Shown piece after piece: positions 1-52,028 of a DNA stretch of 52,028 nucleotides. The stretch comes from Bacillota bacterium (lineage in GTDB: Bacteria > Bacillota > UBA4882 > UBA8346). The notes beneath the pieces were generated by a model. The model did no database searches, was not told the origin of the DNA, and worked only from the letters and a program-made list of their open reading frames with translations. The stretch covers positions 1 through 52,028 of the forward strand of contig DNPQ01000567.1 of assembly GCA_003501335.1 (NCBI GenBank), written 5' to 3'. A program made the position numbers and the translations under genes. The first letter of the stretch is position 1; each line of letters starts with the position of its first letter.

Positions 1-138
1 GAGATACAATTAATCACCAATTTCCATGAACTTTCCCCTCTTTCTCAGCAAACCGTGCTAAACCTGATCAACAGTTTAAAAGAAATTGATCAAGCCCAAA
101 AGGCACCGTCGGCAACCATCGAAAAAGGGGTAAGCTAA
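1..138 (+). CDS. C-terminal fragment of an unidentified protein that runs off the left window edge
   Basis: Frame 1 is open from position 1 to TAA at 136-138 (…LSPLSQQTVLNLINSLKEIDQAQKAPSATIEKGVS*). A hairpin lies downstream at 242-266. No start codon is visible in the window. Confidence 0.3.
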   Translation, partial: EIQLITNFHELSPLSQQTVLNLINSLKEIDQAQKAPSATIEKGVS

Positions 139-241
139 TTCCCCGTTCAATATACCAATCAAAACTGTATTATAAACCCCCTGTAGCTAGTTGATTGCCC
201 GCTCAGACCAGCACCAGCGATGTATTAAAGCATTCTGACAA

Positions 242-266
242 AGAACCAGGTCAAAAACCTGGTTCT
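242..266. terminator. Hairpin between convergent genes, possibly a bidirectional terminator
   Basis: Perfect 9-bp stem agaaccagg / cctggttct with a 7-nt loop. The flanking T-runs are weak on both strands. Confidence 0.35.
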
Positions 267-328
267 TCATTAATTGGCTTTATTTTCTTAACTTATCGGG
301 GAATATAATACAATCCATCTCTTTCCCC

Positions 329-907
329 TTACCACCTTCGATGACCATAATGAGGCCAAGGCCACCACCAATTCAATATAATATGTTCATGAACCGAATA
401 ATCATCATGATAATCATCGTCATGATAGTCAACGGAAAAAACAGCATTATTCGGGTGCCAGCCGTCAGGGCCGAAATAAATTTTATTGACATCTATTTTT
501 TTGCCATCCATGGATAATTCAAATTTCACAGACCGTCCCCGAAATACATTGAAATCGATAGCTGCTACCTGACCTACCCCACTAAGCTGAAATTTCAAAG
601 TTTCCCGATCGGATGTTAATCGGGAATAGTCACTGCTATCAGATGATTTGGTCATAATATTTTCAATCCTGCCGTCTGTATCGATGACTCCCGTGAAAAT
701 ATGCTGAACGCCATCCGCTGCTACAACCTTTAAATGGAACCCGGAACCATCATGCCAAATAAAGTATCCCTCAAGATGTTGCTGGAGCAGTCCGACGGGT
801 TCCCCTTCCATATTCGTCGGCCAATAGGCGCATACTAAATTTCCAAAACACAAAGTCATAGCAACTGCCAAAGTCAGCGTCAACCATTTTTTCATGCCGT
901 TTTTCAC
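329..907 (-). CDS. Secreted hypothetical protein
   Basis: 192-aa ORF with an N-terminal signal-like segment (KKWLTLTLAVAMTLCFGNLVCA) and a His/Asp/Trp-rich C-terminus. I do not recognise a family. The start may be the internal MKKW. Confidence 0.5.
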   Translation of the reverse strand: MKNGMKKWLTLTLAVAMTLCFGNLVCAYWPTNMEGEPVGLLQQHLEGYFIWHDGSGFHLKVVAADGVQHIFTGVIDTDGRIENIMTKSSDSSDYSRLTSDRETLKFQLSGVGQVAAIDFNVFRGRSVKFELSMDGKKIDVNKIYFGPDGWHPNNAVFSVDYHDDDYHDDYSVHEHIILNWWWPWPHYGHRRW

Positions 908-1105
908 TCCTTACTGGGGGATTTTTAAATTCTTACTACCCCCGTTTTATCAAATTGATGTGGATTTTTAATGAAGAATTCGTGTAAAAGTCATGAAATT
1001 TACAATCCATTTTTTCATAAAAAATGGCCCTCCAGGGAGGGTATATAAAACAAGAAGGATATTCTTATAAAGGTGAGCCGCCCAATCCGGACGGCTCTAT
1101 GAATA

Positions 1106-1267
1106 CTATCTTATTAATAATAAATGCCTTTCTTGCTTACCCTGCTCGAGCTCCTGCTTTAATTTGGTTAATTCCAGCATCCATGCTGCAGTTTGATCGA
1201 TAGCCCAATTAATCTTTTCGATCGACTCATCCGTTTTCAATGTGCTGAGCAATTTTGTAACCTCCAT
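1106..1267 (-). CDS. Possible small helical protein (53 aa), below the ORF-track cutoff
   Basis: ATG at 1267 and TAG at 1106-1108. Translation is MEVTKLLSTLKTDESIEKINWAIDQTAAWMLELTKLKQELEQGKQERHLLLIR. It looks more protein-like than the low-complexity plus-strand ORFs it overlaps. The Shine-Dalgarno sequence is weak. Confidence 0.25.
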   Translation of the reverse strand: MEVTKLLSTLKTDESIEKINWAIDQTAAWMLELTKLKQELEQGKQERHLLLIR

Positions 1268-1541
1268 TGTCCGTATTTTTTAAGCACTTACCAAAGGAGG
1301 CCAAATGGGATATTTTATTCTCTTGGTGTCAAAAAATTCGTTTCTTACACACTAGGCCTCCAAAACCTCTCTGTTGCAGTGGGGGCGTTTGCATTGTCAC
1401 AATTCAATTCGTTCATCATCTCCCTAATTATTTTGCTAGGGAATTTATGTTCGTATTATATCACTCCCAAAATTTTTTGTAAGTACTTGACATTTTGTTC
1501 CTTTATTACCTTTTTCTGTAATATCGGATACTCCGGATAAT

Positions 1542-1572
1542 AAAAAAAAATACCGGCCACCATGCTGGCCGG
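1542..1572 (-). terminator. Rho-independent terminator downstream of the cotD-like gene
   Basis: 7-bp GC-rich stem ccggcca / tggccgg (1553-1572), followed on the minus strand by a 9-nt T-run (A-run 1542-1550 on the plus strand). Confidence 0.6.
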
Positions 1573-1633
1573 ATTTAGCATTCTCATTCTCCGTTTTCAA
1601 ATTCTTACTTCTCCCTTAAAATTTCTAAATACT

Positions 1634-1867
1634 CTATCGATGATGTCTTCGATGTTCATGACGTTCTGAGTCTCGGCCAGGGCAGCCCGGATCCACAACC
1701 ACATTTCTAGTTATCGGTTGATAGATATGTTGAGGAACATTAACTATATTTTCCCGATTGATATGCACAACCGGATGAATATGAGTAACTGTTCGGAAAG
1801 TATAAGAGTCATGTACACAGTATTGCGGAGGATATATGACTGGCTGACAATCGCACATCCAAATCAC
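1634..1867 (-). CDS. CotD-family inner spore coat protein (likely)
   Basis: 77 aa, rich in Cys, His, Pro and Val, with repeated H-x-hP/VH motifs (THIHPVVHINRENIVNVPQHIY) typical of CotD-type coat proteins. A terminator lies downstream. Confidence 0.55.
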   Translation of the reverse strand: MIWMCDCQPVIYPPQYCVHDSYTFRTVTHIHPVVHINRENIVNVPQHIYQPITRNVVVDPGCPGRDSERHEHRRHHR

Positions 1868-2036
1868 CCCCTAAATTTGCTTATAGAATAATATATGGAT
1901 TTATTAACAGTGAAGATATATGACTCTTATCATATTCTTAAAAAACAGGTTTCCTAAAGTATAGAAATAATAATACCAACCCCAAACGCCCTGCTTGCCT
2001 TATTGTCTTTCCGCACTATTATGGCACCCGTAACCT

Positions 2037-2387
2037 TTATAATCGTGTTATATTGATATTATCAAAATATAAACAGTTTATTATTATTTTACGAAATAAT
2101 AAACTGTTTGCGGTTAATTCTTCAATTATTTCTCCGGTTTCCGGATCAAAACCGGCAGCTATTAAAAATGTTTTAGGAATCCACCGAATCAATCCGGCGG
2201 ACTCTGGAATATTTCCAGAGGTTACCCGAATGTATCCGGCAATAAAAGAAACCATTTCAGAGGCTTGTAAAATCTCACTTTTGTTTTCCTGAAGTATTTT
2301 AAAAATTTCGTAAATAATTCCGGCCTGTGCGGAAACATTTTGAGAAATTTCCGGATTGATTCCAGCTTCGCTTAAAAAAGCTTTCAT
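2037..2387 (-). CDS. Hypothetical protein
   Basis: 116-aa ORF. An antisense 79-aa ORF (2053..2292) overlaps it. The minus-strand frame is longer and less low-complexity. Confidence 0.35.
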   Translation of the reverse strand: MKAFLSEAGINPEISQNVSAQAGIIYEIFKILQENKSEILQASEMVSFIAGYIRVTSGNIPESAGLIRWIPKTFLIAAGFDPETGEIIEELTANSLLFRKIIINCLYFDNINITRL

Positions 2388-2607
2388 GATTTCCGGATTT
2401 ATTCGCCGAGCCGGCTAAAATTTTCAAAGGACTTAGAATTCAATTCGGAAAAAGACGATGGGTTTGTCAAGATTTTCGTAAACAGTTCAGTGGTTATGGC
2501 AATGATTTCACGAATGGCTGAAATTCAACCAATTTCGTTATTAAATAGGAATTGCGGCCGGTTTTAAAAACAACAACCATTTTTTGTTGAAAGGAGGTGA
2601 ATAAAAA

Positions 2608-2970
2608 ATGTATCAAACCTTCGCGCATCAGATCAACCGCGCCAAGACGCTACTCGACGGACTGAATACTTATGGGGACGACGTGAGCCAGCTCGGAATT
2701 ACCAAGGATTTGGTCACCAAATTGAACGGTCTATACACCAAAGCCAATCAACTTGAACAACAACGTAATGACCTCAAGTCCAGTTCCAGAGAAGCCACCG
2801 CTAGCCAGACCCAAACCATGAGCGACCTAAACAGCCAATGTAGCCTGGTCAGAAAGTCCATCCGGGTTTCGCTCCCGGAAGAAAAATGGCCCGCTTTTGG
2901 TTTCAGAGCCGGTGAATATGCGGAAAAAGAGTCAACCCAGACCTCCGTATTAAACGAAATGGGTGCTTAA
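2608..2970 (+). CDS. Hypothetical helical protein
   Basis: 120-aa ORF with a strong SD (gaaaggaggtg) 8 nt upstream of the ATG. An imperfect hairpin follows at about 2979-3020. Confidence 0.55.
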   Translation: MYQTFAHQINRAKTLLDGLNTYGDDVSQLGITKDLVTKLNGLYTKANQLEQQRNDLKSSSREATASQTQTMSDLNSQCSLVRKSIRVSLPEEKWPAFGFRAGEYAEKESTQTSVLNEMGA

Positions 2971-3140
2971 AATCCACAGTCCGGCAGCTCTTTCCATATC
3001 ATTACGGAGAAAGCTGCCGGAAATAATTAATGAATATCTTCAAATCCTTAAAAATCAAGTTTAAAGGTAAAAGCAGTCAAAAATGACAGGGTTGGGGAAC
3101 ATTAGCGCGTTTCCCGAACGCAGACCGCCAAAATCCTATA

Positions 3141-3171
3141 AATAAAAAAGACTTTCTATTTTAGAAAGTCT
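3141..3171 (-). terminator. Native terminator of the tRNA-Lys gene, displaced by prophage insertion
   Basis: Perfect 9-bp stem agactttct / agaaagtct with a 5-nt loop. On the minus strand a T-run follows, immediately 3' of the orphan tRNA 3' fragment. Confidence 0.65.
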
Positions 3172-3182
3172 CAATAATCTTT

Positions 3183-3230
3183 TGGTGGACCACTGCGGGC
3201 TCGAACCGCAGACCCGCTGATTAAGAGTCA
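3183..3230. repeat. attL: orphan 3' 48 nt of tRNA-Lys(CUU), one copy of the att core direct repeat
   Basis: The 48-bp string tggtggaccactgcgggctcgaaccgcagacccgctgattaagagtca is identical to 46115-46162. It covers the anticodon loop through CCA only, so it is not a functional tRNA. Confidence 0.9.
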
Positions 3231-3431
3231 CATGGCGTGCCAGTTTAACAGTATTAAACAGTTCCAAAGTAACCCGTGAACCGTTGAAAATGCTCGAGAT
3301 TCCATTTTCTTCCTCTAAAATCAAACTCAAAAAATCCCAAAGTTTTTTAAACTCATTTGTTGCAGATTTGTTGAAAGCCTGCTAGACGTATTTTTTGATC
3401 ATTAGCATAATAATGCCTTGGAAGTAAAATG

Positions 3432-4301
3432 TTAATCCTCTTCATAATTATCGTTTAAGTAATTATTTTTTACTCCCAAAATCTCATCATTTTTGGAAAC
3501 CAGTGGATCAAACCAATCCGCCTTTTCCTTTGCCCATTTTATCCATTCAGTAACCTTTTTGGACTTTTCATTTTTATCTAAATCAGCTTCTATTGCTGCA
3601 ATAAAATCCCTAATTATTCTGGCTTTGTGCCAATCCATAGCGGTTTCTTCAAGTTCTTTAAATTTTCCCAGTTCTTTACGCTGCAATTCTTCTTGCCTTT
3701 GCCTTATTTCTTTTTCTTCTTCCCTACGTTTGTCGGCCGCCTCAAAAGCTTCTTTTCTGATCATGCTATCTTCAGCTGTTTTTATAAGAGCTATAATAAA
3801 TTCGCCAAGATAATCTTCTACCTTTTTATTTTTCCCATCATTCCAATTTTTCTGTTTTGCACAATAATCATCAAGAATTAACCCAAGCTCGCCTTTCGGA
3901 GTATAATCATAAGGTAGTATTCTATAAAATTGGTCTTTTTCTTTTCTTTTTATCTCTTCCGGAGTAGGTATATGATTTATTTGATTAAAATGTTCTTTTA
4001 GCTTAAAGCCAATTTTTTCCCCATGAATTTTTACAAAAAAATAATTCTTTTTACCGCCAGCATTAATAGTATACCCTAAATCTTCCAATGCCCCAATTAA
4101 GGTATCCAGTATCCGTTTACCTCGATCATAAACATCTTTTGAAATATCAATATTAGCTTTTGAAATCACTGTATGAAATTTATTAATTTGCTTAGGAATA
4201 ACAACGCTTGAACATACCTCCTCCAATCGTCTCCGTTCATCTTCATTTAAAAATTTTAGGTCTGAAATTCTTTGGATTAATTTAAATGCCTTCACAACCA
4301 T
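3432..4301 (-). CDS. Hypothetical accessory protein (289 aa) with a highly charged coiled C-terminal half
   Basis: Long ORF with no recognised catalytic motif. It contains a Lys/Glu-rich helical segment (RKEAFEAADKRREEEKEIRQRQEELQRKELGKFKELEE). It is the first gene inside attL and diverges from an HTH gene. Confidence 0.6.
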   Translation of the reverse strand: MVVKAFKLIQRISDLKFLNEDERRRLEEVCSSVVIPKQINKFHTVISKANIDISKDVYDRGKRILDTLIGALEDLGYTINAGGKKNYFFVKIHGEKIGFKLKEHFNQINHIPTPEEIKRKEKDQFYRILPYDYTPKGELGLILDDYCAKQKNWNDGKNKKVEDYLGEFIIALIKTAEDSMIRKEAFEAADKRREEEKEIRQRQEELQRKELGKFKELEETAMDWHKARIIRDFIAAIEADLDKNEKSKKVTEWIKWAKEKADWFDPLVSKNDEILGVKNNYLNDNYEED

Positions 4302-4619
4302 GGTTTATACTCACCCTCGATCTAATCCTTTACTAATAAAATATATATCGGTCATTGCATAACCAAGTATTATATTTGCAATGAATGACAATACTTTTAT
4401 TGGATATATTGCAGGGAGGCCAAATGGCTACTTATGAAGTAACATATAGAGGCAACGCACAAAAAACGGGTTTGACAATGTTATTTCAAGAACCGCTAGA
4501 CCAGTTAATAAAACTATTAATCACGGTCCTTTGGTTACGATGATTTACGATTATTTTAATAAAAACGGGATAATTAAAAAGGAACGCGTTTATATGCCAG
4601 ATCAAATGGAGGATGAATA

Positions 4620-4850
4620 ATGAGCGGTCAATATCAAGACTATCCCGAAATTATGACTGGTCCACAAATGGCAGAATTATTTGGAGTATCACCGACAACC
4701 ATTAGAGACTGGTTCAGAGCAAAAGAATTCCCATTTGGTAAACTTCAGTTTCAAGTTGATTACTTCAAATCCGGGCGTGAACTTCGCATTATCAAAGATC
4801 GTATCTGTGTGATGGCTGGGATTATACCAAAAAATGCGGGAGGTAGCTAA
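4620..4850 (+). CDS. Excisionase/MerR-type (HTH_17-like) DNA-binding protein
   Basis: 76 aa. The motif MTGPQMAELFGVSPTTIRDWFRAKEFP resembles excisionase-family helix-turn-helix proteins. Confidence 0.55.
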   Translation: MSGQYQDYPEIMTGPQMAELFGVSPTTIRDWFRAKEFPFGKLQFQVDYFKSGRELRIIKDRICVMAGIIPKNAGGS

Positions 4851-4975
4851 TGAATAGTTCAAAAAATTATCTGAAATACATTCCTTTAGCATCGATGATT
4901 GTTGAAATAATGATAAAGAAAGGATATATCAAAATAAGCAGTTGCCTTCATAATGTAAAGCAAAAGGAGAATTAA
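4850..4975 (+). CDS. Possible translationally coupled small ORF (41 aa)
   Basis: Its ATG overlaps the upstream TAA (taATG), with GGGAGG 8 nt upstream. It is below the ORF-track cutoff. Confidence 0.25.
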   Translation: MNSSKNYLKYIPLASMIVEIMIKKGYIKISSCLHNVKQKEN

Positions 4976-5200
4976 TATATATTGTATAACGAGTATTGCT
5001 TTTGATTGTGAAACGTTTATTCACCTTCGAAATGAAATTTCTTGCGCTGGAATTGATAACGAAAAATTAATCTTGATTTCTATTTCAGGATGATAAACAA
5101 AATAAAAAAGAAGTTGAGGTATTACCTACAGAGTTGGCGAATCTTTTTATAAACCTGGAAGCGGGAATGTCAGTTACAAAGCAAGGAAAGAGATGAACAA

Positions 5201-5353
5201 ATGGGACTAACAATTTTGATTAACCGAAAAGATTTTTCTTTAATATCATTTCAAAATGGGTCAGATAACGGCAATGAAGATTATCTCGATGCAGTTGCAA
5301 AAACTTATTTTAAGGCTATAGAACATAAAAAAAGTAAAAAGAGAGACCTCTAA
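5201..5353 (+). CDS. Possible small ORF (50 aa)
   Basis: ATG at 5201, preceded by aaggaaagag. Translation is MGLTILINRKDFSLISFQNGSDNGNEDYLDAVAKTYFKAIEHKKSKKRDL. It is below the ORF-track cutoff. Confidence 0.25.
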   Translation: MGLTILINRKDFSLISFQNGSDNGNEDYLDAVAKTYFKAIEHKKSKKRDL

Positions 5354-5455
5354 TCAATGAACATTATTTGCAAGAAGGCGCAAAGGATAAGCGGTCCCTC
5401 CCCTAAAAATATTTAGAAAAGAGCATCCAAATTATTTCCTAACTGTCAGATTCAA

Positions 5456-5629
5456 TTAAGTATTTTGTAATTCGTCTTTGGCTTCTTTTATCCATTTTAT
5501 GAGTAAATCTGCTTGGTCTGGGTGTATGCAAATGATTGCATCATCACTCCCGAAATCACTTTGTTGTATACATATATTACCTGTTTCGCTAGTATAAACT
5601 CTCACTTGTTGCATTTCATGATCAGCCAT
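5456..5629 (-). CDS. Small hypothetical protein (57 aa)
   Basis: ATG at 5629 with a strong SD (ggggagg) 8 nt upstream. Translation is MADHEMQQVRVYTSETGNICIQQSDFGSDDAIICIHPDQADLLIKWIKEAKDELQNT. It is below the ORF-track cutoff. Confidence 0.45.
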   Translation of the reverse strand: MADHEMQQVRVYTSETGNICIQQSDFGSDDAIICIHPDQADLLIKWIKEAKDELQNT

Positions 5630-5715
5630 AAAATTTTACCTCCCCTCAATTGGTACTTCGATGGGAGAAAATAAATTCCTTTAAAGAGATGATCGATAAA
5701 TAATCTAACCCTTAT

Positions 5716-6813
5716 TCATCCCCATTCATAAGCATTTTTTATATAATTAATGATTTTGTTTTTCTCCCAAACTCCTGCAGCATTCTTCCCGGCTTCAATT
5801 TTAATAGCGCCTATTTGTTCCAATAAATCTTTATAATGCCGGAACTCCCGCCAAGTGATTCCCTTACCAATAACATCACGGTATGCCTGTGTAAAATCTT
5901 TAAGTTTTTTAGGAGGATCCAATTCGCTTTCAACATCATACAAAGATTCAGTTACCCATAGCAATTTATTTTGCTTTTCGGTAATCTCTGACGGTTCTGC
6001 CTCTGACACCCCTGGCGAAACCTCGGACAAAGGCCGTGACACTTCTGACAAAACAGCCTTATTAGTCTGCTGTTTTGACGATACCCCTGACAGTTCGGAT
6101 GAAGCTTTGTTAGAGGTTACAGGTTCATCATCGTCATCTATTTCGATTTTCCAATAAGTCAACATTACCCCTAAATAAATCATAAAAACCATGTATCCCA
6201 CTATCAAGAACTTTAAAAATTTTTCCGTTACTCCAATCAAAGGCTTAAAAACTTCTTCGGCATATTTAAAAACATTCCCCGAAACCTTTTCACTACTTGT
6301 ATTGTCAGTATTTAGGGGCCTATCTCCCAATGCGTCACGTTTCTCTTCATATTCGGCTATTTTATCCTCAATTCCAATGGCTTTCGGACCACGCTTATCT
6401 GTTTCATTGAGAGCCTGCTTCTGATAGTAGTCTATATTTCGGTTGTATTCATTATATTTAGCCTGCCAATTAGTTTGAGCCTGTGTTATCTCTTGCACTG
6501 CCTCTTCTTTATGACCGACTTCCATTGCAAAAAACCCGACTGCAAAACAAATCCCGATTATCACATAGCCGGAGCAAGCCAGCCTCAATAAAAAGGCTTT
6601 TATTAAGTTTCCGATTTTAGCATAAGCGAAACTGAGGCCCCAGATATATTGTACTTCTATTTCCAAATAAATTCCGAATACAAACATAAAGGCTTGAGTT
6701 AGCCAGAAATTTGATATCTGAATTAATCCCGAAATTAGCATAATACAGGTAAGACCCATTCCTACTCTATTTATAAACTTCTTCGCTAAGGTATGGTTAA
6801 TCAAATAGATCAC
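5716..6813 (-). CDS. Multi-pass membrane protein with a central coiled segment, a Ser/Glu-rich linker and a C-terminal globular domain
   Basis: 365-aa ORF. It has about four N-terminal hydrophobic helices and another TM (FLKFLIVGYMVFMIYLGVMLTYW). An acidic run (DDDDEP) and SE(V/L)S repeats follow. It lies 4 nt downstream of the OMP-like gene. The start is uncertain: the listed GTG lies inside the SD-like aggtga, so TTG at 6804 or ATG at 6762 are possible. Confidence 0.6.
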   Translation of the reverse strand: MIYLINHTLAKKFINRVGMGLTCIMLISGLIQISNFWLTQAFMFVFGIYLEIEVQYIWGLSFAYAKIGNLIKAFLLRLACSGYVIIGICFAVGFFAMEVGHKEEAVQEITQAQTNWQAKYNEYNRNIDYYQKQALNETDKRGPKAIGIEDKIAEYEEKRDALGDRPLNTDNTSSEKVSGNVFKYAEEVFKPLIGVTEKFLKFLIVGYMVFMIYLGVMLTYWKIEIDDDDEPVTSNKASSELSGVSSKQQTNKAVLSEVSRPLSEVSPGVSEAEPSEITEKQNKLLWVTESLYDVESELDPPKKLKDFTQAYRDVIGKGITWREFRHYKDLLEQIGAIKIEAGKNAAGVWEKNKIINYIKNAYEWG

Positions 6814-6817
6814 CTAC

Positions 6818-7234
6818 TTAAAATTCGTATTTACCTTCTATGTAAACTCCACTAGGAACCGATGTTCTATTTAATGTTCCACTATAAACAGGATGGTTGC
6901 ACCATTGAGACAATTTAACAGAAACGTTGTCACCGATATTGAATTGTAAATAAACTTCATATAATTGTCCATTTGGGTAAAATGCCGGTACTGATGAAAA
7001 GTATGTATTATATCCATTCGTAAAAGTCTTTTCTGTCGCTCCTATAGCTAACCAATCTATAAATCGATAATGTAAGTCCATTGTCCACACTTGACCGGGG
7101 AAGTCATCCGCTAGTTCATAACGAAAACTAGTAAATCCGTGTATACCGCTTTTCTCCATTGCGCTAACCGGCATCACCACCAAACAAGTCAAAAATACTA
7201 TTAAATTTGTCAAAAGTAAGAGGATTTTTTTCAT
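6818..7234 (-). CDS. Small secreted beta-rich protein with an outer-membrane-protein-like C-terminus
   Basis: 138 aa. It has a signal peptide (MKKILLLLTNLIVFLTCLVVMPVSA) and alternating amphipathic strands. The C-terminus is …GVYIEGKYEF, ending in Phe as in OMP beta-signals. SD ggggtga lies 6 nt upstream. Confidence 0.6.
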   Translation of the reverse strand: MKKILLLLTNLIVFLTCLVVMPVSAMEKSGIHGFTSFRYELADDFPGQVWTMDLHYRFIDWLAIGATEKTFTNGYNTYFSSVPAFYPNGQLYEVYLQFNIGDNVSVKLSQWCNHPVYSGTLNRTSVPSGVYIEGKYEF

Positions 7235-7381
7235 AACTGTTCACCCCGTTTTTGCATATTGTTGCTAATTGTTTGTTATGTTCTTATTGTAGCATCATGT
7301 TATAAAAATAGCAATCACAAATCTAACAGATTGCGACAGAGCTAACTTTATGCTATTATTTATTTAGAGAGGTGAATCTTT

Positions 7382-7579
7382 TTGGATGAAATTTTGACTA
7401 TGGAAGAAGCCGCAGAATTTATTGGAGTTGATCGAACTACGCTTTACCGATGGGCCAAAGCAGGGAAAATTACCATTTATAAAAAAGGTAGAAATTCAGT
7501 AATTAAAAAGGCTGATGCTGAAAAAGTTAAGGCAGAAAACGAAGAACTAAAACCGCTTTTCCCCCAAAAGCCCGAATAA
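7382..7579 (+). CDS. Excisionase-family (HTH_17-like) DNA-binding protein
   Basis: 65 aa. The motif TMEEAAEFIGVDRTTLYRWAKAGKITIYKKGR is a classic excisionase/AlpA-type HTH. It has a TTG start with SD gagaggtga. Confidence 0.6.
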   Translation: MDEILTMEEAAEFIGVDRTTLYRWAKAGKITIYKKGRNSVIKKADAEKVKAENEELKPLFPQKPE

Positions 7580-7602
7580 ATAATAAATCGGAGGGATAGT
7601 TG

Positions 7603-7773
7603 ATGAAAAAATACAAGGCTTTTATCAGTTTTAGAAATACCGACGAAGTTAAAAGTGTTAAGTTTGATAGCCAATTCGAGTTTCTTGATTATTGCAAGCA
7701 CTCTTTTTGCATTAAACATTACACTTTAATTGATAACGAAACCCTAAAAGTCATTAAATCAGACGATGTATGA
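7603..7773 (+). CDS. Small hypothetical protein (56 aa)
   Basis: ATG at 7603 with SD ggaggg. Translation begins MKKYKAFISFRNTDEVKSVKFDSQFEFLDYCKHSFCIKHYTLIDNETLKV…. It is below the ORF-track cutoff. Confidence 0.45.
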   Translation: MKKYKAFISFRNTDEVKSVKFDSQFEFLDYCKHSFCIKHYTLIDNETLKVIKSDDV

Positions 7774-7781
7774 GGTAAACG

Positions 7782-7928
7782 ATGGACTTTACATTAGCCT
7801 GGCGTGAATGGGTTAAACATAACCTGGATATCAAAGATTGTACTTGTAATGAATGTGATAAGGTCGAAAAGTGTTCATATACTTATGATCTATACAATAT
7901 CGATGGCGATTGCATAATGGAAAAATAA
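7782..7928 (+). CDS. Small Cys-rich protein (48 aa)
   Basis: ATG at 7782 with SD gagg. Translation is MDFTLAWREWVKHNLDIKDCTCNECDKVEKCSYTYDLYNIDGDCIMEK. It has five Cys residues, so it may bind a metal. It is below the ORF-track cutoff. Confidence 0.45.
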   Translation: MDFTLAWREWVKHNLDIKDCTCNECDKVEKCSYTYDLYNIDGDCIMEK

Positions 7929-7937
7929 GGAGAACAT

Positions 7938-8561
7938 ATGATATTTTGGAATTGGTTATGTAAGTTGTTTCACCAATTAATTTCTCCAGACAATGTCGCA
8001 AAACTTTTTATTACCATCCTTGGCGTTTTTCTTGGATATCTACTTTCCATAAAACAATATAAAAAGCACAAAATACAAGAAGAAAATCAATTAACCTTAA
8101 AATATATCGGGTTATTAAAACACGAATTAAGAATGAATCAATCAGTTGTTGATACTTCATTAGGCGTGTTAAACGAAAAATACGACACTCCTGCTATAGC
8201 CATAAATAATTTTTTAAAAAGTTCTGTTCTGATAAATTCATCTATCTCCGATGAAGCTTTACCGGCGGTTTCTAGAGTTGGAATTATTAAAATCCTATCC
8301 TTGAGTAAGATTATTCACTCTTATATTCAACAAAGAATTTTTTGTTATCAAATTAGTAATGAAAGTCAAATTTTAAGAGCAGGAATTGAAAGACCTGGAA
8401 TAGACGTTCCACCGGAAGATAGTCTTTATGAAATGATTAATGATTTTAAATCAATGATGAAAGCACAAATTAAAACGTATAAAGAAGCTGTTAAAGAATT
8501 AGAAGTATTGGAAGAGTCCCTTTTGAAAGCCAAGAAAAACAAAGGTTCAAAACAAAAATAA
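7938..8561 (+). CDS. Single-pass membrane protein (207 aa), function unknown
   Basis: SD aaggag lies upstream. It has an N-terminal TM (LFITILGVFLGYLLSI) followed by a helical soluble domain. A terminator follows. Confidence 0.6.
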   Translation: MIFWNWLCKLFHQLISPDNVAKLFITILGVFLGYLLSIKQYKKHKIQEENQLTLKYIGLLKHELRMNQSVVDTSLGVLNEKYDTPAIAINNFLKSSVLINSSISDEALPAVSRVGIIKILSLSKIIHSYIQQRIFCYQISNESQILRAGIERPGIDVPPEDSLYEMINDFKSMMKAQIKTYKEAVKELEVLEESLLKAKKNKGSKQK

Positions 8562-8565
8562 ACTC

Positions 8566-8603
8566 AACAGACTCCTTCGATTAAACGATGGAGTCTGTTT
8601 ATA
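8566..8603 (+). terminator. Rho-independent terminator of the 7382-8561 operon
   Basis: 10-bp stem aacagactcc / ggagtctgtt with a 14-nt loop and a short T-run. Confidence 0.5.
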
Positions 8604-8672
8604 ACCAAATATTAAAAATTATGCCAAACCCATCAAAATTATTTGTATGTATATTATAGACGATTACTTCGT

Positions 8673-9626
8673 TTAATATCTTAATGGTATCGAAGATTTA
8701 GTGATTTTAATATCATTATAACCTTTAGCATCTAAAAAATAACGTATACTATCTTTTGTTATTCGCATTTTTCTTTTTGGCCCAATCATAATTTCTTCAA
8801 TATATTTTATTGGAAAAGATAGCTTAATATATGGGATAATTAAGTCATGTGAAACTCTAAATTCTATTTCATTTATATTCTTTGTCAACATTGGAGTAAT
8901 TAACCTAAACTCATGTTCATCCTCATACTTTTTATCCTTAGATAAAAGAGCAAATGTAAGTAGATAGAACATTGCAAATTGCTTTACTTGTTCAAAATCG
9001 GCATCTGAAATTAATCCAGCGTCATGCCTTTTATAATAATCTATTAATATTTCTACAAACTTTTTAAATAATTCTTCTTTCAACCTATCATCATATAATA
9101 CATTCCTCCCCATAACCATATTTCTTACATGTTTATTATTAATGGTCAAATTTTTTTGGGTAAATAACATATCTTTAAACACAAGACAATATCCATCATT
9201 ATTAGTATAATTCGACCACAATGTTAAAGAATCTGGTTTATTGCTAAGAGAAATAACAAAAATAAATTTTAATAATTCATTACTAACCTCATTGTAATAA
9301 TTAAAAAACCAATGTGCAAAATCTTTTTCATCTCTATAAAATTCATTTAATACTCTATGTAAAATAGGTTTTAAATGCAACACTTCTTTTTTATCATTTA
9401 AAAACATACAATTTGTTGCCCATAAACTTTTTTCCACCAAAATCGATTGAAGTGAATTTAGGTTCGTATAATGATAAATTTTCTCAGGCAATTTTGTGAC
9501 ATTAAGAATAGATCTATCAATTATGTTTATTTTTTCTAAAAATTCGTCAAACAAGCTCTCTGATTCAATCGTTTCCATTTGCAACCTTTCAAAAAAAATA
9601 TTTGATATAATATTCCATGAAGTCAA
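8673..9626 (-). CDS. DUF2971-family protein
   Basis: 317 aa. The N-terminal motif IYHYTNLNSLQSILVEKSLWATNCMFLNDKKE matches the DUF2971 signature (YhYt…l..Il…l..s…lND..E). The gene is very AT-rich. It has a TTG start with SD gaggg, and ATG at 9578 is an alternative. Confidence 0.6.
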   Translation of the reverse strand: MTSWNIISNIFFERLQMETIESESLFDEFLEKINIIDRSILNVTKLPEKIYHYTNLNSLQSILVEKSLWATNCMFLNDKKEVLHLKPILHRVLNEFYRDEKDFAHWFFNYYNEVSNELLKFIFVISLSNKPDSLTLWSNYTNNDGYCLVFKDMLFTQKNLTINNKHVRNMVMGRNVLYDDRLKEELFKKFVEILIDYYKRHDAGLISDADFEQVKQFAMFYLLTFALLSKDKKYEDEHEFRLITPMLTKNINEIEFRVSHDLIIPYIKLSFPIKYIEEIMIGPKRKMRITKDSIRYFLDAKGYNDIKITKSSIPLRY

Positions 9627-9659
9627 AATTTACCCTCTAAAAATTTGTAAATGACATAA

Positions 9660-9698
9660 AAACCCCCACCGCTTAAAAAAAACAATGGGGGAAATAAT
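9660..9698 (-). terminator. Probable terminator ending the lysis cassette
   Basis: On the minus strand there is a stem ccccca / tggggg with a 17-nt loop and a T-run, directly after the stop at 9699. Confidence 0.4.
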
Positions 9699-10124
9699 TT
9701 AAAAAATAGCCGCGATTGTTGCAATAGCAGCCGCAATAATCGCTATATTTCTTTCCCATACCAACTTACTTACCTCTTTTTTTAATTCCGTCAATGATTC
9801 CTTGCTGCTCTGTAATAAGTTTTGCAGACTCATTAGCTGCATCTTGGCTTCGTCCGATGATGCTTTTAATTCCGTCAAGTCCTGTGTTAACTTGTCCAAT
9901 TCCGTTTGATATGTTTTTAGTTTGGTCTGAGATTCCGCCAAGTTGTTTTGAGATGTCACCAAGTCGACTGATAGTTGCTGATTGAGATTTGATAATCTGC
10001 TCGTAATCTCGGATAGTCTGGCTAATTCTTGATCCGTCACCTGATAATTTCCATCCGCAAAGCACACCGCCGGTAATACCAATAATAAGGCAAATAGAGC
10101 CAATGATAAGATATTTTTGCACAC
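9699..10124 (-). CDS. Spanin-like envelope protein candidate A (141 aa): signal peptide, coiled coil and C-terminal TM
   Basis: GTG at 10124 follows the holin stop, with aggagg 7 nt upstream. The sequence starts with the signal-like MCKNILSLALFALLLVLPAVCFA, continues with a long heptad-like Q/L/S/E/K-rich segment, and ends in the TM anchor IAIIAAAIATIAAIF. It overlaps candidate B in another frame. Confidence 0.45.
   Translation of the reverse strand: MCKNILSLALFALLLVLPAVCFADGNYQVTDQELARLSEITSRLSNLNQQLSVDLVTSQNNLAESQTKLKTYQTELDKLTQDLTELKASSDEAKMQLMSLQNLLQSSKESLTELKKEVSKLVWERNIAIIAAAIATIAAIF
9766..10122 (-). CDS. Spanin-like envelope protein candidate B (118 aa): N-terminal TM plus a helical domain, i-spanin-like topology
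   Basis: GTG at 10122 is 2 nt from candidate A's start and shares the same SD. It has the TM YLIIGSICLIIGITGGVLCGW, then repeated G-x-IS/IK motifs. It lies entirely inside candidate A in another frame. Confidence 0.45.
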   Translation of the reverse strand: MQKYLIIGSICLIIGITGGVLCGWKLSGDGSRISQTIRDYEQIIKSQSATISRLGDISKQLGGISDQTKNISNGIGQVNTGLDGIKSIIGRSQDAANESAKLITEQQGIIDGIKKRGK

Positions 10125-10352
10125 TTAAGCCCCTCCTTCAGGTTTGCCTGGGCCGCCTTTATTTTCTTGAACCACCCGGTAAATATTAATCAAAAACATT
10201 CCGGCGCCACCGATCGTCAATGCGATAATGATCGGCCCGGCATTAGAACGAAACATAAATATATTTCCGATGGTTACGGCGCTAACAAGTAAACCTATCC
10301 AGATTAATCCGATGATTAAAATTTTAGTATGGGTACGAGTTTTCCACATCAT
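10125..10352 (-). CDS. Holin (two transmembrane domains)
   Basis: 75 aa with two hydrophobic helices and a charged Gly/Pro/Lys tail. Its ATG overlaps the amidase TGA (ATGA), which indicates translational coupling. Confidence 0.6.
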   Translation of the reverse strand: MMWKTRTHTKILIIGLIWIGLLVSAVTIGNIFMFRSNAGPIIIALTIGGAGMFLINIYRVVQENKGGPGKPEGGA

Positions 10353-10891
10353 GATAATTTTTCCCCTTGTCTTATAAATTGACTCTTGACATCAGCATAA
10401 AAAGCATTCGGATCAAATAAATCATTTTTCGGATTCGTTTTTCCATTGCTGAAATCAATCCAACAGAATGGATCGAATGGCCGGTTCAAGGGGTCATATC
10501 TGCTATGCGGTTGCAGATAGTCAGGAGTTGGTTTAAATTTATAGCGCAGAATGATATCTACTATCAAATCCAAAACATTCTGATAAATTTCCTTTGTAAT
10601 AGGTTCACAGGTTTCAATTCCAATTGCGTCTCGATTTGCTCCGACGCAATGATAGGCTTGTTCGTTTTCTGGGATGCACCGAATGATATTCGTAGCGTCC
10701 ACAAGATAATGGGCGGATGCGAAAGTTTTACCGGCTAACGGCGGATGATTCAAACTTTCAAAATAGTCCCGGTTATTTTTTGCCGAAGCTCCCGAATTGC
10801 CCGTCCTATGGATAATAATTTTTTGCGGGCGCAATAAAAAAGCCGGCCTATTTTTGCCGACTGAAATAAGATCTTCTTTAATTGGTATCAT
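10349..10891 (-). CDS. Endolysin: N-acetylmuramoyl-L-alanine amidase (Amidase_2/PGRP, T7-lysozyme-like)
   Basis: Motifs IIIHRTGN…, ASAHYLVD and NRDAIGIETCE fit the amidase_2 fold. ATG at 10891 (MIPIKEDL) is preferred over the ORF-track TTG at 10936, which lies inside the upstream gene. Confidence 0.75.
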   Translation of the reverse strand: MIPIKEDLISVGKNRPAFLLRPQKIIIHRTGNSGASAKNNRDYFESLNHPPLAGKTFASAHYLVDATNIIRCIPENEQAYHCVGANRDAIGIETCEPITKEIYQNVLDLIVDIILRYKFKPTPDYLQPHSRYDPLNRPFDPFCWIDFSNGKTNPKNDLFDPNAFYADVKSQFIRQGEKLS

Positions 10892-10919
10892 TTTATAATT
10901 GTCCTCGCTTTCTTTGTTC

Positions 10920-11216
10920 TTATCTCTTTCCTCCAAACCACGCCCCAGCGGCAGCGGCCAATACTATTCCTCCAATAGTTCCGCCAACTTTGCTAATCCA
11001 AATCCATACCGTTTTTTGACCAGCGGAGGTGTCGTTTTCTGATTCAATACTGTCGATACGTTTATTTATTTCTGGAATAGTTTTATCTTCAAGTTTTGTA
11101 ACCCTGCTATTAGTTTTCTGCACTTGTATTAATACTTGCTCTAATATTCCATTGGTTTTACCTGATTCTTCAATTAATTTAATCGCCCAACTCGGTACCT
11201 CTTCCATTTCCATCAC
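10920..11216 (-). CDS. XhlA-like lysis-associated membrane protein
   Basis: 98 aa with an N-terminal coiled segment (VTKLEDKTIPEINKRIDSIE) and a C-terminal TM (VWIWISKVGGTIGGIVLAAAAGAWF). This architecture matches PBSX XhlA. It is the first gene of the lysis cassette. Confidence 0.5.
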   Translation of the reverse strand: MMEMEEVPSWAIKLIEESGKTNGILEQVLIQVQKTNSRVTKLEDKTIPEINKRIDSIESENDTSAGQKTVWIWISKVGGTIGGIVLAAAAGAWFGGKR

Positions 11217-11312
11217 CGACTTTCAAGGAATTGTTTTTTACGGCCCTTAACGGCTATTGAATCCATAAGTTTTGAATTTACACGCCCCCAGTCGAACAAC
11301 CTATTTACCCAT

Positions 11313-11341
11313 ATTATAGATTTGCTGTGCCGAAGTTTGAA
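11313..11341 (-). promoter_or_regulatory. Sigma-A-type promoter candidate upstream of the lysis cassette
   Basis: On the minus strand the sequence reads TTCAAA (11341-11336), a 17-nt spacer, then TATAAT (11318-11313). Confidence 0.35.
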
Positions 11342-11360
11342 AAAGCCTGAATACGAGCAT

Positions 11361-11388
11361 AAAAAAACCGCCATTGTAGGCGGCGGCC
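11361..11388 (-). terminator. Rho-independent terminator after the lipoprotein gene
   Basis: On the minus strand the sequence reads gccgcc-tacaat-ggcggt followed by tttttttat. Confidence 0.6.
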
Positions 11389-11401
11389 TTCCGAGTTAAC
11401 T

Positions 11402-11851
11402 TTAAGGATTCATTTTAGGAATATTATCTCTTTCCATATAAGCCTTTTCTTGTGGTTGCCCCTGGTCGATTCTTTCTAAAACAAGCCTCATCTTTTTTAT
11501 ATTGCTTTCAGTCGAGTATGATCCATTCATGGCCCAGGCTGTTTCTCCATCCATTTGAACAGTTTTGGTATAATCAGTTTTTTCTAAAGTTTCATTATCA
11601 TAGTTGTAATATTCTTCCCTAACCCTTAATGTACACTGAATATTACTATAGACCGGAAACGACCAAGAATATTTAATAGTTTGTGTCGGATTCATTTGTT
11701 CATCATATTGCCGTTGCTGTCTCCATTCTCCAGTTAAGAAGAAATATTGTTCCTTCACATTATCGTTGTGCTTGATTCCCCTTCCACCGATACAGCCAGA
11801 AAACAACAATGTAACAATAATTAATAAAAACATTAAATTAATTTTTTTCAT
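11402..11851 (-). CDS. Lipoprotein (moron candidate)
   Basis: 149 aa. The signal peptide has a canonical lipobox (LLFSGC). It lies between the tail fibre gene and the lysis cassette and has its own terminator. Confidence 0.65.
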   Translation of the reverse strand: MKKINLMFLLIIVTLLFSGCIGGRGIKHNDNVKEQYFFLTGEWRQQRQYDEQMNPTQTIKYSWSFPVYSNIQCTLRVREEYYNYDNETLEKTDYTKTVQMDGETAWAMNGSYSTESNIKKMRLVLERIDQGQPQEKAYMERDNIPKMNP

Positions 11852-11997
11852 ACTTCACCTTCTTACTAAAAGCGGGAAGGGTATTTAATAATGCCATTTT
11901 AAGCAACTTAAAGGGGGTTACTAAAATGAAAAAAATTCCCCTTCCCGATATTATTATAACATTATAAGATAAATAAATATAATACAAAATTCTAAAT

Positions 11998-13353
11998 TTA
12001 CCATCCTCTGTCAGCTATATACTGAACGTAACTAGCTGTTCCCCCGGTTGATAAAGCGGAAGCCGATCCATAAATCATGAGTTGAGTTCTTGTAATATTG
12101 CCTATTCTCCCAGAAGAAAACTCATTTCTAGTTCCATTACTAGCAGTCATTCCATAACATCTAACCTGAATCAGTGGCGTACCGATAGCATGTGTTGAGG
12201 TGATGGTTCCGGATGCCGTCATTACGTAAGAGGTAATTCTACCATTTATGGCATAAGTAATTATGCTATTTATACCGCTAGTACCTGTAACGCATTCTCC
12301 CACCATCAACCTAACCTTATCTTCCCATGCTGTTCCATTATATCTTTTCATTTTAAATTGACTTAAATCGAACCAATGTTGATCGATTGCTGGTGGAATA
12401 GGAGCAGTAAGAGAATAAATTGTTTCAAGTTCAGTATAACCACCTGTAATAGTATTAGTCGCTACATCTAAATCAATATAAAGTTGTAAAAATGATTTAT
12501 TAGCGGGTAAATTAGTCCATAAAGTGGTTGAGCCAGTAAAGCCAATAATGTAATTTATTTCTCCACACGTTAAATCATAACCAGCGGCTAGATTACAAAT
12601 TACCGGAGCAGTAGGAAGTCCTATTAACATTGCGGATAGACCTGACCACGAAATAAAAATAGCGCCTCCCGAACTGTTATCAACCATACCGCTTATTACA
12701 GTTTGCCTTCTTGAACCTGGTTTATTTGAAACTGAAGTTGCTTTCTTCACTGTTATTTTATCATCCTCAAATGCGGTTGCAATTAAATTATTAATTGTCT
12801 CTGTGGCGTTATTTGCCGCTTGAGTTGCATTTTGGCTCTGTTGAATTAAAGTCGCTTCCATTCCTGCTGATGTATTATCGAGATTTATCAATCCATCTCC
12901 ATTGTTGTTCCAGCCCAATATTTTTCCTGGTATTGGCGAAGGAAAACTGTAACCTTGTCCCTGCTCAGATATGCTTGCAGTAACCGAGCGGGAATTTGTT
13001 TCATCAAGTTCCTGTGCTATTGCCGTTAATTTATCTAATCCCTTTTCCATGTTCTTTGGATCAAAACTTTGAGTCGAAAGCGTTGTTCCCTGCGTTCTTC
13101 CAGTTAAACGGGCAACTGTGATTTTATATCCCGTTGGTCTTGGTTCGCCGGAAGTAGGATATTTAATCCGATTATTATCAATTTCCTTTGTTAAATTCTC
13201 GGTTATTTCTACCGTATCACCGGTTGAAATATTCGTTTCATATAATTTTATATCCGAACCATCGGTAGTGAATATTTCGAACGTATACGGCCAATAGATT
13301 GTAGTTCCGTTGGTCGTATAAACATCTTTTCGATTTGTGTTTTGAACTGTCAT
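11998..13353 (-). CDS. Tail fibre / receptor-binding protein with a T7 gp17-like N-terminal adaptor region
   Basis: 451 aa. The N-terminus (…YTTNGTTIYWPYTFEIF…IKLYETN…YKITVARLTGRTQ…DKLTAIAQELDE) resembles podoviral fibre N-domains. The C-terminal half is rich in Ser, Thr, Gly and Asn. SD ggagggg lies upstream. Confidence 0.6.
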   Translation of the reverse strand: MTVQNTNRKDVYTTNGTTIYWPYTFEIFTTDGSDIKLYETNISTGDTVEITENLTKEIDNNRIKYPTSGEPRPTGYKITVARLTGRTQGTTLSTQSFDPKNMEKGLDKLTAIAQELDETNSRSVTASISEQGQGYSFPSPIPGKILGWNNNGDGLINLDNTSAGMEATLIQQSQNATQAANNATETINNLIATAFEDDKITVKKATSVSNKPGSRRQTVISGMVDNSSGGAIFISWSGLSAMLIGLPTAPVICNLAAGYDLTCGEINYIIGFTGSTTLWTNLPANKSFLQLYIDLDVATNTITGGYTELETIYSLTAPIPPAIDQHWFDLSQFKMKRYNGTAWEDKVRLMVGECVTGTSGINSIITYAINGRITSYVMTASGTITSTHAIGTPLIQVRCYGMTASNGTRNEFSSGRIGNITRTQLMIYGSASALSTGGTASYVQYIADRGW

Positions 13354-13370
13354 TTTTACCCCTCCAATTT

Positions 13371-13396
13371 AAAAAAGGAGCCGCTTTTGCGACCCC
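13371..13396 (-). terminator. Hairpin plus T-run between the giant gene and the tail fibre gene, probably an attenuator
   Basis: On the minus strand the sequence reads ggggtcgc-aaaa-gcggctcc (8 bp including two G·U pairs), then tttttt. It lies immediately after the stop at 13397. Confidence 0.4.
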
Positions 13397-16300
13397 TTAA
13401 CGTCTATTTCCCGGTTTCGGAAATACCAGATCCCGTAAATAGAAATCCTCACCATTTACCATGGAATCATAGATATTGCCAACCGTTGTACTTATTTGTT
13501 TCGATGGATAATGGAGCCAATAACCTCCGGCCTCGAAACCAGACTTTAATAATTTCTCCGGTTTAATGTCTCCCTGGATAGTACCCGGCAACATCCCAAG
13601 GAATTGAGTTGCTTTTGCAAAGGCATCCGCTGAAGGAACTAAATCAACATCGCCCCGGCCAGTCCCAAACATCTTATCTATGGCCGGTGAAATCGCATCA
13701 CGGGCCAATACAAACGCTCCTGCTGGATACTTCAGAATCGTTGACAGCAACCATTTAACAGTGTCGTCGTCATCATCACCGCCACCACCCCACCGGCCGG
13801 ACAATAATTCAGAAACCAGTGCGGGCATGAACCACCAGTAAGCGGCGAATGATATAAGCTGACCGTATTCTCCATTCCGTTTGGCCCGTTGGAATGCCTC
13901 AATCTGGCGGTTCGCATAAACAGAAAAATAGGAATAAAATTGCGTCAATGCCTTGTACCATTCGGAACCGCGCTGGATTCCGGCCATATTTACAATATCG
14001 CCGCTTCCTTGAGTATCCCGTACAACCTGATCGGCGTATCTTATGGCCATTTCATCATTAATCTCTTTGCCGGATTTCATCTGTTGCCCTATATGCTGAT
14101 TGTATGCTTGAATCCATGAAGGCATTGTAACAGCATAGTCAAACAATCCAGTCAAGGCAAAATAAGTATCCTTAATTTCGTCATATGTTCCGCTATCAAT
14201 CATCCGTCTTGTTGCATCCCGAATATCCCGATCCCGGTTGTTCATCCGGTTTTTCATCATTTCTGATTTACCGAATACAAAATTAATTTCTTCACCTGCC
14301 TTTCCTGTCATAGCTTTATAGTAGAAATCTAATACGCCGCCCAAAGTTCTTGTCGGGCCGATCCGTTCCATGACCGGAATAATCCCGGCAAGCTGTGAAA
14401 AGGCGGTCGTAAATTTAATACCCATGTTCACGACCGATGAACCGATCCGGGCCCGTCTTAAAATATTTTCTGCGAAAGCCCACGGCCCAACGGTAGCCAT
14501 ATCCTTGTTATCCCTGGCGATACCTTGCAGCCACGGCCTAAACTGTTTGTAAACCTCATCGCTCATAGTTTCTTTTATCACTTTAGTAACCCGTCCGCTA
14601 TTTAATACCTTGTCCACATCCCGAATTCCATTACTAAATGATACCGAATGGATAACGGTAGCTAAATGATTATCAATAACCGATAAATGTAAATCTAATG
14701 GTCTACCTACTACGGCCTGGACGCGTTGCTTTTCAAATCCTCTACGGGTAGAAGGTTTCAAATAACTAAGGTTAAATAGTTCCTTAATGCTCTCTTCTTC
14801 GGCCTGCCGAAATGCCTTTTCGTTTTTACTCGGATCATAAACTACCGGGTAATAACCGCCGCGATAATCACCATATTTTGTATTGACAATGCTTGCCTCA
14901 ATCTTTATTGGCTCCACTCCGGTCCGGGTCTTTTTGTCCTGGGCGATTTGCGGCCAGTATGAATCAATGAAATCCCAGACATTTTGGACAAAGTCCCAAT
15001 CATTTTTATCCAAAACCTGATCAAAGATATCTTGAAACATATCTTCTGAAGCTAAATTTTCCTGATTCTCCGTGTCGTAGTAGGAATCAACCAGCCGCTG
15101 CCGGTTGCCTTCATTCCCCCAATTCAAGGCCATAGCCAAGACATTTTCCTTGGTGAGCCCGCGGGGAAATAAATCTTCAGTCCCTTTTATGCTTATTTTT
15201 TTTCTGGCTAATTGGCTGGTATCATTGCCATAATAGTTCCGGATAATATCGGTTAACTTTTCTCCGGCTTCCCGGCGCATTTTATATTCCTTATCCAATC
15301 CGCGGAGCATCGGGAGAACAATATAATGCCACGCTGGACCTTGATCTTTGTAACCATCCAGCGCCCTTGCAATCCATTCTACTTTTTGATGAGAAGCAAC
15401 AAATCCCCGGCCCCAATGTTTTGTCATTTCCCCCGGCGCTTTATTGGGATCATAATTTTGCGGGAACAATCTTTTATTCTGTTGCATACTTCCAACCATA
15501 TCTTCAATAATCAAATCAAGGTTTCGCTGTTGTTCATCCGTAAGCAGCTTCTTTTCATTCCGGGCGACAGTGTCAATATTTTTAATCGCATCAACCACGT
15601 CCCGGAGTTCTGAAAGGGTTAAATCCTTATATGGCTTTTGGATTGTCTCATCAGCGATAAAATCAGGAATTGCCGCCTCATCATATTCTTCCCGGGCCTT
15701 TATCCAATCAGCTAAAGGTTCTTCCTGGGTTACGGCATTTGGACCCTGCAAACCGAACCGACCAAGAATATGATCGATTTGACCCAGATGCTCTTTGGCA
15801 ATTTCCGGGCGTTTATTCTTTTGCCATTTTTCGATATATTTAAACGCCCTGTCAACCTCTTGCCGGACCTTTAGCGCCTCCATTGCAAGGGCATGATTCA
15901 GCATTCTTTGATCGGCATATTGGGCGGCAGTCCTGATATCCTTTTTAGCATATGACTGGGATTCTTTAACCGCCGCATTCCGTTCCGCTGCAAAGTATGC
16001 GGTTGCCGCCGCCGCTTCCCGGTAGTTTTTATCTGCTATCGTTGTTTTGGCGTATCTTCTTGCAGCTTCCGCCGCAATCCTGGCCCGTTGCATATTCCAC
16101 TGCTTTTTGTTTGCCTTGGCATTCTCCTGATGAATCAGATCCGTCAACATTTCCCGTTCCATGGCTAATGCACTGAGTTGTTCATCATTATGGAGTGCTC
16201 TTTCGGCCATAAATTGCAGTTCCTGGGGAGAATCCTTCAATTCCCCAAACTGGGACATATGAACCGCCAGCCGATCATTAACCTCCTCTGAAAAATTTCT

Positions 16301-19300
16301 AGCGCCCATGATATCTCTTGCCAGCTGATCGCCTGATGAATAACCAAACGCATCGGCAATTGCTTCCCACCTGGCGATACCTTCATTAGTTATTTCCCCA
16401 TTTTGAAGATACCGTGAGGCCAAATCCTTAACATCCTTTTGCATCCCGAAAGTCTGTTTAATGGCTTCCATGACTTGATAAATGGGCGACTTGGCAACTT
16501 CTTCTTCGATAATGGGCGTAACCCGGTCCCGTTCGGCTTGAAGCAGTTCTTCATGACTTGGTTTTAGCTCGTCCATTTGGGGCTTTAAAAGAGCCTCCAC
16601 TGCCATTTCGTGGGCCTTGGTTTTAAGGTCCCGAAGCTTTTCGAGAGCATCCGAAGTGGCACTTTTCTCATCGATGAAGTCCATTAAATAACCGTCCGCT
16701 GCTTCCCGTTCCTGGATTTCATCCTCGGTCGCCAGCATTCGGTCCATAACGCCCCGGACCTCATCCGACAGTTGAACATTCAAACCGGATACACTTTTGT
16801 AAATCCGAGTTAACCAACGCCGGAAGGCGGCAAAGGCTTTCCTTAGACCTTCGCTGGGCGCTTTCCCCTCCATCAAATAAGACTCAAATCCTCGGGCAAA
16901 TTGTTCCTGCTGGTCAGTTGTAAGCTTGTCCTGATCGCCCTTAATCGCTAGCCAATTCGATAGTGTCTTCCAGTCCTTCATATAGTTTTCGTCAGCCTGT
17001 CCGGACTTTACATATTGAAAGGTGTCCTCTAAAAACAAGTGCGATGATTCATGTAAAAACGAGCTGGCATCAGCTTTTGAAAACAAAGTAATAATCGATT
17101 GGTCCGGATTAATTTGAACATTGGCTCGAGCATCCTGATAATATTTATTAATGACTTTTACGGCATTGTTGTCAAAAATAACATAATTATGAGATCCTTC
17201 ACCGTCTTTTCTGCTTGTAGCATCTAAATACTTGATTCCTGGAATGTCATGAAGGTTTAAATATTTTGAGGCTTTTTCTTTGGCTTCCTCTTCAAATAAA
17301 TCTTTTTCATTGATATAATAATCAACTAATTTGGTATATAAATCCTCACCGGTCATTGAATCATAATTTTTAAAAAGAGAGGGATATTCAGAAGCAATAC
17401 TTTGGATTCCTTTTTTTACTTTATCGCTTTGATCAGTTAAAGATTTATCCCAATCCAAAAAATCTTCTTCGTTTGGTGTTAATGATACTTCAAACAATTT
17501 ACCTTTGCTTGATTCTGGTGATTTAACATTATCTTTTATAAATTTTATTAACGAATCATCGATATCATAATGCTGTTTTATATATTCTTTTGAAGTATCA
17601 ACTACTTCAGCCAAAAAAGCTCCTAAATGTCCACCTAAATCCCCATTATCGCTGTTCCTGTTCCGTTCATATGTACTAATTAATTTATTAGCTTCATCAA
17701 AATGTTTATCATAAAAATCATCAAAATACTTTTCGTAATCTGGGAAATTGTGATCTTGGCTTAGTTCCTCTCTATACCAATCGGCTATTTCCTTTTTCCC
17801 CGCAAAATACAACCCCCAACCATAAGCCTGCTGTCCTTCACCACTTCCAATATGATCGAGCATAAACTTTTCAAAGTCATGGGGTGAACCATGCCAGGCG
17901 TTAGTCTGATATAATAAAGAACCCGGCTCTTTTGATTGAGTCGGGTTTATTGATTCTGAAGATCTTCTTTCGGGATTATTCTGACGTGAGTTATTTTCCC
18001 GAATTTCCCCTCCGCCTGCAATTTCGTAATGTAATCCGGGAGGTTGGTCCCCGCGGCTCGCAGGTCGAATACCTCCGGAGATTTGTTCTCGTTTGTTGTT
18101 TTCAAGGGCTGCGTCTGCTGATCTAAGTTCTTCGCCATGTCCGACACCGAAGGTCACTCCTTTTAACTTAATTTTTCGTCCGTTATTATCTTCTACTTCG
18201 ATTATACTATTGTCTAGAGCATTTTGCAATTTCTGGGATTTCGCTTGTGCTTCTTCCAATGAATTCGATTGAAACGTAAACTCATCCCCGCCAAGACGGA
18301 ACACAGGGCCAATATCAGCTTTTTGAGTCAAATCTGAAATTGCTTTTAGAACTTCATCCCCGGCTTCGTGCCCCATAGAATCATTAATGAACTTGAAGCC
18401 ATTTAGATCAAACATCGTTTGAAACGGTAACCTCGTTTCAGGATTAGACGTGGCCATTTCATAAGCTGCCCGATTATATAATCCGGTCAAACGGTCACTA
18501 TAAACAGCCTTTACCAGTTCCTCCGGTGTCATCTCTTTTACTTTGGCTTTGAGCTGATCATCAAAATTTATCTGTTGAGGAACTTTGCTTTGGTCAAAAG
18601 AAAAACCCTGGTTTTCACCAAGGTTCTTATTTAGTCCTGATTTTTTTTTCGCCTCGGATTTATTACCTCCGAGGTTTACCATTTCGCGTACATTTCCGGT
18701 ATCCGAATCATACGTTATAATACTGTCATAGCCTTCTTTTTTAATAGCGGCAGTTAGTTTCTTTCCGACCAAGCCCTTATACTTTTGGCTTAAATCAGTT
18801 TTCCATCCGCCATGCCCAGTAGTTTTATATTCCATGATAAGAGGATTTTCAAAACTGATGTTACCATATTCATAATTAGGTAAAGCAAACCCAGGAATCG
18901 GATTATCATTGAACCCCATGTATTCTCCGGTAGGCTCGATGTCTTGCCCAAATTGTGATCCCATATAAGGTGATTTTTCAAGATTACGATAATAAGGGAT
19001 GGTTTCTCCGTTTTTAATTCTTTCGATTTGAGTCATGTCAAGGTTATTCGATGATTGATTCAAATTTCCTTCTTGTCCTAACCTGTTATTACCCATTAAT
19101 CGATCAATCTTGCCTTTTAAATCATTTATCCCTTTAATTGTGTTTTCTAGTTGAATAAACTCATTGTTTCCGGGGATATTGTCCGTATCTTCTGAATATC
19201 CTTCTTTAAGTTGTTTAATAGCCAATTCCCGCAATTCTCTTTGCGAAGGTTTACGACCATTCTTGGTATAAAAATCCCGATACCATTTAGGGTTATTGCT

Positions 19301-21658
19301 CTGCCTCCCAATCCGATTAATCACATTACCCAATGCATCAGTAATTAAAGAACCTTGTTGAACTCCTTTTCCGCCAGATTCATTCAAGTATTTAATCTGT
19401 TCATTCAGGATTTTGTTATATTGTTCCTGGATTCCTTTTTGAATCTGTTCGACGGGCTTGTTTTGAGCGGCCAGAGTTTCAATAAAAGCTCTTTCGTTAT
19501 CATTTAGTTTTCCAAGTATATCGGGGCTGACTTGATTTGGCATAAAATCAACATTATAAATCTCCGGTTGCATCATCCCCATATATAATTCGAGTGGGTT
19601 TACTTGCCGCCGGGATCCTTCGGCTACCATCCGGGAAGCAAATACCTGGGCCGAATATTTAGCCTCTCTTTCACTTCGGCCGGCAGAAACCAATTTATCT
19701 TTGATATCGTTATAAATCGATTCATAATTGGTATTCTGTATCTTAGCTTGCTTTTGTTCTTCTTCAATGGCCTTTTTAACCCGTTCTTCTTCGACTGCAG
19801 CCTGATTCAAAGTAAGACCATCTGCACTAAATTTGATATCGCCTTCGAGTTTTTTATATATCGGAGTCTTGGCGGTCTTTTCCAGCCAAGTTGCATAGGG
19901 AATAGAAAGAGGCTTCCCGGTCTGGGTAGCCTCTTGTAATTGGTCGTTGATTCCTAATTCCTTGGCAACCTCCTGAACAACCAACCCCGGGTCGGTCCCT
20001 TCCGGAGCCATCGACTGCATGAGGGCAACAAAGGGTTCAGGATCAATATAAATGTTTTCGAGTTTTCCCCCTTGGGTACTGGCTTCCACAAGAGTGCGCC
20101 AGGCTTCCGGCAATCTATCTAGATACTTAGACTTTGCGGCCATCTCGCCGGTTTTCTTATAAATATCCGCATTATCTTTGGCTTCATTAATAGCAGCGTT
20201 GGTTTCGGCGTGGGGAGTCTCTGGCTGCGCCAAATTATTTAACGCAATAACCTGACTTCGGTTCGGGGTCCTTCCAGTCTCAATAATAGCCTGCGCCATT
20301 TGGTGGGCATGACTTGAAAAAGGCAATCCCATGGCATGCATTACCGTAGTCATGGCAAAAGCGCCATAAGCGTCTGATTCCGCTTGGGGTACGCTAATAA
20401 CGCCGTTATCTCCAAAGAAAGGCATATCCGGTTGGTAAAGAGTTTTTTTGACCGCCTGAGTTAATGGGGTTGTAATAACTTCTTGGACTGTTTCTTCCGC
20501 AGTATTCTTTAAAAAATCCCATCCGGCTTTTCCAAACTCTTTGACAATATTCTTAATCCCAGCCTGTACAATTTCCTTCGAGCCGGTCATAGCGATATAG
20601 TCCCGGACAAAAGGCAGCTCCGTAACCATTTCAACACTACCGCCATATAAACCATAAGCGGCCTGTTGAGATACGCTAGCCCCCTCTTGTTTCGCTTGTT
20701 CAGCATATTGACCGACAGACTGCACGCCAAAGGGAATCATATCTTTTATTGATTTCAGTAATAAAGAAGCTTCCCCGCCTAATGTTGGAGCCTCTGCCGC
20801 CCCTCCGGTCATAGCACCCATCAGCACAGTGGGCACCATATTGACAGTTGCCGAACCACCTATATAGGCTAATTTCTTTACACCTTTCATTGCCTGGCTT
20901 TCTTGTTCGGCAGTATCCATAACGGCTTGACTTTCAGCGCTCCGTTCATTCAACCATTTAACGACACTGTTATTTGATCCAAAAATTGCTTCAATAGGCA
21001 AACGACCTAAACCATACATCCCCTGATTAAATTGGGCGGCCCCGGAATAGGCCATCTGTTTCACTGTTTCCCACCAAGAAGGTTGCCTGGAACCAATCGT
21101 TGTATTTTTATATTTATAGTCTGGCCCAATAGTAGAACCGGGATATACTTGTTTGATATTCTGAAAGTGCTGCTCTTGTGTCGCTAATTCCGGAATCAAA
21201 TCTTTTGCAGTGGCCATATTCTTGGGATCGCTCAAAAACTGTGAGAGCGTCGGATACTGTTTTGCAATGCCATCCCAATCTATGGAAGAACTCTTTTTAT
21301 TATTGAACGCCTCCGCTACCTGCTCCCGCATATCAGGATCAGTCATAAAATATTCAGCGGGAATGCTTAAATCATTGGACATCTTAACATCTTTAACCGC
21401 CTGGTCTGGCGTAGTCTGTTCAGCAACCATAGCGGATTGCCGCAAACTATTGGCAGTATCTTCACCCATATTTCTGACTTCGGGGGGAATATAATTATTG
21501 CTATCCGGTTTGATCGCAAATTCATCTAATACTTCATTAGTTTCTGCCCCGGTTAAAGGTGCCGATTTAGATGCAGTGCTGGGGCTAACATAACTATTTG
21601 TCCCAAACTCTTTATTGAATTGGTCCTGTTCATCTTCTGTTAAGGGAATACCCGGCAT
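13397..21658 (-). CDS. Giant internal-virion/ejection 'polyvalent' protein (~2750 aa) with GGDEF, ART-like and HExxH modules
   Basis: One uninterrupted ORF in the T7 gp16 position. ATG at 21658 (SD gaggtg 6 nt upstream) is preferred to the track's GTG at 21667. It contains hydrophobic segments, a GGDEF domain, a PARP-like HGS/GLYFA block, an HESSH motif and long helical regions. Confidence 0.85.
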   Translation of the reverse strand: MPGIPLTEDEQDQFNKEFGTNSYVSPSTASKSAPLTGAETNEVLDEFAIKPDSNNYIPPEVRNMGEDTANSLRQSAMVAEQTTPDQAVKDVKMSNDLSIPAEYFMTDPDMREQVAEAFNNKKSSSIDWDGIAKQYPTLSQFLSDPKNMATAKDLIPELATQEQHFQNIKQVYPGSTIGPDYKYKNTTIGSRQPSWWETVKQMAYSGAAQFNQGMYGLGRLPIEAIFGSNNSVVKWLNERSAESQAVMDTAEQESQAMKGVKKLAYIGGSATVNMVPTVLMGAMTGGAAEAPTLGGEASLLLKSIKDMIPFGVQSVGQYAEQAKQEGASVSQQAAYGLYGGSVEMVTELPFVRDYIAMTGSKEIVQAGIKNIVKEFGKAGWDFLKNTAEETVQEVITTPLTQAVKKTLYQPDMPFFGDNGVISVPQAESDAYGAFAMTTVMHAMGLPFSSHAHQMAQAIIETGRTPNRSQVIALNNLAQPETPHAETNAAINEAKDNADIYKKTGEMAAKSKYLDRLPEAWRTLVEASTQGGKLENIYIDPEPFVALMQSMAPEGTDPGLVVQEVAKELGINDQLQEATQTGKPLSIPYATWLEKTAKTPIYKKLEGDIKFSADGLTLNQAAVEEERVKKAIEEEQKQAKIQNTNYESIYNDIKDKLVSAGRSEREAKYSAQVFASRMVAEGSRRQVNPLELYMGMMQPEIYNVDFMPNQVSPDILGKLNDNERAFIETLAAQNKPVEQIQKGIQEQYNKILNEQIKYLNESGGKGVQQGSLITDALGNVINRIGRQSNNPKWYRDFYTKNGRKPSQRELRELAIKQLKEGYSEDTDNIPGNNEFIQLENTIKGINDLKGKIDRLMGNNRLGQEGNLNQSSNNLDMTQIERIKNGETIPYYRNLEKSPYMGSQFGQDIEPTGEYMGFNDNPIPGFALPNYEYGNISFENPLIMEYKTTGHGGWKTDLSQKYKGLVGKKLTAAIKKEGYDSIITYDSDTGNVREMVNLGGNKSEAKKKSGLNKNLGENQGFSFDQSKVPQQINFDDQLKAKVKEMTPEELVKAVYSDRLTGLYNRAAYEMATSNPETRLPFQTMFDLNGFKFINDSMGHEAGDEVLKAISDLTQKADIGPVFRLGGDEFTFQSNSLEEAQAKSQKLQNALDNSIIEVEDNNGRKIKLKGVTFGVGHGEELRSADAALENNKREQISGGIRPASRGDQPPGLHYEIAGGGEIRENNSRQNNPERRSSESINPTQSKEPGSLLYQTNAWHGSPHDFEKFMLDHIGSGEGQQAYGWGLYFAGKKEIADWYREELSQDHNFPDYEKYFDDFYDKHFDEANKLISTYERNRNSDNGDLGGHLGAFLAEVVDTSKEYIKQHYDIDDSLIKFIKDNVKSPESSKGKLFEVSLTPNEEDFLDWDKSLTDQSDKVKKGIQSIASEYPSLFKNYDSMTGEDLYTKLVDYYINEKDLFEEEAKEKASKYLNLHDIPGIKYLDATSRKDGEGSHNYVIFDNNAVKVINKYYQDARANVQINPDQSIITLFSKADASSFLHESSHLFLEDTFQYVKSGQADENYMKDWKTLSNWLAIKGDQDKLTTDQQEQFARGFESYLMEGKAPSEGLRKAFAAFRRWLTRIYKSVSGLNVQLSDEVRGVMDRMLATEDEIQEREAADGYLMDFIDEKSATSDALEKLRDLKTKAHEMAVEALLKPQMDELKPSHEELLQAERDRVTPIIEEEVAKSPIYQVMEAIKQTFGMQKDVKDLASRYLQNGEITNEGIARWEAIADAFGYSSGDQLARDIMGARNFSEEVNDRLAVHMSQFGELKDSPQELQFMAERALHNDEQLSALAMEREMLTDLIHQENAKANKKQWNMQRARIAAEAARRYAKTTIADKNYREAAAATAYFAAERNAAVKESQSYAKKDIRTAAQYADQRMLNHALAMEALKVRQEVDRAFKYIEKWQKNKRPEIAKEHLGQIDHILGRFGLQGPNAVTQEEPLADWIKAREEYDEAAIPDFIADETIQKPYKDLTLSELRDVVDAIKNIDTVARNEKKLLTDEQQRNLDLIIEDMVGSMQQNKRLFPQNYDPNKAPGEMTKHWGRGFVASHQKVEWIARALDGYKDQGPAWHYIVLPMLRGLDKEYKMRREAGEKLTDIIRNYYGNDTSQLARKKISIKGTEDLFPRGLTKENVLAMALNWGNEGNRQRLVDSYYDTENQENLASEDMFQDIFDQVLDKNDWDFVQNVWDFIDSYWPQIAQDKKTRTGVEPIKIEASIVNTKYGDYRGGYYPVVYDPSKNEKAFRQAEEESIKELFNLSYLKPSTRRGFEKQRVQAVVGRPLDLHLSVIDNHLATVIHSVSFSNGIRDVDKVLNSGRVTKVIKETMSDEVYKQFRPWLQGIARDNKDMATVGPWAFAENILRRARIGSSVVNMGIKFTTAFSQLAGIIPVMERIGPTRTLGGVLDFYYKAMTGKAGEEINFVFGKSEMMKNRMNNRDRDIRDATRRMIDSGTYDEIKDTYFALTGLFDYAVTMPSWIQAYNQHIGQQMKSGKEINDEMAIRYADQVVRDTQGSGDIVNMAGIQRGSEWYKALTQFYSYFSVYANRQIEAFQRAKRNGEYGQLISFAAYWWFMPALVSELLSGRWGGGGDDDDDTVKWLLSTILKYPAGAFVLARDAISPAIDKMFGTGRGDVDLVPSADAFAKATQFLGMLPGTIQGDIKPEKLLKSGFEAGGYWLHYPSKQISTTVGNIYDSMVNGEDFYLRDLVFPKPGNRR

Positions 21659-21671
21659 TCTTATCACCTCA

Positions 21672-23297
21672 TTATGGGTTATATTTCATTAAGTTACCGT
21701 TTTCGTCTCGGTAAACCCAGGCACTAAGTTTTTTCGACCATTGAGCATCCGGGGGAATATTAAACCTGTGATCTGTTTTATTGCCTCCTAATGGCCCTAA
21801 TTTCCATTTACCAGTTATGGTCTTAGTTAAAGCATCCTGTAGTATTTTGTCCTTTTCTTCCGATGTTGGGGGACGTTTATTCTTAAATTGAAAATCGCCT
21901 GCAACCCCTGAAACATAGTCCCAAAACTTAGCCTGCTGGTCACTGTCTTTAATACCACTCTTTTTCAATAATGCCGCCCCATCTGTGGCTAAATTAAATT
22001 TGTTGTAGGGTGAAGTACCGACCGTCCCCATAGAATCCATGGCCTTCCAAAATGTTTTCATATCGTCGAAACTGATCCGGCTTCCATATTCCTTAAGCAT
22101 CTCTTGTCTATTGGCAATTTTTCCGGCTTTGATTTTATCGTATAGTTCATACCAGGCTGCCGGATCCGTTTTTATCCCCTGGCCCGCTTTGGTGAGTTCC
22201 GGATAAAGCTGCTTGGCAATTGTGAGCAAACTTGTTTTTACCTGTAATTGGTCAGCGGTCTTTTGCGGCAGGGTATTAATGTATTTTACTGCCGTCAACC
22301 CGTTCCCGGCTCCTTCAACATTCTTATAATAATAATCAATTTGGGTATTAATAGTAGCCCGTTTTTCTTGTTCACGCAAATTATAGGTCGAATGATAGGT
22401 ATCCAGTAATTCTTTTTGCTTTTCCGGCGTTAAACTAAGATTTTTGATATACTTATCACCCGAGGCTAGGTTTTCGCCATATTTTTTGAGTAAATCATCT
22501 GATATTGTTGTTTGTTTGGCACCCCAGTCACCGGCATCAATTTTAGTTTTAATGGTATCGGCGACATCACCCGGCAGATAATCTTTGACTTTATCAAATA
22601 ACCCCTGGGCTCCCTTATAATCTTCCTTTTGGAACAATGATTCAAAGGCCTTTAAAGCCGCTGCGCCGGAAGACGCCTGTTGATTAAATTTAATACTATC
22701 CGGTGTATCTCCGTTATAATCCCCCGTTACCTTGACAATGGCGTTGATGTTTGCAATGGAATCTACCAACGAATACGGGTTACTTGCAGCATCTTTGATT
22801 TTCTGATTGATATTATCCTGCGTGGTTTGTTCCCGGCTGGCCTGCCCTTGCTGCGCCTCATGCCTGACTACCATATTCATATTGGAATCGTACATGCTTT
22901 TATAAAGCTGATCAAACTGGGTTTGTTGCTCTTCCCCCGGTACCATCCGGGAATATTTTTGCCGGATCTGTTCAATCTGATCTTTAAAATCTTGGGTTAC
23001 GCCGTTGGCGTTTGCTAAAGTCCGGTTCATAATTCCCACTGGACGGCCATTTTCATCAGTGTCCTGACTATATAAAACGCCATCAATTTCTTGCCGCATT
23101 TGAGTTTCGGCTTCAAGAACTTTCTGAGTATCTTTCTGTTGTTGGAGCTCCTTTGCTCGTTGTTGAAGAAGCTGACCAATATTTGAAGTCGTTTGCCCTA
23201 ATTGCTGGTTTGCTTGGGCGATATTTACACCAAAGGCATCCGGATTCGGATTAATTGGTTGGATTTGTGCTTGACGTTCATAAACAGGTACTTGCAT
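21672..23297 (-). CDS. Internal virion protein (T7 gp15 position)
   Basis: About 541 aa, Gln-rich and helical, lying between the gp14-like gene and the giant gene. ATG at 23297 with SD aaggggtga is preferred to GTG at 23306. Confidence 0.45.
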   Translation of the reverse strand: MQVPVYERQAQIQPINPNPDAFGVNIAQANQQLGQTTSNIGQLLQQRAKELQQQKDTQKVLEAETQMRQEIDGVLYSQDTDENGRPVGIMNRTLANANGVTQDFKDQIEQIRQKYSRMVPGEEQQTQFDQLYKSMYDSNMNMVVRHEAQQGQASREQTTQDNINQKIKDAASNPYSLVDSIANINAIVKVTGDYNGDTPDSIKFNQQASSGAAALKAFESLFQKEDYKGAQGLFDKVKDYLPGDVADTIKTKIDAGDWGAKQTTISDDLLKKYGENLASGDKYIKNLSLTPEKQKELLDTYHSTYNLREQEKRATINTQIDYYYKNVEGAGNGLTAVKYINTLPQKTADQLQVKTSLLTIAKQLYPELTKAGQGIKTDPAAWYELYDKIKAGKIANRQEMLKEYGSRISFDDMKTFWKAMDSMGTVGTSPYNKFNLATDGAALLKKSGIKDSDQQAKFWDYVSGVAGDFQFKNKRPPTSEEKDKILQDALTKTITGKWKLGPLGGNKTDHRFNIPPDAQWSKKLSAWVYRDENGNLMKYNP

Positions 23298-23309
23298 AAA
23301 GATCACCCC

Positions 23310-23873
23310 TTAATCGCGGTAAATTCCAGGCGCTTGATACTTCGACTTTCTTGTAATATAAGCCGTCGTTTCGTCATCATAATCATTGACACCCTTAGTA
23401 CTGCTTGTTTTCCCTTTGCTTGTCTTTGCCCATTGATTCCAGCTATCCGCCACTTGGGTTGCCGTACCCATTAAAGTATTCGCCGCATTAATCTTCGATG
23501 CAGTTCTGGCGTTCTTTCCCGCTTGTCTTGCCTGGAAAGCGTTAACATTTGCGTTATACTTAATCAACAATTCATCCAAAGAGGATTTCTCCAACGTATC
23601 ATAGGAAATATCTTCGGCAGTAGCAGAATCTAACGCCATCCCGTTCGCCGCCATAGCCGCCTGCTGTGAGGCAAGGGTCTGCTGTCCTTGTTTCTTAACT
23701 GCTTTTGCCTGTTCATCTCCTTGCTGCAATATCTGATCGGCTTGGAAATTATTCATATCCTGCTGCATCTGGCCCTGTTGCAATTGAGAATAGGCGCTAT
23801 AAAATCCACCTATCATATTGGCTGCCGACCCAATGCCCTGCAACGTTCCAGTATTTGTAAAAACGCCTCCCAT
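23310..23873 (-). CDS. Internal virion protein (T7 gp14 position), rich in Gln, Ala and Gly
   Basis: 187 aa of low-complexity sequence (GGFYSAYSQLQQGQMQQDMNNFQADQILQQG). SD taggagg lies upstream. The assignment rests on gene order. Confidence 0.45.
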   Translation of the reverse strand: MGGVFTNTGTLQGIGSAANMIGGFYSAYSQLQQGQMQQDMNNFQADQILQQGDEQAKAVKKQGQQTLASQQAAMAANGMALDSATAEDISYDTLEKSSLDELLIKYNANVNAFQARQAGKNARTASKINAANTLMGTATQVADSWNQWAKTSKGKTSSTKGVNDYDDETTAYITRKSKYQAPGIYRD

Positions 23874-23875
23874 AT

Positions 23876-24334
23876 TCAGCGCCTCCTAATTTCGAAATGA
23901 AAAAAATCAATCCCGTTAATCTTGGTCATCAAGTCAAACTTAGCGCCTAACCATTTTAACCAACGGATTGATTTGGTATAGCGGCCATCCACCCAGTTTT
24001 CTAGAACCGGGTACTCCTTTAGAAATAAATCAAGATACGGAATACAAAGTTTTTTGATGAATGATACTTTCATCCGTTCTATTTCTTCACTGCCCAGCAG
24101 CCAGACGGTTGCTGTCTGCCCAAAAAGAGATTTTGGAGCGGCCCCAAACATGGCAATTACCCTTTCGTTCAGTAACAGCGAGTATCGGAATGAAGATAAT
24201 TTAAAGGAAGTTGCCAATGCTTCTTCCGGATCCGGTGCTCCCATCGTCAATACTTCCAATTTATCAGGCTCCCGTATAGAAGGCGATAACGCTGAAGTGT
24301 CTTCGAGAGCTGCTTCTCTAATTACAATATCCAT
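23876..24334 (-). CDS. T7 gp13-position protein, possibly DUF2833/GNAT-fold-like
   Basis: 152 aa. The N-terminal IREAALEDTSAL…IREPDKLEV, mid-sequence AMFG, and C-terminal SIRWLKWLGAKF resemble the acetyltransferase-fold 'internal virion protein A' family, as far as I remember it. Confidence 0.4.
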   Translation of the reverse strand: MDIVIREAALEDTSALSPSIREPDKLEVLTMGAPDPEEALATSFKLSSFRYSLLLNERVIAMFGAAPKSLFGQTATVWLLGSEEIERMKVSFIKKLCIPYLDLFLKEYPVLENWVDGRYTKSIRWLKWLGAKFDLMTKINGIDFFHFEIRRR

Positions 24335-24346
24335 TTCTTTTCCTTT

Positions 24347-24598
24347 TTAATGTTCCTCCGGTTCCGGCCTGCAAATAAAGTCATCATTTTCGGCCAAAGT
24401 ATGCAGAGTATGTTCTTGTATAGCAGCCAAGGCTGCAGCGCTCATGAATGTATCACAATCATAAACGGTCATTGTTGACCCATCGCTTTTGACATTGCAA
24501 ATAAAAAGATAATTGTCGATATCATTGAAATTATCTTCAATCCACTTTATTAAGGCTGTTTTTGCCTCCGGATAAATCCGTTTCACGTTATTTTCCAA
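24347..24598 (-). CDS. Hypothetical virion-module protein (83 aa)
   Basis: TTG start with SD gggaggg 7 nt upstream. It is tightly packed between the tail tube B gene and the gp13-like gene. Confidence 0.5.
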   Translation of the reverse strand: MENNVKRIYPEAKTALIKWIEDNFNDIDNYLFICNVKSDGSTMTVYDCDTFMSAAALAAIQEHTLHTLAENDDFICRPEPEEH

Positions 24599-24602
24599 CT
24601 TA

Positions 24603-26582
24603 TTACCCTCCCATCGTCACATCCGGAATAATTGCCAAAATTGTCACAGGAAGCGGATCACTTTGTCTAAAACAAATTCTGCCACCTTTGGTATAACCGC
24701 CATCTGCTAATGATTCATCATATTCCCCAGAATAAAGCGGTATTGGAGTTCCACTTGGCTGGCCTGAATATTGATTGACCTCTTTCATCTTATCAAAATT
24801 GGCTCCGATGTATCCGCCTCGGCTATTTTCAAAAATAAGTGTCACATTTGATATTTTTACATTCCGGGATTGAATTGTTCCATTATTTGTTGCGAAATCG
24901 ACATTTAAAGTTTCGAAGTCGGAAACATAAGGTAATCCAATGCAAACCTTAGAAGCTTCTCTTGATAAAGTTATCTTTCCATTGGTAACCATCAATCCTT
25001 TTTCTACATAACCATCCGCTAAGACGTTAACTGTTTTGCCTTCTAAATGATTAAGCCCGGATATTTCATCTGCTGGAACTCCTTTATATTTCAGCCAACA
25101 ATCCAGGAAGGTACAATCTGCTGGGTCTGTCGATGGCAGGCGATCCGGTAATCGTTCAACATAGCGTTTACCATCACGGTTAATGATGAACCATACTTCA
25201 TCATATCCATTGCCCGGAATAGTACACACTGATTCATAAAGGCCATCGGTTTGTATCGGTGTGCAACCTAAAATCTGCTGTTCTTTCAGATAAGTCATTG
25301 CCACCATGGAACCATCATTGAGAATAATCCAAATAATATGATCCGGTTCCTGCTGATAAGCCATTTCAACAACCGTTTTCCCTTTAAATAAATGATTTGC
25401 AAATATCGATATATCATCTCCTATATAGCCATCCGATTCATAGGAATATCCGATATCTTGCACAATAGTACCCATTGGCTGAACATATACAGCCCGGTTT
25501 TTAATGACAACAGGATCGGCAAGAGAACATCCGGAATGACCATCACACCGCTGCCTTAAAGATGTTGGTTTAATAATCCCATCCGACGAACCCGGCCCTA
25601 CATGCCATTCGGAATCTGAAGTCAAAGCCATAACATCGCCAAGGTCAACCATGTTTCTAATAGCATTGACCTTCCGTGAAGTCAAATAATTTGTAATGCT
25701 ATCAGTATCTTGTAAAGTGCCATGACTAATAAAATTATTATAGTCACCGGTTGTCGACATCCAATACCCTTGTGGGTCCGATGGTGTATTTCCAAATACT
25801 AATTTATCCTGGCAAAACATAACCGATGAAGGCCATCCCCGATAACCGGACCATGCTCCTTCCGCCCAATCATCTGTCACGGTTGTAGCTGCTAATGTTG
25901 AATATACCGTGGCACTCACAACCGTACTGCTTGTTACGGCAGTTATTTTGACACAGCCATATTGATCACCGTTATTATCGATATGGGTTCCAATTCTCCA
26001 CCAAGATCCAACGTGACCCGGATCAAAAATAGCCGATGAAGCTGTTAACGTGATGTTGCCGGTTGCAGCGCTGGGGGTTATTGTAGTGCTGGTGGCGTTG
26101 GCTCTCCGGTAGGGACCATTCTTAAATTCATACAAACCAATTGACCAGTTGGTATGTCCCGATCTCGTCAGTGTCCGGGGTGCATATTTTGGATGGACTA
26201 AAAAAAGCACGTCGGCCGATTGAGTAAACTTGATAGATGATAAATCGGCTTCGACAAAAGGTGACGTTATTTCGTATGGAACATTATTTAAAAGAATCTG
26301 GCCGCCATCCATGAAAAACCGGAAATACTGATCCCCAAACTCTATTGTATATGCTTGTTCTATTGAAAACTCAAAAGGAATAATCCTTGACCTTTTTGAA
26401 TTGTCTTTTGTTGCTGCAATGAATTCAGTTCCCGGCCTATTAGAGGTACCCCCGTGGGGATGAACAATCCAATTCTTTAATGCTTTGCAAGCAGTGGCAT
26501 ATCGCTGCAAATCAGTCCGATAACTGAGAGAAGGGGATATTTCACCCCCGGTAAAAGAAGGCTGTAATAAATCCATCCCCAT
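24603..26582 (-). CDS. Tail tubular protein B / nozzle (T7 gp12-like)
   Basis: 659 aa. The N-terminus (LLQPSFTGGEISPSLSYRTDLQRYATACKALKNWIVHPHGGTSNRPGTEF) is typical of podoviral nozzle proteins. It follows the gp11-like gene. Confidence 0.6.
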   Translation of the reverse strand: MGMDLLQPSFTGGEISPSLSYRTDLQRYATACKALKNWIVHPHGGTSNRPGTEFIAATKDNSKRSRIIPFEFSIEQAYTIEFGDQYFRFFMDGGQILLNNVPYEITSPFVEADLSSIKFTQSADVLFLVHPKYAPRTLTRSGHTNWSIGLYEFKNGPYRRANATSTTITPSAATGNITLTASSAIFDPGHVGSWWRIGTHIDNNGDQYGCVKITAVTSSTVVSATVYSTLAATTVTDDWAEGAWSGYRGWPSSVMFCQDKLVFGNTPSDPQGYWMSTTGDYNNFISHGTLQDTDSITNYLTSRKVNAIRNMVDLGDVMALTSDSEWHVGPGSSDGIIKPTSLRQRCDGHSGCSLADPVVIKNRAVYVQPMGTIVQDIGYSYESDGYIGDDISIFANHLFKGKTVVEMAYQQEPDHIIWIILNDGSMVAMTYLKEQQILGCTPIQTDGLYESVCTIPGNGYDEVWFIINRDGKRYVERLPDRLPSTDPADCTFLDCWLKYKGVPADEISGLNHLEGKTVNVLADGYVEKGLMVTNGKITLSREASKVCIGLPYVSDFETLNVDFATNNGTIQSRNVKISNVTLIFENSRGGYIGANFDKMKEVNQYSGQPSGTPIPLYSGEYDESLADGGYTKGGRICFRQSDPLPVTILAIIPDVTMGG

Positions 26583-26586
26583 AGGT

Positions 26587-27180
26587 TCATCCCCTTGCTT
26601 TTAAAAGACTTGATGTTTGTTTCTGAGTTTGATACCCTTCAGAAGCATTATTAACAGAGGCTTTATCAATAACCCGTAAATAAGTGTTCATTAAATCTGT
26701 TGAAAGAGAAGCGTTTCCCGTTAATGGTTTCGCTAAATTTGCGCCCAATTTCCACGAAAAAGCGTCCACAAAAGAAGCGTCGAATATTGTAGTATCAGTT
26801 ATGTTTGCGGTATATCTTATATAAGCAGAATCAAGATTACAAAGGATCAACTTTTTGCTTGAAACGTTTGAAGAAACAACCTCATAAGGCGGCAATTCAT
26901 CTGAATTATAAGTTGCCTCATTAAATATTTTTCTTATAGCTTCACAACTTTTAGGGTAAACATATACATAATCCCAACCAAAAAAAGTTTCACCATCGAC
27001 AGGTGCTAAAGCTTCAATTCTTCTTGCAAAGCTCCAATCATAATCTCGAAGGATCGCTTCTTTTGTAGGGTTGAATTCAATTTTACATTTTTCTGCGGCG
27101 CCGGCTTCATCGATCGAAGAAATCGATTTTTCTCCTAAACGGGATAAAGCCAGATTGCAGATATCAACTACAGAGGCCAT
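26587..27180 (-). CDS. Tail tubular protein A / adaptor (T7 gp11-like)
   Basis: 197 aa. ICNLALSRLGEKSISSIDEAGAAEKCKIEFNPTKEAILRDYDWSFA parallels T7 gp11 VNDILASIGEPPVSTLEGD…RRILNKINRQIQSRGWTFN. SD aaggagga lies upstream. Confidence 0.6.
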   Translation of the reverse strand: MASVVDICNLALSRLGEKSISSIDEAGAAEKCKIEFNPTKEAILRDYDWSFARRIEALAPVDGETFFGWDYVYVYPKSCEAIRKIFNEATYNSDELPPYEVVSSNVSSKKLILCNLDSAYIRYTANITDTTIFDASFVDAFSWKLGANLAKPLTGNASLSTDLMNTYLRVIDKASVNNASEGYQTQKQTSSLLKARG

Positions 27181-27210
27181 GGAAATTCCTCCTTAAAAAG
27201 AAAGGGGCGA

Positions 27211-27684
27211 CTATGCGCCGCCCCCTGTTAGTAATTCAATGAGTCCAGCTTTGTTAATGCTCGCAGGATAAGCTATACCCTTTTCATCAAGTAAAGCCTT
27301 GAGTTCATTGTTGGTTTTTCCGATGAGTTCCGGTGGAATGTCTGATTCATTGTTCTCCGGTATAACACTCTTTAAAATATTAATCAGTTGCGCCGTACTT
27401 GCATTGGATGGATATTCAATCTTTTTTTCGTCCAGCAAGTTACGCAATTCAACATTGGATTTGTCATCCAACTCTTCTGGTTTAGATGGTTCTTTATTTT
27501 CATTAACCACGGGGCCTAATTTTATATATTTAATAATTTCAGTCCCGTCCGGATAGGTAAAATGCTTCATTTCCGGCATTTTTAATTCCTCGGGTGTAAC
27601 ATTATGGATAATTTCACCGATTTTATCCCAGTGTCTTCCCCGAAATCCATAGGATTTGTTTTTTACTTTAATATCCATACTCAT
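27211..27684 (-). CDS. Head-module protein with two HeH/SAP-like repeats
   Basis: 157 aa with duplicated motifs NVELRNLLDEKKIEYPSNASTAQLINILK and NNELKALLDEKGIAYPASINKAGLIELL. The start may be the second ATG at 27678. Confidence 0.55.
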   Translation of the reverse strand: MSMDIKVKNKSYGFRGRHWDKIGEIIHNVTPEELKMPEMKHFTYPDGTEIIKYIKLGPVVNENKEPSKPEELDDKSNVELRNLLDEKKIEYPSNASTAQLINILKSVIPENNESDIPPELIGKTNNELKALLDEKGIAYPASINKAGLIELLTGGGA

Positions 27685-27690
27685 TACCTC

Positions 27691-28089
27691 CTAAGATAGC
27701 ATAACGCTCGTATCGAGATAGGCATCAACCTTTCCAGCGGTAAAGGCTTCCGTTGCATTGTCATAATATACCCTGATATACCTTTCCAAGCCTTCCGGCA
27801 ACCGCATTTTGACCAAATTTTTTCCGGCAGTCAAAGCAGCTACTGCAAAGATTTGGCTGGTAAATAAATTCGTAGGCGTAGTAAAGCTGCTATTATCATC
27901 AGTTTGCAACTGAATGGCTAATGTTCCAGTACTATTAGCGGAAGCAAAAGCGGTTTCAACATTTACTACAAGCCATAGCTCTTCGATTGCCCTTCCTGGT
28001 GCTAGAGTATCAACATAGGGTTGAGTTAAACACGCAGAATCCACTGTTATTGCTTGAGCATCGGAAAAAACTAACATGGCATCTAGCAT
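27691..28089 (-). CDS. Capsid decoration/cement-type protein (by position; possibly Bbp16-like)
   Basis: 132-aa beta-rich ORF directly downstream of the major capsid gene. I recall a resemblance to BPP-1 Bbp16-type proteins but have not verified it. Confidence 0.45.
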   Translation of the reverse strand: MLDAMLVFSDAQAITVDSACLTQPYVDTLAPGRAIEELWLVVNVETAFASANSTGTLAIQLQTDDNSSFTTPTNLFTSQIFAVAALTAGKNLVKMRLPEGLERYIRVYYDNATEAFTAGKVDAYLDTSVMLS

Positions 28090-28110
28090 TTATATCATCC
28101 TTTCGATCTT

Positions 28111-28143
28111 AAAATTAATAGGCGGTCTTTTAAGACCGCCTAT
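28111..28143 (-). terminator. Strong hairpin right after the major capsid gene, likely a partial terminator or stabiliser
   Basis: Perfect 10-bp stem ataggcggtc / gaccgcctat with a 6-nt loop and an AT-rich tail. Confidence 0.5.
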
Positions 28144-28145
28144 TT

Positions 28146-29165
28146 TTACGCTACAACAGATTCACTATCCAGCAATTGGTCAAGGCGACCAATCGGAGTT
28201 CCCATAAAAGAAAGACGTTTACGCACGATGTTGCCAGCAGTCGTAAAGTCTTCCATTGACAAAAACAAATTATTCTTGTTGAGTAGTTTCATCTTCAAGG
28301 CGGTATGAACGTGTTTACGAGCATAGAAGCAAAGTTTAACACCTTCCATACCTTCTTCCGGAAGACGATCCATAGCTTGAATCATTAATTTGAGCAAGTT
28401 ACAGCTCGTATCGGTAGCGTCTCCGGCGGTCGCTAAATCACTCTTATCAATATTGGCAATCCGAATCGCAAAGCGCCAATCCTCAACGCAGATACCGTTA
28501 TACCAAGTATGATAAGAACGAACTACTTCCCGTTTTTTACCGTTCACTTCCTTAGTTACCCGGCCAAGATCTTCCATTTTGTACATAGGTTGAGTACCTT
28601 GAGGATATAAGCAATGAACCGTTTCGGGACTCCAGCCAATTAACCACATGCTGGTATTGTCGGTTCCGGTTCCACCACCTGATAAAATATTGTAGCCAAT
28701 ATTGGTTTCCGAGGTAGACATTTTAGAATATCTTGGAGCAAAGCCATGGATTTTTTCAGGTGTTTTCGTTGCATCGGCGTAAATCATAGCAGCTGCCATT
28801 GTTTTACTAAGACCGGATATAAACGCTTTTTCTTTGTTGAACCTCCAACCGGCATCCAGGTTATTTTGCTTCCACATTTCATAGTCGATTTCAGAATAAG
28901 TCCCCAACATGCCGCAAGTGTCTGCCAACGCTTTGGCCCCAAATTTTTCATCTTCGAAACCATCATTAAACTTAAACCATTGGCCGGACGGCTCATCCGT
29001 CATCTGATGAAACACATGCTGCGTACCATTATTGCATTGTACATGTGGAGCATCCCAAAGGATTTCATTTGATTCATTAAGAACCTCGACAATTTTGGTA
29101 TCGATGCTATTATCGGGATTCTTTTGCCTTGCAATATCAAGCAAGGTTAATACCTCATTTGCCAT
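28146..29165 (-). CDS. Major capsid protein
   Basis: 339 aa. It follows the scaffold gene and is followed by a strong hairpin. Its size and position are typical of HK97-fold capsid proteins in BPP-1/T7-like modules. Confidence 0.7.
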   Translation of the reverse strand: MANEVLTLLDIARQKNPDNSIDTKIVEVLNESNEILWDAPHVQCNNGTQHVFHQMTDEPSGQWFKFNDGFEDEKFGAKALADTCGMLGTYSEIDYEMWKQNNLDAGWRFNKEKAFISGLSKTMAAAMIYADATKTPEKIHGFAPRYSKMSTSETNIGYNILSGGGTGTDNTSMWLIGWSPETVHCLYPQGTQPMYKMEDLGRVTKEVNGKKREVVRSYHTWYNGICVEDWRFAIRIANIDKSDLATAGDATDTSCNLLKLMIQAMDRLPEEGMEGVKLCFYARKHVHTALKMKLLNKNNLFLSMEDFTTAGNIVRKRLSFMGTPIGRLDQLLDSESVVA

Positions 29166-29190
29166 TGTAAACGCCTCATTTCTTTAAAAA

Positions 29191-29937
29191 TTATTTTTTG
29201 GGAAGGGATTTTGCATAAAACTCTTCCAGAACTTCTTTGTCTGATTTAACGTGAGTTTTTGAACCTTCTTCAAGATGATCTTCCGCTAGTGCATGTCCTC
29301 CATTAATCATCATTTTCACAATCCCAGGATGATTAAAAAGGCCCATTTTGTCCATAAAGTCAGCAGTTTCTTTGTCAATAAATTGATCGCGGAATTTGGC
29401 CCCGAATATCTTCTCTTTGTCCCAGTTATTGCCGTATGCTTTAAGGGTTTCATCCTTCCAGCCTTCGGTGGTCTTATTCCATTCAGCCTCGTTACTCTTC
29501 TGGACTTCTTTTAAATAATCACCTTCGGCATTGACAAGTTTCTGAGCCTGCTCGTTCGTCAAGTTAAGTTCTTTGAATAAGCCTGTAACCTTTTCGGTGT
29601 TAGCCTCATTCAAGACCATTCCTTCAGGAGCGGTAAACTCATACTTTTCTGGCACGCCTTCGGGTTTTTCCGGTTCTTTTTTTTCCGGATCTGTTTTTCC
29701 AGGATCCTTTGGCGGATCTCCCGGTTTCGGTTCTGGTTCTGTTGGTTTTGGCGGATCGGCGGGAGTTGGTTCCGGTGTCGGCGGATCTGCAGGTGCCGGG
29801 TTAGGGGCAGGGGCAGGAGCCGGATTTGGATCAGCTGCAGGCGGATCACCCAATAAAGAACCGGCATGATGCTGTAAATCAATGTGTGTTATGGCCTGTA
29901 CGGTGTCATCCTGTGGGCCATTGAAAGAGTCAATCAT
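29191..29937 (-). CDS. Scaffolding protein with a Pro-rich N-terminal low-complexity region
   Basis: 248 aa with the SD aaggagga. It has a PAPAPAPNPAPADPPTPEPTPADPPKP tract and then a helical, charged C-terminal part. It lies between the portal-side genes and the capsid gene. Confidence 0.6.
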   Translation of the reverse strand: MIDSFNGPQDDTVQAITHIDLQHHAGSLLGDPPAADPNPAPAPAPNPAPADPPTPEPTPADPPKPTEPEPKPGDPPKDPGKTDPEKKEPEKPEGVPEKYEFTAPEGMVLNEANTEKVTGLFKELNLTNEQAQKLVNAEGDYLKEVQKSNEAEWNKTTEGWKDETLKAYGNNWDKEKIFGAKFRDQFIDKETADFMDKMGLFNHPGIVKMMINGGHALAEDHLEEGSKTHVKSDKEVLEEFYAKSLPKK

Positions 29938-29951
29938 TGCATAAATCCTCC

Positions 29952-30230
29952 TTAAAGTTTTTCGTTAATAAATACCAAGTCTGTTTCCAATCGACTAATC
30001 ATTTGGTCTATCTTTGCAATTAAAAACTCCATCTCGTTACTAGATGGAGCCTTTTCGGAAGCGTCATTGGGATCTACTGGTCTAGGTAAAAACAATTTAC
30101 CGTTAATTGAATTCGTCACGCTCTGAGCAGAAACTAAAATGGCCATTACTTTTTCTAAACGTTCTCTAAGAACTGGTTCTTTAGGAACACCAGCTGTACA
30201 TTTACTATCACTTTGATTCATTAACAACAT
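29952..30230 (-). CDS. Hypothetical head-module protein
   Basis: 92-aa ORF in the operon. No motif was recognised. Confidence 0.45.
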   Translation of the reverse strand: MLLMNQSDSKCTAGVPKEPVLRERLEKVMAILVSAQSVTNSINGKLFLPRPVDPNDASEKAPSSNEMEFLIAKIDQMISRLETDLVFINEKL

Positions 30231-30242
30231 TCCTTTCCAAAT

Positions 30243-30758
30243 TTACTTTTTAGAAGTTCCCTCGACATTACGTTTTTCTCTGTCCGTCTTGCGCTTAAGG
30301 CTCCATAATAAAGCCTCATCCAGCTTGGTAATCATCATGCTGGTTTCGCGGCATGGAACACGCTGGTTAAACACAGTCAATACATCTTTGGCAAATTCAA
30401 TAACGTCATCAATCTGGCAGCCATTAACTCCAACCTCTTTAATAGGACCGCCTTGACCGATGAAAGTAACACTTCCATCGTTGATTATAATATAAGGTTT
30501 ATACTCTCCATTTGGAAACGGGTAAGCCCTTTCGCCTTCTTTTCTTGTTAAAGATGTTGGATGGTCGATTCGATGATAGGCCTCTTCGAAAATATCTTTC
30601 GGGCTCCAAGAAACATATCCATCTTGATAACCAACCTTATACCCTTCTCGATTTGGGTCTTCATTTTCTGGAATAGTCCACCCTCGAAACTTGTTGTAAT
30701 CGCCTAAATTCATTGGCTCTGCATCGATAATTTTTGTTCCTAAATATTTTTCCATCAA
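30243..30758 (-). CDS. Conserved phage protein, two-domain, function unknown
   Basis: 171 aa. The N-terminal KIIDAEPMNLGDYNKFRGWTIPENEDPNREGYKVGYQDGYVSWSPKDIFEEAY and the C-terminal ITKLDEALLWSLKRKTDREKRNVEGT blocks both recur in many phages, from memory. Confidence 0.55.
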   Translation of the reverse strand: MMEKYLGTKIIDAEPMNLGDYNKFRGWTIPENEDPNREGYKVGYQDGYVSWSPKDIFEEAYHRIDHPTSLTRKEGERAYPFPNGEYKPYIIINDGSVTFIGQGGPIKEVGVNGCQIDDVIEFAKDVLTVFNQRVPCRETSMMITKLDEALLWSLKRKTDREKRNVEGTSKK

Positions 30759-31069
30759 TTTTCCTCCTCTTGTTCTTTTAATGCCTTATCCTCTCGATAC
30801 ATTTGATCGAGGGACTTAAACCCGCTTACGTCCATAATCTCTTTTTGCAGACTCTTTCCTATAAACTGTTTTCCCCATTCATAAACATCCCGGCTGTTTC
30901 CCATAAATCCGGTTTCAAAAGTCATGGCCTTGTTAAGCCATTTCCAAATAAAACGACGACCCCGCGGATCTGAAAGAATCCATCGAAGGTCGTCTTGTTC
31001 TCGCTGTAATTTTTTTTTGGATCGTTCCTCTTGCTTCTTCACCTGTTCGGCGGTTGCTGTTTGATTCAC
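30755..31069 (-). CDS. Hypothetical head-module protein
   Basis: 104 aa. It overlaps its neighbours by 4 nt at both ends, which indicates a coupled operon. Confidence 0.5.
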   Translation of the reverse strand: MNQTATAEQVKKQEERSKKKLQREQDDLRWILSDPRGRRFIWKWLNKAMTFETGFMGNSRDVYEWGKQFIGKSLQKEIMDVSGFKSLDQMYREDKALKEQEEEN

Positions 31070-32730
31070 CGCTGCGTACCACCTCCCATTAAGGCAGTTA
31101 AGGCATTATTACTGCCAAGGTCTGCGCCAGATAACGTTTTAGCGCTATTAGCAACCTGATCCAAGGCTTGCATTTGAGCCGCAGCCTGCTGCGCTTGATG
31201 TTTTTGTTGTCTAATCTTTGCGACATCCTCATCACTTCGAACAACCTTTGGAGGCGTACCATTCATTTCTGCAATTTGGTCTACTGCTTCATCGGCATCG
31301 AACTTATCAACTACATCCGGATAAGCTCCGGCTATTGACATTACAAAAGTCGCAGTCTGTTGAATGGTTGTAATGCTTGATGCTTTTTGGGCCATAGCCA
31401 GCAATGAGGTATATTCAATCTTTAACTCCATACCTTGAATTTCTTTTGGGGGTTCCGGCAATCTTCCGACACGATTTGCAATATTAAATGTTCTTTCCAT
31501 GCCGGGGTTTAACCCTTCTCCAAATATCCGTTCCAACACTGGACCAAGAATTTGCATTTTTTCCTGCTTCAATTCAATGATTTCAGTCGCCGTTTTCCTC
31601 GGATCGTCCAGTGTTGATTGAAGCATCAAAAAGATATCAGTATAAAACTTAGCTTTAATTCTGCCCTCAATAGTTGATATTCGTTGTTCTATTTCCTGCA
31701 AAGGTGGGCTGATTTGATAGACCGGGATAATTTTTTGGTTTTCTGTTTGTCCGTAAGTAGAAATACCTCCAGGTAATGCATTAACCATATCAGTACTAGA
31801 AGATTTTTGAACTGGTGGATTGATAACTTTATCTAATGCAATTAAATATTGTTCCTCTGCTGTCTGTAGCTCTCTTGAATCTCCCAATCCTCTGCGCCCA
31901 GGATTATTCTTCCCATATATGTCATTAGCAACAATATCCCATCTGGGAGCAATAATCGGAAATTCTTGATAGCCTCCAATTCGCAAATATGTATCTGCCG
32001 TACTTCCAGGCTCCCAATAAATAGAACGATATAGCATATTCTTAAAATCTTTACGGCCTTCGATTCTATCATCATTTTCTTCGATTAAGTGATATGCAGA
32101 AAACATAGTCGTAAATGTGCTATTGTCATAAGCTGTTTTTACTGACTCCGAAACATTATCTATACCAAATTTACGCACCATCTGTAAGGCGTTCATTTGA
32201 ATGATTCTAGCGAATGAATTGACTCGACCATCTGCGCCGGTTCCTAAGTAATATTCCCCGGCAGTAAAACACCGACACCGAATAGTAGTCTTGTAATCTT
32301 CTTCAATAATCACCGCAGCAGTTCCAAACGTTCCAAGTTCTTCGTAAAGGGAATACATCACATCGTAAAAATTTGATTTCGCATAAATATCAAATAAAAT
32401 CTGCTGAACATCATCCAAATACATCCTAACAGCTTGATATTCTGACAGATCAGGGTCTGAAACTCCCAATCTAAACCATGGAAGCGCAGGAGAAGTTAAG
32501 CCGCCTCTCATTCCTGCAGCAAGGGTTTGAACGGAATCTGTCGGCGTTGAATTCAGTAATATCTTATAATCAATTCCAACATTCGGATCATTCGTAATTT
32601 GCCCATCAAAAAAACCCCTTTCGGGGTCTATGTACTTTGATAACTCTTTATATGTCGGTTCCCATTTTTGATACTCCTGCTTCATGAAATCAAAAGTGCG
32701 CTCAAATGGTTTACGGTCCATCCCTTGCAT
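31066..32730 (-). CDS. Portal protein (podovirus head-to-tail connector type)
   Basis: 554 aa, lying just downstream of the terminase genes. SD aggtga lies upstream. Its size and N-terminal pattern are consistent with T7 gp8-like connectors. Confidence 0.7.
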   Translation of the reverse strand: MQGMDRKPFERTFDFMKQEYQKWEPTYKELSKYIDPERGFFDGQITNDPNVGIDYKILLNSTPTDSVQTLAAGMRGGLTSPALPWFRLGVSDPDLSEYQAVRMYLDDVQQILFDIYAKSNFYDVMYSLYEELGTFGTAAVIIEEDYKTTIRCRCFTAGEYYLGTGADGRVNSFARIIQMNALQMVRKFGIDNVSESVKTAYDNSTFTTMFSAYHLIEENDDRIEGRKDFKNMLYRSIYWEPGSTADTYLRIGGYQEFPIIAPRWDIVANDIYGKNNPGRRGLGDSRELQTAEEQYLIALDKVINPPVQKSSSTDMVNALPGGISTYGQTENQKIIPVYQISPPLQEIEQRISTIEGRIKAKFYTDIFLMLQSTLDDPRKTATEIIELKQEKMQILGPVLERIFGEGLNPGMERTFNIANRVGRLPEPPKEIQGMELKIEYTSLLAMAQKASSITTIQQTATFVMSIAGAYPDVVDKFDADEAVDQIAEMNGTPPKVVRSDEDVAKIRQQKHQAQQAAAQMQALDQVANSAKTLSGADLGSNNALTALMGGGTQR

Positions 32731-32738
32731 AAGATCAC

Positions 32739-33023
32739 CTACTGTCCTAATAAAGTCTTTTTCCCAATCTGTGCCTGGCTTAAATCTCCGCTTGTTGAAG
32801 TCTTAATGGTTGACATCATCCCCTGGCGCGCTGCAAGTTCTTTGCGCCTTTTTTCAGCTTCCGCCGTTGCTTCTGCTTCTGTATCAGCCTGCGTCTGCTT
32901 TTGGTCATTAATATAAGTTTCTTGCTCTTGCTTAGCCTCTTTAGCGTCTTTAGCAGCCTTATGTTGCTCAACAGCTCCATATATAGCTGTTACTGCCGCA
33001 ATTACTGCTCCTACCATTCCCAT
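32739..33023 (-). CDS. Small membrane-anchored, charged protein between terminase and portal
   Basis: It has an N-terminal TM (MGMVGAVIAAVTAIYGAV) and then a Lys/Glu/Ala-rich helix. ATG at 33023 (SD gaggtg) is preferred to the track's GTG at 33032. Confidence 0.5.
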   Translation of the reverse strand: MGMVGAVIAAVTAIYGAVEQHKAAKDAKEAKQEQETYINDQKQTQADTEAEATAEAEKRRKELAARQGMMSTIKTSTSGDLSQAQIGKKTLLGQ

Positions 33024-33028
33024 TATAA

Positions 33029-34507
33029 TCACCTCTTGAATGGAGTGTATTTTGTAGTACCATTTGTATAAAACTGTGGTTTATTACCAAGGCCACTATT
33101 CTTCTTTTGAACTGGAAAGGCGAATGACAACGCGAGTGAATCCCCACGGTTTGGCGATGGTAATCCTAAATCATCTTTCATTTCTTCTTTTGACATAAGC
33201 TGTTTCTTTCCATCAAGTCTCGGTACTGTTTCAGGCCCTATCAGATCTTCATATAAAACTTGATCTTTTGGAATTGAGCCCCCTTGTTTCAACCATTCTT
33301 TGGTTTGGTCCCAAATATAAGCCCTCATATTAAGGCATCCAGGGTCAGGGGATTTCTCATTGAACCAAACTAATAGCCAATGTTTCCTGCCCATCGTATG
33401 ACCGGCGCTTAATATACCTGTTCCATAGCCTCCATCAATAAATACCGCATCGGCTTGCTCTTCATCTTCATACTGAGCGATAATATTGGCAATAAGGACA
33501 TCATTATCATTCTTCTCCATTGTTCGGAGAATCTTAAACGCCAACCCTTGCCGCATTGCTATAACCAATTCGTCATCACCGGACCAGGCCGGATCGCAGG
33601 TAATAATCTTTGGAGCGAAATTATATTGTTCCGGTCGCAAAAACCTTCCATAGGCACCGTCAACCAATACGGTTGAAATGAATTGTTTTGCCGATTGTGT
33701 CGGGAACATACCACGAACACGAACCTTAAAGAAGTCTGAATCTTCGCCATAAGTATTAAGCCACTTTTGGATCTGCTTTTTATTAGATACTTTAGCTGAC
33801 CGGCTGTCGACTTCCCATGTTTTCCATAAACCTCTTAACTTCCGCCAGCATTCCCGGAATCGTCCTGTGTTTCTGGTAGGATTTCCGAATGCTAACCAAA
33901 TAATCTGTGTATCGGCATCCGTCAGAGCGCCTTCGGTTACTTCCCAAATCTTATCATCAATAGCTGAAGCCTCATCGAAGATAACGATGATTCTTTTTCC
34001 CTTGTTATGGAGTCCGGCGAATGCTTCAGTATTATTGACCGACCACGGAACCGCATCGGCACGCCAGTTCTTTTCATGCGCTTTATCATTTGAATAAATA
34101 GCGATAGCAGTACAAACGAATAAATCTTTAGTTAAAGAAAGCCGGTGCCACTTTTGTAGCTCCGGCCAAGTCTTATTTGTTAATTGCTTTTCGGTGTTTG
34201 CTGTTACAACTATTCGAGTATCTTCAAGAGTATCAAGCCCCCATTTAATAACCCAGGCAACCAAAGCAGATTTCCCAATACCATGGCCGGAAGCGACAGC
34301 CTCTTGAATTACATCTTCAAAATTAACTAACTCACCTTTCTTTAACTTGTCGCCAATATCGATTAAGAGTTTTATTTGCCATTCATCAGGACCGTCTTGG
34401 TCTGCTAGTTCGCCCTGGCCCCATTCCCAGTTATACATAACATAACCGTAGGGATCTAATTCAAATTGTATTAAATCATTGATCAATTCCTCTTTGTTTT
34501 CTGGCAT
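33029..34507 (-). CDS. Terminase large subunit
   Basis: Walker A-like SGHGIGKS, Walker B IIVIFDEAS, and nuclease-type acidic motifs (ITCDPAWSGDDE, VFIDGGYGTG). ATG at 34507 (MPENKEEL, with upstream gggag) is preferred to the track start at 34564. Confidence 0.85.
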   Translation of the reverse strand: MPENKEELINDLIQFELDPYGYVMYNWEWGQGELADQDGPDEWQIKLLIDIGDKLKKGELVNFEDVIQEAVASGHGIGKSALVAWVIKWGLDTLEDTRIVVTANTEKQLTNKTWPELQKWHRLSLTKDLFVCTAIAIYSNDKAHEKNWRADAVPWSVNNTEAFAGLHNKGKRIIVIFDEASAIDDKIWEVTEGALTDADTQIIWLAFGNPTRNTGRFRECWRKLRGLWKTWEVDSRSAKVSNKKQIQKWLNTYGEDSDFFKVRVRGMFPTQSAKQFISTVLVDGAYGRFLRPEQYNFAPKIITCDPAWSGDDELVIAMRQGLAFKILRTMEKNDNDVLIANIIAQYEDEEQADAVFIDGGYGTGILSAGHTMGRKHWLLVWFNEKSPDPGCLNMRAYIWDQTKEWLKQGGSIPKDQVLYEDLIGPETVPRLDGKKQLMSKEEMKDDLGLPSPNRGDSLALSFAFPVQKKNSGLGNKPQFYTNGTTKYTPFKR

Positions 34508-34952
34508 TTTTAGCACGCTCCCGGGCGGCCTTATATTTATCAGCGTAATTGGTCGTATCTTCAATCTTCAATTTATCAGCAAACATTCCCAAGTGTTTTC
34601 CTAATAGTTCAAGGGAACGGTTAGCGCCCTTGGAATCAAACATGAATTCTCCGGTTCCAATGAGTTGCCGTTGTTCGTAGTCCCATTTTTCGATTTCTTC
34701 CGGAACTATGCAACGGGAATAAACCCTTTGGAGTTCTTTCAAAACCCATTCTTGGTTTAATCCGATTTTATCGATGACTTTCTTCTGCAATTCCTCTATA
34801 CGTGCGGAAACCTTGACATTTCTTAACAATCTACTTGCAATTTGTTCTGCTGTTTTCTCAGAATATCCAGCTCTTATTGCTGCTTGCTTACCGTTTAAAT
34901 CAATTATATATTCCTGGCAGAATCTTTCTTGTCTGTCATTTAGGTTAGCCAC
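34476..34952 (-). CDS. Terminase small subunit
   Basis: 158 aa. LNDRQERFCQEYIIDLNGKQAAIRAGYSEKTAEQIASRLLRNVKV is the classic Terminase_2 N-terminal HTH. It has a GTG start with SD ggggtga. Confidence 0.85.
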   Translation of the reverse strand: MANLNDRQERFCQEYIIDLNGKQAAIRAGYSEKTAEQIASRLLRNVKVSARIEELQKKVIDKIGLNQEWVLKELQRVYSRCIVPEEIEKWDYEQRQLIGTGEFMFDSKGANRSLELLGKHLGMFADKLKIEDTTNYADKYKAARERAKNARKQRGIDQ

Positions 34953-34958
34953 TTTATT

Positions 34959-35108
34959 TCACCCCAATCGAACGAACCCTTTTTTACTATCACAATCTAT
35001 CGTTATATAATCAATATCAATGCAATCATCACAAAAATCGTCTACAAGTTTTATTTCTAATTCTTGATCAAACTCTTTTAATTTCTCAATTAGCTCTTTA
35101 ACTTTCAT
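34959..35108 (-). CDS. Small acidic hypothetical protein (49 aa)
   Basis: ATG at 35108 with SD gaagga. Translation begins MKVKELIEKLKEFDQELEIKLVDDF…. The longer track ORF reaching 35231 has no SD. Confidence 0.4.
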   Translation of the reverse strand: MKVKELIEKLKEFDQELEIKLVDDFCDDCIDIDYITIDCDSKKGFVRLG

Positions 35109-35245
35109 TTTAAATTCCTTCTTCTGTATATCTCTCCGCTGTATATTAACCATAGGCCCTAAGCCTTTAGTCATACATGAGCTAGAGTATGAGGAAATGT
35201 AATTTCCGAGTTGGCATCGAAGGATCAACAATCACTAAATAACTT

Positions 35246-35324
35246 AAAAACCCCTGTTTATAATTAATCTTTAACTTGATTCAAGTGAGACACTAACCAA
35301 GCTGGATTAATATCAGGGGTTTTT
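35246..35324 (-). terminator. Long imperfect hairpin with flanking A/T runs between the regulator gene and the packaging module
   Basis: 11-bp perfect arms aaaaacccctg (35246-35256) and caggggttttt (35314-35324). Inner pairing involves aattaatc / gattaat and a small palindrome cttgattcaag. A T-run follows on the minus strand. Confidence 0.45.
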
Positions 35325-35408
35325 ACGTGAGTTCTAAGGCTTATCTCACACGCCTTCACAATGACATTTTATCACGGTTTTAATATCAAAAACGGCAACC
35401 TTTCGGAA

Positions 35409-35978
35409 TCATATAACAAATCCTAACCGTTTCGCTACTTCAAAGATTGTTTTGTACTTCCAATTGCGTGCAGTTCTTTCACAAATATGTAAATCTATTG
35501 CAATCGCTTCAAGTGTTTTTGATTGTTTGAAGTAATATTCCCGTATTAATCGGGCTCGTGAGTTATTGTCCGGGACCGTCGATTTATCCAAAATTTCCAT
35601 TACTTCTTCAATCGCATTTATTCGCCTAACTGATTCACGGTGTTCTGTATTGCTTAACAATGTCTGTCGGTATCTTCTTACTTGTTCGGCTTTATCGGCT
35701 GTCGGATCTCCTGAACTATGAATTGGTTTCCCAATAACCACCCCGGTATTGAATCCTCCTATAAATCTCATTTCCTTTGATTCCAAATAAATATTTTCTC
35801 GAATATCGGTAGCGGTCGGAGCAGCTATTTCTTCAATCTCTCGAATAGCCCTTTCGATGTCTTTTTTTACTGATTCATATGTAAATAAATCCCATTCAAT
35901 AACTTTTTGAGCTGCCCTTCGTTTTTCTTTAGGCCATGGATTTATCATCTTGCTTCCAGAAAGCGGCTTTTGTTTCAC
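35409..35978 (-). CDS. RinA/ArpU-like late-gene transcriptional activator (sigma-70 region-4-type HTH)
   Basis: 189 aa. The C-terminal LIREYYFKQSKTLEAIAIDLHICERTARNWKYKTIFEVAKRLGF is a region-4-like HTH. It lies just upstream of the packaging genes. Confidence 0.55.
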   Translation of the reverse strand: MKQKPLSGSKMINPWPKEKRRAAQKVIEWDLFTYESVKKDIERAIREIEEIAAPTATDIRENIYLESKEMRFIGGFNTGVVIGKPIHSSGDPTADKAEQVRRYRQTLLSNTEHRESVRRINAIEEVMEILDKSTVPDNNSRARLIREYYFKQSKTLEAIAIDLHICERTARNWKYKTIFEVAKRLGFVI

Positions 35979-36658
35979 TGTGAGCCTCCAAATATTTGAC
36001 TTGGATTCTTATAAACACCTGATTTACTTAAAGTATTTGATACTCGATGCCGTATTTTCCCGTTATAAATTGGCTTATCAATTCGTACTTTTCCTTTTGT
36101 GACCTCAACATCTCTTGGATTAAACAAAATCAATTTAACCCGGTGTTCCTGCTTCTCGGTGAGGAGAAAGTTCTTATTAAGAATCGATAACAGCTTAAAC
36201 CATTGTTCAGATAAATAGAGCCCTTTAAATTCATCCGGTTTAATTTGCAAGATATTCGCACAGATTGAGCGAAATTTTAAAACATATTTTGATTGGGGCT
36301 TGTCCATCAAAACTTCTAAAAGTAGTTCCCGGGTGCTCTTGATATCGTTGATTTCCCGTTTCTTCTTCTCGAAGTATCTATTGGAATCTTCCTGGCTTCC
36401 GATATCCTTAAACCTAATAAACCTTTTAATACAGCTACTTCCAATATTAGCAACCACACCGTTTTTAATATAGCAAATCAAATAATTATCGTTCAGGTGG
36501 GTTTGGCCACAAATAGTACATTCGTTTTCGATTTCTTCATCATCTTCTGTTTTAACAACATCTTGGAGCTCCCATCCATTACAGGCTAATTCAAAATCGG
36601 ACTCACCGGTGATTTCAAGTAATTTGCTTTTTGCTTTCGGACCTTTTCCATTACCCAT
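35975..36658 (-). CDS. Hypothetical early protein with a CxxC element
   Basis: 227 aa with SD gggaggg upstream. It contains CTICGQTH…GSSCIKRF. No family was recognised. Confidence 0.5.
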   Translation of the reverse strand: MGNGKGPKAKSKLLEITGESDFELACNGWELQDVVKTEDDEEIENECTICGQTHLNDNYLICYIKNGVVANIGSSCIKRFIRFKDIGSQEDSNRYFEKKKREINDIKSTRELLLEVLMDKPQSKYVLKFRSICANILQIKPDEFKGLYLSEQWFKLLSILNKNFLLTEKQEHRVKLILFNPRDVEVTKGKVRIDKPIYNGKIRHRVSNTLSKSGVYKNPSQIFGGSQ

Positions 36659-36703
36659 ATATTCATCCCTCCCAATCGCTCAATCGTTACCACCACACTG
36701 TTT

Positions 36704-38011
36704 TCAAATTTTTACTTTTGGTGGGCCATCAATTTTAAATGAAGATTTTCGCGGGTTCACTCGAAACTTAACATCAGAATTTGCTGGGCCGTATCTGTTT
36801 TTTGCAATGTTTCCAGTTATTAAGTCCGGGGCATCGCATTTTGCACGATAAAGAAATGTAATGGTACTCGCCGCCTGTTCAATGTCCCCACTTTCATTCA
36901 GATCGGAGAATATCGGCTTTGGGTCTTTCCGCTTATAAACATCTCGATTTAATTGACAAATAAGGATCAAAGGCAGTTGAAGTTCTCTCGTCATTTTTTT
37001 AAGCATCCGCAGTGATGTATCAACTTCCCGTTTCCGATTCCCATTCAGGTCTCTTTCTGGGTCGATTAACTGTAAATAATCAATCGCAATCGCCTTAATA
37101 TCGTATTTTTTCTTTAACTGTCTCGCTGTTATAAATATTTGAGATGCTTTGTTTTCTGTTGAATCATCAACAACAATTCTGGATTCACTTACTATTGGGG
37201 CAAATTTGTTGCTTAATTTGTCAATATCTCCATCTTTTAGGATATTAAGGTTTCTAAATGCCATGGAGTCGAGTTCGGCTTCTTGCGCCAACATTTTACC
37301 CTGTAATTGTGGCTTTCTTGACATTTCCAATGAAGCGAAATACACATAACCATATTTTTCAGCAATGTTATTTGCAATATTAAGAACGAACGTGGTCTTA
37401 TAGGTTCCAGGACTAGCTGCAATTACATTAATAGTGTCCGGGTCCAATCCCCCAAGGATAAAATCAAATTCGTCGTACCCTGTACGTAGTCCGGCTATAG
37501 CGTTATGAGTTTTCCTTTTTTCGTCGATGTCAGAAATAAAATCCAAAATCCCTTCCCCTAGCAGTTTTATATGGCTATTATTACTAGTTCTTTCAATCAT
37601 ATTGGAGTCTTCCAATACTCCTTGGGAAATAATATCTCTGGGGTCAATCCCTTCGGATAACATTTTTATCCGTTCCCTGTATCTAGTAATCCCTTGCCTT
37701 GCCCAACTCTGCCTCTTAACTACCTGAGCGTACTCAACGATTTTTTCAGGAGCGGGGAATCCACTGGTTAATGATCCAAGATAGTGGTAATCAATTGCTT
37801 TATTTTTAATAATGTTCATTACTTCATTGATTGATATTGGTTTATTATCCAATGATAATTTGTCAAATGATTCCCAGATATCTTGAAATTGATGTTCATA
37901 AAAATCTTCCTTAGAAAGCATCTTTTGGACTCTTTCAAAATACTCTTCTCCGTGAGTTAGAATGATATTTAATAAATCAACAGACGGTTGTTGGTCGTTA
38001 ATGCTGATCAT
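36704..38011 (-). CDS. Replicative DNA helicase (DnaB family)
   Basis: 435 aa. It has a Walker A-like SPGTYKTTF, the motif AIAIDYLQLI, and ICQLNRDV (compare DnaB SQLNR). Confidence 0.8.
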   Translation of the reverse strand: MISINDQQPSVDLLNIILTHGEEYFERVQKMLSKEDFYEHQFQDIWESFDKLSLDNKPISINEVMNIIKNKAIDYHYLGSLTSGFPAPEKIVEYAQVVKRQSWARQGITRYRERIKMLSEGIDPRDIISQGVLEDSNMIERTSNNSHIKLLGEGILDFISDIDEKRKTHNAIAGLRTGYDEFDFILGGLDPDTINVIAASPGTYKTTFVLNIANNIAEKYGYVYFASLEMSRKPQLQGKMLAQEAELDSMAFRNLNILKDGDIDKLSNKFAPIVSESRIVVDDSTENKASQIFITARQLKKKYDIKAIAIDYLQLIDPERDLNGNRKREVDTSLRMLKKMTRELQLPLILICQLNRDVYKRKDPKPIFSDLNESGDIEQAASTITFLYRAKCDAPDLITGNIAKNRYGPANSDVKFRVNPRKSSFKIDGPPKVKI

Positions 38012-38903
38012 TTAGGTCATCGCCCCTCTTGTTCAGCCCAGCATATTGCCAGTATTCTTCCGCATTCTTCAATCGTTGCTGTGCATCGATATCAATATCA
38101 TCATTTGATATAGTAACTGGTTTGTTTTCAGGCGCTTGGTTATCGCTTACAGATAAATAATCCAAAAATGGTTTATCAGGTCCTAAGAATGTTGGTCCAT
38201 GCTTAATAAATTTAGGATTATTGTCTTTTTGTTCAATGGCGTAATTTTTAGCGGCTAAAATCATTTGTTCTGCTTTATATCCTTCTTTTAACCGGGTTTT
38301 CCAACATCTAAAGGCTCCATCCTTACCTTTTTTATTTGGATACTCTTTCCAAAAATTTTCAAATTCTGCTGTATATATATTTCTTTCTTTATTTCTTTTA
38401 CTTATTAAATCTGGTCTCGTTTCTGGTACCGTTTCTGGTCTCGTCTCTGGTATCGCTGATGTCTGATTCTCCAATTCTGACAATTCTTTTTCTGGTCTCG
38501 TCTCTAGTATTATTTCTGGTACCGTTTCTGGTCTCGCGTTGGTCTCGTTGCTGGTATCGCCACCTTGATAAAAATCATAATTAACAATGGTTATTCTGGT
38601 CTCGCTTCTGGTGCAAGCAGTTATTTTAATCATGTTTTCGCTTTCAAGTAATTTTAAAAAGCGTCGTATTCTTTCCCGGCTCCATTTCCAATCATCAGCT
38701 AATTTACGTTCAAAGCATATGAACTCGCCACGTTTAACTAAAATAAGCCTTCCCTTAACTTGAACCTTGGTATCCATATACTCCGCCCTAAAAAGCATAT
38801 CTTCCCAGGCTTCGAGGCGCGTATAAGCACGCCCCTTCGGCCAAAGAAAATTATGTTTTATCCGGCGATATAGTTTCATATAACCACCCGTCGGATAATC
38901 CAT
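37998..38903 (-). CDS. Replication initiator / replisome organiser (wHTH N-domain, DnaD-like C-domain)
   Basis: 301 aa. The N-terminal part reads YMKLYRRIKHNFLW…AWEDMLFRAEY…KRGEF. The central part has ETRPETVPE repeats. The C-terminal part reads FENFWKEYPNKKGKDGAFRCWKTRL. It lies directly upstream of dnaB. Confidence 0.65.
   Translation of the reverse strand: MDYPTGGYMKLYRRIKHNFLWPKGRAYTRLEAWEDMLFRAEYMDTKVQVKGRLILVKRGEFICFERKLADDWKWSRERIRRFLKLLESENMIKITACTRSETRITIVNYDFYQGGDTSNETNARPETVPEIILETRPEKELSELENQTSAIPETRPETVPETRPDLISKRNKERNIYTAEFENFWKEYPNKKGKDGAFRCWKTRLKEGYKAEQMILAAKNYAIEQKDNNPKFIKHGPTFLGPDKPFLDYLSVSDNQAPENKPVTISNDDIDIDAQQRLKNAEEYWQYAGLNKRGDDLNDQH
38410..38604. repeat. Iteron cluster (candidate phage replication origin) inside the initiator gene
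   Basis: TCTGGTCTCG occurs at 38410, 38434, 38491, 38527 and 38595, with a variant TTGGTCTCG at 38539. Related copies are TTCTGGTACCG at 38421 and 38514 and CTGGTATCG at 38447 and 38551. An AT-rich tract lies at 38341-38409. Confidence 0.55.
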
Positions 38904-39314
38904 TTAATTACCACTCTCCAACGCAGTGGTTGCCCGTACAAAATAAGTCAATTTGTTTGCACGAATTAAATATTTCATATCTTCTGGGCTATCAATAGTA
39001 GCCCCGACGCGATTAGCATATTCCACAGACATTAGTTCCACTGCTTTCTCCCAAATTTGTTCATTTGACGGAACCATTCTTAAAGCCCGTTCCACCATCG
39101 CCTGTGACTTTTCGCCGTGCTTTTCACCGGACAGTACCATTGAATTTAATAGCCCAATAGTCTCTTTATAAATTTTTCTTTCTTTTTTGTGTCGACTGAT
39201 TACGTCCTTAAGTTCCATATACCAAATGTTACTTTCGAGAGAATGGCCGTTTTTATCCTTAAAATCACCAACGGCTATGCGTTCGGTTATTTTGCTGATA
39301 TCCTCATATTCCAT
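38904..39314 (-). CDS. Hypothetical early protein
   Basis: 136-aa ORF that abuts the initiator gene start. Confidence 0.5.
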   Translation of the reverse strand: MEYEDISKITERIAVGDFKDKNGHSLESNIWYMELKDVISRHKKERKIYKETIGLLNSMVLSGEKHGEKSQAMVERALRMVPSNEQIWEKAVELMSVEYANRVGATIDSPEDMKYLIRANKLTYFVRATTALESGN

Positions 39315-39343
39315 TGTAATTACCTCAAATTTTTTAACCTAAC

Positions 39344-39814
39344 TCAAATTGATTTTAGTCCACAATTATCCTTCAATTTCCACTTTTCCTTAAAGTACTT
39401 AACCAGTCCCTTGACGCAAAGCTCATCCTTATAAGAGCAGCGAGTTTTGACATCACGAAGTGGACAATCGGCGCATCTTATAAACTCGGTAGCCAACTCC
39501 AAAGCTTTCTCATAATCAACGCCGGACAATAACGGTTTATAATAGCTTTGGGTCGAATGGTGGATAAACATCGTATCGTTATGTACCCGCCAAGAAATAT
39601 CGCCCGGACTATCCGGTTCAAACTCGCCATATGTAAGCCTAACCAATGCCCTAGCGCCGTATCGTTGTTTGGCCTCATATTTTACGGTGTCCTTGAACCA
39701 TTTTTCGGTCTTTCGTTTCAATAAAGCCCTATTAAGAATGGTTGATGATAAATCGGCAATACTGTTCTGCTTTTCTTCAGTTAAATCAGTCAAACCGATC
39801 CCCTCGCAATGCAC
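39344..39814 (-). CDS. Hypothetical early protein (Cys-containing C-terminus)
   Basis: 156-aa ORF containing …CADCPLRDVKTRCSYKDELC…. Confidence 0.5.
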   Translation of the reverse strand: MHCEGIGLTDLTEEKQNSIADLSSTILNRALLKRKTEKWFKDTVKYEAKQRYGARALVRLTYGEFEPDSPGDISWRVHNDTMFIHHSTQSYYKPLLSGVDYEKALELATEFIRCADCPLRDVKTRCSYKDELCVKGLVKYFKEKWKLKDNCGLKSI

Positions 39815-40047
39815 GTTACTTCAGAATCATTACCGGCATGCTTCTGTAATTTATCAACAACTTCTTCATAGCTCAATTCTGGGGCCACCATAAGTACTGC
39901 GATTGAATCTTTTTTAACCTCACAAAATACTGAAGTGATCTTTTCGGGCATTTCAGGACAACGGCAAACTTCAAAATCCTGATACTGTTCTTTAAATTTT
40001 TCCGGCATATGTTCCGGCTTGATTGCAATTTGTTCCGTAGTCATCAT
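39790..40047 (-). CDS. Hypothetical early protein
   Basis: 85-aa ORF that overlaps its neighbours in operon fashion. Confidence 0.45.
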   Translation of the reverse strand: MMTTEQIAIKPEHMPEKFKEQYQDFEVCRCPEMPEKITSVFCEVKKDSIAVLMVAPELSYEEVVDKLQKHAGNDSEVTCIARGSV

Positions 40048-40334
40048 TCAAGCCCCCTTTCCATAAGTGCTTTCAATTCCAATCCATCTTTCAATCCTTG
40101 CAGGTAATAAAATTCCTGAACCCGGCATACCAAAGACCATATCTCGTTATCTAATTCCCTTACTATTGGTTGAGCATCCGGGGAAAGTTTATAAATCAAT
40201 TCATATTTTTCATCAATTTTCTTGCGTTGCCCGATATATTGTGGATTTTCTTTAATTTTGGTTTCCACTTCTTCCAAGCGGTCTAAAAATTTATCTTGCA
40301 TGCTGCGGATCTCGCCGTTGAATTGAATACTCAT
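40044..40334 (-). CDS. Hypothetical early protein
   Basis: 96-aa helical ORF with SD ggaggt upstream. Confidence 0.5.
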   Translation of the reverse strand: MSIQFNGEIRSMQDKFLDRLEEVETKIKENPQYIGQRKKIDEKYELIYKLSPDAQPIVRELDNEIWSLVCRVQEFYYLQGLKDGLELKALMERGLE

Positions 40335-40376
40335 TTTTTAATACCTCCATTTTCTAAAATATGGTATAATGATTTT

Positions 40377-40425
40377 GGAAAATTTTTTTCGTGTGCGCCC
40401 CGGCTGGTTACCGGAGCGTTTTTTC
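40377..40425 (+). ncRNA. Candidate short antisense RNA (oop-like), speculative
   Basis: On the plus strand there is an extended -10 TGGTATAAT (40362-40370). About 25 nt downstream is a hairpin cgccccgg / ccggagcg (40396-40418) followed by a tttttt run. No plus-strand ORF is present. Confidence 0.2.
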
Positions 40426-40710
40426 TTATTCAGAATAAATTATAAGTTCGTCATAGCTCGAATCGCCGGTGATAATGATAATCGATTCATCTATATATTT
40501 GGCATATTTGGCTTCCAGTATCGCTCCACCACCATCAACAAAAATAAAGGTTACTGAAAATTTATTTTCCTCACAGTCGATCCTGGATTTTTCAACCTTT
40601 GGAAGCCTGATTTCATTTGCTGTAACGGTTTTAGCTCTTTCGAGCATCATCTTCAAATAATCATTGGCCTGATCGAGCTTGTCCTCTTCGACAACAAACA
40701 CATTAATCAA
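40426..40710 (-). CDS. Hypothetical early protein
   Basis: 94-aa ORF. Confidence 0.45.
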   Translation of the reverse strand: MINVFVVEEDKLDQANDYLKMMLERAKTVTANEIRLPKVEKSRIDCEENKFSVTFIFVDGGGAILEAKYAKYIDESIIIITGDSSYDELIIYSE

Positions 40711-40720
40711 CCTCCTTTCG

Positions 40721-41350
40721 TTAAATTAACTTCAAATATCGCGGTATTTTCTTTTTAAATCCTATTGATTTGCCAGTTTGGTTATTAACTATAAATTCCT
40801 TGCCGGACAGCTCGGTATATTTGGTGAACGTGGTTATCCCGTTTTTTGTGGCAAATTCTTCCATTATACCGGGTTCGCCATATACCTGTTGAATATCGCT
40901 GAGAATTCCAATCTCTTGAGCAACAAATAATCTGGTTTGAATATTCATATAGTCCCAAAGCAAATCGTCGATCTTGTCGCCAATGGGCTTGTCCATCTCA
41001 AATTTTTGAAGCATTTCCATAGATGAAAAATAATCTTTGCTTTGGTAGCGTTCGCCGTCATATCGCTTGTCCAATGGAAAAACGTTCAAAAGTTCGGCTG
41101 GAGTTAGCCAAGATATTTGCTCTTTAATCTTTTCGATAATTTCAAGCACTACGGATAATTCATCCAGGCTTTCATTTCCGGTTCTTTTCATGGTATTGAT
41201 ATACCTAACACCATAAAAAATAAGCGATTTGACGGCTTGATTATCTGGGTTGTTAATACACATACGGTATTTACGAATATAAGCATCATGATATAATTGA
41301 TAATAATCTGGTTTTTTTGTGGGCGCGCCGCTTAATAAACGCAATATCAT
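40721..41350 (-). CDS. Hypothetical early protein
   Basis: 209-aa ORF with a 4-nt overlap with the upstream gene. Confidence 0.5.
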   Translation of the reverse strand: MILRLLSGAPTKKPDYYQLYHDAYIRKYRMCINNPDNQAVKSLIFYGVRYINTMKRTGNESLDELSVVLEIIEKIKEQISWLTPAELLNVFPLDKRYDGERYQSKDYFSSMEMLQKFEMDKPIGDKIDDLLWDYMNIQTRLFVAQEIGILSDIQQVYGEPGIMEEFATKNGITTFTKYTELSGKEFIVNNQTGKSIGFKKKIPRYLKLI

Positions 41351-41745
41351 TTCATTTCCTTTCGGCGAAAATGAGCAAAGTTTTTAAACAACCGGTATTT
41401 TATATTCTGAATCAAATTTGTAATTTTGTTCAATTCATCGATATATGGGATAGGATTCGAGATAATATCCCATATTTGCGAAGTACCGATGCTATCAATG
41501 AATGAATTCCAGGCTCTCTCTTCTTCATCGAATCCATCAGCATTTTCAAATAAATTTACAAGCTCATCAGAAGTGTATTCCGTCAGATTGTATTTTTCGG
41601 CGTTCTCGTTAGTCAACAAATAGGCGGCGTAAATAGCTAATATATATAAGATTTCCGCCTCTTTTTCATGACCGCTAACATGTTGGATAAAACAATCGAT
41701 CTGATCACTTTTTGGTAAATCCTCAAATTTGGTTGCATCTTTCAT
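41347..41745 (-). CDS. Hypothetical acidic early protein
   Basis: 132-aa ORF. Confidence 0.5.
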   Translation of the reverse strand: MKDATKFEDLPKSDQIDCFIQHVSGHEKEAEILYILAIYAAYLLTNENAEKYNLTEYTSDELVNLFENADGFDEEERAWNSFIDSIGTSQIWDIISNPIPYIDELNKITNLIQNIKYRLFKNFAHFRRKEMK

Positions 41746-41767
41746 TCATGCCATCTCCTTTTTATTT

Positions 41768-42568
41768 TTAAATAAGCGTTTCATATGCTTGCCGTATTGC
41801 AATGAATTGTTTCGGATCACCTCCCGCATCCGGATGAAATTTCTTTACCAGTCGCCGAAATGCTGATTTAATTTCTGATTTACTAGCCCCTACTGGTAAT
41901 TCTAGGGTTCTATATGCGGATTCAGTATTTTGCTGTGGAACCGTGTACGTATAATGATAGGTACGCCGCCATTCATCAAATTGCCGTTCTTTTTCCTGTC
42001 GCATTTTTTCGCGTTCAATATCGACCTTCTTCTTTACGATTTCTGCCAACCGAATAGTTTCGTTTAACCACCCTATTCGCTCACCTTCTGGTATGTTTAA
42101 CCATTCAATCACAAGGCCTATTTTAGAAAAATTTATTTTCCCTATTCGCTCAAATAATCGTTCCTCTTCTGAACAATCCAACAAGGGCCATGGCGCTTCA
42201 CATACAATTTGCTTAAGATATTCAATCTTTTGGCGCTCATCAGAGGGAATCTTCAGGTATTCATCCCGCAGTCGCCTTTGCCGCTCGGCTTCCCTCTTGC
42301 GCTGTTCGTTATACCAATCGTTGATAGTTTGAAGATGTCGAACCAATTCATCAACTAGCACGAATTCTACTGTTGAAGGAATATCCTTAGCAGTTATCTT
42401 TTTGACCTTACGATTTTTAACATACTCGGCCAACCGTTCAGCATCTTTTAACCAGAAGGATGGTTTATATTCTTCCAACCATTTAGTAAATTCCTTAACT
42501 GGTTTAATGGAACGAGGAAGGGATCTTAATATGTATTGCCAACTATCAGATTTTGGTTTTCTCGTCAT
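41768..42568 (-). CDS. J-domain (DnaJ-like) protein
   Basis: 266 aa. The C-terminal AYRTLELPVGASKSEIKSAFRRLVKKFHPDAGGDPKQFIAIRQAYETLI carries helices I-III and the HPD tripeptide. The N-terminal ~210 aa is a charged helical region of unknown function. Confidence 0.7.
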   Translation of the reverse strand: MTRKPKSDSWQYILRSLPRSIKPVKEFTKWLEEYKPSFWLKDAERLAEYVKNRKVKKITAKDIPSTVEFVLVDELVRHLQTINDWYNEQRKREAERQRRLRDEYLKIPSDERQKIEYLKQIVCEAPWPLLDCSEEERLFERIGKINFSKIGLVIEWLNIPEGERIGWLNETIRLAEIVKKKVDIEREKMRQEKERQFDEWRRTYHYTYTVPQQNTESAYRTLELPVGASKSEIKSAFRRLVKKFHPDAGGDPKQFIAIRQAYETLI

Positions 42569-42573
42569 AGCCT

Positions 42574-42780
42574 TTACCCTTCGTTTGGTTTTCCGGACCG
42601 GAGATAATTAATTGCATCATCCCGGTATATCCGCCACCTAGTCCCAAATTTTTTACCAGGTACTTTACCGGATTCTAGAAGCTCCAATGCTTTGATAGTA
42701 CCGATCCGCAAAAATTTTTTAAGTTCAGGAAGTGACATTACTTCCCGGGTAAGTTGCTTTTCACGTGGCATTTCGAACAA
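42574..42780 (-). CDS. Excisionase-family HTH protein (candidate Xis)
   Basis: 68 aa. MSLPELKKFLRIGTIKALELLESGKVPGKKFGTRWRIYRDD fits the HTH_17/excisionase pattern. It is the second gene of the leftward early operon. Confidence 0.55.
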   Translation of the reverse strand: MFEMPREKQLTREVMSLPELKKFLRIGTIKALELLESGKVPGKKFGTRWRIYRDDAINYLRSGKPNEG

Positions 42781-42785
42781 CTCCT

Positions 42786-43067
42786 TTAAAATTGTTCATT
42801 TTTTCGATTCCTTTTCTCGTTACAGTTTTGTAATTCATCATGCAAAAAAAATAGCCCTTCAAACGGTCCTAACACGTTGATTAGTTTATCACGAGAAACT
42901 TGTCCCAACTCAACGCGCCTTGGATCGTTAATAGGCAAACATGCTTTCCAAAGCGACGGTCTTGATATTCCTGTCATCTTTGAAGTTTTACTTAAATTCC
43001 ATCCCTTTTTCCTTCTACGACTGGTAAATTCTTCGATATTTAAAACAAATTCCGATTGTTTTCCCAT
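42786..43067 (-). CDS. Cro-like / early HTH regulator
   Basis: The start is taken at MGKQ (ATG at 43067) with SD aggaaggag 8 nt upstream. It contains the HTH-like LSKTSKMTGISRPSLWK. It is divergent from the repressor gene. Confidence 0.5.
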   Translation of the reverse strand: MGKQSEFVLNIEEFTSRRRKKGWNLSKTSKMTGISRPSLWKACLPINDPRRVELGQVSRDKLINVLGPFEGLFFLHDELQNCNEKRNRKNEQF

Positions 43068-43092
43068 AAAGTTTTTCTCCTTCCTCATAACT

Positions 43093-43204
43093 ACTCATTA
43101 CAACTTTGTAATTTCATAGTATCACACTCATTACAGTTTTGCAATAATTGGTTCCCACTTTGTAATAAATAATTGTTGCAAAGATGTAATTGGTATGCTA
43201 CTAT
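43093..43204. promoter_or_regulatory. Immunity switch: three operator copies and two divergent TTGCAA-N17-TACTAT promoters
   Basis: O1 is ATTACAACTTTGTAAT (43097-43112), a perfect 7-bp inverted repeat. O2 is ATTACAGTTTTGCAAT (43130-43145). Both are preceded by ACTC. O3 lies in reverse orientation at 43175-43190 (ATTACATCTTTGCAAC). The leftward promoter has -35 at 43139-43144 and -10 at 43116-43121. The rightward promoter has -35 at 43176-43181 and -10 at 43199-43204. Confidence 0.55.
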
Positions 43205-43226
43205 TTATTTGAAAGGAGTGACCGTA

Positions 43227-43604
43227 ATGAATGATAATATTGATTTTGGGAAATATTTATCCGAATTACGAAATAGGAACAACATAGAAACCCAAAGAGA
43301 ACTTGCAGATAAATCTGGTTTAAGCACAGCGACTATTTCAAGAATAGAAGCTGGACTTCAAAAGGCAAAACCCGAGCATCTAAAAAAAATCGCGCCTTAT
43401 TTAAAAACGCCTTATGAAGAATTAATGAAAGCGGCTGGCTATCTAGATGAAAAAAATGTTGATGAAGAGATAAAAAACTCTAGACTTATTAAAGTCATGG
43501 CCAGAGCAGAAGAATTGCCAGATGACAAAATTAAATATGTTGTAAATGTTGTAGAAGGAATTATCAAAGCACATGAAGAGGAGCAAAATAATACAAAAAA
43601 ATGA
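43227..43604 (+). CDS. XRE-family repressor (ImmR/CI-like)
   Basis: ATG at 43227 with SD aaggag. The HTH is ETQRELADKSGLSTATISRIEAG. Its stop overlaps the start of the ImmA-like gene (ATGA). Confidence 0.8.
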   Translation: MNDNIDFGKYLSELRNRNNIETQRELADKSGLSTATISRIEAGLQKAKPEHLKKIAPYLKTPYEELMKAAGYLDEKNVDEEIKNSRLIKVMARAEELPDDKIKYVVNVVEGIIKAHEEEQNNTKK

Positions 43605-44602
43605 TGAAGCCAGAAATCCCGCATGAGGCACGCTGGGATTACGCCACTGAAAAAGCTCAGAATTTCATCATAGATTCAAATATCAACAAACTCCCAGTCG
43701 ATCCCTTTGCTTTATACAAAAATAATAATTGGAAACTTATTAAATTATCTGACCTGGAGAAATCTAACTATTCCTCTGCAGAAGATATTGCCCAAACAAT
43801 CGTACTTTTTAAAAATGATAAAAATCACATTGATGCTTTAACTTTTAACTGCCACAATGAATTTTATTTAACAATATACGATGATAGTGTTTCCGACTAT
43901 AGAATTCATTGGACTTTGGGTCATGAAATAGGCCATATAATTTTAGAGCATTTTTCTTTTCTTAAAACAGGAATTAAATTTCTAGATAATGTTCTTTTCC
44001 GAAGTGATATTACAAATGATGAATATCAGGCTCTTGAAGGTGAAGCTCATGCATTTGCAGCAGAATTACTTGCGCCTGAAATTGTTTTAAAAAATATAGG
44101 AGCAATAAGTAAAGACGAAATTCAAAATCTCTGTTATATTTCAAATACAGCAGCGGGAAAAAGAGAACGCTACTTATCAAGATATCCAGATCATGTAAAT
44201 ATTTACGATGATGAACAATCAGAAAGACTTGAAAAAATATATAACTATTTCACCGATTATATAAACTCATTAGTGTATTGTTCTAAGAATAGCAAAATTA
44301 AAAACGATAAAATTTATAGGACTCATTGGCAATTAATGCCCAAAAAAGCTTCACATCAGCCTAGCTTTCTGAGTGTTGATAACCAAGGAAGATTTACTGC
44401 TTGCCCGAGATGTGGGCAAAAACACTTTTCTACAGAAGCTAACTATTGTAAAACATGTGGCTTTTATCTATTTATTTGTAATGACTATGATAATTTGCCT
44501 AAATTTAAAAATTGTGGTATGAAAAACCCTAAAGATGCTCATTATTGTGAATGTTGTGGCGCAATAACTATTTTTAATATACCTGATTTCAAAAGCAATT
44601 AA
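43601..44602 (+). CDS. ImmA/IrrE-family zinc metalloprotease with C-terminal double zinc-ribbon
   Basis: It has an HEIGH motif (WTLGHEIGHIILEH). The C-terminus carries CPRCG…CKTCG and NCG…CECCG. It is coupled to the repressor gene. Confidence 0.75.
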   Translation: MMKPEIPHEARWDYATEKAQNFIIDSNINKLPVDPFALYKNNNWKLIKLSDLEKSNYSSAEDIAQTIVLFKNDKNHIDALTFNCHNEFYLTIYDDSVSDYRIHWTLGHEIGHIILEHFSFLKTGIKFLDNVLFRSDITNDEYQALEGEAHAFAAELLAPEIVLKNIGAISKDEIQNLCYISNTAAGKRERYLSRYPDHVNIYDDEQSERLEKIYNYFTDYINSLVYCSKNSKIKNDKIYRTHWQLMPKKASHQPSFLSVDNQGRFTACPRCGQKHFSTEANYCKTCGFYLFICNDYDNLPKFKNCGMKNPKDAHYCECCGAITIFNIPDFKSN

Positions 44603-44619
44603 AATTAATAAAAATTATT

Positions 44620-44653
44620 GCATCAAGAATGACTTTCAAAAGGAGTCATTTTT
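44620..44653 (+). terminator. Hairpin plus T-run after the ImmA-like gene
   Basis: The sequence reads aatgact-ttcaaaagg-agtcatt followed by tttatt. Confidence 0.4.
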
Positions 44654-44672
44654 ATTATAAGGAGGCGATTTT

Positions 44673-45998
44673 ATGGCAGGGGAAGGTACCCTATTCCAAA
44701 AGAAAACGAATAGTAAATGGTATTGGCTCATCAGTACGGGATGGGACCCAACATTAAAAGGCGGGAAAGGGGGTTACGGCCGAGAGTGGATTGATCTTGA
44801 AACTACCGATAAGAAGCAAGCTATTGAAAACAAAAAGAAAACCCTCGGTCAAATGGAAAACAAAGGCGGTCGCTATGATAAGCCAACCGATAAAACGGTG
44901 GGCGAATGGCTTGATTTCTGGTTAAACGAAGTTATTAAACCAAAATATAATGAAGAAGAAGGATCATCTACCTATGATTTCTACGAATATATAATTAGAG
45001 TGCATATCAAGCCAAAAATCGGGAGCATCCTTTTAAAAAAACTAAGTCCGGAAGATATTCAAAAGTTCTTTAATCAGAAACGGGTCGAGAAGAAACTTAG
45101 CAAAAAGAAGGATGATAAAGGTAATTACATACCAAGCAATGATCCACTTTCTAAAAGAACAATCCACGGTATCGAAGGTGTCCTTTCAATGGCGTTAATT
45201 AAAGCCGTGGGGATGCGAAAAATTCCTGATAATCCTATGGCCGGGATAGACCGAATTGATTATACACGGCCCCAAGTGAAGTATATGACCACCGAACAGG
45301 TCGCAGATTTTTTAGGAAAGATCAGATTTGACCCATGGTATTTTGCTTATCTAACAACTTTAGGAACCGGCGTTAGATTGAGCGAATTGGCGGCTCTTAA
45401 ATGGGATGATGTCGATTTGGCAAATAAGCAAATGAGAATTGACGAAGGGCGAGTTGAAGTAAATACTTACGCTGAAGAAGGTCCCAAAACCAAACTCATT
45501 ACCAAAGATCCGAAAAGTGAAAAAGGAAACCGGACGATTCCCTTACCCAATGATGTTGTTGCCGGCTTAAAAAAATGGAGAGAAATACAAATTAAGGAAC
45601 GTTGGGAATGGGAAAACAAGCGGCTAAAAGAGGAACAAGAAACAGAAGCAAAGCCTTGGAAAAAACCAAAACGTATGTTTAAAAGGCTAGAATATTTTCA
45701 ATCAGGCTATGTTTTTACCAAACCGGATGGGTATCCGCCACGGCCAGATCGTTTATCAAAACATTTTTTAGAATTAGTTCGTGAACACGGTTACGAAGGA
45801 TTAACATTCCATAAGCAGCGACATTCTTACGTTACGATGCTATTGGAAACCGAAAAGGTAGATTGGAAAACCATTCAAGAAAATCTCGGGGATGCTACTT
45901 TTCAAGTAGTTACAGACACATACGCTCACATCCCGGCAGCATTAAAGAAAAAATCTGTTGAAAATTTAAATGGCTTTTCTGAGAAGAAAGCAAATTAA
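44673..45998 (+). CDS. int: Tyrosine recombinase (phage integrase)
   Basis: 441 aa with SD aaggagg. Catalytic-type motifs are GVRLSELAALKWDDVD, HKQRHSYVTMLL and TDTYAHI. It lies next to the intact tRNA-Lys. Confidence 0.9.
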   Translation: MAGEGTLFQKKTNSKWYWLISTGWDPTLKGGKGGYGREWIDLETTDKKQAIENKKKTLGQMENKGGRYDKPTDKTVGEWLDFWLNEVIKPKYNEEEGSSTYDFYEYIIRVHIKPKIGSILLKKLSPEDIQKFFNQKRVEKKLSKKKDDKGNYIPSNDPLSKRTIHGIEGVLSMALIKAVGMRKIPDNPMAGIDRIDYTRPQVKYMTTEQVADFLGKIRFDPWYFAYLTTLGTGVRLSELAALKWDDVDLANKQMRIDEGRVEVNTYAEEGPKTKLITKDPKSEKGNRTIPLPNDVVAGLKKWREIQIKERWEWENKRLKEEQETEAKPWKKPKRMFKRLEYFQSGYVFTKPDGYPPRPDRLSKHFLELVREHGYEGLTFHKQRHSYVTMLLETEKVDWKTIQENLGDATFQVVTDTYAHIPAALKKKSVENLNGFSEKKAN

Positions 45999-46071
45999 TT
46001 CAAGCCCTCGGAACTAGAGAGTTTGCAAAGATTTGTTGCAAAATTCGTAGAAAATGGCATTTTGAGTATAA

Positions 46072-46105
46072 AAAAACGGCTTTACGAAATCTCGCAAACC
46101 GTTGT
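46072..46105. terminator. Phage-supplied bidirectional hairpin between int and the reconstituted tRNA 3' end
   Basis: Imperfect stem acggcttt…caaaccgt, flanked by aaaaaaa on one side and ttgttgtt on the other. Confidence 0.35.
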
Positions 46106-46114
46106 TGTTCTTAA

Positions 46115-46190
<76 letters not shown>

Positions 46191-46350
46191 ATATCTCTTT
46201 CATATTCACTTTGGTATTGCTATTTATTTCAAATTTTGAAAGTCGGGCTCTTTACTTTATGAACATATCCACCGAAGCTCGCGATCCAAAATGAATTTTC
46301 TTTCAGCCTTACTCCACTTACTCACTTACTCATTAAAAATTTTAAATAAC

Positions 46351-46427
46351 TGGTGGCGGTGGCTGGGATCGAACCAGCGACACTGCGGGTATGAACCGCA
46401 TGCTCATACCAACTGAGCTACACCGCC
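46351..46427 (-). tRNA. tRNA-Met (anticodon CAU, elongator-type), CCA encoded
   Basis: The reverse complement is GGCGGTGTAGCTCAGTTGGTATGAGCATGCGGTTCATACCCGCAGTGTCGCTGGTTCGATCCCAGCCACCGCCACCA. The anticodon loop is TTCATAC. The acceptor GGCGGTG resembles the Bacillus elongator Met tRNA rather than the initiator or Ile2 tRNA. Confidence 0.8.
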
Positions 46428-46445
46428 AAACTTAACGCATATGTT

Positions 46446-46474
46446 ATTATAATATAAACCCGTCCGTAGATCAA
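46446..46474 (-). promoter_or_regulatory. Sigma-A-type promoter candidate for the tRNA-Met/tRNA-Lys unit
   Basis: On the minus strand the sequence reads TTGATC (46474-46469), a 17-nt spacer, then TATAAT (46451-46446). It lies about 19 nt upstream of the tRNA-Met 5' end. Confidence 0.5.
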
Positions 46475-46645
46475 TAGCCTGTTTTTGGATTTATTATAAA
46501 AATAATGTTCTGACCTTTTGGCGATCGGCTAATAGCATACCACTATTGACTTTCATTGGTTACTTTATTTTTCACACTTTTAAAAACTTGTCTTCCATCC
46601 CAATCCTTAATGAGGTTATGTCAGGGAAAAAGGCTCATGTTTGGT

Positions 46646-47509
46646 TCAACCATCATACTTCTCCGGTGGATTCTGATTTTTATGACCATCCTGGGATTCA
46701 TTCCCCAATATAATCTCTTCAACCGCGCTGAGTAGGATCTCTTTCCGCACCCCATCGCCAAATTGTACCAGCAGTGACTCCTTGAGCGGATTGGTTTCCA
46801 CGATCTTACCTTCCTTACCATCTACCCGTACTCTGCTGCCAATCAGTGGCAAGTCCGCCTTAGCCTCACGGTAACAATTAGACTCAAACTTCAAGCAGCA
46901 CATCAGGCGGGAACAAATCCCGGAAATTTTCACCGGATTGAGGGAAAGATTTTGCTCTTTGGCCATCTTAATCGATACTGGTTCAAAGTCCCCTAAAAAT
47001 GTGCCACAACATAGCGGTCTTCCGCAAGGGCCCAACCCACCCAACATTTTAGCCTCATCACGGACTCCAATCTGTCTTAGTTCGATGCGGGTCCGGAAAA
47101 CGGTCGCCAAGTCCTTGACCAGCTCCCGGAAATCCACTCGGCCGTCAGCGGTAAAGTAAAAAATAATCTTACTGCGGTCAAAAGTATACTCCACCTCCAC
47201 CAGTTTCATCTGTAACTGGTGGTGGGCTATCTTCTCCAGGCAAGTGGTAAAGGCTTTCTTTTCTTTTTCCATATTCTCGCGCAGCTGGGACTCATCTTCC
47301 GCCGTCGCAATCCGGATTACTTTTTTTAAAGGTAAGGTTACTTTCTCATCCGGCACCTCTTTAGGGCCGATCATCACCTGACCGAACTCAATACCTCTGG
47401 CCGTCTCCACGATCACGCTCTGACCAGCCTTTATCTCAAACTCACTGGGATCGAAATAATAAATTTTACCCGCCTGTTTAAAGCGGACTCCGACTACATT
47501 ATATCCCAT
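46646..47509 (-). CDS. ricT: PSP1-domain protein RicT/YaaT
   Basis: 287 aa. Motifs include VVGVRFKQAGKIYYFDP and GLGPCGRPLCCGTFL…ICSRLMCCLKFE. It is syntenic downstream of holB. Confidence 0.8.
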   Translation of the reverse strand: MGYNVVGVRFKQAGKIYYFDPSEFEIKAGQSVIVETARGIEFGQVMIGPKEVPDEKVTLPLKKVIRIATAEDESQLRENMEKEKKAFTTCLEKIAHHQLQMKLVEVEYTFDRSKIIFYFTADGRVDFRELVKDLATVFRTRIELRQIGVRDEAKMLGGLGPCGRPLCCGTFLGDFEPVSIKMAKEQNLSLNPVKISGICSRLMCCLKFESNCYREAKADLPLIGSRVRVDGKEGKIVETNPLKESLLVQFGDGVRKEILLSAVEEIILGNESQDGHKNQNPPEKYDG

Positions 47510-47557
47510 TCAACCAATTCCCTTCACTTTGACTCCGACAACTTTAGGATTAAGCCT

Positions 47558-48496
47558 TCAATCGTTCAAAGTATATTTAGCATGTACTTTTAAGGCTATA
47601 AAAAATTCTTCCAGGATCAGCCGCACATTCACATTACTTTCAGCCATATGAATGGCTTGGGTCAGTTTTTCCGAAAAAAATAATTGTTCAGCCATTTTTT
47701 CGGAAGACCGCTGAGCTGATTTGGCCTTACGAATCATATTTATTCTTAATTCAGCCTGCCATTCCTGCATTAAATTTGAAACTTCACGCCTGTCCTTTTT
47801 TTCAAGTTCATTGGCCAGTTTTAAAAGTTCCAGCAAATCCCGGTCCCAAATTTCCGCCAACTTGATTGGAGCGATTCCAGATGAGTCCTCTCCCTGGCTT
47901 AATGCAGCCCCGGGAATCCCCTCGGCTACTTGAGCCCGCCTGATCGCCTCTTCATCCGTAAAACCCTTCTCCGTTAGCCAAGGGATAATCTCTTCTGATG
48001 ACACCGGAAACAATTGATAAACCTGGCAGCGGGAGCGAATCGTCGGCAAAATGTTATCAGCCCGCACAGCTATAAAAAGGAAAATAACCCCGGAGGGCGG
48101 TTCTTCTAAAATTTTTAAAAAACTATTAGCCGCTGCTTCGGTAAGCTGGTCGGCTTCTGAAAAGAAAAAAATCTTATGTGTCCCTATAATGGGCCGCAGA
48201 TAAGCACTGTGCTGCATGTCCCGGAGTTGATCGATTTTAATCGAATTACCGCTGGGGACAATCGTCACCCAATCGGGATGCAATCCTATATTGAGCTGTT
48301 GGCAGGAGCGGCAACTACAAGAGTCCGCCCCCTGTTCAAGACAAAGCAACTGTTTGGCAAAAGCCCGGGCCAGTGTCTTCTTTCCCACCCCGGCAGGGCC
48401 TAAAAACAAATAAGCATGTCCTGTTTTGGCATCTGCCAAAGCACTACTTAACGCCTTTATAACTTCTTTATGTCCAATTATATCAGAAAAAGCCAC
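47558..48496 (-). CDS. holB: DNA polymerase III delta' subunit
   Basis: 312 aa. Motifs are HAYLFLGPAGVGKKT (a degenerate Walker A), a Cys cluster CSCRSCQ, KILEEPP and SRCQ. It shows synteny with tmk and yaaT. Confidence 0.85.
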   Translation of the reverse strand: MAFSDIIGHKEVIKALSSALADAKTGHAYLFLGPAGVGKKTLARAFAKQLLCLEQGADSCSCRSCQQLNIGLHPDWVTIVPSGNSIKIDQLRDMQHSAYLRPIIGTHKIFFFSEADQLTEAAANSFLKILEEPPSGVIFLFIAVRADNILPTIRSRCQVYQLFPVSSEEIIPWLTEKGFTDEEAIRRAQVAEGIPGAALSQGEDSSGIAPIKLAEIWDRDLLELLKLANELEKKDRREVSNLMQEWQAELRINMIRKAKSAQRSSEKMAEQLFFSEKLTQAIHMAESNVNVRLILEEFFIALKVHAKYTLND

Positions 48497-48588
48497 ACTT
48501 TTCTCCTTTAATTAAAAGCCTTCTTCATGTGAGCGCCCTAAGGCACTTCATGACGGAAGGAATAACTCGTTACCAAGCCCGTAATGGG

Positions 48589-49032
48589 TTAAAGATAAAA
48601 ATCAACCAGTAAACCCCGGATCTCAGTTAGTTTGGCCACCACATCGATTTGCTTTTTCTCCTGATTCATCACAGCATCCAGTAATTCCTCAACCGATTGA
48701 TTAATTTTTCTTACTAAAACAAAATTCTTACGGTTACCTTCCCGGTCCCAATGGGATTCTTCGTGAATATCGTAGGACTGGCCCGATGCCTCTCTCATGA
48801 AATCCCCGATTAAAGAACGGTATTTTTTAACATCCGAAGGGTTAGGGCCTTTTTTTAGTCTTTCCCCTAATACATCCAGTTCCTGCAAAATAGTCTCACA
48901 GGCTTCACTACGGCGCTTTACATCCGAGCTTCTTAAAGTATCGCTAAAAGAAGCCTGATGCGAACCGGTACTAGACAAACGACTAAGTAATTTGGGATTA
49001 ACCTGGCTTGATTCTGCCGCTTTAACCTTCAT
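48589..49032 (-). CDS. YaaR-like protein (DUF327)
   Basis: 147 aa, in the conserved position between yaaQ/darA and holB. Confidence 0.6.
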   Translation of the reverse strand: MKVKAAESSQVNPKLLSRLSSTGSHQASFSDTLRSSDVKRRSEACETILQELDVLGERLKKGPNPSDVKKYRSLIGDFMREASGQSYDIHEESHWDREGNRKNFVLVRKINQSVEELLDAVMNQEKKQIDVVAKLTEIRGLLVDFYL

Positions 49033-49253
49033 GTTTGGAGACCTTCTTAGAAAAATATTTCAAGTCCCGTATTTACCATACAAGGAGAAATAGCTCAATC
49101 TAGCCCTCCTTTATGCACTTCCCCGCTCATCCAAAAAAGCCCTGCCCTGATCCGGGTCGAGTTAGCCTTTTCAGAAGGCAAAACATTATTCATTAGACAC
49201 AAGTCCCAAAGCGTTCACACCTTGGAGACTTTAGAAAGACGCCGGATGGGAGT

Positions 49254-49583
49254 TTAAATTTTGATAAACTCCTGCACCTCCACAACAAAAATAGTAGCAC
49301 CACCGACCTGCACTTCGACCGGATTGGGGATATAATTATTCATCGTCCGCCCCACTGAAGCCAACGGCGTTAACAACTGTTTCCGTGAATGGCAGGTGTC
49401 TTTAATCAGACCGGTGAGTTCGGAAACTTGCGCCTCCTCAACACCGATTAAGAGGGTGGTATTGCCCTGACGTAAAAATCCTCCGGTACTTGCCAGTTTG
49501 GTTGCAGAGTAACCATGATCGGTTAAAATGGCTAATAACTTGTTTACATCTTGATCTTGCACCATTGTAATGACCAGTCTCAT
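49254..49583 (-). CDS. darA: PII-like cyclic-di-AMP receptor (YaaQ/DarA)
   Basis: 109 aa. Motifs are MRLVITMVQDQDVNKLL…GYSATKLASTGGFLRQGNTTLLIGVEE. It lies directly downstream of tmk. Confidence 0.7.
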   Translation of the reverse strand: MRLVITMVQDQDVNKLLAILTDHGYSATKLASTGGFLRQGNTTLLIGVEEAQVSELTGLIKDTCHSRKQLLTPLASVGRTMNNYIPNPVEVQVGGATIFVVEVQEFIKI

Positions 49584-49609
49584 CTAAAACCACCGCCTTT
49601 CTTTAATTT

Positions 49610-50251
49610 TCATCCTGATAATCGGTCCCCTACCCAATGAATCAACTCCGCATGTATCGATTGAATATTTTTTGTAGTCGTATCAATCACAACGATCCGT
49701 GGATTATGCCGGGCCAGCTGCAAATAACCCTGCCGGACTTTTTCCTGAAAAGCATAACCGCGGGATTCAATCCGGTCACCCTTGGTTTGATTGGCATCCA
49801 ACCGATTATTCAACCGGCTGATGCTCCGCTCCGTATTAGCATCAAGTAAAAATGTTAGATCCGGTTCCAAACCCCCGGCCGCTATTTTATTAATATCCCC
49901 AATCAAATTCAAATCCCACCCCAGAGCATATCCCTGATAAGCCAAGCTGGAATCGATAAACCGCTCGCTGATTACGATCTTTCCTTCCTCCAGGGCCGGT
50001 TGGATCAATTGATGAACGTGTTGAGCCCGGGAAGCAGCATATAATAAAATCTCCGTTAAAGGAGTCAACGGCTCCTTGCTTGGAGTTAAAATAATCCGGC
50101 GAATCTCTTCCGCCAACGGTGTCCCACCAGGCTCTCTGGTTAACACTACTGAATGATTGAGGTTTTGAAAATATTCCTCCAGCAAATGGGCTTGAGTTGT
50201 TTTACCACAGCCATCGGCGCCTTCAAGAGTTATAAAATATCCGTTTTTCAT
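49610..50251 (-). CDS. tmk: Thymidylate kinase
   Basis: 213 aa with the P-loop FITLEGADGCGKTT, TREPGGT, and a DR(F/Y)-type motif SERFIDSSLAYQG. Confidence 0.9.
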   Translation of the reverse strand: MKNGYFITLEGADGCGKTTQAHLLEEYFQNLNHSVVLTREPGGTPLAEEIRRIILTPSKEPLTPLTEILLYAASRAQHVHQLIQPALEEGKIVISERFIDSSLAYQGYALGWDLNLIGDINKIAAGGLEPDLTFLLDANTERSISRLNNRLDANQTKGDRIESRGYAFQEKVRQGYLQLARHNPRIVVIDTTTKNIQSIHAELIHWVGDRLSG

Positions 50252-51701
50252 CTGTCATCTGCCATCCATAATTTGTTACCCGGATTTCTTCCTTTGGCGA
50301 GACACCGCGCACGATTCCACCATTTTGAAGTACCAGCTGGATCAGTTCAATTTCTTTTTCCCGAATCATCTCTCCGGGAGCTATTAAAGGAATTCCCGGT
50401 GGATAAGGAGCAATCAGGTCTGCCGAAATCCGGCCCGCCGCTTTCGAAAGATTAATCCAGCAACCCGGTCCGAGAGCCGCCTCCCGGGGTCGCATCATGA
50501 GGGGTGGAACCTCTCTGGGAAATTCGATATTAAATTGATCGCTGCCCGAACGGCTACAGATAAGTTTCATGGCTTCCCGGAGTTCCCGTAAATCGCTCTC
50601 CTCCTGCCACGGGGCAAAGAACAAAGTCACTTGGTTGAAGTCGGCATATTCGACCTGTATATTAAATTCAGTCCGTAAGATTTCCTCAACCCGGTAACCA
50701 CTGAAACCCATATTTTTAAAAGAAAGGCATAATTTCCATGGATCAATAGCATTATCCGCGGACAATCTTTCATTATCCAACACCTGCAGCGAACCGAGCC
50801 CGGCCATTTCTTGTTTATAAGCAAGTATCGCCTGAGTTTTGGCCTCGAACATCGCTTTGCCTTTCATTGCCAAAAATCGCCGGTTGCAATCCAATGAAGC
50901 TAATAATATATATGATGGACTGGTCGTAGTTATTAACGCCAAAGCACGCTGGACCCGCTCAGCGTCGATCCGACCACACCTCAGATGCAACATACCAGTC
51001 TGTGTCAATGAACCCAGCATCTTATGTGTACCCTGAACCCAAGCATCCGCATAAGAATGAGCATCAAAGCCCTTGAGTCCGACCCATTCCAAATATCCGC
51101 CATGAGCCTCATCGACAATCAACAAACGTTCCCCAATGATTTTCCGAAGTCCCGTAAGATTCCCGGCTATTCCCTGATAAGTGGGATTGGTGAGAATGAT
51201 TCCTTTGCAATCAGGATGGAGCACTAAAGTTTGTTGCAAAGATTGCTCCGGCATAGCGGCAGGTATTCCCCACTCCTTCAAAAAAGGAGTCTCTAAAAAA
51301 AGCGGCACCAAATCTGCCAAAACAATGGCATGAATCACCGAAATATGACAATTACGGCTTACTAGAACTTTATCCCCTGGATGAAAAGCTCCAGCGATCA
51401 ACGCCAATATCCCCTGGGAAGCCCCTTGCACTAAAAAAAAACTTTGATCCGCTTCATAAAACTCAGCTGCAAGCTGCTCAGCCAGCGCCAGGGAACCCTG
51501 CCAATCCACCGCCGGGATTTCGGTCAAATCAAGCCCAGCCAATAATTGAAAGTCTAACCAATCTTGGTCCCAGTTCAATCCGGCCTTATGTCCTGGTGTA
51601 TGAAACGCCTTCAGAGGCTTGCCCGCATATCGCCGAATCTCTTCGAAAAACGGGGCTGTACTTTGTGATAAAAGCTTATCCATTGATGTTGTATTCGACA
51701 A
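50223..51701 (-). CDS. PLP-dependent Orn/Lys/Arg decarboxylase family protein (YaaO-like)
   Basis: 492 aa. Motifs are FHTPGHK, …VDEAHGG… and GTHKMLGSLTQTG (PLP lysine context). It is syntenic upstream of tmk with a 29-nt overlap. Confidence 0.75.
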   Translation of the reverse strand: MSNTTSMDKLLSQSTAPFFEEIRRYAGKPLKAFHTPGHKAGLNWDQDWLDFQLLAGLDLTEIPAVDWQGSLALAEQLAAEFYEADQSFFLVQGASQGILALIAGAFHPGDKVLVSRNCHISVIHAIVLADLVPLFLETPFLKEWGIPAAMPEQSLQQTLVLHPDCKGIILTNPTYQGIAGNLTGLRKIIGERLLIVDEAHGGYLEWVGLKGFDAHSYADAWVQGTHKMLGSLTQTGMLHLRCGRIDAERVQRALALITTTSPSYILLASLDCNRRFLAMKGKAMFEAKTQAILAYKQEMAGLGSLQVLDNERLSADNAIDPWKLCLSFKNMGFSGYRVEEILRTEFNIQVEYADFNQVTLFFAPWQEESDLRELREAMKLICSRSGSDQFNIEFPREVPPLMMRPREAALGPGCWINLSKAAGRISADLIAPYPPGIPLIAPGEMIREKEIELIQLVLQNGGIVRGVSPKEEIRVTNYGWQMTDEKRIFYNS

Positions 51702-51763
51702 AACGAAGAAACTTTCCTCTTTTTTAACCCTATAGACAAACCCTCCGGATATAAAAAAAAGGC

Positions 51764-51967
51764 TTACGCCTCATCCTTCAAATCCTTCACCTGAATTTTT
51801 GTTTTTTCCCAAAAGCGCTTACATTTATCGATCCAATTCTGATATTCCAATTTACCAACTTCAGCCTTTAATAATGCCTCTTCACAAGATGGGCATAAGT
51901 ATTGCCCTAAAATAAGCATTCCTCCCGGGACTGACGCACCACAGCCAAAACATTCAGGGGTAGTCAT
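51764..51967 (-). CDS. csfB: Gin/CsfB-like anti-sigma-G zinc protein (likely)
   Basis: 67 aa with two CxxC pairs (CFGCG … CPSCEE). Its position upstream of the yaaO-tmk block matches B. subtilis. Confidence 0.45.
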   Translation of the reverse strand: MTTPECFGCGASVPGGMLILGQYLCPSCEEALLKAEVGKLEYQNWIDKCKRFWEKTKIQVKDLKDEA

Positions 51968-52028
51968 AGTCTTACCTCCGCTCGTATGGAAACTATAAAA
52001 AGTCGCTTCCCGCCAAACATTGGAACAG

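Follow-up and report, generated by a model that had tools for sequence, protein, structure and literature searches.

At the end of their lysis cassettes, phages lambda and P2 carry the gene pairs Rz/Rz1 and LysB/LysC, in which two envelope proteins are encoded in different frames of one DNA. About 70% of embedded spanin pairs have an o-spanin that begins roughly 0.4-0.5 of the way along the i-spanin; the embedded product is a lipoprotein, short and unstructured, for which the lipobox Cys is obligatory (PMC6139136). The unimolecular spanin gp11 of phage T1, the product of its last lysis gene, has an N-terminal export signal and a C-terminal transmembrane (TM) anchor, depends on an outer-membrane lipoprotein signal and has a predominantly beta predicted structure. 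Closely spaced starts on a single ribosome-binding region are known from lambda S105/S107, where initiation can determine the ratio of the two products. XhlA of PBSX, found in the lysis cassette of a Bacillota phage, is a small protein that combines a coiled coil with a C-terminal TM segment. The Negativicutes lack LolA/LolB (PMC5007114), and in the literature on phages of diderm Bacillota we found no description of spanins or of an overlapping pair of the kind reported here.

We have analyzed a 52,028-nucleotide stretch of DNA from a Bacillota bacterium (the window), in which the last position of a phage lysis cassette is open in two frames, A and B, of the same strand. The locus is like Rz/Rz1 and LysB/LysC in lying at the end of the cassette and in specifying two envelope proteins from different frames of one DNA. 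Of the two products, B matches the i-spanin plan of two-component spanins, with a predicted N-terminal TM helix followed by a helical periplasmic domain. The arrangement, however, differs from that of embedded spanins, for all of B and 84% of A (all except its last 22 codons) overlap, and one Shine-Dalgarno sequence serves two starts 2 nt apart; this geometry is not among the reported spanin overlap geometries (PMC6139136). Compared with o-spanins, A is longer than its partner, fully helical, without a conserved Cys and equipped with a C-terminal membrane anchor of its own, and it lacks the feature by which o-spanins and u-spanins are recognized, an outer-membrane lipoprotein signal with an invariant lipobox Cys. 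It shares with T1 gp11 the N-terminal export signal, the C-terminal TM anchor and the place as last lysis gene, but has a predicted signal peptidase I (SPase I) site and a single long alpha-helix, and is co-encoded with a second protein. Unlike S105 and S107, which share a frame and differ by two residues, A and B are unrelated proteins read in different frames. The resemblance of A to XhlA lies in its small size, coiled coil, C-terminal TM segment and cassette position; XhlA has no signal peptide, unlike A, and A scores 18.9 bits against Pfam XhlA (PF10779), below the gathering cut-off of 34.7. Profile searches of Pfam, NCBIfam and PHROG detected no similarity to known spanins, B having been compared through profiles and not directly with a spanin sequence.

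Organization of the Locus

The features of the locus are collected in Table 1. On the minus strand the context of the starts reads TGAAGGAGGGGCTTAAGTGTG, and the GTGTG within it holds both start codons. The first-pass annotation of this DNA had described two same-strand ORFs with starts 2 nt apart and served by one Shine-Dalgarno sequence, and its coordinates and sequence features are all correct.

Table 1. Features at the end of the lysis cassette (window coordinates).
Feature	Position	Strand	Basis or remark
Frame A ORF, 141 aa	GTG 10124 to stop 9699	minus	ORF listing
Frame B ORF, 118 aa	GTG 10122 to stop 9766	minus	ORF listing; +2 relative to A
Shared initiation region	10120-10136	minus	GGAGG, upstream TAA and GTGTG with both starts
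GGAGG	10136-10132	minus	7 nt upstream of A start, 9 nt upstream of B start
TAA of the 75-aa ORF	10127-10125	minus	directly adjoins A start
A start codon	10124-10122	minus	within GTGTG
B start codon	10122-10120	minus	within GTGTG
Signal peptide of A, aa 1-23	10056-10124	minus	predicted; hydrophobic
TM helix of B, aa 4-24	10051-10113	minus	predicted
A-only tail beyond B stop	9699-9765	minus	22 codons; encodes LVWERN and C-terminal anchor
C-terminal anchor of A, aa 126-141	9702-9749	minus	15-residue hydropathy mean 2.78
Terminator-like hairpin	9663-9691	minus	12-bp stem, then TTTTT; 8 nt 3' of A stop
Putative holin/lysis membrane protein, 75 aa	10125-10352	minus	position and hydrophobicity only; two hydrophobic segments
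Endolysin, single-domain N-acetylmuramoyl-L-alanine amidase, 195 aa	10349-10936	minus	Amidase_2 4.7e-17; PHROG endolysin families 1e-21
ORF, 98 aa, coiled coil and C-terminal TM segment	10920-11216	minus	weakly XhlA- or holin-like

The pair follows the amidase and the two-TM ORF as the last gene of the cassette, and the terminator-like hairpin behind it closes the late/lysis transcription unit. The amidase carries no cell-wall-binding domain. Profile scans gave no family match for the 75-aa ORF and, for the 98-aa ORF, sub-threshold matches only (phrog_1193, 0.0034; DUF2951, 0.0057).

Predicted Products of the Two Frames

The B protein has a short basic N-terminus, the TM helix and, by prediction, a two-helix hairpin. 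Its AlphaFold2 (AF2) model, of moderate confidence (pLDDT 66), consists of helices 2-24, 30-72 and 76-117, and a Foldseek search of this model against BFVD gave no spanin-like match (best E = 0.27). In A, the signal peptide ends in a predicted A-x-A-type cleavage site, and residues 31-140 are modeled as one continuous helix (AF2, pLDDT 84). The protein carries a conserved LVWERN motif, and judged by hydropathy across loci its C-terminal anchor is present throughout the A family, being weaker in some clades. These predictions bear out the topologies proposed in the first-pass annotation, a signal peptide, long helix and C-terminal anchor for A and an N-terminal TM helix with an i-spanin-like helical domain for B.

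We considered whether A might be a lipoprotein. In the window a Cys lies 2 or 3 residues before the cleavage site (PAVC). This Cys is missing from the close homologs P0001-P0004 and L003 and from about 40% of 30 family members inspected, in agreement with the earlier remark that no canonical lipobox is present, and an A-x-A-type SPase I site is general in the family. Since the Cys is not conserved, A is not an obligate lipoprotein, and the lipoprotein reading was rejected.

When A, B and distant homologs were compared with Pfam, NCBIfam and PHROG, nothing rose above threshold and the only sub-threshold matches were to generic coiled coils. By these profile comparisons, neither A nor B belongs to a described family.

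The Open Frames Are Not a Chance Outcome

We kept the A protein constant and let its synonymous codons vary according to the usage in the window's own genes (11,352 codons); frame B then remains free of stops over 118 codons with an exact probability of 3.1e-6. The probability that A is open over the overlap, given B, is 1.8e-5. A conservative test, in which the gene's own synonymous codons were shuffled, gave 0.003 for B and 0.015 for A. Across loci, the A protein and the local codon usage leave B open with an expected probability of 5e-7 to 5e-4 per locus (7e-7 to 4e-4 in the nine loci L019-L027), and the B protein leaves A open with a probability of 3e-7 to 2e-5. The open frames are not a chance outcome.

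A general composition artefact was ruled out by the 9-21 stops found in the +1 frame and in the antisense frame that is in phase with A. Over the coding sequence of A in the window these two frames hold 13 and 21 stops, respectively, and frame B only its own; in the homologous loci the third sense (+1) frame holds 9-21.

Composition also enters a reading in which only A is a gene and B is kept open by a K/E/Q/L-rich coiled coil whose codons rarely end in T. A stop in frame B needs T at the third position of an A codon, and T occupies 18% of A third positions in the window and 10-18% in homologs, compared with 33% in the reference genes of the window; in L019-L027 the figures are 9-20% versus 27-37% locally. 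One antisense frame has unusually few stops as well (1-5), a sign that stop frequency is influenced by composition, in keeping with the A-only reading. We infer that the openness of this frame follows from the depletion of T, two of its three stop codons needing T at an A third position. On the other hand, the per-locus probabilities for B are already conditioned on the amino acids of A.

Codon log-likelihoods were intermediate for both frames, at 0.06-0.16 (in the window, 0.075 for A and 0.122 for B), compared with 0.20 ± 0.05 for real genes and -0.01 ± 0.05 for off-frames, as expected if each frame compromises the other. The slightly higher value for B in the window is a point for the opposite reading, that only B is a gene and A an accidental open frame; the low probability that A is open given B, quoted above, tells against it.

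Homologous Loci Keep Both Frames and Closely Spaced Starts

Protein searches found relatives annotated in frame A (P0001-P0005) and others annotated in frame B (P0006-P0013). Independent gene callers had chosen A in some contigs and B in others, and their choice of B for the window's own contig and for several relatives is in favor of B as the only gene. A search with the A profile against 1.84 billion representatives returned 172 clusters at E<=1e-3; among the matches listed, nearly all are 110-190 aa long and most are aligned over almost the entire profile. This full-length family, together with the high-confidence model and the motif and anchor outside the overlap, is in favor of A as the only gene. 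Distant members were reached through scans of IMG/VR with two sub-alignments, which gave 21 further loci, and one fecal phage contig was found in GenBank; in each of these 21 loci and in the fecal contig, the +2 frame runs without a stop for 101-162 codons. The first scans of IMG/VR and of JGI metagenomes with the close-family alignment, and a scan with alignment A8, gave no matches. With tblastn against 50,697 phage records, the A protein of the window had no match and a distant A-family member matched one unannotated fecal contig.

We looked for homologous phages that keep a single frame open, which had been named at the outset as a finding that would speak against the pair. Both frames are open in all 35 of 35 homologous loci, which represent at least five deeply diverged clades, and for B this argues against the A-only reading.

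The start-site scan was valid for 27 of 30 loci (L022, L029 and L032 were left out), and in 26 of the 27 the B start lies no more than 16 nt from that of A. The nearest B start is at +2 nt from the A start (NTGTG) in 13 loci and also in L003, where CTG stands 2 nt ahead of the B start and the A start is 9 nt further upstream, so that B begins 11 nt after A. It is at -4 nt (ATGTATG) in 6 loci, at -10 nt in 3, at -13 or -16 nt in 2 and at +14 nt in 1. In the remaining locus, L027, there is no canonical B start before the TM segment, and the same holds for L032 among the loci left out, which counts against translation of B in these two loci. Of the other two loci left out, L022 carries a GTG in frame B shortly before its A start, and in the ORF listing of L029 the B start is 32 nt after the first A start. 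The [G/T]TGTG or ATGTG arrangement recurs in 13 further homologous loci, the starts of another 12 are separated by 4-16 nt, and starts no more than 16 nt apart in 26 of 27 loci suggest that a single ribosome-binding region for both frames is a family trait. What is more, the GTG of B is invariant in the two closest clades. This forces an odd Cys or Trp at residue 2 of A, a further point against A as the only gene.

Selection Acts on Both Frames

Comparison of synonymous-site constraint in homologous cassettes had been proposed as a check on the pair. We used an OLGenie-style count over all pairs of sequences, in which sites are classed by their effect in both frames and intervals are obtained by bootstrap over codons. 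In the window clade dNN/dSN for A was 0.40 and dNN/dNS for B 0.43 (0.26-0.67); the corresponding values were 0.29 and 0.50 (0.33-0.80) in the L006 clade and 0.36 and 0.50 (0.33-0.73) in L033-L037. As controls, the +1 frame of the same DNA gave 0.98, 1.13 and 1.16, and fake frames of the adjacent amidase genes gave 1.12, 0.95, 0.94 and 0.53, the interval of the last value including 1. In these three independently diverged clades, changes altering both proteins were about half as frequent as those silent in B, which speaks against the A-only reading and is not seen in the control frames. The signal is absent from the most divergent clade, L019-L027, where synonymous sites are saturated and the B value is 1.03, which is in favor of A alone; in L040-L043 the control frame was as low as B (0.69 vs 0.63). 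Column-wise amino-acid identity was dropped as a test of the frames, since nucleotide conservation of any kind appears in all frames and the +1 frame looked as conserved as B.

A-synonymous divergence was 3-5 times lower in the overlap than in the A tail or the adjacent gene: the overlap gave 0.28 and 0.43, the tail of A behind the B stop 1.2 and 2.9, and the amidase of these genomes 1.2-1.7. The proportion of synonymous differences (pS) rose in the window clade from 0.21 in the overlap (0.03-0.32 in sliding windows) to 0.59 in the tail, and in the L006 clade from an overlap mean of 0.31 to 0.71. None of the same-size overlap windows (0 of 97 and 0 of 108) reached the pS of the tail. This constraint on A-synonymous sites, ending where B ends, argues against A as the only gene. 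Across clades the tail itself keeps its frame, its hydrophobic anchor and the LVW[EQ]RN motif, and its dN/dS is about 0.17-0.21; this, together with the A values of 0.29-0.40 in the overlap, is evidence against A being accidental. The substitution patterns indicate purifying selection on both frames in three clades and a synonymous constraint that ends at the B stop.

The one-frame readings are thus disfavored by the ORF-preservation statistics, by the frame-specific selection and by the boundary of synonymous constraint. We regard it as improbable that A is the only gene and as highly improbable that B is. Judged from the comparative sequence evidence, the last gene of the lysis cassette is very probably dual-coded, with A and B both real genes. 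The first-pass annotation had argued that a 118-codon alternative frame was unlikely by chance and had drawn attention to the near-coincident starts, leaving the fallback that only one frame is real; the first point stands, the near-coincident starts turn out to be recurrent in the family, and the fallback has the comparative evidence against it.

Phage, Host, and Proposed Function

The window contains a prophage integrated beside tRNA-Lys and tRNA-Met, with a portal, tail-tube proteins A and B and internal virion proteins similar to those of epsilon15, phiV10 and BPP-1-like podophages. In all 210 phage records with a homolog of tail-tube protein B the hosts are diderm or unstated, save for one metagenomic contig listed with Methanomicrobiales, and none of these records names a monoderm Bacillota host. 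In the flanking host DNA the gene order yaaO-tmk-darA-yaaR-holB-yaaT, with BofA and Gin, identifies an endospore-forming member of the Bacillota. The phage type and the endolysin architecture make it likely that this host is diderm, and a spore-former with two membranes, for example a Sporomusaceae-like member of the Negativicutes, is a reasonable candidate; host genes for an outer membrane were not seen. Wherever a homologous locus includes upstream sequence, the pair comes immediately after a short single-domain endolysin, 130-230 aa long and of Amidase_2, Amidase_3-like, M15-like or other type, with holins nearby.

From position, topology and phage type we consider it rather probable that A and B form a dual-coded, lipoprotein-independent, spanin-like pair. 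One ribosome-binding region would feed two starts 2 nt apart, so that two frames of the same ~360 nt are translated, and competition between the two start codons could set the ratio of A to B. B would be a type II inner-membrane protein, with its N-terminal TM helix and a periplasmic helical hairpin, as in an i-spanin. A would be secreted as a coiled-coil helix of ~100 residues, tethered to the inner membrane by its C-terminal anchor, and after cleavage by signal peptidase I its new N-terminus would be a conserved one, reading N-Y-x-[VIM]-T in the window clade and I-T-[DE]-x-E-L-x-R-L-E-Q-I-F in other clades. Acting jointly after the holin and the endolysin, A and B may destroy the remaining envelope layer, which in a diderm Bacillota host would be the outer membrane. 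Such a two-component spanin-like system without a lipoprotein anchor would fit hosts that have no LolA/LolB. The main weakness of this reading is that both proteins, as predicted, appear to be anchored in the inner membrane, which leaves contact with the outer membrane unaccounted for; the candidate for that contact is the conserved processed N-terminus of A.

A broader proposal, which we put forward only tentatively, is that the family could represent a widespread, undescribed system of outer-membrane disruption in phages of diderm Bacillota. In such a system A and B would form a periplasm-spanning complex, and the processed N-terminus of A would reach the outer membrane or the OmpM tether. 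The same proposal holds that a lipoprotein o-spanin could not be placed in the outer membrane of diderm Bacillota that lack the Lol pathway.

Both frames could instead be translated into proteins with a different task. A and B may be regulators of lysis timing (holin/antiholin partners or XhlA-like accessory factors), or factors directed against an S-layer, lipoglycan or teichoic acid, possibly in a monoderm host; the variant with another envelope layer would be analogous to LysZ of corynephages. The predicted anchoring of both products in the inner membrane, with no outer-membrane targeting signal in either, is consistent with such a role, as are the sub-threshold match of A to XhlA and the fact that the host is known as a sporulating member of the Bacillota, with its envelope type inferred. 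Non-spanin factors for the third step of lysis do exist (bioRxiv 10.1101/2025.06.24.661397), which also counts for it. However, the pair is always last, after short single-domain endolysins typical of diderm-host phages, and such phages also carry virion modules of this type. The extended helices of ~100 residues in A and B would suit a periplasm-spanning role, and separate small membrane proteins already stand at the holin positions in the window. We therefore think a function unrelated to the outer membrane rather unlikely, and retain the spanin-like pair as the preferred interpretation.

If both frames are genes, the family would be a clear and family-wide case of near-complete dual coding in bacterial viruses, with both products longer than 115 aa and both under selection. 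The overlap, of more than 115 codons and 84-100% of both genes, would be among the longest conserved same-strand dual-coding regions known in these viruses, and would indicate that long overlaps can persist through deep divergence. Standard gene callers report one of the two frames, seemingly at random. Single-base knock-outs specific to one frame are possible, which makes the question of dual coding directly testable. The arrangement further suggests start-codon competition on a single ribosome-binding site as a way of fixing the stoichiometry of partner proteins. For phages of diderm Bacillota, the pair would be a candidate for how the outer membrane is breached in hosts where the lipoprotein-sorting pathway of all known spanins is absent.

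An Open Antisense Frame and a Remnant Copy of the A/B Gene

Over the A/B gene, the last gene of the lysis cassette, with its overlapping frames A and B, the antisense frame in phase with the +1 sense frame (the third sense frame, neither A nor B) is also unusually open, with 1-5 stops per locus. As two of the three possible stop codons require T at the third codon position of A, this openness is probably a by-product of the T depletion at that position. An intact antisense ORF is not conserved across the loci.

The truncated copy at L001 and L002, two related loci in a host chromosome context, has no recognisable lysis cassette around it. Frames A and B both remain open as far as a breakpoint at about codon 120, beyond which both enter unrelated sequence. 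The copy looks like a decayed prophage end.

Features in the window and at related loci
Feature	Location	Strand	Description
DUF2971 / phrog_1762 gene	window 8673-9626	-	317 aa; within the low-GC stretch
207-aa ORF	low-GC stretch, window 8001-10000		divergently oriented
Antisense ORF	within window 9699-10124	antisense to A/B gene	63 aa
98-aa ORF	window 10920-11216	-	coiled coil and C-terminal TM segment; weak XhlA/DUF2951-like matches
149-aa phage-encoded protein	window 11402-11851	-	canonical lipoprotein signal LLFSGC
Giant ORF	window 13397-21667	-	2756 aa; phrog_9880 (E = 6e-273), function unknown
Truncated A/B remnant	L001 2393-2968; also L002		Peptidase_U32 neighbourhood
GtrB-like Glycos_transf_2 and YmaF-like genes	L003 3497-4468
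Antisense ORF	L006 1596-1976	-
Antisense ORF	L016 423-950	-	up to 175 aa

Genes in and around the Lysis Cassette

The 98-aa ORF overlaps the amidase ORF (10349-10936) by 17 nt at the listed TTG start of the latter. The cassette may therefore hold another membrane lysis factor in addition to the 75-aa two-TM ORF. The tail fibre gene and the cassette flank the gene of the LLFSGC protein. This protein had no family match and could be a moron with a role in superinfection exclusion or at the envelope. In the related prophages L003-L005, the GtrB-like and YmaF-like genes lie immediately upstream of the cassette and could serve surface-glycan modification (serotype conversion). Immediately downstream of the cassette the GC content falls to the minimum of the window (0.29), and the two genes listed there could be cargo carried at the prophage end, or serve defence.

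Virion Module and Host

Neighbouring the giant ORF are tail genes and genes for internal virion proteins from a podovirus module resembling those of epsilon15 and BPP-1; it is unusual for a prophage in a spore-forming Bacillota to have a virion of this type. Two loci, L030 and L031, carry host flank homologous to 46.6-51.7 kb of the window, with DUF2508, BofA and Gin (CsfB) upstream of yaaO-tmk-darA-yaaR-holB-yaaT. Contigs from other samples end directly past yaaT, the site of the prophage and tRNA genes in the window. The presence of DUF2508, BofA and Gin in this neighbourhood marks the host, on gene content, as an endospore former.

Follow-up and report, generated by a model that had tools for sequence, protein, structure and literature searches.

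A probable Bbp10-type polyvalent internal virion protein with exchangeable effector-like cargo in a Bacillota prophage

Results and Discussion

The product of a giant gene in the analysed window (the whole stretch of 52,028 nucleotides studied here) is probably the largest internal virion (ejection) protein, a 'polyvalent' IVP-D of the Bbp10 type, of a BPP-1/epsilon15-like short-tailed prophage in a Bacillota chromosome. The conserved backbone of this protein brackets a recombining, swappable cassette, which differs even among the closest relatives. The points of most interest are a putatively injected cyclase and an unannotated domain of 120 residues. The coordinates of all features are summarized in Table 1.

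Table 1. The giant gene, its domains and its neighbours, listed from upstream to downstream. aa, amino acids.
Feature	Position	Strand	Size or residues	Remarks
Tubular-tail-A-like gene	26587-27180			most upstream of the listed neighbours
Tubular-tail-B-like gene	24603-26582			
T7 gp13 (IVP-A) homologue	23876..24334	-	152 aa	Pfam Phage_T7_Gp13 31.6 bits (cut-off 25); phrog_308
Internal virion protein, gp14 position	23310..23873	-	187 aa	phrog_418, E 7e-21
Protein in gp15 position	21672..23306	-	544 aa	no recognisable muralytic domain
Giant gene, polyvalent protein in the IVP-D slot (probable internal virion protein)	13397..21658	-	2,753 aa	ATG to TAA stop; public record P0001
Conserved N-block	18983..21658	-	aa 4 to ~895	
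LPD22 domain	21146..21442	-	aa 76-174	E 1e-11, 45 bits (Pfam cut-off 28.6)
Gly/Ala/Ser/Thr-rich, moderately hydrophobic segment	20768..20884	-	aa ~262-300	
Unannotated cargo domain, ~120 aa	18650..19012	-	aa 886-1006	motif FGQDIEPxGxY ... GWK ... GYDGIIT ... EIVNL
GGDEF (diguanylate-cyclase-type) cargo domain	18086..18502	-	aa 1056-1194	motif at 1126-1130
ART-PolyVal-type ADP-ribosyltransferase-like cargo	17138..17920	-	aa ~1250-1510	H1259, Y1287, D1499; ~190-aa helical insert
Zincin-like HExxH module	16718..17125	-	aa ~1515-1650	H1539, E1540, H1543, then FARGFE(1595)SYLMEGKAPS
All-helical C-core, ~1,100 aa	13400..16717	-	aa 1651-2756	homologous to C-terminal half of Bbp10 and to phrog_9880
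Two moderately hydrophobic helices	13703..13858	-	aa 2604-2622 and 2637-2655	flank G4D5 tract, aa 2627-2635
Tail-fibre-like gene, directly downstream of the giant ORF	11998..13353	-		matches to tail, tail-fibre and tail-spike PHROGs in the N-terminal 120 aa

Integrity and start of the gene

The ORF at 13397..21667 on the reverse strand is not interrupted and comprises 2,756 codons if counted from the GTG that was used by the ORF finder. Direct reading of the sequence revealed that this GTG falls within a Shine-Dalgarno sequence, GAGGTGA (21664-21670, reverse strand), which is located 5 nt upstream of an ATG. Therefore the GTG start implied by the preliminary description (13397-21667) is replaced by the ATG at position 21658, and the product has 2,753 aa. 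The same description had reported a single uninterrupted ORF of about 8.2 kb, which is confirmed by the absence of stop codons over 8.26 kb and by identical 2,753-aa proteins in public records. The motifs quoted there were all found in the protein: KLAYIGGSATV (aa 265), GGDEF (aa 1126), AWHGS (aa 1257), HESSH (aa 1539), FAAYWWFMPALV (aa 2607) and GGGGDDDDD (aa 2627), the last of them indeed near the C-terminus.

We also considered that a chimeric assembly or missed frameshifts had fused several genes into one ORF. The source of the sequence, metagenome-type contigs, would be in line with such an artefact, as would one relative (L003) that shows no clean translation across its tblastn coordinates. 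However, entries for the identical protein (P0001) exist in NCBI, JGI and Logan, from contigs of unequal length (up to 55,684 bp), and four relatives contain collinear ORFs of 2,430-2,812 aa, which makes an artefact very unlikely. The strong Shine-Dalgarno sequence with its ATG and the single 2,052-aa Bbp10 protein of the cultured phage BPP-1 point in the same direction. Integrity of the gene, for which a split by frameshifts or assembly had been named as one critical point, is thus retained.

Position in a T7-like structural module

The gene order tubular tail A, tubular tail B, gp13 homologue, internal virion protein, 544-aa gene, giant ORF and tail fibre is shared with BPP-1, epsilon15 and T7. 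The giant gene fills the gp16/IVP-D slot of this T7-like structural module. Its previously proposed location behind the genes in gp13, gp14 and gp15 position and in front of the tail fibre gene agrees with the neighbours identified by Pfam and PHROG. Searches of the giant ORF and the neighbouring genes revealed no family of lysozymes or transglycosylases; for the giant protein, this absence had been noted before in contrast to T7 gp16. The latter is mostly helical like the giant protein, but it carries an N-terminal SLT domain, whereas the giant protein lacks SLT and contains enzymes of cytoplasmic type. As T7 gp16 comprises 1,318 aa, the earlier statement that the giant protein (2,753 aa) is about twice that size is correct.

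The protein Bbp10 of the Bordetella phage BPP-1 (NP_958679; 2,052 aa) is encoded in the corresponding slot, preceded by tubular tail B, a gene for an internal virion protein and one of 720 aa in IVP-C position, and followed by the tail fibre. It was listed as a homologue of IVP-D (T7 gp16) by HMM-HMM comparison (Hardies et al. 2016). The neighbour of Bbp10, Bbp11, contains a transglycosylase, which the 544-aa neighbour in the window does not, and the host of BPP-1 is a proteobacterium instead of a member of the Bacillota. Direct homology of the giant protein to T7 gp16, epsilon15 gp17 and N4 gp50 was not significant (hmmsearch 5.9 bits; hhalign E 0.024, 0.045 and 0.23, probability at most 2%), and a Foldseek search against the PDB gave no match at E<=1e-3. 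With T7 gp16 hhalign produced a collinear alignment over 824 columns, which is likewise non-significant.

The conserved backbone

Distant members of the family still show recognisable parts of the N-block (aa ~300-715). Its LPD22 domain is the N-terminal signature of most proteins of the family including Bbp10. Since this domain scores above the Pfam cut-off and the gene is located among late virion genes, the designation as a polyvalent protein, as Iyer et al. (2017) use the term, is supported.

The zincin-like module shows weak profile matches to SprT/Spartan, and all 30 sequences compared share its residues H, E and H. Bbp10 comprises the same HExxH...FARGFE.YL.EGKAPS module. A cluster of GGDEF, ART-like and HExxH modules had been described for residues ~1050-1620. 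All three modules are present, but on the basis of sequence conservation the HExxH module is assigned to the conserved C-terminal part as its first element and thus stands outside the variable effector block.

Very long helical spacers had been described previously. They are no spacers but a conserved and confidently folded core, as the AF2 model of the C-core is all-helical with a mean pLDDT of 81. The core matches phrog_9880 with an E-value of 6e-273 and, as a profile, Bbp10 with 6e-272. In the pairwise comparison residues ~1404-2732 align to Bbp10 over ~1,330 aa with 28% identity (E 2e-95). In Bbp10, too, the cargo lies behind the N-block and in front of the zincin module. Bbp10, which is 700 aa shorter and carries a PBECR1 nuclease domain instead of the 120-aa domain, GGDEF and ART, already shows the backbone LPD22 - cargo - zincin - C-core.

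Two regions of the backbone are candidates for a contact with the membrane. The Gly-rich character of the segment at aa ~262-300 is kept across the family, and by analogy to the membrane-spanning helices in the N-terminal domain of N4 gp50 (residues 224-278) we regard it as a candidate membrane-interacting element. Near the C-terminus the Asp run of the G4D5 tract is kept in the family consensus. The hydrophobic or Gly/Ala-rich stretches reported earlier do exist, but their hydropathy is moderate and, with a maximum of 1.42 (Kyte-Doolittle, 19-residue window), below the usual transmembrane thresholds.

The weakness of these hydrophobic segments would also suit a protein that is a passenger and no part of the conduit, i.e. 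packaged head cargo like P1 DarB or T4 Alt which enters together with the DNA. The 187-aa and 544-aa proteins alone would then build the trans-envelope channel, and the C-core would be a packaging or targeting module. The model of the C-core has 96 significant matches in BFVD, which all represent C-terminal portions of giant proteins from viruses, and some of these carry the names polyvalent, ART-PolyVal, nuclease or MuF-C protein. This recurrence at the C-termini of numerous giant polyvalent proteins of viruses, some with a myo- or siphovirus label, fits a generic module for virion incorporation. The lack of significant similarity to T7 gp16 is in agreement with a passenger too, and so is the 2026 model of N4, in which the RNA polymerase and the C-terminal domains of gp50 refold in the cytoplasm, while the membrane complex is assigned to gp51 and the gp50 N-terminal domain. 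Nevertheless, the gene lies exactly in the IVP-D slot, together with counterparts of gp13, gp14 and gp15, and a second candidate for the largest internal virion protein is lacking. Moreover, the assignment of Bbp10 to the IVP-D family speaks against a passenger, and the conserved Gly-rich element of the N-block and the C-terminal hydrophobic hairpin with its Asp run suggest membrane contact. We consider a passenger role unlikely and prefer the interpretation as an internal virion protein of the IVP-D type.

The variable cargo cassette

The cassette consists of the ~120-aa unannotated domain, the GGDEF domain and the ART-PolyVal-type ADP-ribosyltransferase module. It is low in GC (0.373 for the cargo and 0.318 for the ART module, compared to 0.43-0.46 for the backbone). 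The closest relatives P0002 and P0004 contain LPD3/LPD23 as cargo instead, although their C-core is 55-56% and their N-block 79-82% identical. In P0003 the cargo comprises Zeta_toxin plus ART. The ~120-aa domain (aa 886-1006) has no match in Pfam, PHROG, NCBIfam or PDB. It matches 917 representative clusters at E<=1e-3 and co-occurs with LPD38, ART-PolyVal and PBECR5.

The GGDEF domain reaches 56-60 bits in Pfam (cut-off 23.8) and 58.4 with TIGR00254 (cut-off 37.4). It aligns with solved active cyclases, and the catalytic and GTP-binding residues are in place; D1087, K1092, N1095, D1096, H1100, D1104 and R1124 are present. The domain is shorter than its profile, and no RxxD inhibitory site was found within aa 1056-1194. 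By PleD numbering, N1089 occupies the position at which DxD normally has its second Asp, and Q1185/I1186 stand where the C-terminal phosphate-binding motif usually reads GR. According to its sequence, the domain is genuine and a predicted cyclic-di-GMP synthase. Stand-alone GGDEF proteins of the Pseudomonas and Bordetella phages MP1412, PaSz-4, FP1 and CN1 (phrog_5594) are 31-33% identical to aa ~1036-1216; they are encoded by separate genes, outside the gp16-slot protein.

For the ART module the Pfam match of the giant protein itself is below the cut-off, and a fold search gave nothing significant, the best match being a diphtheria-toxin homologue with an E-value of 0.55. Fourteen homologous fragments match PF18760 (best E 4e-8), and the triad H, Y and D is kept in 18-19 of 20 sequences, in agreement with the H-Y-D configuration of ART domains described by Iyer et al. 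(2017). Membership in ART-PolyVal is thus supported by transitive homology, and catalysis is predicted.

It could be argued that the enzyme-like modules have degenerated or have a structural role only, and that the protein is just an ejection or scaffold protein of unusual length. The ART match below the cut-off, the low confidence at which the ~190-aa insert is modelled, and the divergence of the GGDEF domain (at most ~36% identity to the best-scoring cellular GGDEF proteins, two secondary positions substituted) would be consistent with pseudo-enzymes. Yet the catalytic signatures of all three modules are kept (GGDEF, D1087, N1095, D1104; H1259, Y1287, D1499; H1539, E1540, H1543). In addition, the cassettes of close relatives are swapped fast and always for effector-type cargo (Zeta toxin, LPD3, LPD23, PBECR nucleases), which argues for selection on function. 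We therefore regard degenerate modules as improbable and retain the reading as functional cargo.

The domain combination had been considered as new. This is overstated, because a polyvalent prophage protein combining GGDEF, zincin-like metallopeptidase and ART was described from Acetonema longum (WP_004096050.1; Iyer et al. 2017), and the backbone exists in Bbp10. Compared by its described domain content, the A. longum protein likewise is one polypeptide encoded by a prophage in a Bacillota host, with a SWI2/SNF2 ATPase and a DNA adenine methylase as additional domains. P0069, a protein with GGDEF and helicase domains, resembles this type and has no BLAST match to the C-core.

Proposed role during infection

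We infer that the protein is incorporated into the virion and is injected, and that its modules are enzymatically active. Among the accessible proteomic tables in the literature none was found that places a Bbp10-type protein in virions. A few copies would be assembled into the capsid core with the proteins in gp14 and gp15 position, assisted by the gp13 homologue. Upon infection the giant protein may be threaded through the tail with its domains loosely joined like beads on a string. The hydrophobic elements might then assist in building or anchoring the end of the DNA conduit at the membrane, and the cargo would refold in the cytoplasm ahead of any phage gene expression. There the GGDEF domain, which has neither sensor nor inhibitory site, could form c-di-GMP from GTP when two copies pair, and the ART module would ADP-ribosylate host targets. 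The zincin module may cleave the polypeptide and thereby free the cargo.

Experimental precedent is known from N4 gp50, a virion RNA polymerase of 3,500 aa, which is also a giant ejection protein. It is ejected as loosely connected domains, and its enzyme is delivered into the cell and refolds in the cytoplasm. Internal virion proteins are known to host such cytoplasm-bound domains, and the C-terminal domain of gp50 was put in the IVP-D family (Hardies et al. 2016). Its cargo differs from that of the giant protein, and homology between the two is not detectable by hhalign (E 0.02-0.23, probability <=2.4%). For the ART module T4 Alt is a precedent, as it is packaged in the head, co-injected with the DNA and modifies the host RNA polymerase; it belongs to another ART clade (R-S-E versus H-Y-D), originates from a myovirus and is not polyvalent (Iyer et al. 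2017).

Gene structure and genomic setting

The giant ORF (13397..21667, minus strand) runs in a single frame over 2,756 codons when counted from GTG. Reading the start region directly, we found the TAA of the upstream gene at 21672-21674, followed by GAGGTGA and, five bases further, by an ATG at 21658. The GTG at 21667 was ruled out as a start because it sits inside the Shine-Dalgarno sequence; the ATG is preferred and the product thus has 2,753 aa. An assembly or frameshift artefact was considered as well and is very unlikely, since an identical protein (P0001) is recorded in NCBI, JGI and Logan on contigs of up to 55.7 kb, and its four nearest relatives are each encoded by one collinear ORF of 2,430-2,812 aa. 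The preliminary description, which was made from the DNA alone, was therefore right in taking this region as one uninterrupted ORF without a frameshift split, and all the motifs it quoted are found where it had placed them in the protein.

The structural module is ordered terminase, portal, scaffold, major capsid, Bbp16-like cement, tubular tails A and B, the block of internal virion proteins (IVPs), the giant ORF and the tail fibre, and this synteny is shared with BPP-1, epsilon15 and T7. The giant ORF is the largest gene in the stretch that follows tubular tail B and IVP-A/B/C and precedes the tail fibre; this is the position of IVP-D, the T7 gp16-type internal virion protein, so that its earlier placement in the gp16 slot of a T7-like module agrees with the gene order. 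The features are listed in the table.

Features of the prophage and blocks of the giant protein
Feature	Position (nt)	Strand	Position (aa)	Remark
Tail-fibre-like gene	11998-13353			directly after the giant ORF in module order
544-aa protein	21672-23306	-		between the 187-aa gene and the giant ORF
187-aa internal virion protein				between the 152-aa and 544-aa genes; phrog_418
152-aa protein	23876-24334			above Pfam Phage_T7_Gp13 cut-off
Tubular tail B	24603-26582			structural module
Tubular tail A	26587-27180			structural module
IrrE/M78-peptidase and zinc-ribbon protein	43601-44602			prophage end
Integrase	44673-45998			right of the phage genes
N-block			4 to ~895	contains LPD22 at aa 76-174
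Variable cassette			~896-1510	set off by low-complexity linkers
Unannotated ~120-aa cargo domain	18650-19012	-	886-1006	FGQDIEPxGxY ... GWK ... GYDGIIT ... EIVNL
Zincin-like module			~1515-1650	
Helical C-core			1651-2756	

At the prophage end (43601-52028) the GC content goes up to 0.44-0.46. Past the integrase this stretch encodes PSP1/YaaT, DNA polymerase III delta', DUF327, thymidylate kinase and an Orn/Lys/Arg decarboxylase, an order which we regard as characteristic of Bacillota. This makes the element an integrated prophage; it is a podovirus of the BPP-1/epsilon15 type whose host belongs to an uncultured Bacillota lineage. In Bacillota hosts, an ejection module in the style of T7 is uncommon. 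Related giant proteins occur in a MAG assigned to Bacillota and in a prophage whose flanks carry genes typical for spore formers. The host HolB is nearest to proteins from Bacillota MAGs, the nearest named species being Hydrogenispora ethanolica with 55% identity; a literature check on an outer membrane in the lineage of that species gave no answer.

Three minor observations concern the giant gene and its relatives. Directly after the stop of the giant gene and before the Shine-Dalgarno sequence of the tail fibre gene, a 10-bp G+C-rich hairpin is followed by a T run (13375-13398, minus strand). It resembles a terminator placed between two late genes, and the regional total of such sites is not above that of shuffled sequence. 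In the Bacillota MAG relative L003 the match to the giant gene (10001-17299, plus strand) has a stop over the tblastn coordinates, for which a frameshift, a pseudogene or a coordinate offset are possible. The prophage L002, which carries the close relative P0004, encodes a Tad2-like protein (141-635, plus strand) just upstream of the genes for scaffold and capsid, Tad2 being an anti-Thoeris family.

Relation to known giant phage proteins

The giant protein belongs to the family of Bbp10, the 2,052-aa protein of Bordetella phage BPP-1. Its C-terminal half aligns with Bbp10 at an E-value of 2e-95, a profile of the C-core matches Bbp10 at 6e-272, and the same half also aligns with the equivalents in podophages of Caulobacter, Pseudomonas, Xanthomonas and Vibrio. 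PHROG 9880 matches the giant protein with an E-value of 6e-273, and the Bbp10-type backbone, an HExxH module followed by a helical C-core of about 1,100 aa, is found in full. Like the giant protein, Bbp10 has an N-terminal LPD22, and the two share the zincin module and the C-core, which means that the backbone is already present in a classic cultured phage; the cargo of Bbp10, in contrast, is a PBECR1 nuclease domain.

Bbp10 has been listed as a homologue of T7 IVP-D, that is gp16 (Hardies et al. 2016). The link between the giant protein and T7 gp16 comes through this listing in the literature. Neither hmmsearch nor hhalign revealed significant homology to T7 gp16, T7 gp15, epsilon15 gp15, gp16 and gp17, or N4 gp50. 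For T7 gp16 hmmsearch gave 5.9 bits and hhalign an E-value of 0.024 with a probability of 2%, collinear over 824 columns; the hhalign alignments to T7 gp16, epsilon15 gp17 and N4 gp50 were all collinear with E-values of 0.02-0.2 and probabilities of 2% or below. The extensive alpha-helix that characterizes IVP-D proteins is found in the model of aa 1701-2756. For a protein of 2,300 aa in the gp16 slot, PhiXacm4-11 gp35, the authors of a 2026 preprint, who treat it as a gp16 analogue, likewise found no PDB match.

Polyvalent proteins were defined by Iyer et al. (2017), who found GGDEF to be an infrequent component of them and described an Acetonema prophage protein combining GGDEF, zincin peptidase and ART. 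A GGDEF domain, an ART-PolyVal-type module and an HExxH module are united here in one prophage ORF of 2,753 aa together with LPD22, a signature domain of such proteins, and the gene lies among the late virion genes, between those for the IVPs and the tail fibre. These unrelated activity domains, LPD22 and the late-gene location bear out the earlier reading as a polyvalent protein. The domain combination, which had been supposed to be new, is not new in kind, however: with the Acetonema protein and the Bbp10 backbone, an architecture of this kind was described conceptually in 2016-2017 and exists in BPP-1.

A fixed backbone with an exchangeable cassette

The blocks of the protein were delimited by BLAST against 77 giant homologues of 2,000-4,000 aa. 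LPD22 scores 45 bits against a Pfam cut-off of 28.6. A moderately hydrophobic stretch rich in Gly, Ala, Ser and Thr follows at aa ~262-300, and its character is kept as far as Bbp10. The close relatives P0002 and P0004 are 79-82% identical to the giant protein in the N-block and 55-56% in the C-core, while their cassettes are replaced by LPD3 or by LPD3 and LPD23; P0003 has Zeta_toxin and ART. The LPD and PBECR domains seen in relatives comprise LPD3, LPD23, PBECR1 and PBECR5. Modular exchange is thus visible among close relatives, and the cassette differs from the backbone in GC content as well (0.373 for the cassette and 0.318 for the ART module against 0.43-0.46). The differing cassettes together with this GC shift indicate that the cargo is swapped by recombination. 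Within a gene averaging 0.427, the low GC content of the DNA encoding the ART module (17138-17920, minus strand) suggests a recent acquisition from a source of lower GC content.

Within the zincin-like module, none of the 30 homologues covering the site, Bbp10 among them, deviates at H1539, E1540 or H1543. Downstream of the HExxH motif comes FARGFE(1595).YL.EGKAPS, likewise highly conserved, and E1595, conserved in FE.YL, is a candidate for the acidic ligand of zincins. In the AlphaFold model the HExxH lies on a predicted helix (1534-1554) preceded by two strands. The invariance of the HExxH and the conserved FARGFE motif assign this module to the backbone and not to the variable effector block. 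The preliminary description had seen GGDEF, ART-like and HExxH modules as one effector cluster; all three are present, but the HExxH module has to be taken out of it. Similarity of the zincin module to other families is weak, with an E-value of 0.044 to the Spartan/SprT profile from the PDB. Single family members match Pfam SprT-like (E 0.0014) and Reprolysin_4 (E 0.009), the giant protein itself no Pfam family with this module.

The AF2 model of aa 1701-2756 from the C-core is almost purely helical, with a mean pLDDT of 81 and a pTM of 0.68. In Foldseek searches against the PDB it gave no significant match at a threshold of E<=1e-3, and the same was true for the second AF2 model. Searches of the PDB by phmmer and profiles retrieved solely GGDEF structures and the weak Spartan match. 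In BFVD, by contrast to the PDB, the C-core has 96 matches at E<=1e-3, all of them pieces from the C-terminal ends of giant viral proteins, and several of these bear names such as polyvalent, ART-PolyVal, nuclease, MuF-C or 'crystallin motif'. The main rival to the role proposed below would take the giant protein as a passenger only, with this C-core as its packaging module. The G4D5 tract, whose Asp run is kept in the family consensus, lies near the C-terminus between two moderately hydrophobic helices (2604-2622 and 2637-2655).

The GGDEF domain

The GGDEF domain (aa 1056-1194) exceeds two curated cut-offs, PF00990 with 56-60 bits against 23.8 and TIGR00254 with 58.4 against 37.4, which substantiates the earlier claim of such a module, and in PDB sequence searches it aligns with solved active cyclases. 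The catalytic signature is intact: the GGDEF motif is found at 1126-1130, and D1087, K1092, N1095, D1096, H1100, D1104 and R1124 are all present, which, mapped onto PleD, we take as the residues that bind metal and guanine. Judged by the Asn/Asp pair, the substrate is probably GTP. An RxxD inhibitory site is absent at the usual spacing, where QKADIGPVFRL precedes the GGDEF, and the cargo carries no sensor domain.

Among cellular GGDEF proteins, those with the best scores are only about 33-36% identical to the cargo domain, and stand-alone GGDEF proteins encoded by phages of Pseudomonas and Bordetella 31-33%. A homologue search with aa 735-1240 was dominated by cellular GGDEF proteins, its flanks being uninformative. 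The papers retrieved contained no demonstration of a virion-delivered diguanylate cyclase.

The ART-like module and an unannotated cargo domain

The giant protein itself reaches 20-21 bits with PF18760 (cut-off 31.2), and only the N-terminal 37 profile positions are matched. Its segment aa ~1250-1510 can be aligned over some 260 residues, at about 30% identity, with parts of numerous polyvalent proteins; 14 of these parts match PF18760 (best E-value 4e-8). H1259 is found in 18 of 20 sequences, Y1287 in 19 and D1499 in 18. In the AlphaFold model (mean pLDDT 77) H1259 and Y1287 lie inside predicted strands and D1499 just past one. For the ART-PolyVal clade an H-Y-D configuration was given, with His in strand 1, Tyr in strand 2 and Asp in strand 5 (Iyer et al. 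2017), and the module matches it. The ART-like assignment of the preliminary description is supported by homologous segments and by the residues kept. Foldseek gave nothing significant for the model; the diphtheria-toxin homologue 7ri3 ranked first with an E-value of 0.55, and RES toxin had a target-normalised TM-score of 0.45-0.48.

For the segment aa 886-1006, neither Pfam, PHROGs, NCBIfam nor PDB profiles gave a match, and none of the 77 giant homologues has a counterpart of it. An exhaustive phmmer search, in contrast, yielded 917 representative clusters at E<=1e-3. Some of these relatives stand alone with 110-160 aa, others are part of proteins of 700-5,000 aa together with LPD38, ART-PolyVal or PBECR5, and in the alignment G, W, K, L, G, D and E are invariant. 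We considered whether aa 880-1050 might be a divergent LPD3, which P0002 and P0004 have at the same position, or a second ART; both were rejected, as hhalign showed no relation of the domain to LPD3 or to the ART and zincin profiles. The segment is thus a domain of its own, widespread and without family assignment, and it is a concrete target for structural and functional study.

Proposed function

Taking T7 and above all N4 gp50 as models, we infer that the giant protein is incorporated into virions and then injected, and that its cargo enzymes are active. Ejection of N4 gp50 as a series of loosely joined domains has been demonstrated; its N-terminal domain carries membrane-spanning helices. 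The giant protein would be a low-copy component of the capsid core which is threaded through the tail at infection, and its hydrophobic elements would help to build the conduit at its membrane end. In the cytoplasm the cargo would refold; the GGDEF domain would make c-di-GMP there and the ART module would modify host targets. The zincin module may cleave the protein to release modules, a role that Iyer et al. suggested for peptidases of this kind.

The locus offers a clean natural example of how the largest ejection protein of short-tailed phages may be used as a delivery vehicle. Its fixed backbone has a slot for effector exchange, and the swap is visible as an identity break and a drop in GC content. 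The slot is unusually clear here, and one of the cargo domains is widespread yet without family assignment. If the mechanism holds, a second-messenger synthase and a protein-modifying enzyme would be delivered ahead of gene expression. The backbone could also serve as a chassis to deliver chosen enzymes.

A more specific scenario, which we consider rather improbable, sees the GGDEF cargo as a sensor-less cyclase delivered by the virion. It would cause a burst of c-di-GMP or another cyclic dinucleotide at genome entry, before phage expression, and thereby take over host behaviour, or jam or decoy cyclic-nucleotide immunity, including guard systems such as Panoptes, which watch over a nucleotide pool of their own. 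The adjacent unannotated 120-aa domain would then represent a further, as yet undescribed family of injected effectors.

Muralytic domains and the lysis region

As already noted in the preliminary description, the giant ORF differs from T7 gp16 in that domain-profile scans reveal no SLT or lysozyme match, while the same type of scan recognizes SLT in T7 gp16 at an E-value of 2e-31. This N-terminal transglycosylase domain of T7 gp16 is not shared by all members of the extended IVP-D family. No muralytic domain was found elsewhere in the IVP block either, that is in the 544-, 187- and 152-aa proteins, or in the tail fibre; the match of the 544-aa protein is limited to the non-catalytic N-terminal part of an 'endolysin' PHROG. 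In BPP-1 (Bbp11), epsilon15 (gp15) and T7 (gp16) one such protein bears a transglycosylase, whereas the block described here has no recognizable one.

The lysis cassette contains, beside holin-like and amidase genes, two ORFs which cover nearly the same DNA in different frames (9699-10124 and 9766-10122, both minus strand). In the 141-aa ORF, a sequence resembling a signal or lipoprotein peptide at the N-terminus is combined with a coiled coil and, at the C-terminal end, a hydrophobic helix, a topology like that of unimolecular spanins; the 118-aa ORF has an N-terminal hydrophobic helix and a coiled coil. PHROG matches of both ORFs were only coiled-coil noise and did not assign them as spanins. 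A spanin identity of either ORF would imply an outer membrane in the host. The lowest GC content of the window (0.287) is found at 8001-10000. This stretch holds a 317-aa ORF beyond the lysis genes (8673-9626, minus strand), whose sole match is phrog_1762, of unknown function, and which may be an accessory (moron) or defence gene.

Follow-up and report, generated by a model that had tools for sequence, protein, structure and literature searches.

The window analysed here, a stretch of 52,028 nucleotides from an uncultured Bacillota bacterium, contains a prophage that extends from position 3183 to position 46162. It is delimited by a perfect 48-nt att repeat at both ends (3183-3230 and 46115-46162) and encodes an integrase at 44673-45998. 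The repeat corresponds to the 3' part of tRNA-Lys, which identifies this tRNA as the site of prophage integration. The repeat copies are spaced 42,932 bp apart, close to the 42,944 bp of a Logan contig that encodes a giant protein identical to the one described below, and this near-match counts toward a live phage. The element is a temperate, BPP-1-like podophage of 42.9 kb, whose host is an uncultured Bacillota bacterium. As to this host, HolB homologues lead no further than uncultured Bacillota (60% identity) and Hydrogenispora ethanolica (55%). A genome scan returned a single related prophage, which is located in a Bacillota MAG. At the sister locus, a T7_gp14 domain is encoded upstream.

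The virion genes of the prophage are arranged in the order portal, protease/scaffold, major capsid protein, Bbp16, tubular tail proteins A and B, two small internal virion proteins, a 544-residue gp15-like protein, the giant protein and a tail fibre. All genes and domains for which coordinates are given from here on lie on the minus strand. The tubular tail proteins B and A are encoded at 24603-27180 (phrog_376, E=1e-214; phrog_394, E=1e-52), and the two small internal virion proteins, which are gp13/gp14-like, at 23310-24334 (phrog_418, E=7e-21; phrog_308, E=3e-32; in addition, a weak match to Phage_T7_Gp13). The 544-residue protein at 21672-23306 occupies the gp15 position and is syntenic with BPP-1 bbp11, a transglycosylase. 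It shows a weak N-terminal match to a PHROG annotated as 'endolysin' (phrog_1044, E=1e-6), and this match makes it the sole muralytic candidate of the phage. On the other side of the giant gene, positions 11998-13353 encode a tail fibre or spike whose N-terminus resembles the T7 gp17 adaptor, as judged by weak matches to tail-protein PHROGs over residues 1-122 (best E=1.6e-5).

The giant gene itself (13397-21667) is an uninterrupted open reading frame with a GTG start that encodes 2756 residues, and the identical protein is present on three metagenome contigs. A megablast search of this reading frame against 50,697 phage records gave no match, which indicates a phage without a close cultured relative. 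At the protein level, the giant matches phrog_9880 (E=5.8e-273) and, over residues 1404-2732, BPP-1 Bbp10 (tblastn, E=2e-95), a protein that is listed as a homologue of T7 IVP-D (gp16) in Table 2 of Hardies et al. 2016 (PMC4819975). The gene is placed as gp16 would be expected to be, since the surrounding block is syntenic with both T7 gp13-gp17 and BPP-1 bbp14-bbp9. A sequence-only reading of this DNA had already assigned the gene to the T7 gp16 position, and gene order and Bbp10 homology bear this out. The giant is therefore predicted to be an ejection protein of the gp16/IVP-D type, where the link to T7 gp16 itself runs via Bbp10 and the literature. A conserved C-terminal IVP-D-like module takes up residues about 1650-2756 (13400-16717) and has one hydrophobic segment at residues 2604-2622 in a hydropathy scan. 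Its tblastn matches include BPP-1 Bbp10 and proteins of Caulobacter, Xanthomonas CP2-like, Pseudomonas AF and Vibrio podophages, at about 28% identity and with E-values down to 5e-126.

In the N-terminal half of the giant, a conserved module spans residue 1 to about residue 856 (19100-21667) and shares 57-82% identity (blastp) with the giants of the sister prophages P0002-P0005 over roughly residues 1-730/890. It includes an LPD22 domain, a marker of polyvalent proteins, at residues 76-174 (21146-21442; Pfam PF18834, E=1e-9, or 1.6e-11 when the fragment is searched). The adjoining residues 857-1030, directly upstream of the GGDEF domain that is the subject of this study, match nothing in Pfam or the PDB. 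Downstream of this domain, residues about 1246-1525 (17093-17932) probably form an ADP-ribosyltransferase domain of the ART-PolyVal type with an insert. This view is based on a sub-threshold match to PF18760 (E=4.4e-4) and on phmmer matches and alignment to the PF18760-annotated regions of many giants, among which the motifs WHGSPH (1258), GWGLYFA (1283) and NYVIFD (1494) recur in the conserved forms HG[ST]PH, GWGLYFA and N[YF]VIFD. The GC content of this region is low (0.29-0.35), and a sequence search of the region against the PDB gave no match.

At the start of the conserved C-terminal part, the region encoded at 16718-17125 carries an HExxH motif (H1539-E-S-S-H1543) and a downstream Glu (E1588). 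The H, E, H and E residues are invariant in 19 homologues, and the motif is found in nearly all homologues that were aligned. Going by this motif, the region may possibly be a zincin-like processing peptidase. A zincin fold as such was not supported: a Foldseek comparison of the AlphaFold2 model (pLDDT 78) with the PDB gave no significant match and Pfam did not recognise the region, so that we speak of a motif and not of a fold. Pfam scans of the whole giant and of 300-residue pieces returned only LPD22, GGDEF and the sub-threshold ART match. That a single polypeptide, encoded among phage structural genes, combines LPD22 and GGDEF with an ART-like domain and an HExxH motif suggests that the giant belongs to the polyvalent class of proteins.

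The GGDEF domain occupies residues 1056-1194 (18086-18502) and was recognised by Pfam PF00990 with an E-value of 3.8e-15 and a score of 56.4 bits (cutoff 23.8), the match covering profile positions 2-157 of 161. By phmmer, 45 solved GGDEF proteins were matched at E-values of at most 1e-3, the best being 6.7e-11. These matches are far beyond chance. An AlphaFold2 model of the domain (pLDDT 88.4, pTM 0.81) was compared with known structures by Foldseek, and the best 50 matches consisted entirely of GGDEF-domain structures, nearly every one a diguanylate cyclase. The top match was 3ign (E=2.6e-9, target-normalised TM-score 0.74), and PleD, WspR, DgcZ and DosC were also among them. Similarity to the GGDEF domains of other giants extends further, over a cassette of residues 1027-1218 (18014-18589) in which the catalytic domain is preceded by helices (MTPEEL) and followed by a basic tail, GxRxxxRGxxP, that is specific to the clade. 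The possibility that this domain is expressed separately, from an internal promoter or terminator arrangement, was rejected, as such sites were no commoner than in shuffled sequence.

The blocks associated with active GGDEF domains had been read from the sequence at nucleotides 18086-18496 (residues 1058-1194), and every one of them was recovered: DRLTGLYNR (1058-1066), FDLNGFKFINDSMGHEAGD (1086-1104), RLGGDEF (1124-1130) and VTFGVGHG (1171-1178), the GGDEF motif itself being residues 1126-1130 (18278-18292) with R1124 ahead of it. In an alignment of 40 GGDEF sequences, the domain matches all 14 invariant and all 11 near-invariant columns. D1087 (metal), K1092, N1095 and D1104 (guanine), R1124, G1126-F1130 and K1192 are in place, the phosphate Lys included. 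The sequence-only reading was thus right about the metal-binding Asp, the guanine-contacting N/D pair and the presence of Asp instead of the Ser of Hypr enzymes; with D1104 at this position, Hypr-type (cGAMP) specificity was rejected. It was also right that the inhibitory RxxD site upstream of GGDEF is absent and that QKAD (1115-1118) stands there instead, albeit with altered spacing. Altogether, the profile and structure-prediction checks that this reading had proposed confirm a GGDEF domain that appears to be intact, catalytically plausible and devoid of an I-site.

One feature may argue for caution. The position equivalent to PleD R446 is occupied by Ile (I1196), although an Arg is found next to the conserved Lys (K1192-R1193). 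The missing R446-type phosphate contact casts some doubt on GTP binding or on the product. Many bacterial GGDEF domains are non-catalytic, and the present one could serve the core protein structurally or by binding GTP, or stay outside the cytoplasm, and not be a cyclase in vivo; that the domain dimerises and enters the cytoplasm is, after all, something that we infer. We examined the domain together with its 148 nearest representative relatives (149 sequences). The metal Asp and the guanine-binding Asn are conserved in 149/149 sequences, the guanine-binding Asp in 140/149 (with Ser in 1/149) and the G-D-E residues in 148/149, while RxxD is present in 6/149 and the R446 position is mostly Glu. 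This pattern suggests selection on catalysis. Non-catalytic GGDEF domains usually lack the GG[DE]EF motif or the metal ligands, whereas 148-149 of the 149 sequences have retained both, in scaffolds that differ widely. A role as c-di-GMP receptor through the I-site is barred by the missing RxxD. In addition, GGDEF is joined in some relatives by an inorganic pyrophosphatase (InPase) within one polypeptide (P0069, and P0211, where InPase is N-terminal to GGDEF). This enzyme would drive a PPi-releasing cyclase forward, and the association is consistent with real turnover. The giant's own residues 857-1030 are dissimilar to the InPase of P0211 and P0069. In view of these findings, we consider it very unlikely that the domain is not a cyclase in vivo.

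The closest relatives of the domain are mostly embedded in giant proteins, since 115 of the 148 nearest representatives are at least 1000 residues long; P0068 and P0069, for example, share 35% identity with the giant over residues 1027-1218. GGDEF hits at E-values of at most 1e-10 number roughly 1,700. The embedding of the nearest relatives in giants indicates that GGDEF is a recurrent cargo and no one-off. Comparison with the sister prophages revealed that the cargo is exchangeable. P0003 aligns with the giant at residues 1-856 and 1202-2749 and has a Zeta toxin (residues 943-1091) in between, and P0002 and P0004 carry LPD3 and LPD23 at the GGDEF position. The GGDEF domain therefore sits in a swappable cargo slot, in which a sister prophage has a Zeta toxin. 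The prophages with Zeta toxin or LPD domains represent natural controls for the same slot.

We think it rather probable that the GGDEF domain is an exchangeable enzymatic cargo of a polyvalent protein of the gp16/IVP-D type, delivered at infection to raise the c-di-GMP level of the host. The giant would be made late in infection and a few copies packed into the internal capsid core, to be ejected at the next infection before or together with the DNA. The N-terminal half, with LPD22, the unknown domain, GGDEF and the ART-like domain, would then enter the cytoplasm, where GGDEF would join two GTP molecules to 3',3'-c-di-GMP. Either the oligomeric ejectosome or the helices that precede the domain would pair the two GGDEF domains that this reaction requires. 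Because RxxD is absent, synthesis would not be limited by product. The level of c-di-GMP that can be attained is uncertain, since few molecules would be delivered per virion, but it is predicted to rise within minutes, ahead of phage gene expression, and c-di-GMP-controlled functions would be altered. Our confidence in this model leaves out which host function changes, and motility, pili, surface structures and phage exclusion are guesses in this respect.

An alternative is a cyclase whose main place of action is the producing cell. The giant, made there in many copies once infection is at a late stage or induction has occurred, would raise c-di-GMP and so change, for example, the cell surface, aggregation or lysis, the copy in the virion being incidental. 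The giant gene lies within the late structural operon, unrestricted synthesis would be possible in the absence of an I-site, and, as established for T7 gp16, the producer cell contains far more copies than the small number that a capsid can take up. Moreover, phages of the genus Yuavirus, which infect Pseudomonas and Bordetella, have a related GGDEF protein of 156 residues that stands alone and is expressed intracellularly; it is encoded beside the antirestriction gene klcA. However, a soluble late protein would suffice for such a function and no fusion would be needed, and the recurrent fusion to ejection scaffolds, as judged from the predominance of giants among the relatives, as well as the presence of Zeta toxin, ART and LPD cargos in the same slot are more simply explained by delivery. 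An enzyme acting mainly in the producer cell is therefore regarded as unlikely.

In a further alternative, the enzyme serves counter-defence and does not regulate host lifestyle. Its cyclic nucleotide, whether c-di-GMP or another one, would stand in for immune second messengers, imitate them or compete with them. In one variant, a guard system that monitors its own decoy nucleotides would be kept silent while a Tad1-like sponge clears immune signals. One protein of this prophage has a C-terminal domain of the Tad1 type (PDB 8kbb, E=2e-12; PF24729 in the precomputed annotation). The Tad1/Acb2 hairpin of this protein gave no match in the local Pfam copy, while the precomputed annotation and the PDB search do support the domain. 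Alleles of Tad1 trigger the Panoptes guard system, and its authors expected a phage counter-measure. Interference with nucleotide-based responses was proposed by Iyer et al. 2017 (PMC5512222), and an unusual product is conceivable, given that the phosphate-contact region is divergent and the basic tail specific to the clade. On the other hand, the near-universal guanine-binding Asn and Asp predict ordinary 3',3'-c-di-GMP, the decoys of Panoptes are 2',3'-c-di-AMP and 3',2'-cGAMP and are made by a different palm-domain enzyme, and the link to the Tad1-like protein amounts to co-occurrence in one genome. We consequently give a counter-defence role of this enzyme only a small chance. The same small weight is attached to a broader proposal on the GGDEF domains that are embedded in giants of phages and mobile elements. 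These would make up a clade of their own, which has no feedback site, often reads SGDEF and shares the basic C-terminal tail, and their real role may be immune evasion and not lifestyle control. If this were true, the enzymes would enter with the genome and flood the cell with a cyclic dinucleotide that jams, mimics or replenishes immune signals, for example by silencing guards that respond to signal depletion by phage sponges such as the Tad1-like protein, and they would be the first injected 'signal-forging' anti-defence enzymes.

If the favoured prediction of a delivered cyclase cargo holds, the phage particle would carry a second-messenger synthase that shifts host c-di-GMP before phage transcription. 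Among injected enzymes, we are aware of T4 Alt and the N4 virion RNA polymerase as precedents; none is known to us for second-messenger synthesis. A compact 190-residue cassette with intact catalytic residues, no feedback site and relatives in many giants provides a testable set. Our search of the literature on virion-delivered or ejection-protein GGDEF domains found no experimental characterisation, be it proteomic, enzymatic or by infection, of the giant or of its GGDEF-bearing relatives.

The kind of system is not as unprecedented as the sequence-only reading had assumed. Polyvalent proteins were defined by Iyer et al. 2017 (PMC5512222) as proteins injected with phage or plasmid DNA, GGDEF was named among their domains, and interference with host nucleotide signalling was proposed, so that the concept has been published as a computational prediction since 2017. 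What the present locus contributes is a suitable test case and the definition of a clade, and no new concept. Although GGDEF was described as 'not very widespread' in that study, 115 of the 148 closest representative clusters in our survey are at least 1000 residues long. The present analysis further adds the swappable slot and the finding that, in these relatives, the catalytic residues are kept and the feedback site is nearly always missing. The example given by Iyer et al. is a prophage giant of the firmicute Acetonema longum (WP_004096050.1) with GGDEF, MPTase and ART, the MPTase being the most common, though not obligatory, hub domain of polyvalent proteins. Our giant resembles it in being encoded in a prophage virion-gene neighbourhood of a firmicute, in combining GGDEF with an ART-like domain, a putative MPTase-type HExxH motif and LPD, and in its predicted injection. 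It differs in its scaffold, which here consists of LPD22 and the Bbp10-like IVP-D of a BPP-1-like podophage, and a SWI2/SNF2-methylase module is absent from it.

With T7 gp16 and other IVP-D proteins, the giant shares its gene position, the Bbp10-homologous C-terminal module and the principle of a cytoplasm-bound enzyme on an ejection protein. Hardies et al. 2016 (PMC4819975) described internal virion proteins as hosts of 'domains destined for the cytoplasm', such as the virion RNA polymerase of N4 (gp50) and a methylase (Pseudomonas phage H66 gp60) in IVP-D homologues. In a separate preprint, the 2300-residue gp35 of the CP2-like Xanthomonas phage PhiXacm4-11, a Bbp10 homologue, was regarded as a core-protein candidate by synteny. 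The cargo is different, however, being a second-messenger synthase and an ART-like domain in our case and a polymerase, methylase or lytic transglycosylase in the others.

As a cyclase, the domain is like PleD, WspR, DgcZ, DosC and TM1788 in its fold and in its catalytic and guanine-binding residues, at an identity of at most 31% to any solved cyclase. Unlike the canonical enzymes, it has no sensory or regulatory partner domain, no RxxD and no R446 equivalent, it ends in a basic C-terminal tail, and it is placed in the middle of a 2756-residue virion protein. Pseudomonas phage MP1412 gp43 and the other Yuavirus GGDEF proteins, including that of Bordetella phage FP1, are likewise phage-encoded and are about 31-33% identical over almost the whole cassette, but they are free-standing and belong to an early or accessory cluster. 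Lastly, T4 Alt is an ADP-ribosyltransferase that is packaged and injected, and thus an experimentally established host-modifying capsid enzyme. It differs from the giant in being a separate small protein of a myovirus, which targets proteins and makes no second messenger.

The 2756-aa giant protein encoded on the minus strand at 13397..21667, by an uninterrupted ORF with a GTG start, contains a real GGDEF domain. The sequence-only reading had placed this domain at nt 18086-18496 and its motif at nt 18278-18292, and both positions proved exact, corresponding to aa 1058-1194 and to GGDEF at aa 1126-1130, respectively; all sequence blocks that it quoted were likewise found in the translation. The domain assignment itself, for which a profile search had been proposed as a check, was borne out by a significant match to Pfam GGDEF PF00990 (E=3.8e-15, 56.4 bits against a gathering score of 23.8 bits) that covered profile positions 2-157 of 161. 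In addition, phmmer matched 45 GGDEF proteins among the PDB sequences (best E-value 6.7e-11). An AlphaFold2 model was built for aa 1030-1216 (pLDDT 88.4, pTM 0.81), and the best 50 Foldseek matches of this predicted structure in the PDB were GGDEF-domain structures throughout and nearly all diguanylate cyclases, including 3ign (E=2.6e-9, target-normalised TM 0.74), PleD, WspR, DgcZ, DosC, TM1788 and SiaD.

Residues were mapped to PleD numbering via sequence alignments. The metal ligand D327 corresponds to D1087, the conserved Lys K332 to K1092, the guanine contacts N335 and D344 to N1095 and D1104, the Arg preceding the motif (R366) to R1124, GGEEF to GGDEF 1126-1130, and the phosphate contact K442 to K1192, which is followed by an Arg and, after the domain, by a basic tail. 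The sole departure from the textbook A-site is I1196 at the position of the second phosphate contact, R446, which is not conserved. All 14 invariant and all 11 near-invariant columns of a 40-sequence GGDEF alignment are kept. As the sequence-only reading had claimed, the specificity position holds an Asp, versus the Ser of Hypr (cGAMP-making) enzymes, and the RxxD inhibitory site is absent. The helix preceding the motif (TQKADIGPVFRLGGDEF) is two residues shorter than its PleD counterpart.

The 192-aa cassette formed by this domain, its N-terminal helices and the basic tail (aa 1027-1218) was searched against 1.84 billion representative proteins, which yielded 1,673 matches at E<=1e-10. Among the best 148 of these, 115 were at least 1000 aa and 66 at least 2000 aa long, with a median of 1770 aa. 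By this comparison, the nearest relatives of the cassette are mostly GGDEF domains embedded in giant proteins and not ordinary bacterial cyclases. An IVP-D-like C-terminal module was present in only four of the best 148 (P0204, P0206, P0238 and P0318), of which P0206 also carries LPD22, and the remaining relatives have other scaffolds. Of the other matched proteins, P0068 comes after the structural genes on a phage contig that has an SU10-type adaptor, and P0069 combines InPase (PF18823, inorganic pyrophosphatase) with GGDEF and an SNF2 helicase. In P0211, which also has MuF_C, the InPase (aa 784-913) lies directly upstream of the GGDEF domain (aa 1029-1161). Where both occur in the same protein, as in some members, they plausibly form a functional pair, a PPi hydrolase beside a PPi-releasing cyclase. 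The giant has an unrelated region (aa ~857-1030) where P0211 has InPase.

Conservation was assessed in 149 sequences, namely the giant's domain and its best 148 relatives. The metal Asp and the guanine-binding Asn are kept in all 149, the guanine-binding Asp in 140 and the G-D-E of the motif in 148, and an RxxD inhibitory site occurs in only 6 of the 149. SGDEF, in which the first motif Gly is replaced by Ser, is commoner in this clade (79/149) than GGDEF (55/149), and the motif is usually preceded by His, not Arg. Most members, the giant among them, have a basic tail GxRxxxRGxxP after the domain, which stands in place of the usual K-x-x-x-R phosphate contact region. Such conservation speaks for enzymes that lack feedback and are selected for catalysis across the clade, and we regard it as quite improbable that the giant's domain, with its one departure at I1196, is non-catalytic.

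Yuavirus phages of Pseudomonas and Bordetella hosts encode a stand-alone 156-aa GGDEF protein, about 31-33% identical to the cassette, directly upstream of the antirestriction gene klcA (e.g. in Pseudomonas phage MP1412, JX131330.1, 30982-31452). One Yuavirus record annotates the GGDEF gene itself as 'anti-restriction protein'.

The giant begins with a module common to the sister prophage proteins P0002-P0005 (aa 1 to ~856, 57-82% identity), within which lies LPD22 (aa 76-174), a domain defined in polyvalent proteins. The following ~170 aa (aa ~857-1030, 18581-19117) had no match in Pfam or the PDB. Downstream of the cassette, the region at 17093-17932 (minus strand, aa ~1246-1525) aligns with the ART-PolyVal (ADP-ribosyltransferase) regions of many giants and has the family motifs HG[ST]PH, GWGLYFA and N[YF]VIFD intact (here WHGSPH, GWGLYFA and NYVIFD). 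A long low-GC insert keeps its Pfam match below threshold (E=4.4e-4). The GC content across this region is 0.29-0.35 versus 0.44-0.50 in its flanks, which suggests that it was acquired separately. At 16718-17125 (minus strand, aa ~1515-1650), where the Bbp10-like part starts, an HExxH motif (HESSH, aa 1539-1543) and, some 45 residues further on, an invariant Glu are kept in nearly all homologues. This resembles the description of the polyvalent-protein metallopeptidase, and zincin-like peptidases are regarded as the hub domain of polyvalent proteins, which they likely process (Iyer et al. 2017, PMC5512222). However, we call it a motif only, since the region matched no Pfam family and its AlphaFold2 model (pLDDT 78) had no significant PDB neighbour in Foldseek. 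The Bbp10-like module proper occupies aa ~1650-2756.

The sister protein P0003, whose gene belongs to an ejection-protein cluster and has a T7_gp14 domain encoded upstream of it, aligns to the giant over aa 1-856 and 1202-2749 and has a Zeta-toxin domain (aa 943-1091) in place of GGDEF. In the same slot, P0002 carries LPD3, LPD23 and a putative metallopeptidase, and P0004 carries LPD3. Judged from these alignments, the GGDEF domain is an exchangeable cargo of the giant.

The minus-strand gene order, assigned with PHROG and Pfam, runs from small and large terminase, portal, a Tad1-like ORF and protease/scaffold through the major capsid protein (GP7 type), a Bbp16 cement protein and tubular tail proteins A and B to two small internal virion proteins, a 544-aa protein with a weakly endolysin-like N-terminus, the giant and the tail fibre. 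The genes T7 gp8-gp17 are arranged in this way, and the order matches bbp17-bbp9 of Bordetella phage BPP-1 gene for gene. Over its C-terminal ~1200 aa, the giant shows homology to BPP-1 Bbp10 (E=2e-95) and to the corresponding giants of Cobetia, Caulobacter, Xanthomonas CP2-like, Pseudomonas AF and Vibrio podophages (E down to 5e-126). Bbp10 is a listed homologue of T7 IVP-D (gp16) (Hardies et al. 2016, PMC4819975), and in a CP2-like Xanthomonas phage the syntenic 2300-aa gp35 was treated as a core-protein candidate (2026 preprint). The gp16 position proposed for the giant therefore holds. The giant is a predicted virion protein, which would be packaged; that its cyclase acts instead in the producing cell appears unlikely to us.

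The phage is bracketed by a perfect 48-nt direct repeat (3183-3230 and 46115-46162, spaced 42,932 bp), of which the second copy is the 3' part of tRNA-Lys-CTT; these repeats mark the att sites, and a tyrosine integrase is encoded at 44673-45998. An identical giant was found on a 42,944-bp Logan metagenome contig (SRR6486290), which suggests an independently assembled excised or virion genome, and the phage is therefore probably active. The genes to the right of att are yaaT/PSP1, holB, tmk and one for an Orn/Lys/Arg decarboxylase (46646-51701, minus strand), an order found in Bacillus-type genomes. The nearest named relatives of HolB are from "Bacillota bacterium" MAGs (60% identity) and Hydrogenispora ethanolica (55%), and only one related prophage, in a Bacillota MAG, was found among 185,579 species genomes. 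The phage's host belongs to an uncultured lineage of Bacillota. That a podophage with a T7-type ejectosome and an Amidase_2 lysin (10349-10936) has a Bacillota host makes one ask whether cells of this lineage possess an outer membrane. Separately, tandem 12-nt repeats with units like TCTGGTCTCGTT occur in several copies in two blocks at 38410-38536, inside a 301-aa ORF (37998-38903, minus strand) adjoining a DnaB-like helicase gene. Its product weakly matches a repetitive acidic protein family, and the repeats probably encode a repetitive low-complexity linker.

The Tad1-like ORF (171 aa, 30243-30758, minus strand) lies between the portal and scaffold genes, and its C-terminal domain (aa 102-170) matches Thoeris anti-defence 1 (PDB 8kbb, E=2e-12). 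The precomputed annotation gives PF24729 Acb2_Tad1_hairpin; a separate Pfam scan gave no match. The presence of a cyclic-nucleotide/gcADPR sponge domain and GGDEF in one phage is suggestive, and because of this neighbour we allow a slim chance that the GGDEF domain has an anti-defence or decoy role, the co-occurrence being a single one. The best-supported reading, which we hold to be fairly probable, is an injected GGDEF cyclase cargo acting on the newly infected cell. A constitutive diguanylate cyclase would enter as part of the ejectosome protein, reach the cytoplasm, presumably dimerise, and make c-di-GMP from host GTP before the onset of phage transcription, with consequences for some host process. 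The ART-like partner domain would be delivered together with it, and the HExxH domain may release the cargo.

Such a reading is plausible, and it is in line with a prediction already published from computational work. Iyer et al. 2017 (PMC5512222) defined polyvalent proteins as proteins of several domains that are injected along with the DNA of a phage or plasmid, and counted GGDEF and RelA/SpoT among their nucleotide-metabolising domains; a showcase is a giant from a firmicute prophage (Acetonema longum) in which GGDEF occurs together with MPTase and ART. The claim of the sequence-only reading that no such system has been characterised thus holds only experimentally, since the kind had been described computationally; our literature search found no experimental work on such GGDEF-bearing injected proteins. 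Compared with these known proteins, what is new here is the GGDEF domain in the IVP-D scaffold of a BPP-1-like Bacillota prophage, the demonstration of a cargo slot, and evidence that GGDEF domains embedded in giant proteins make up a large set free of feedback.
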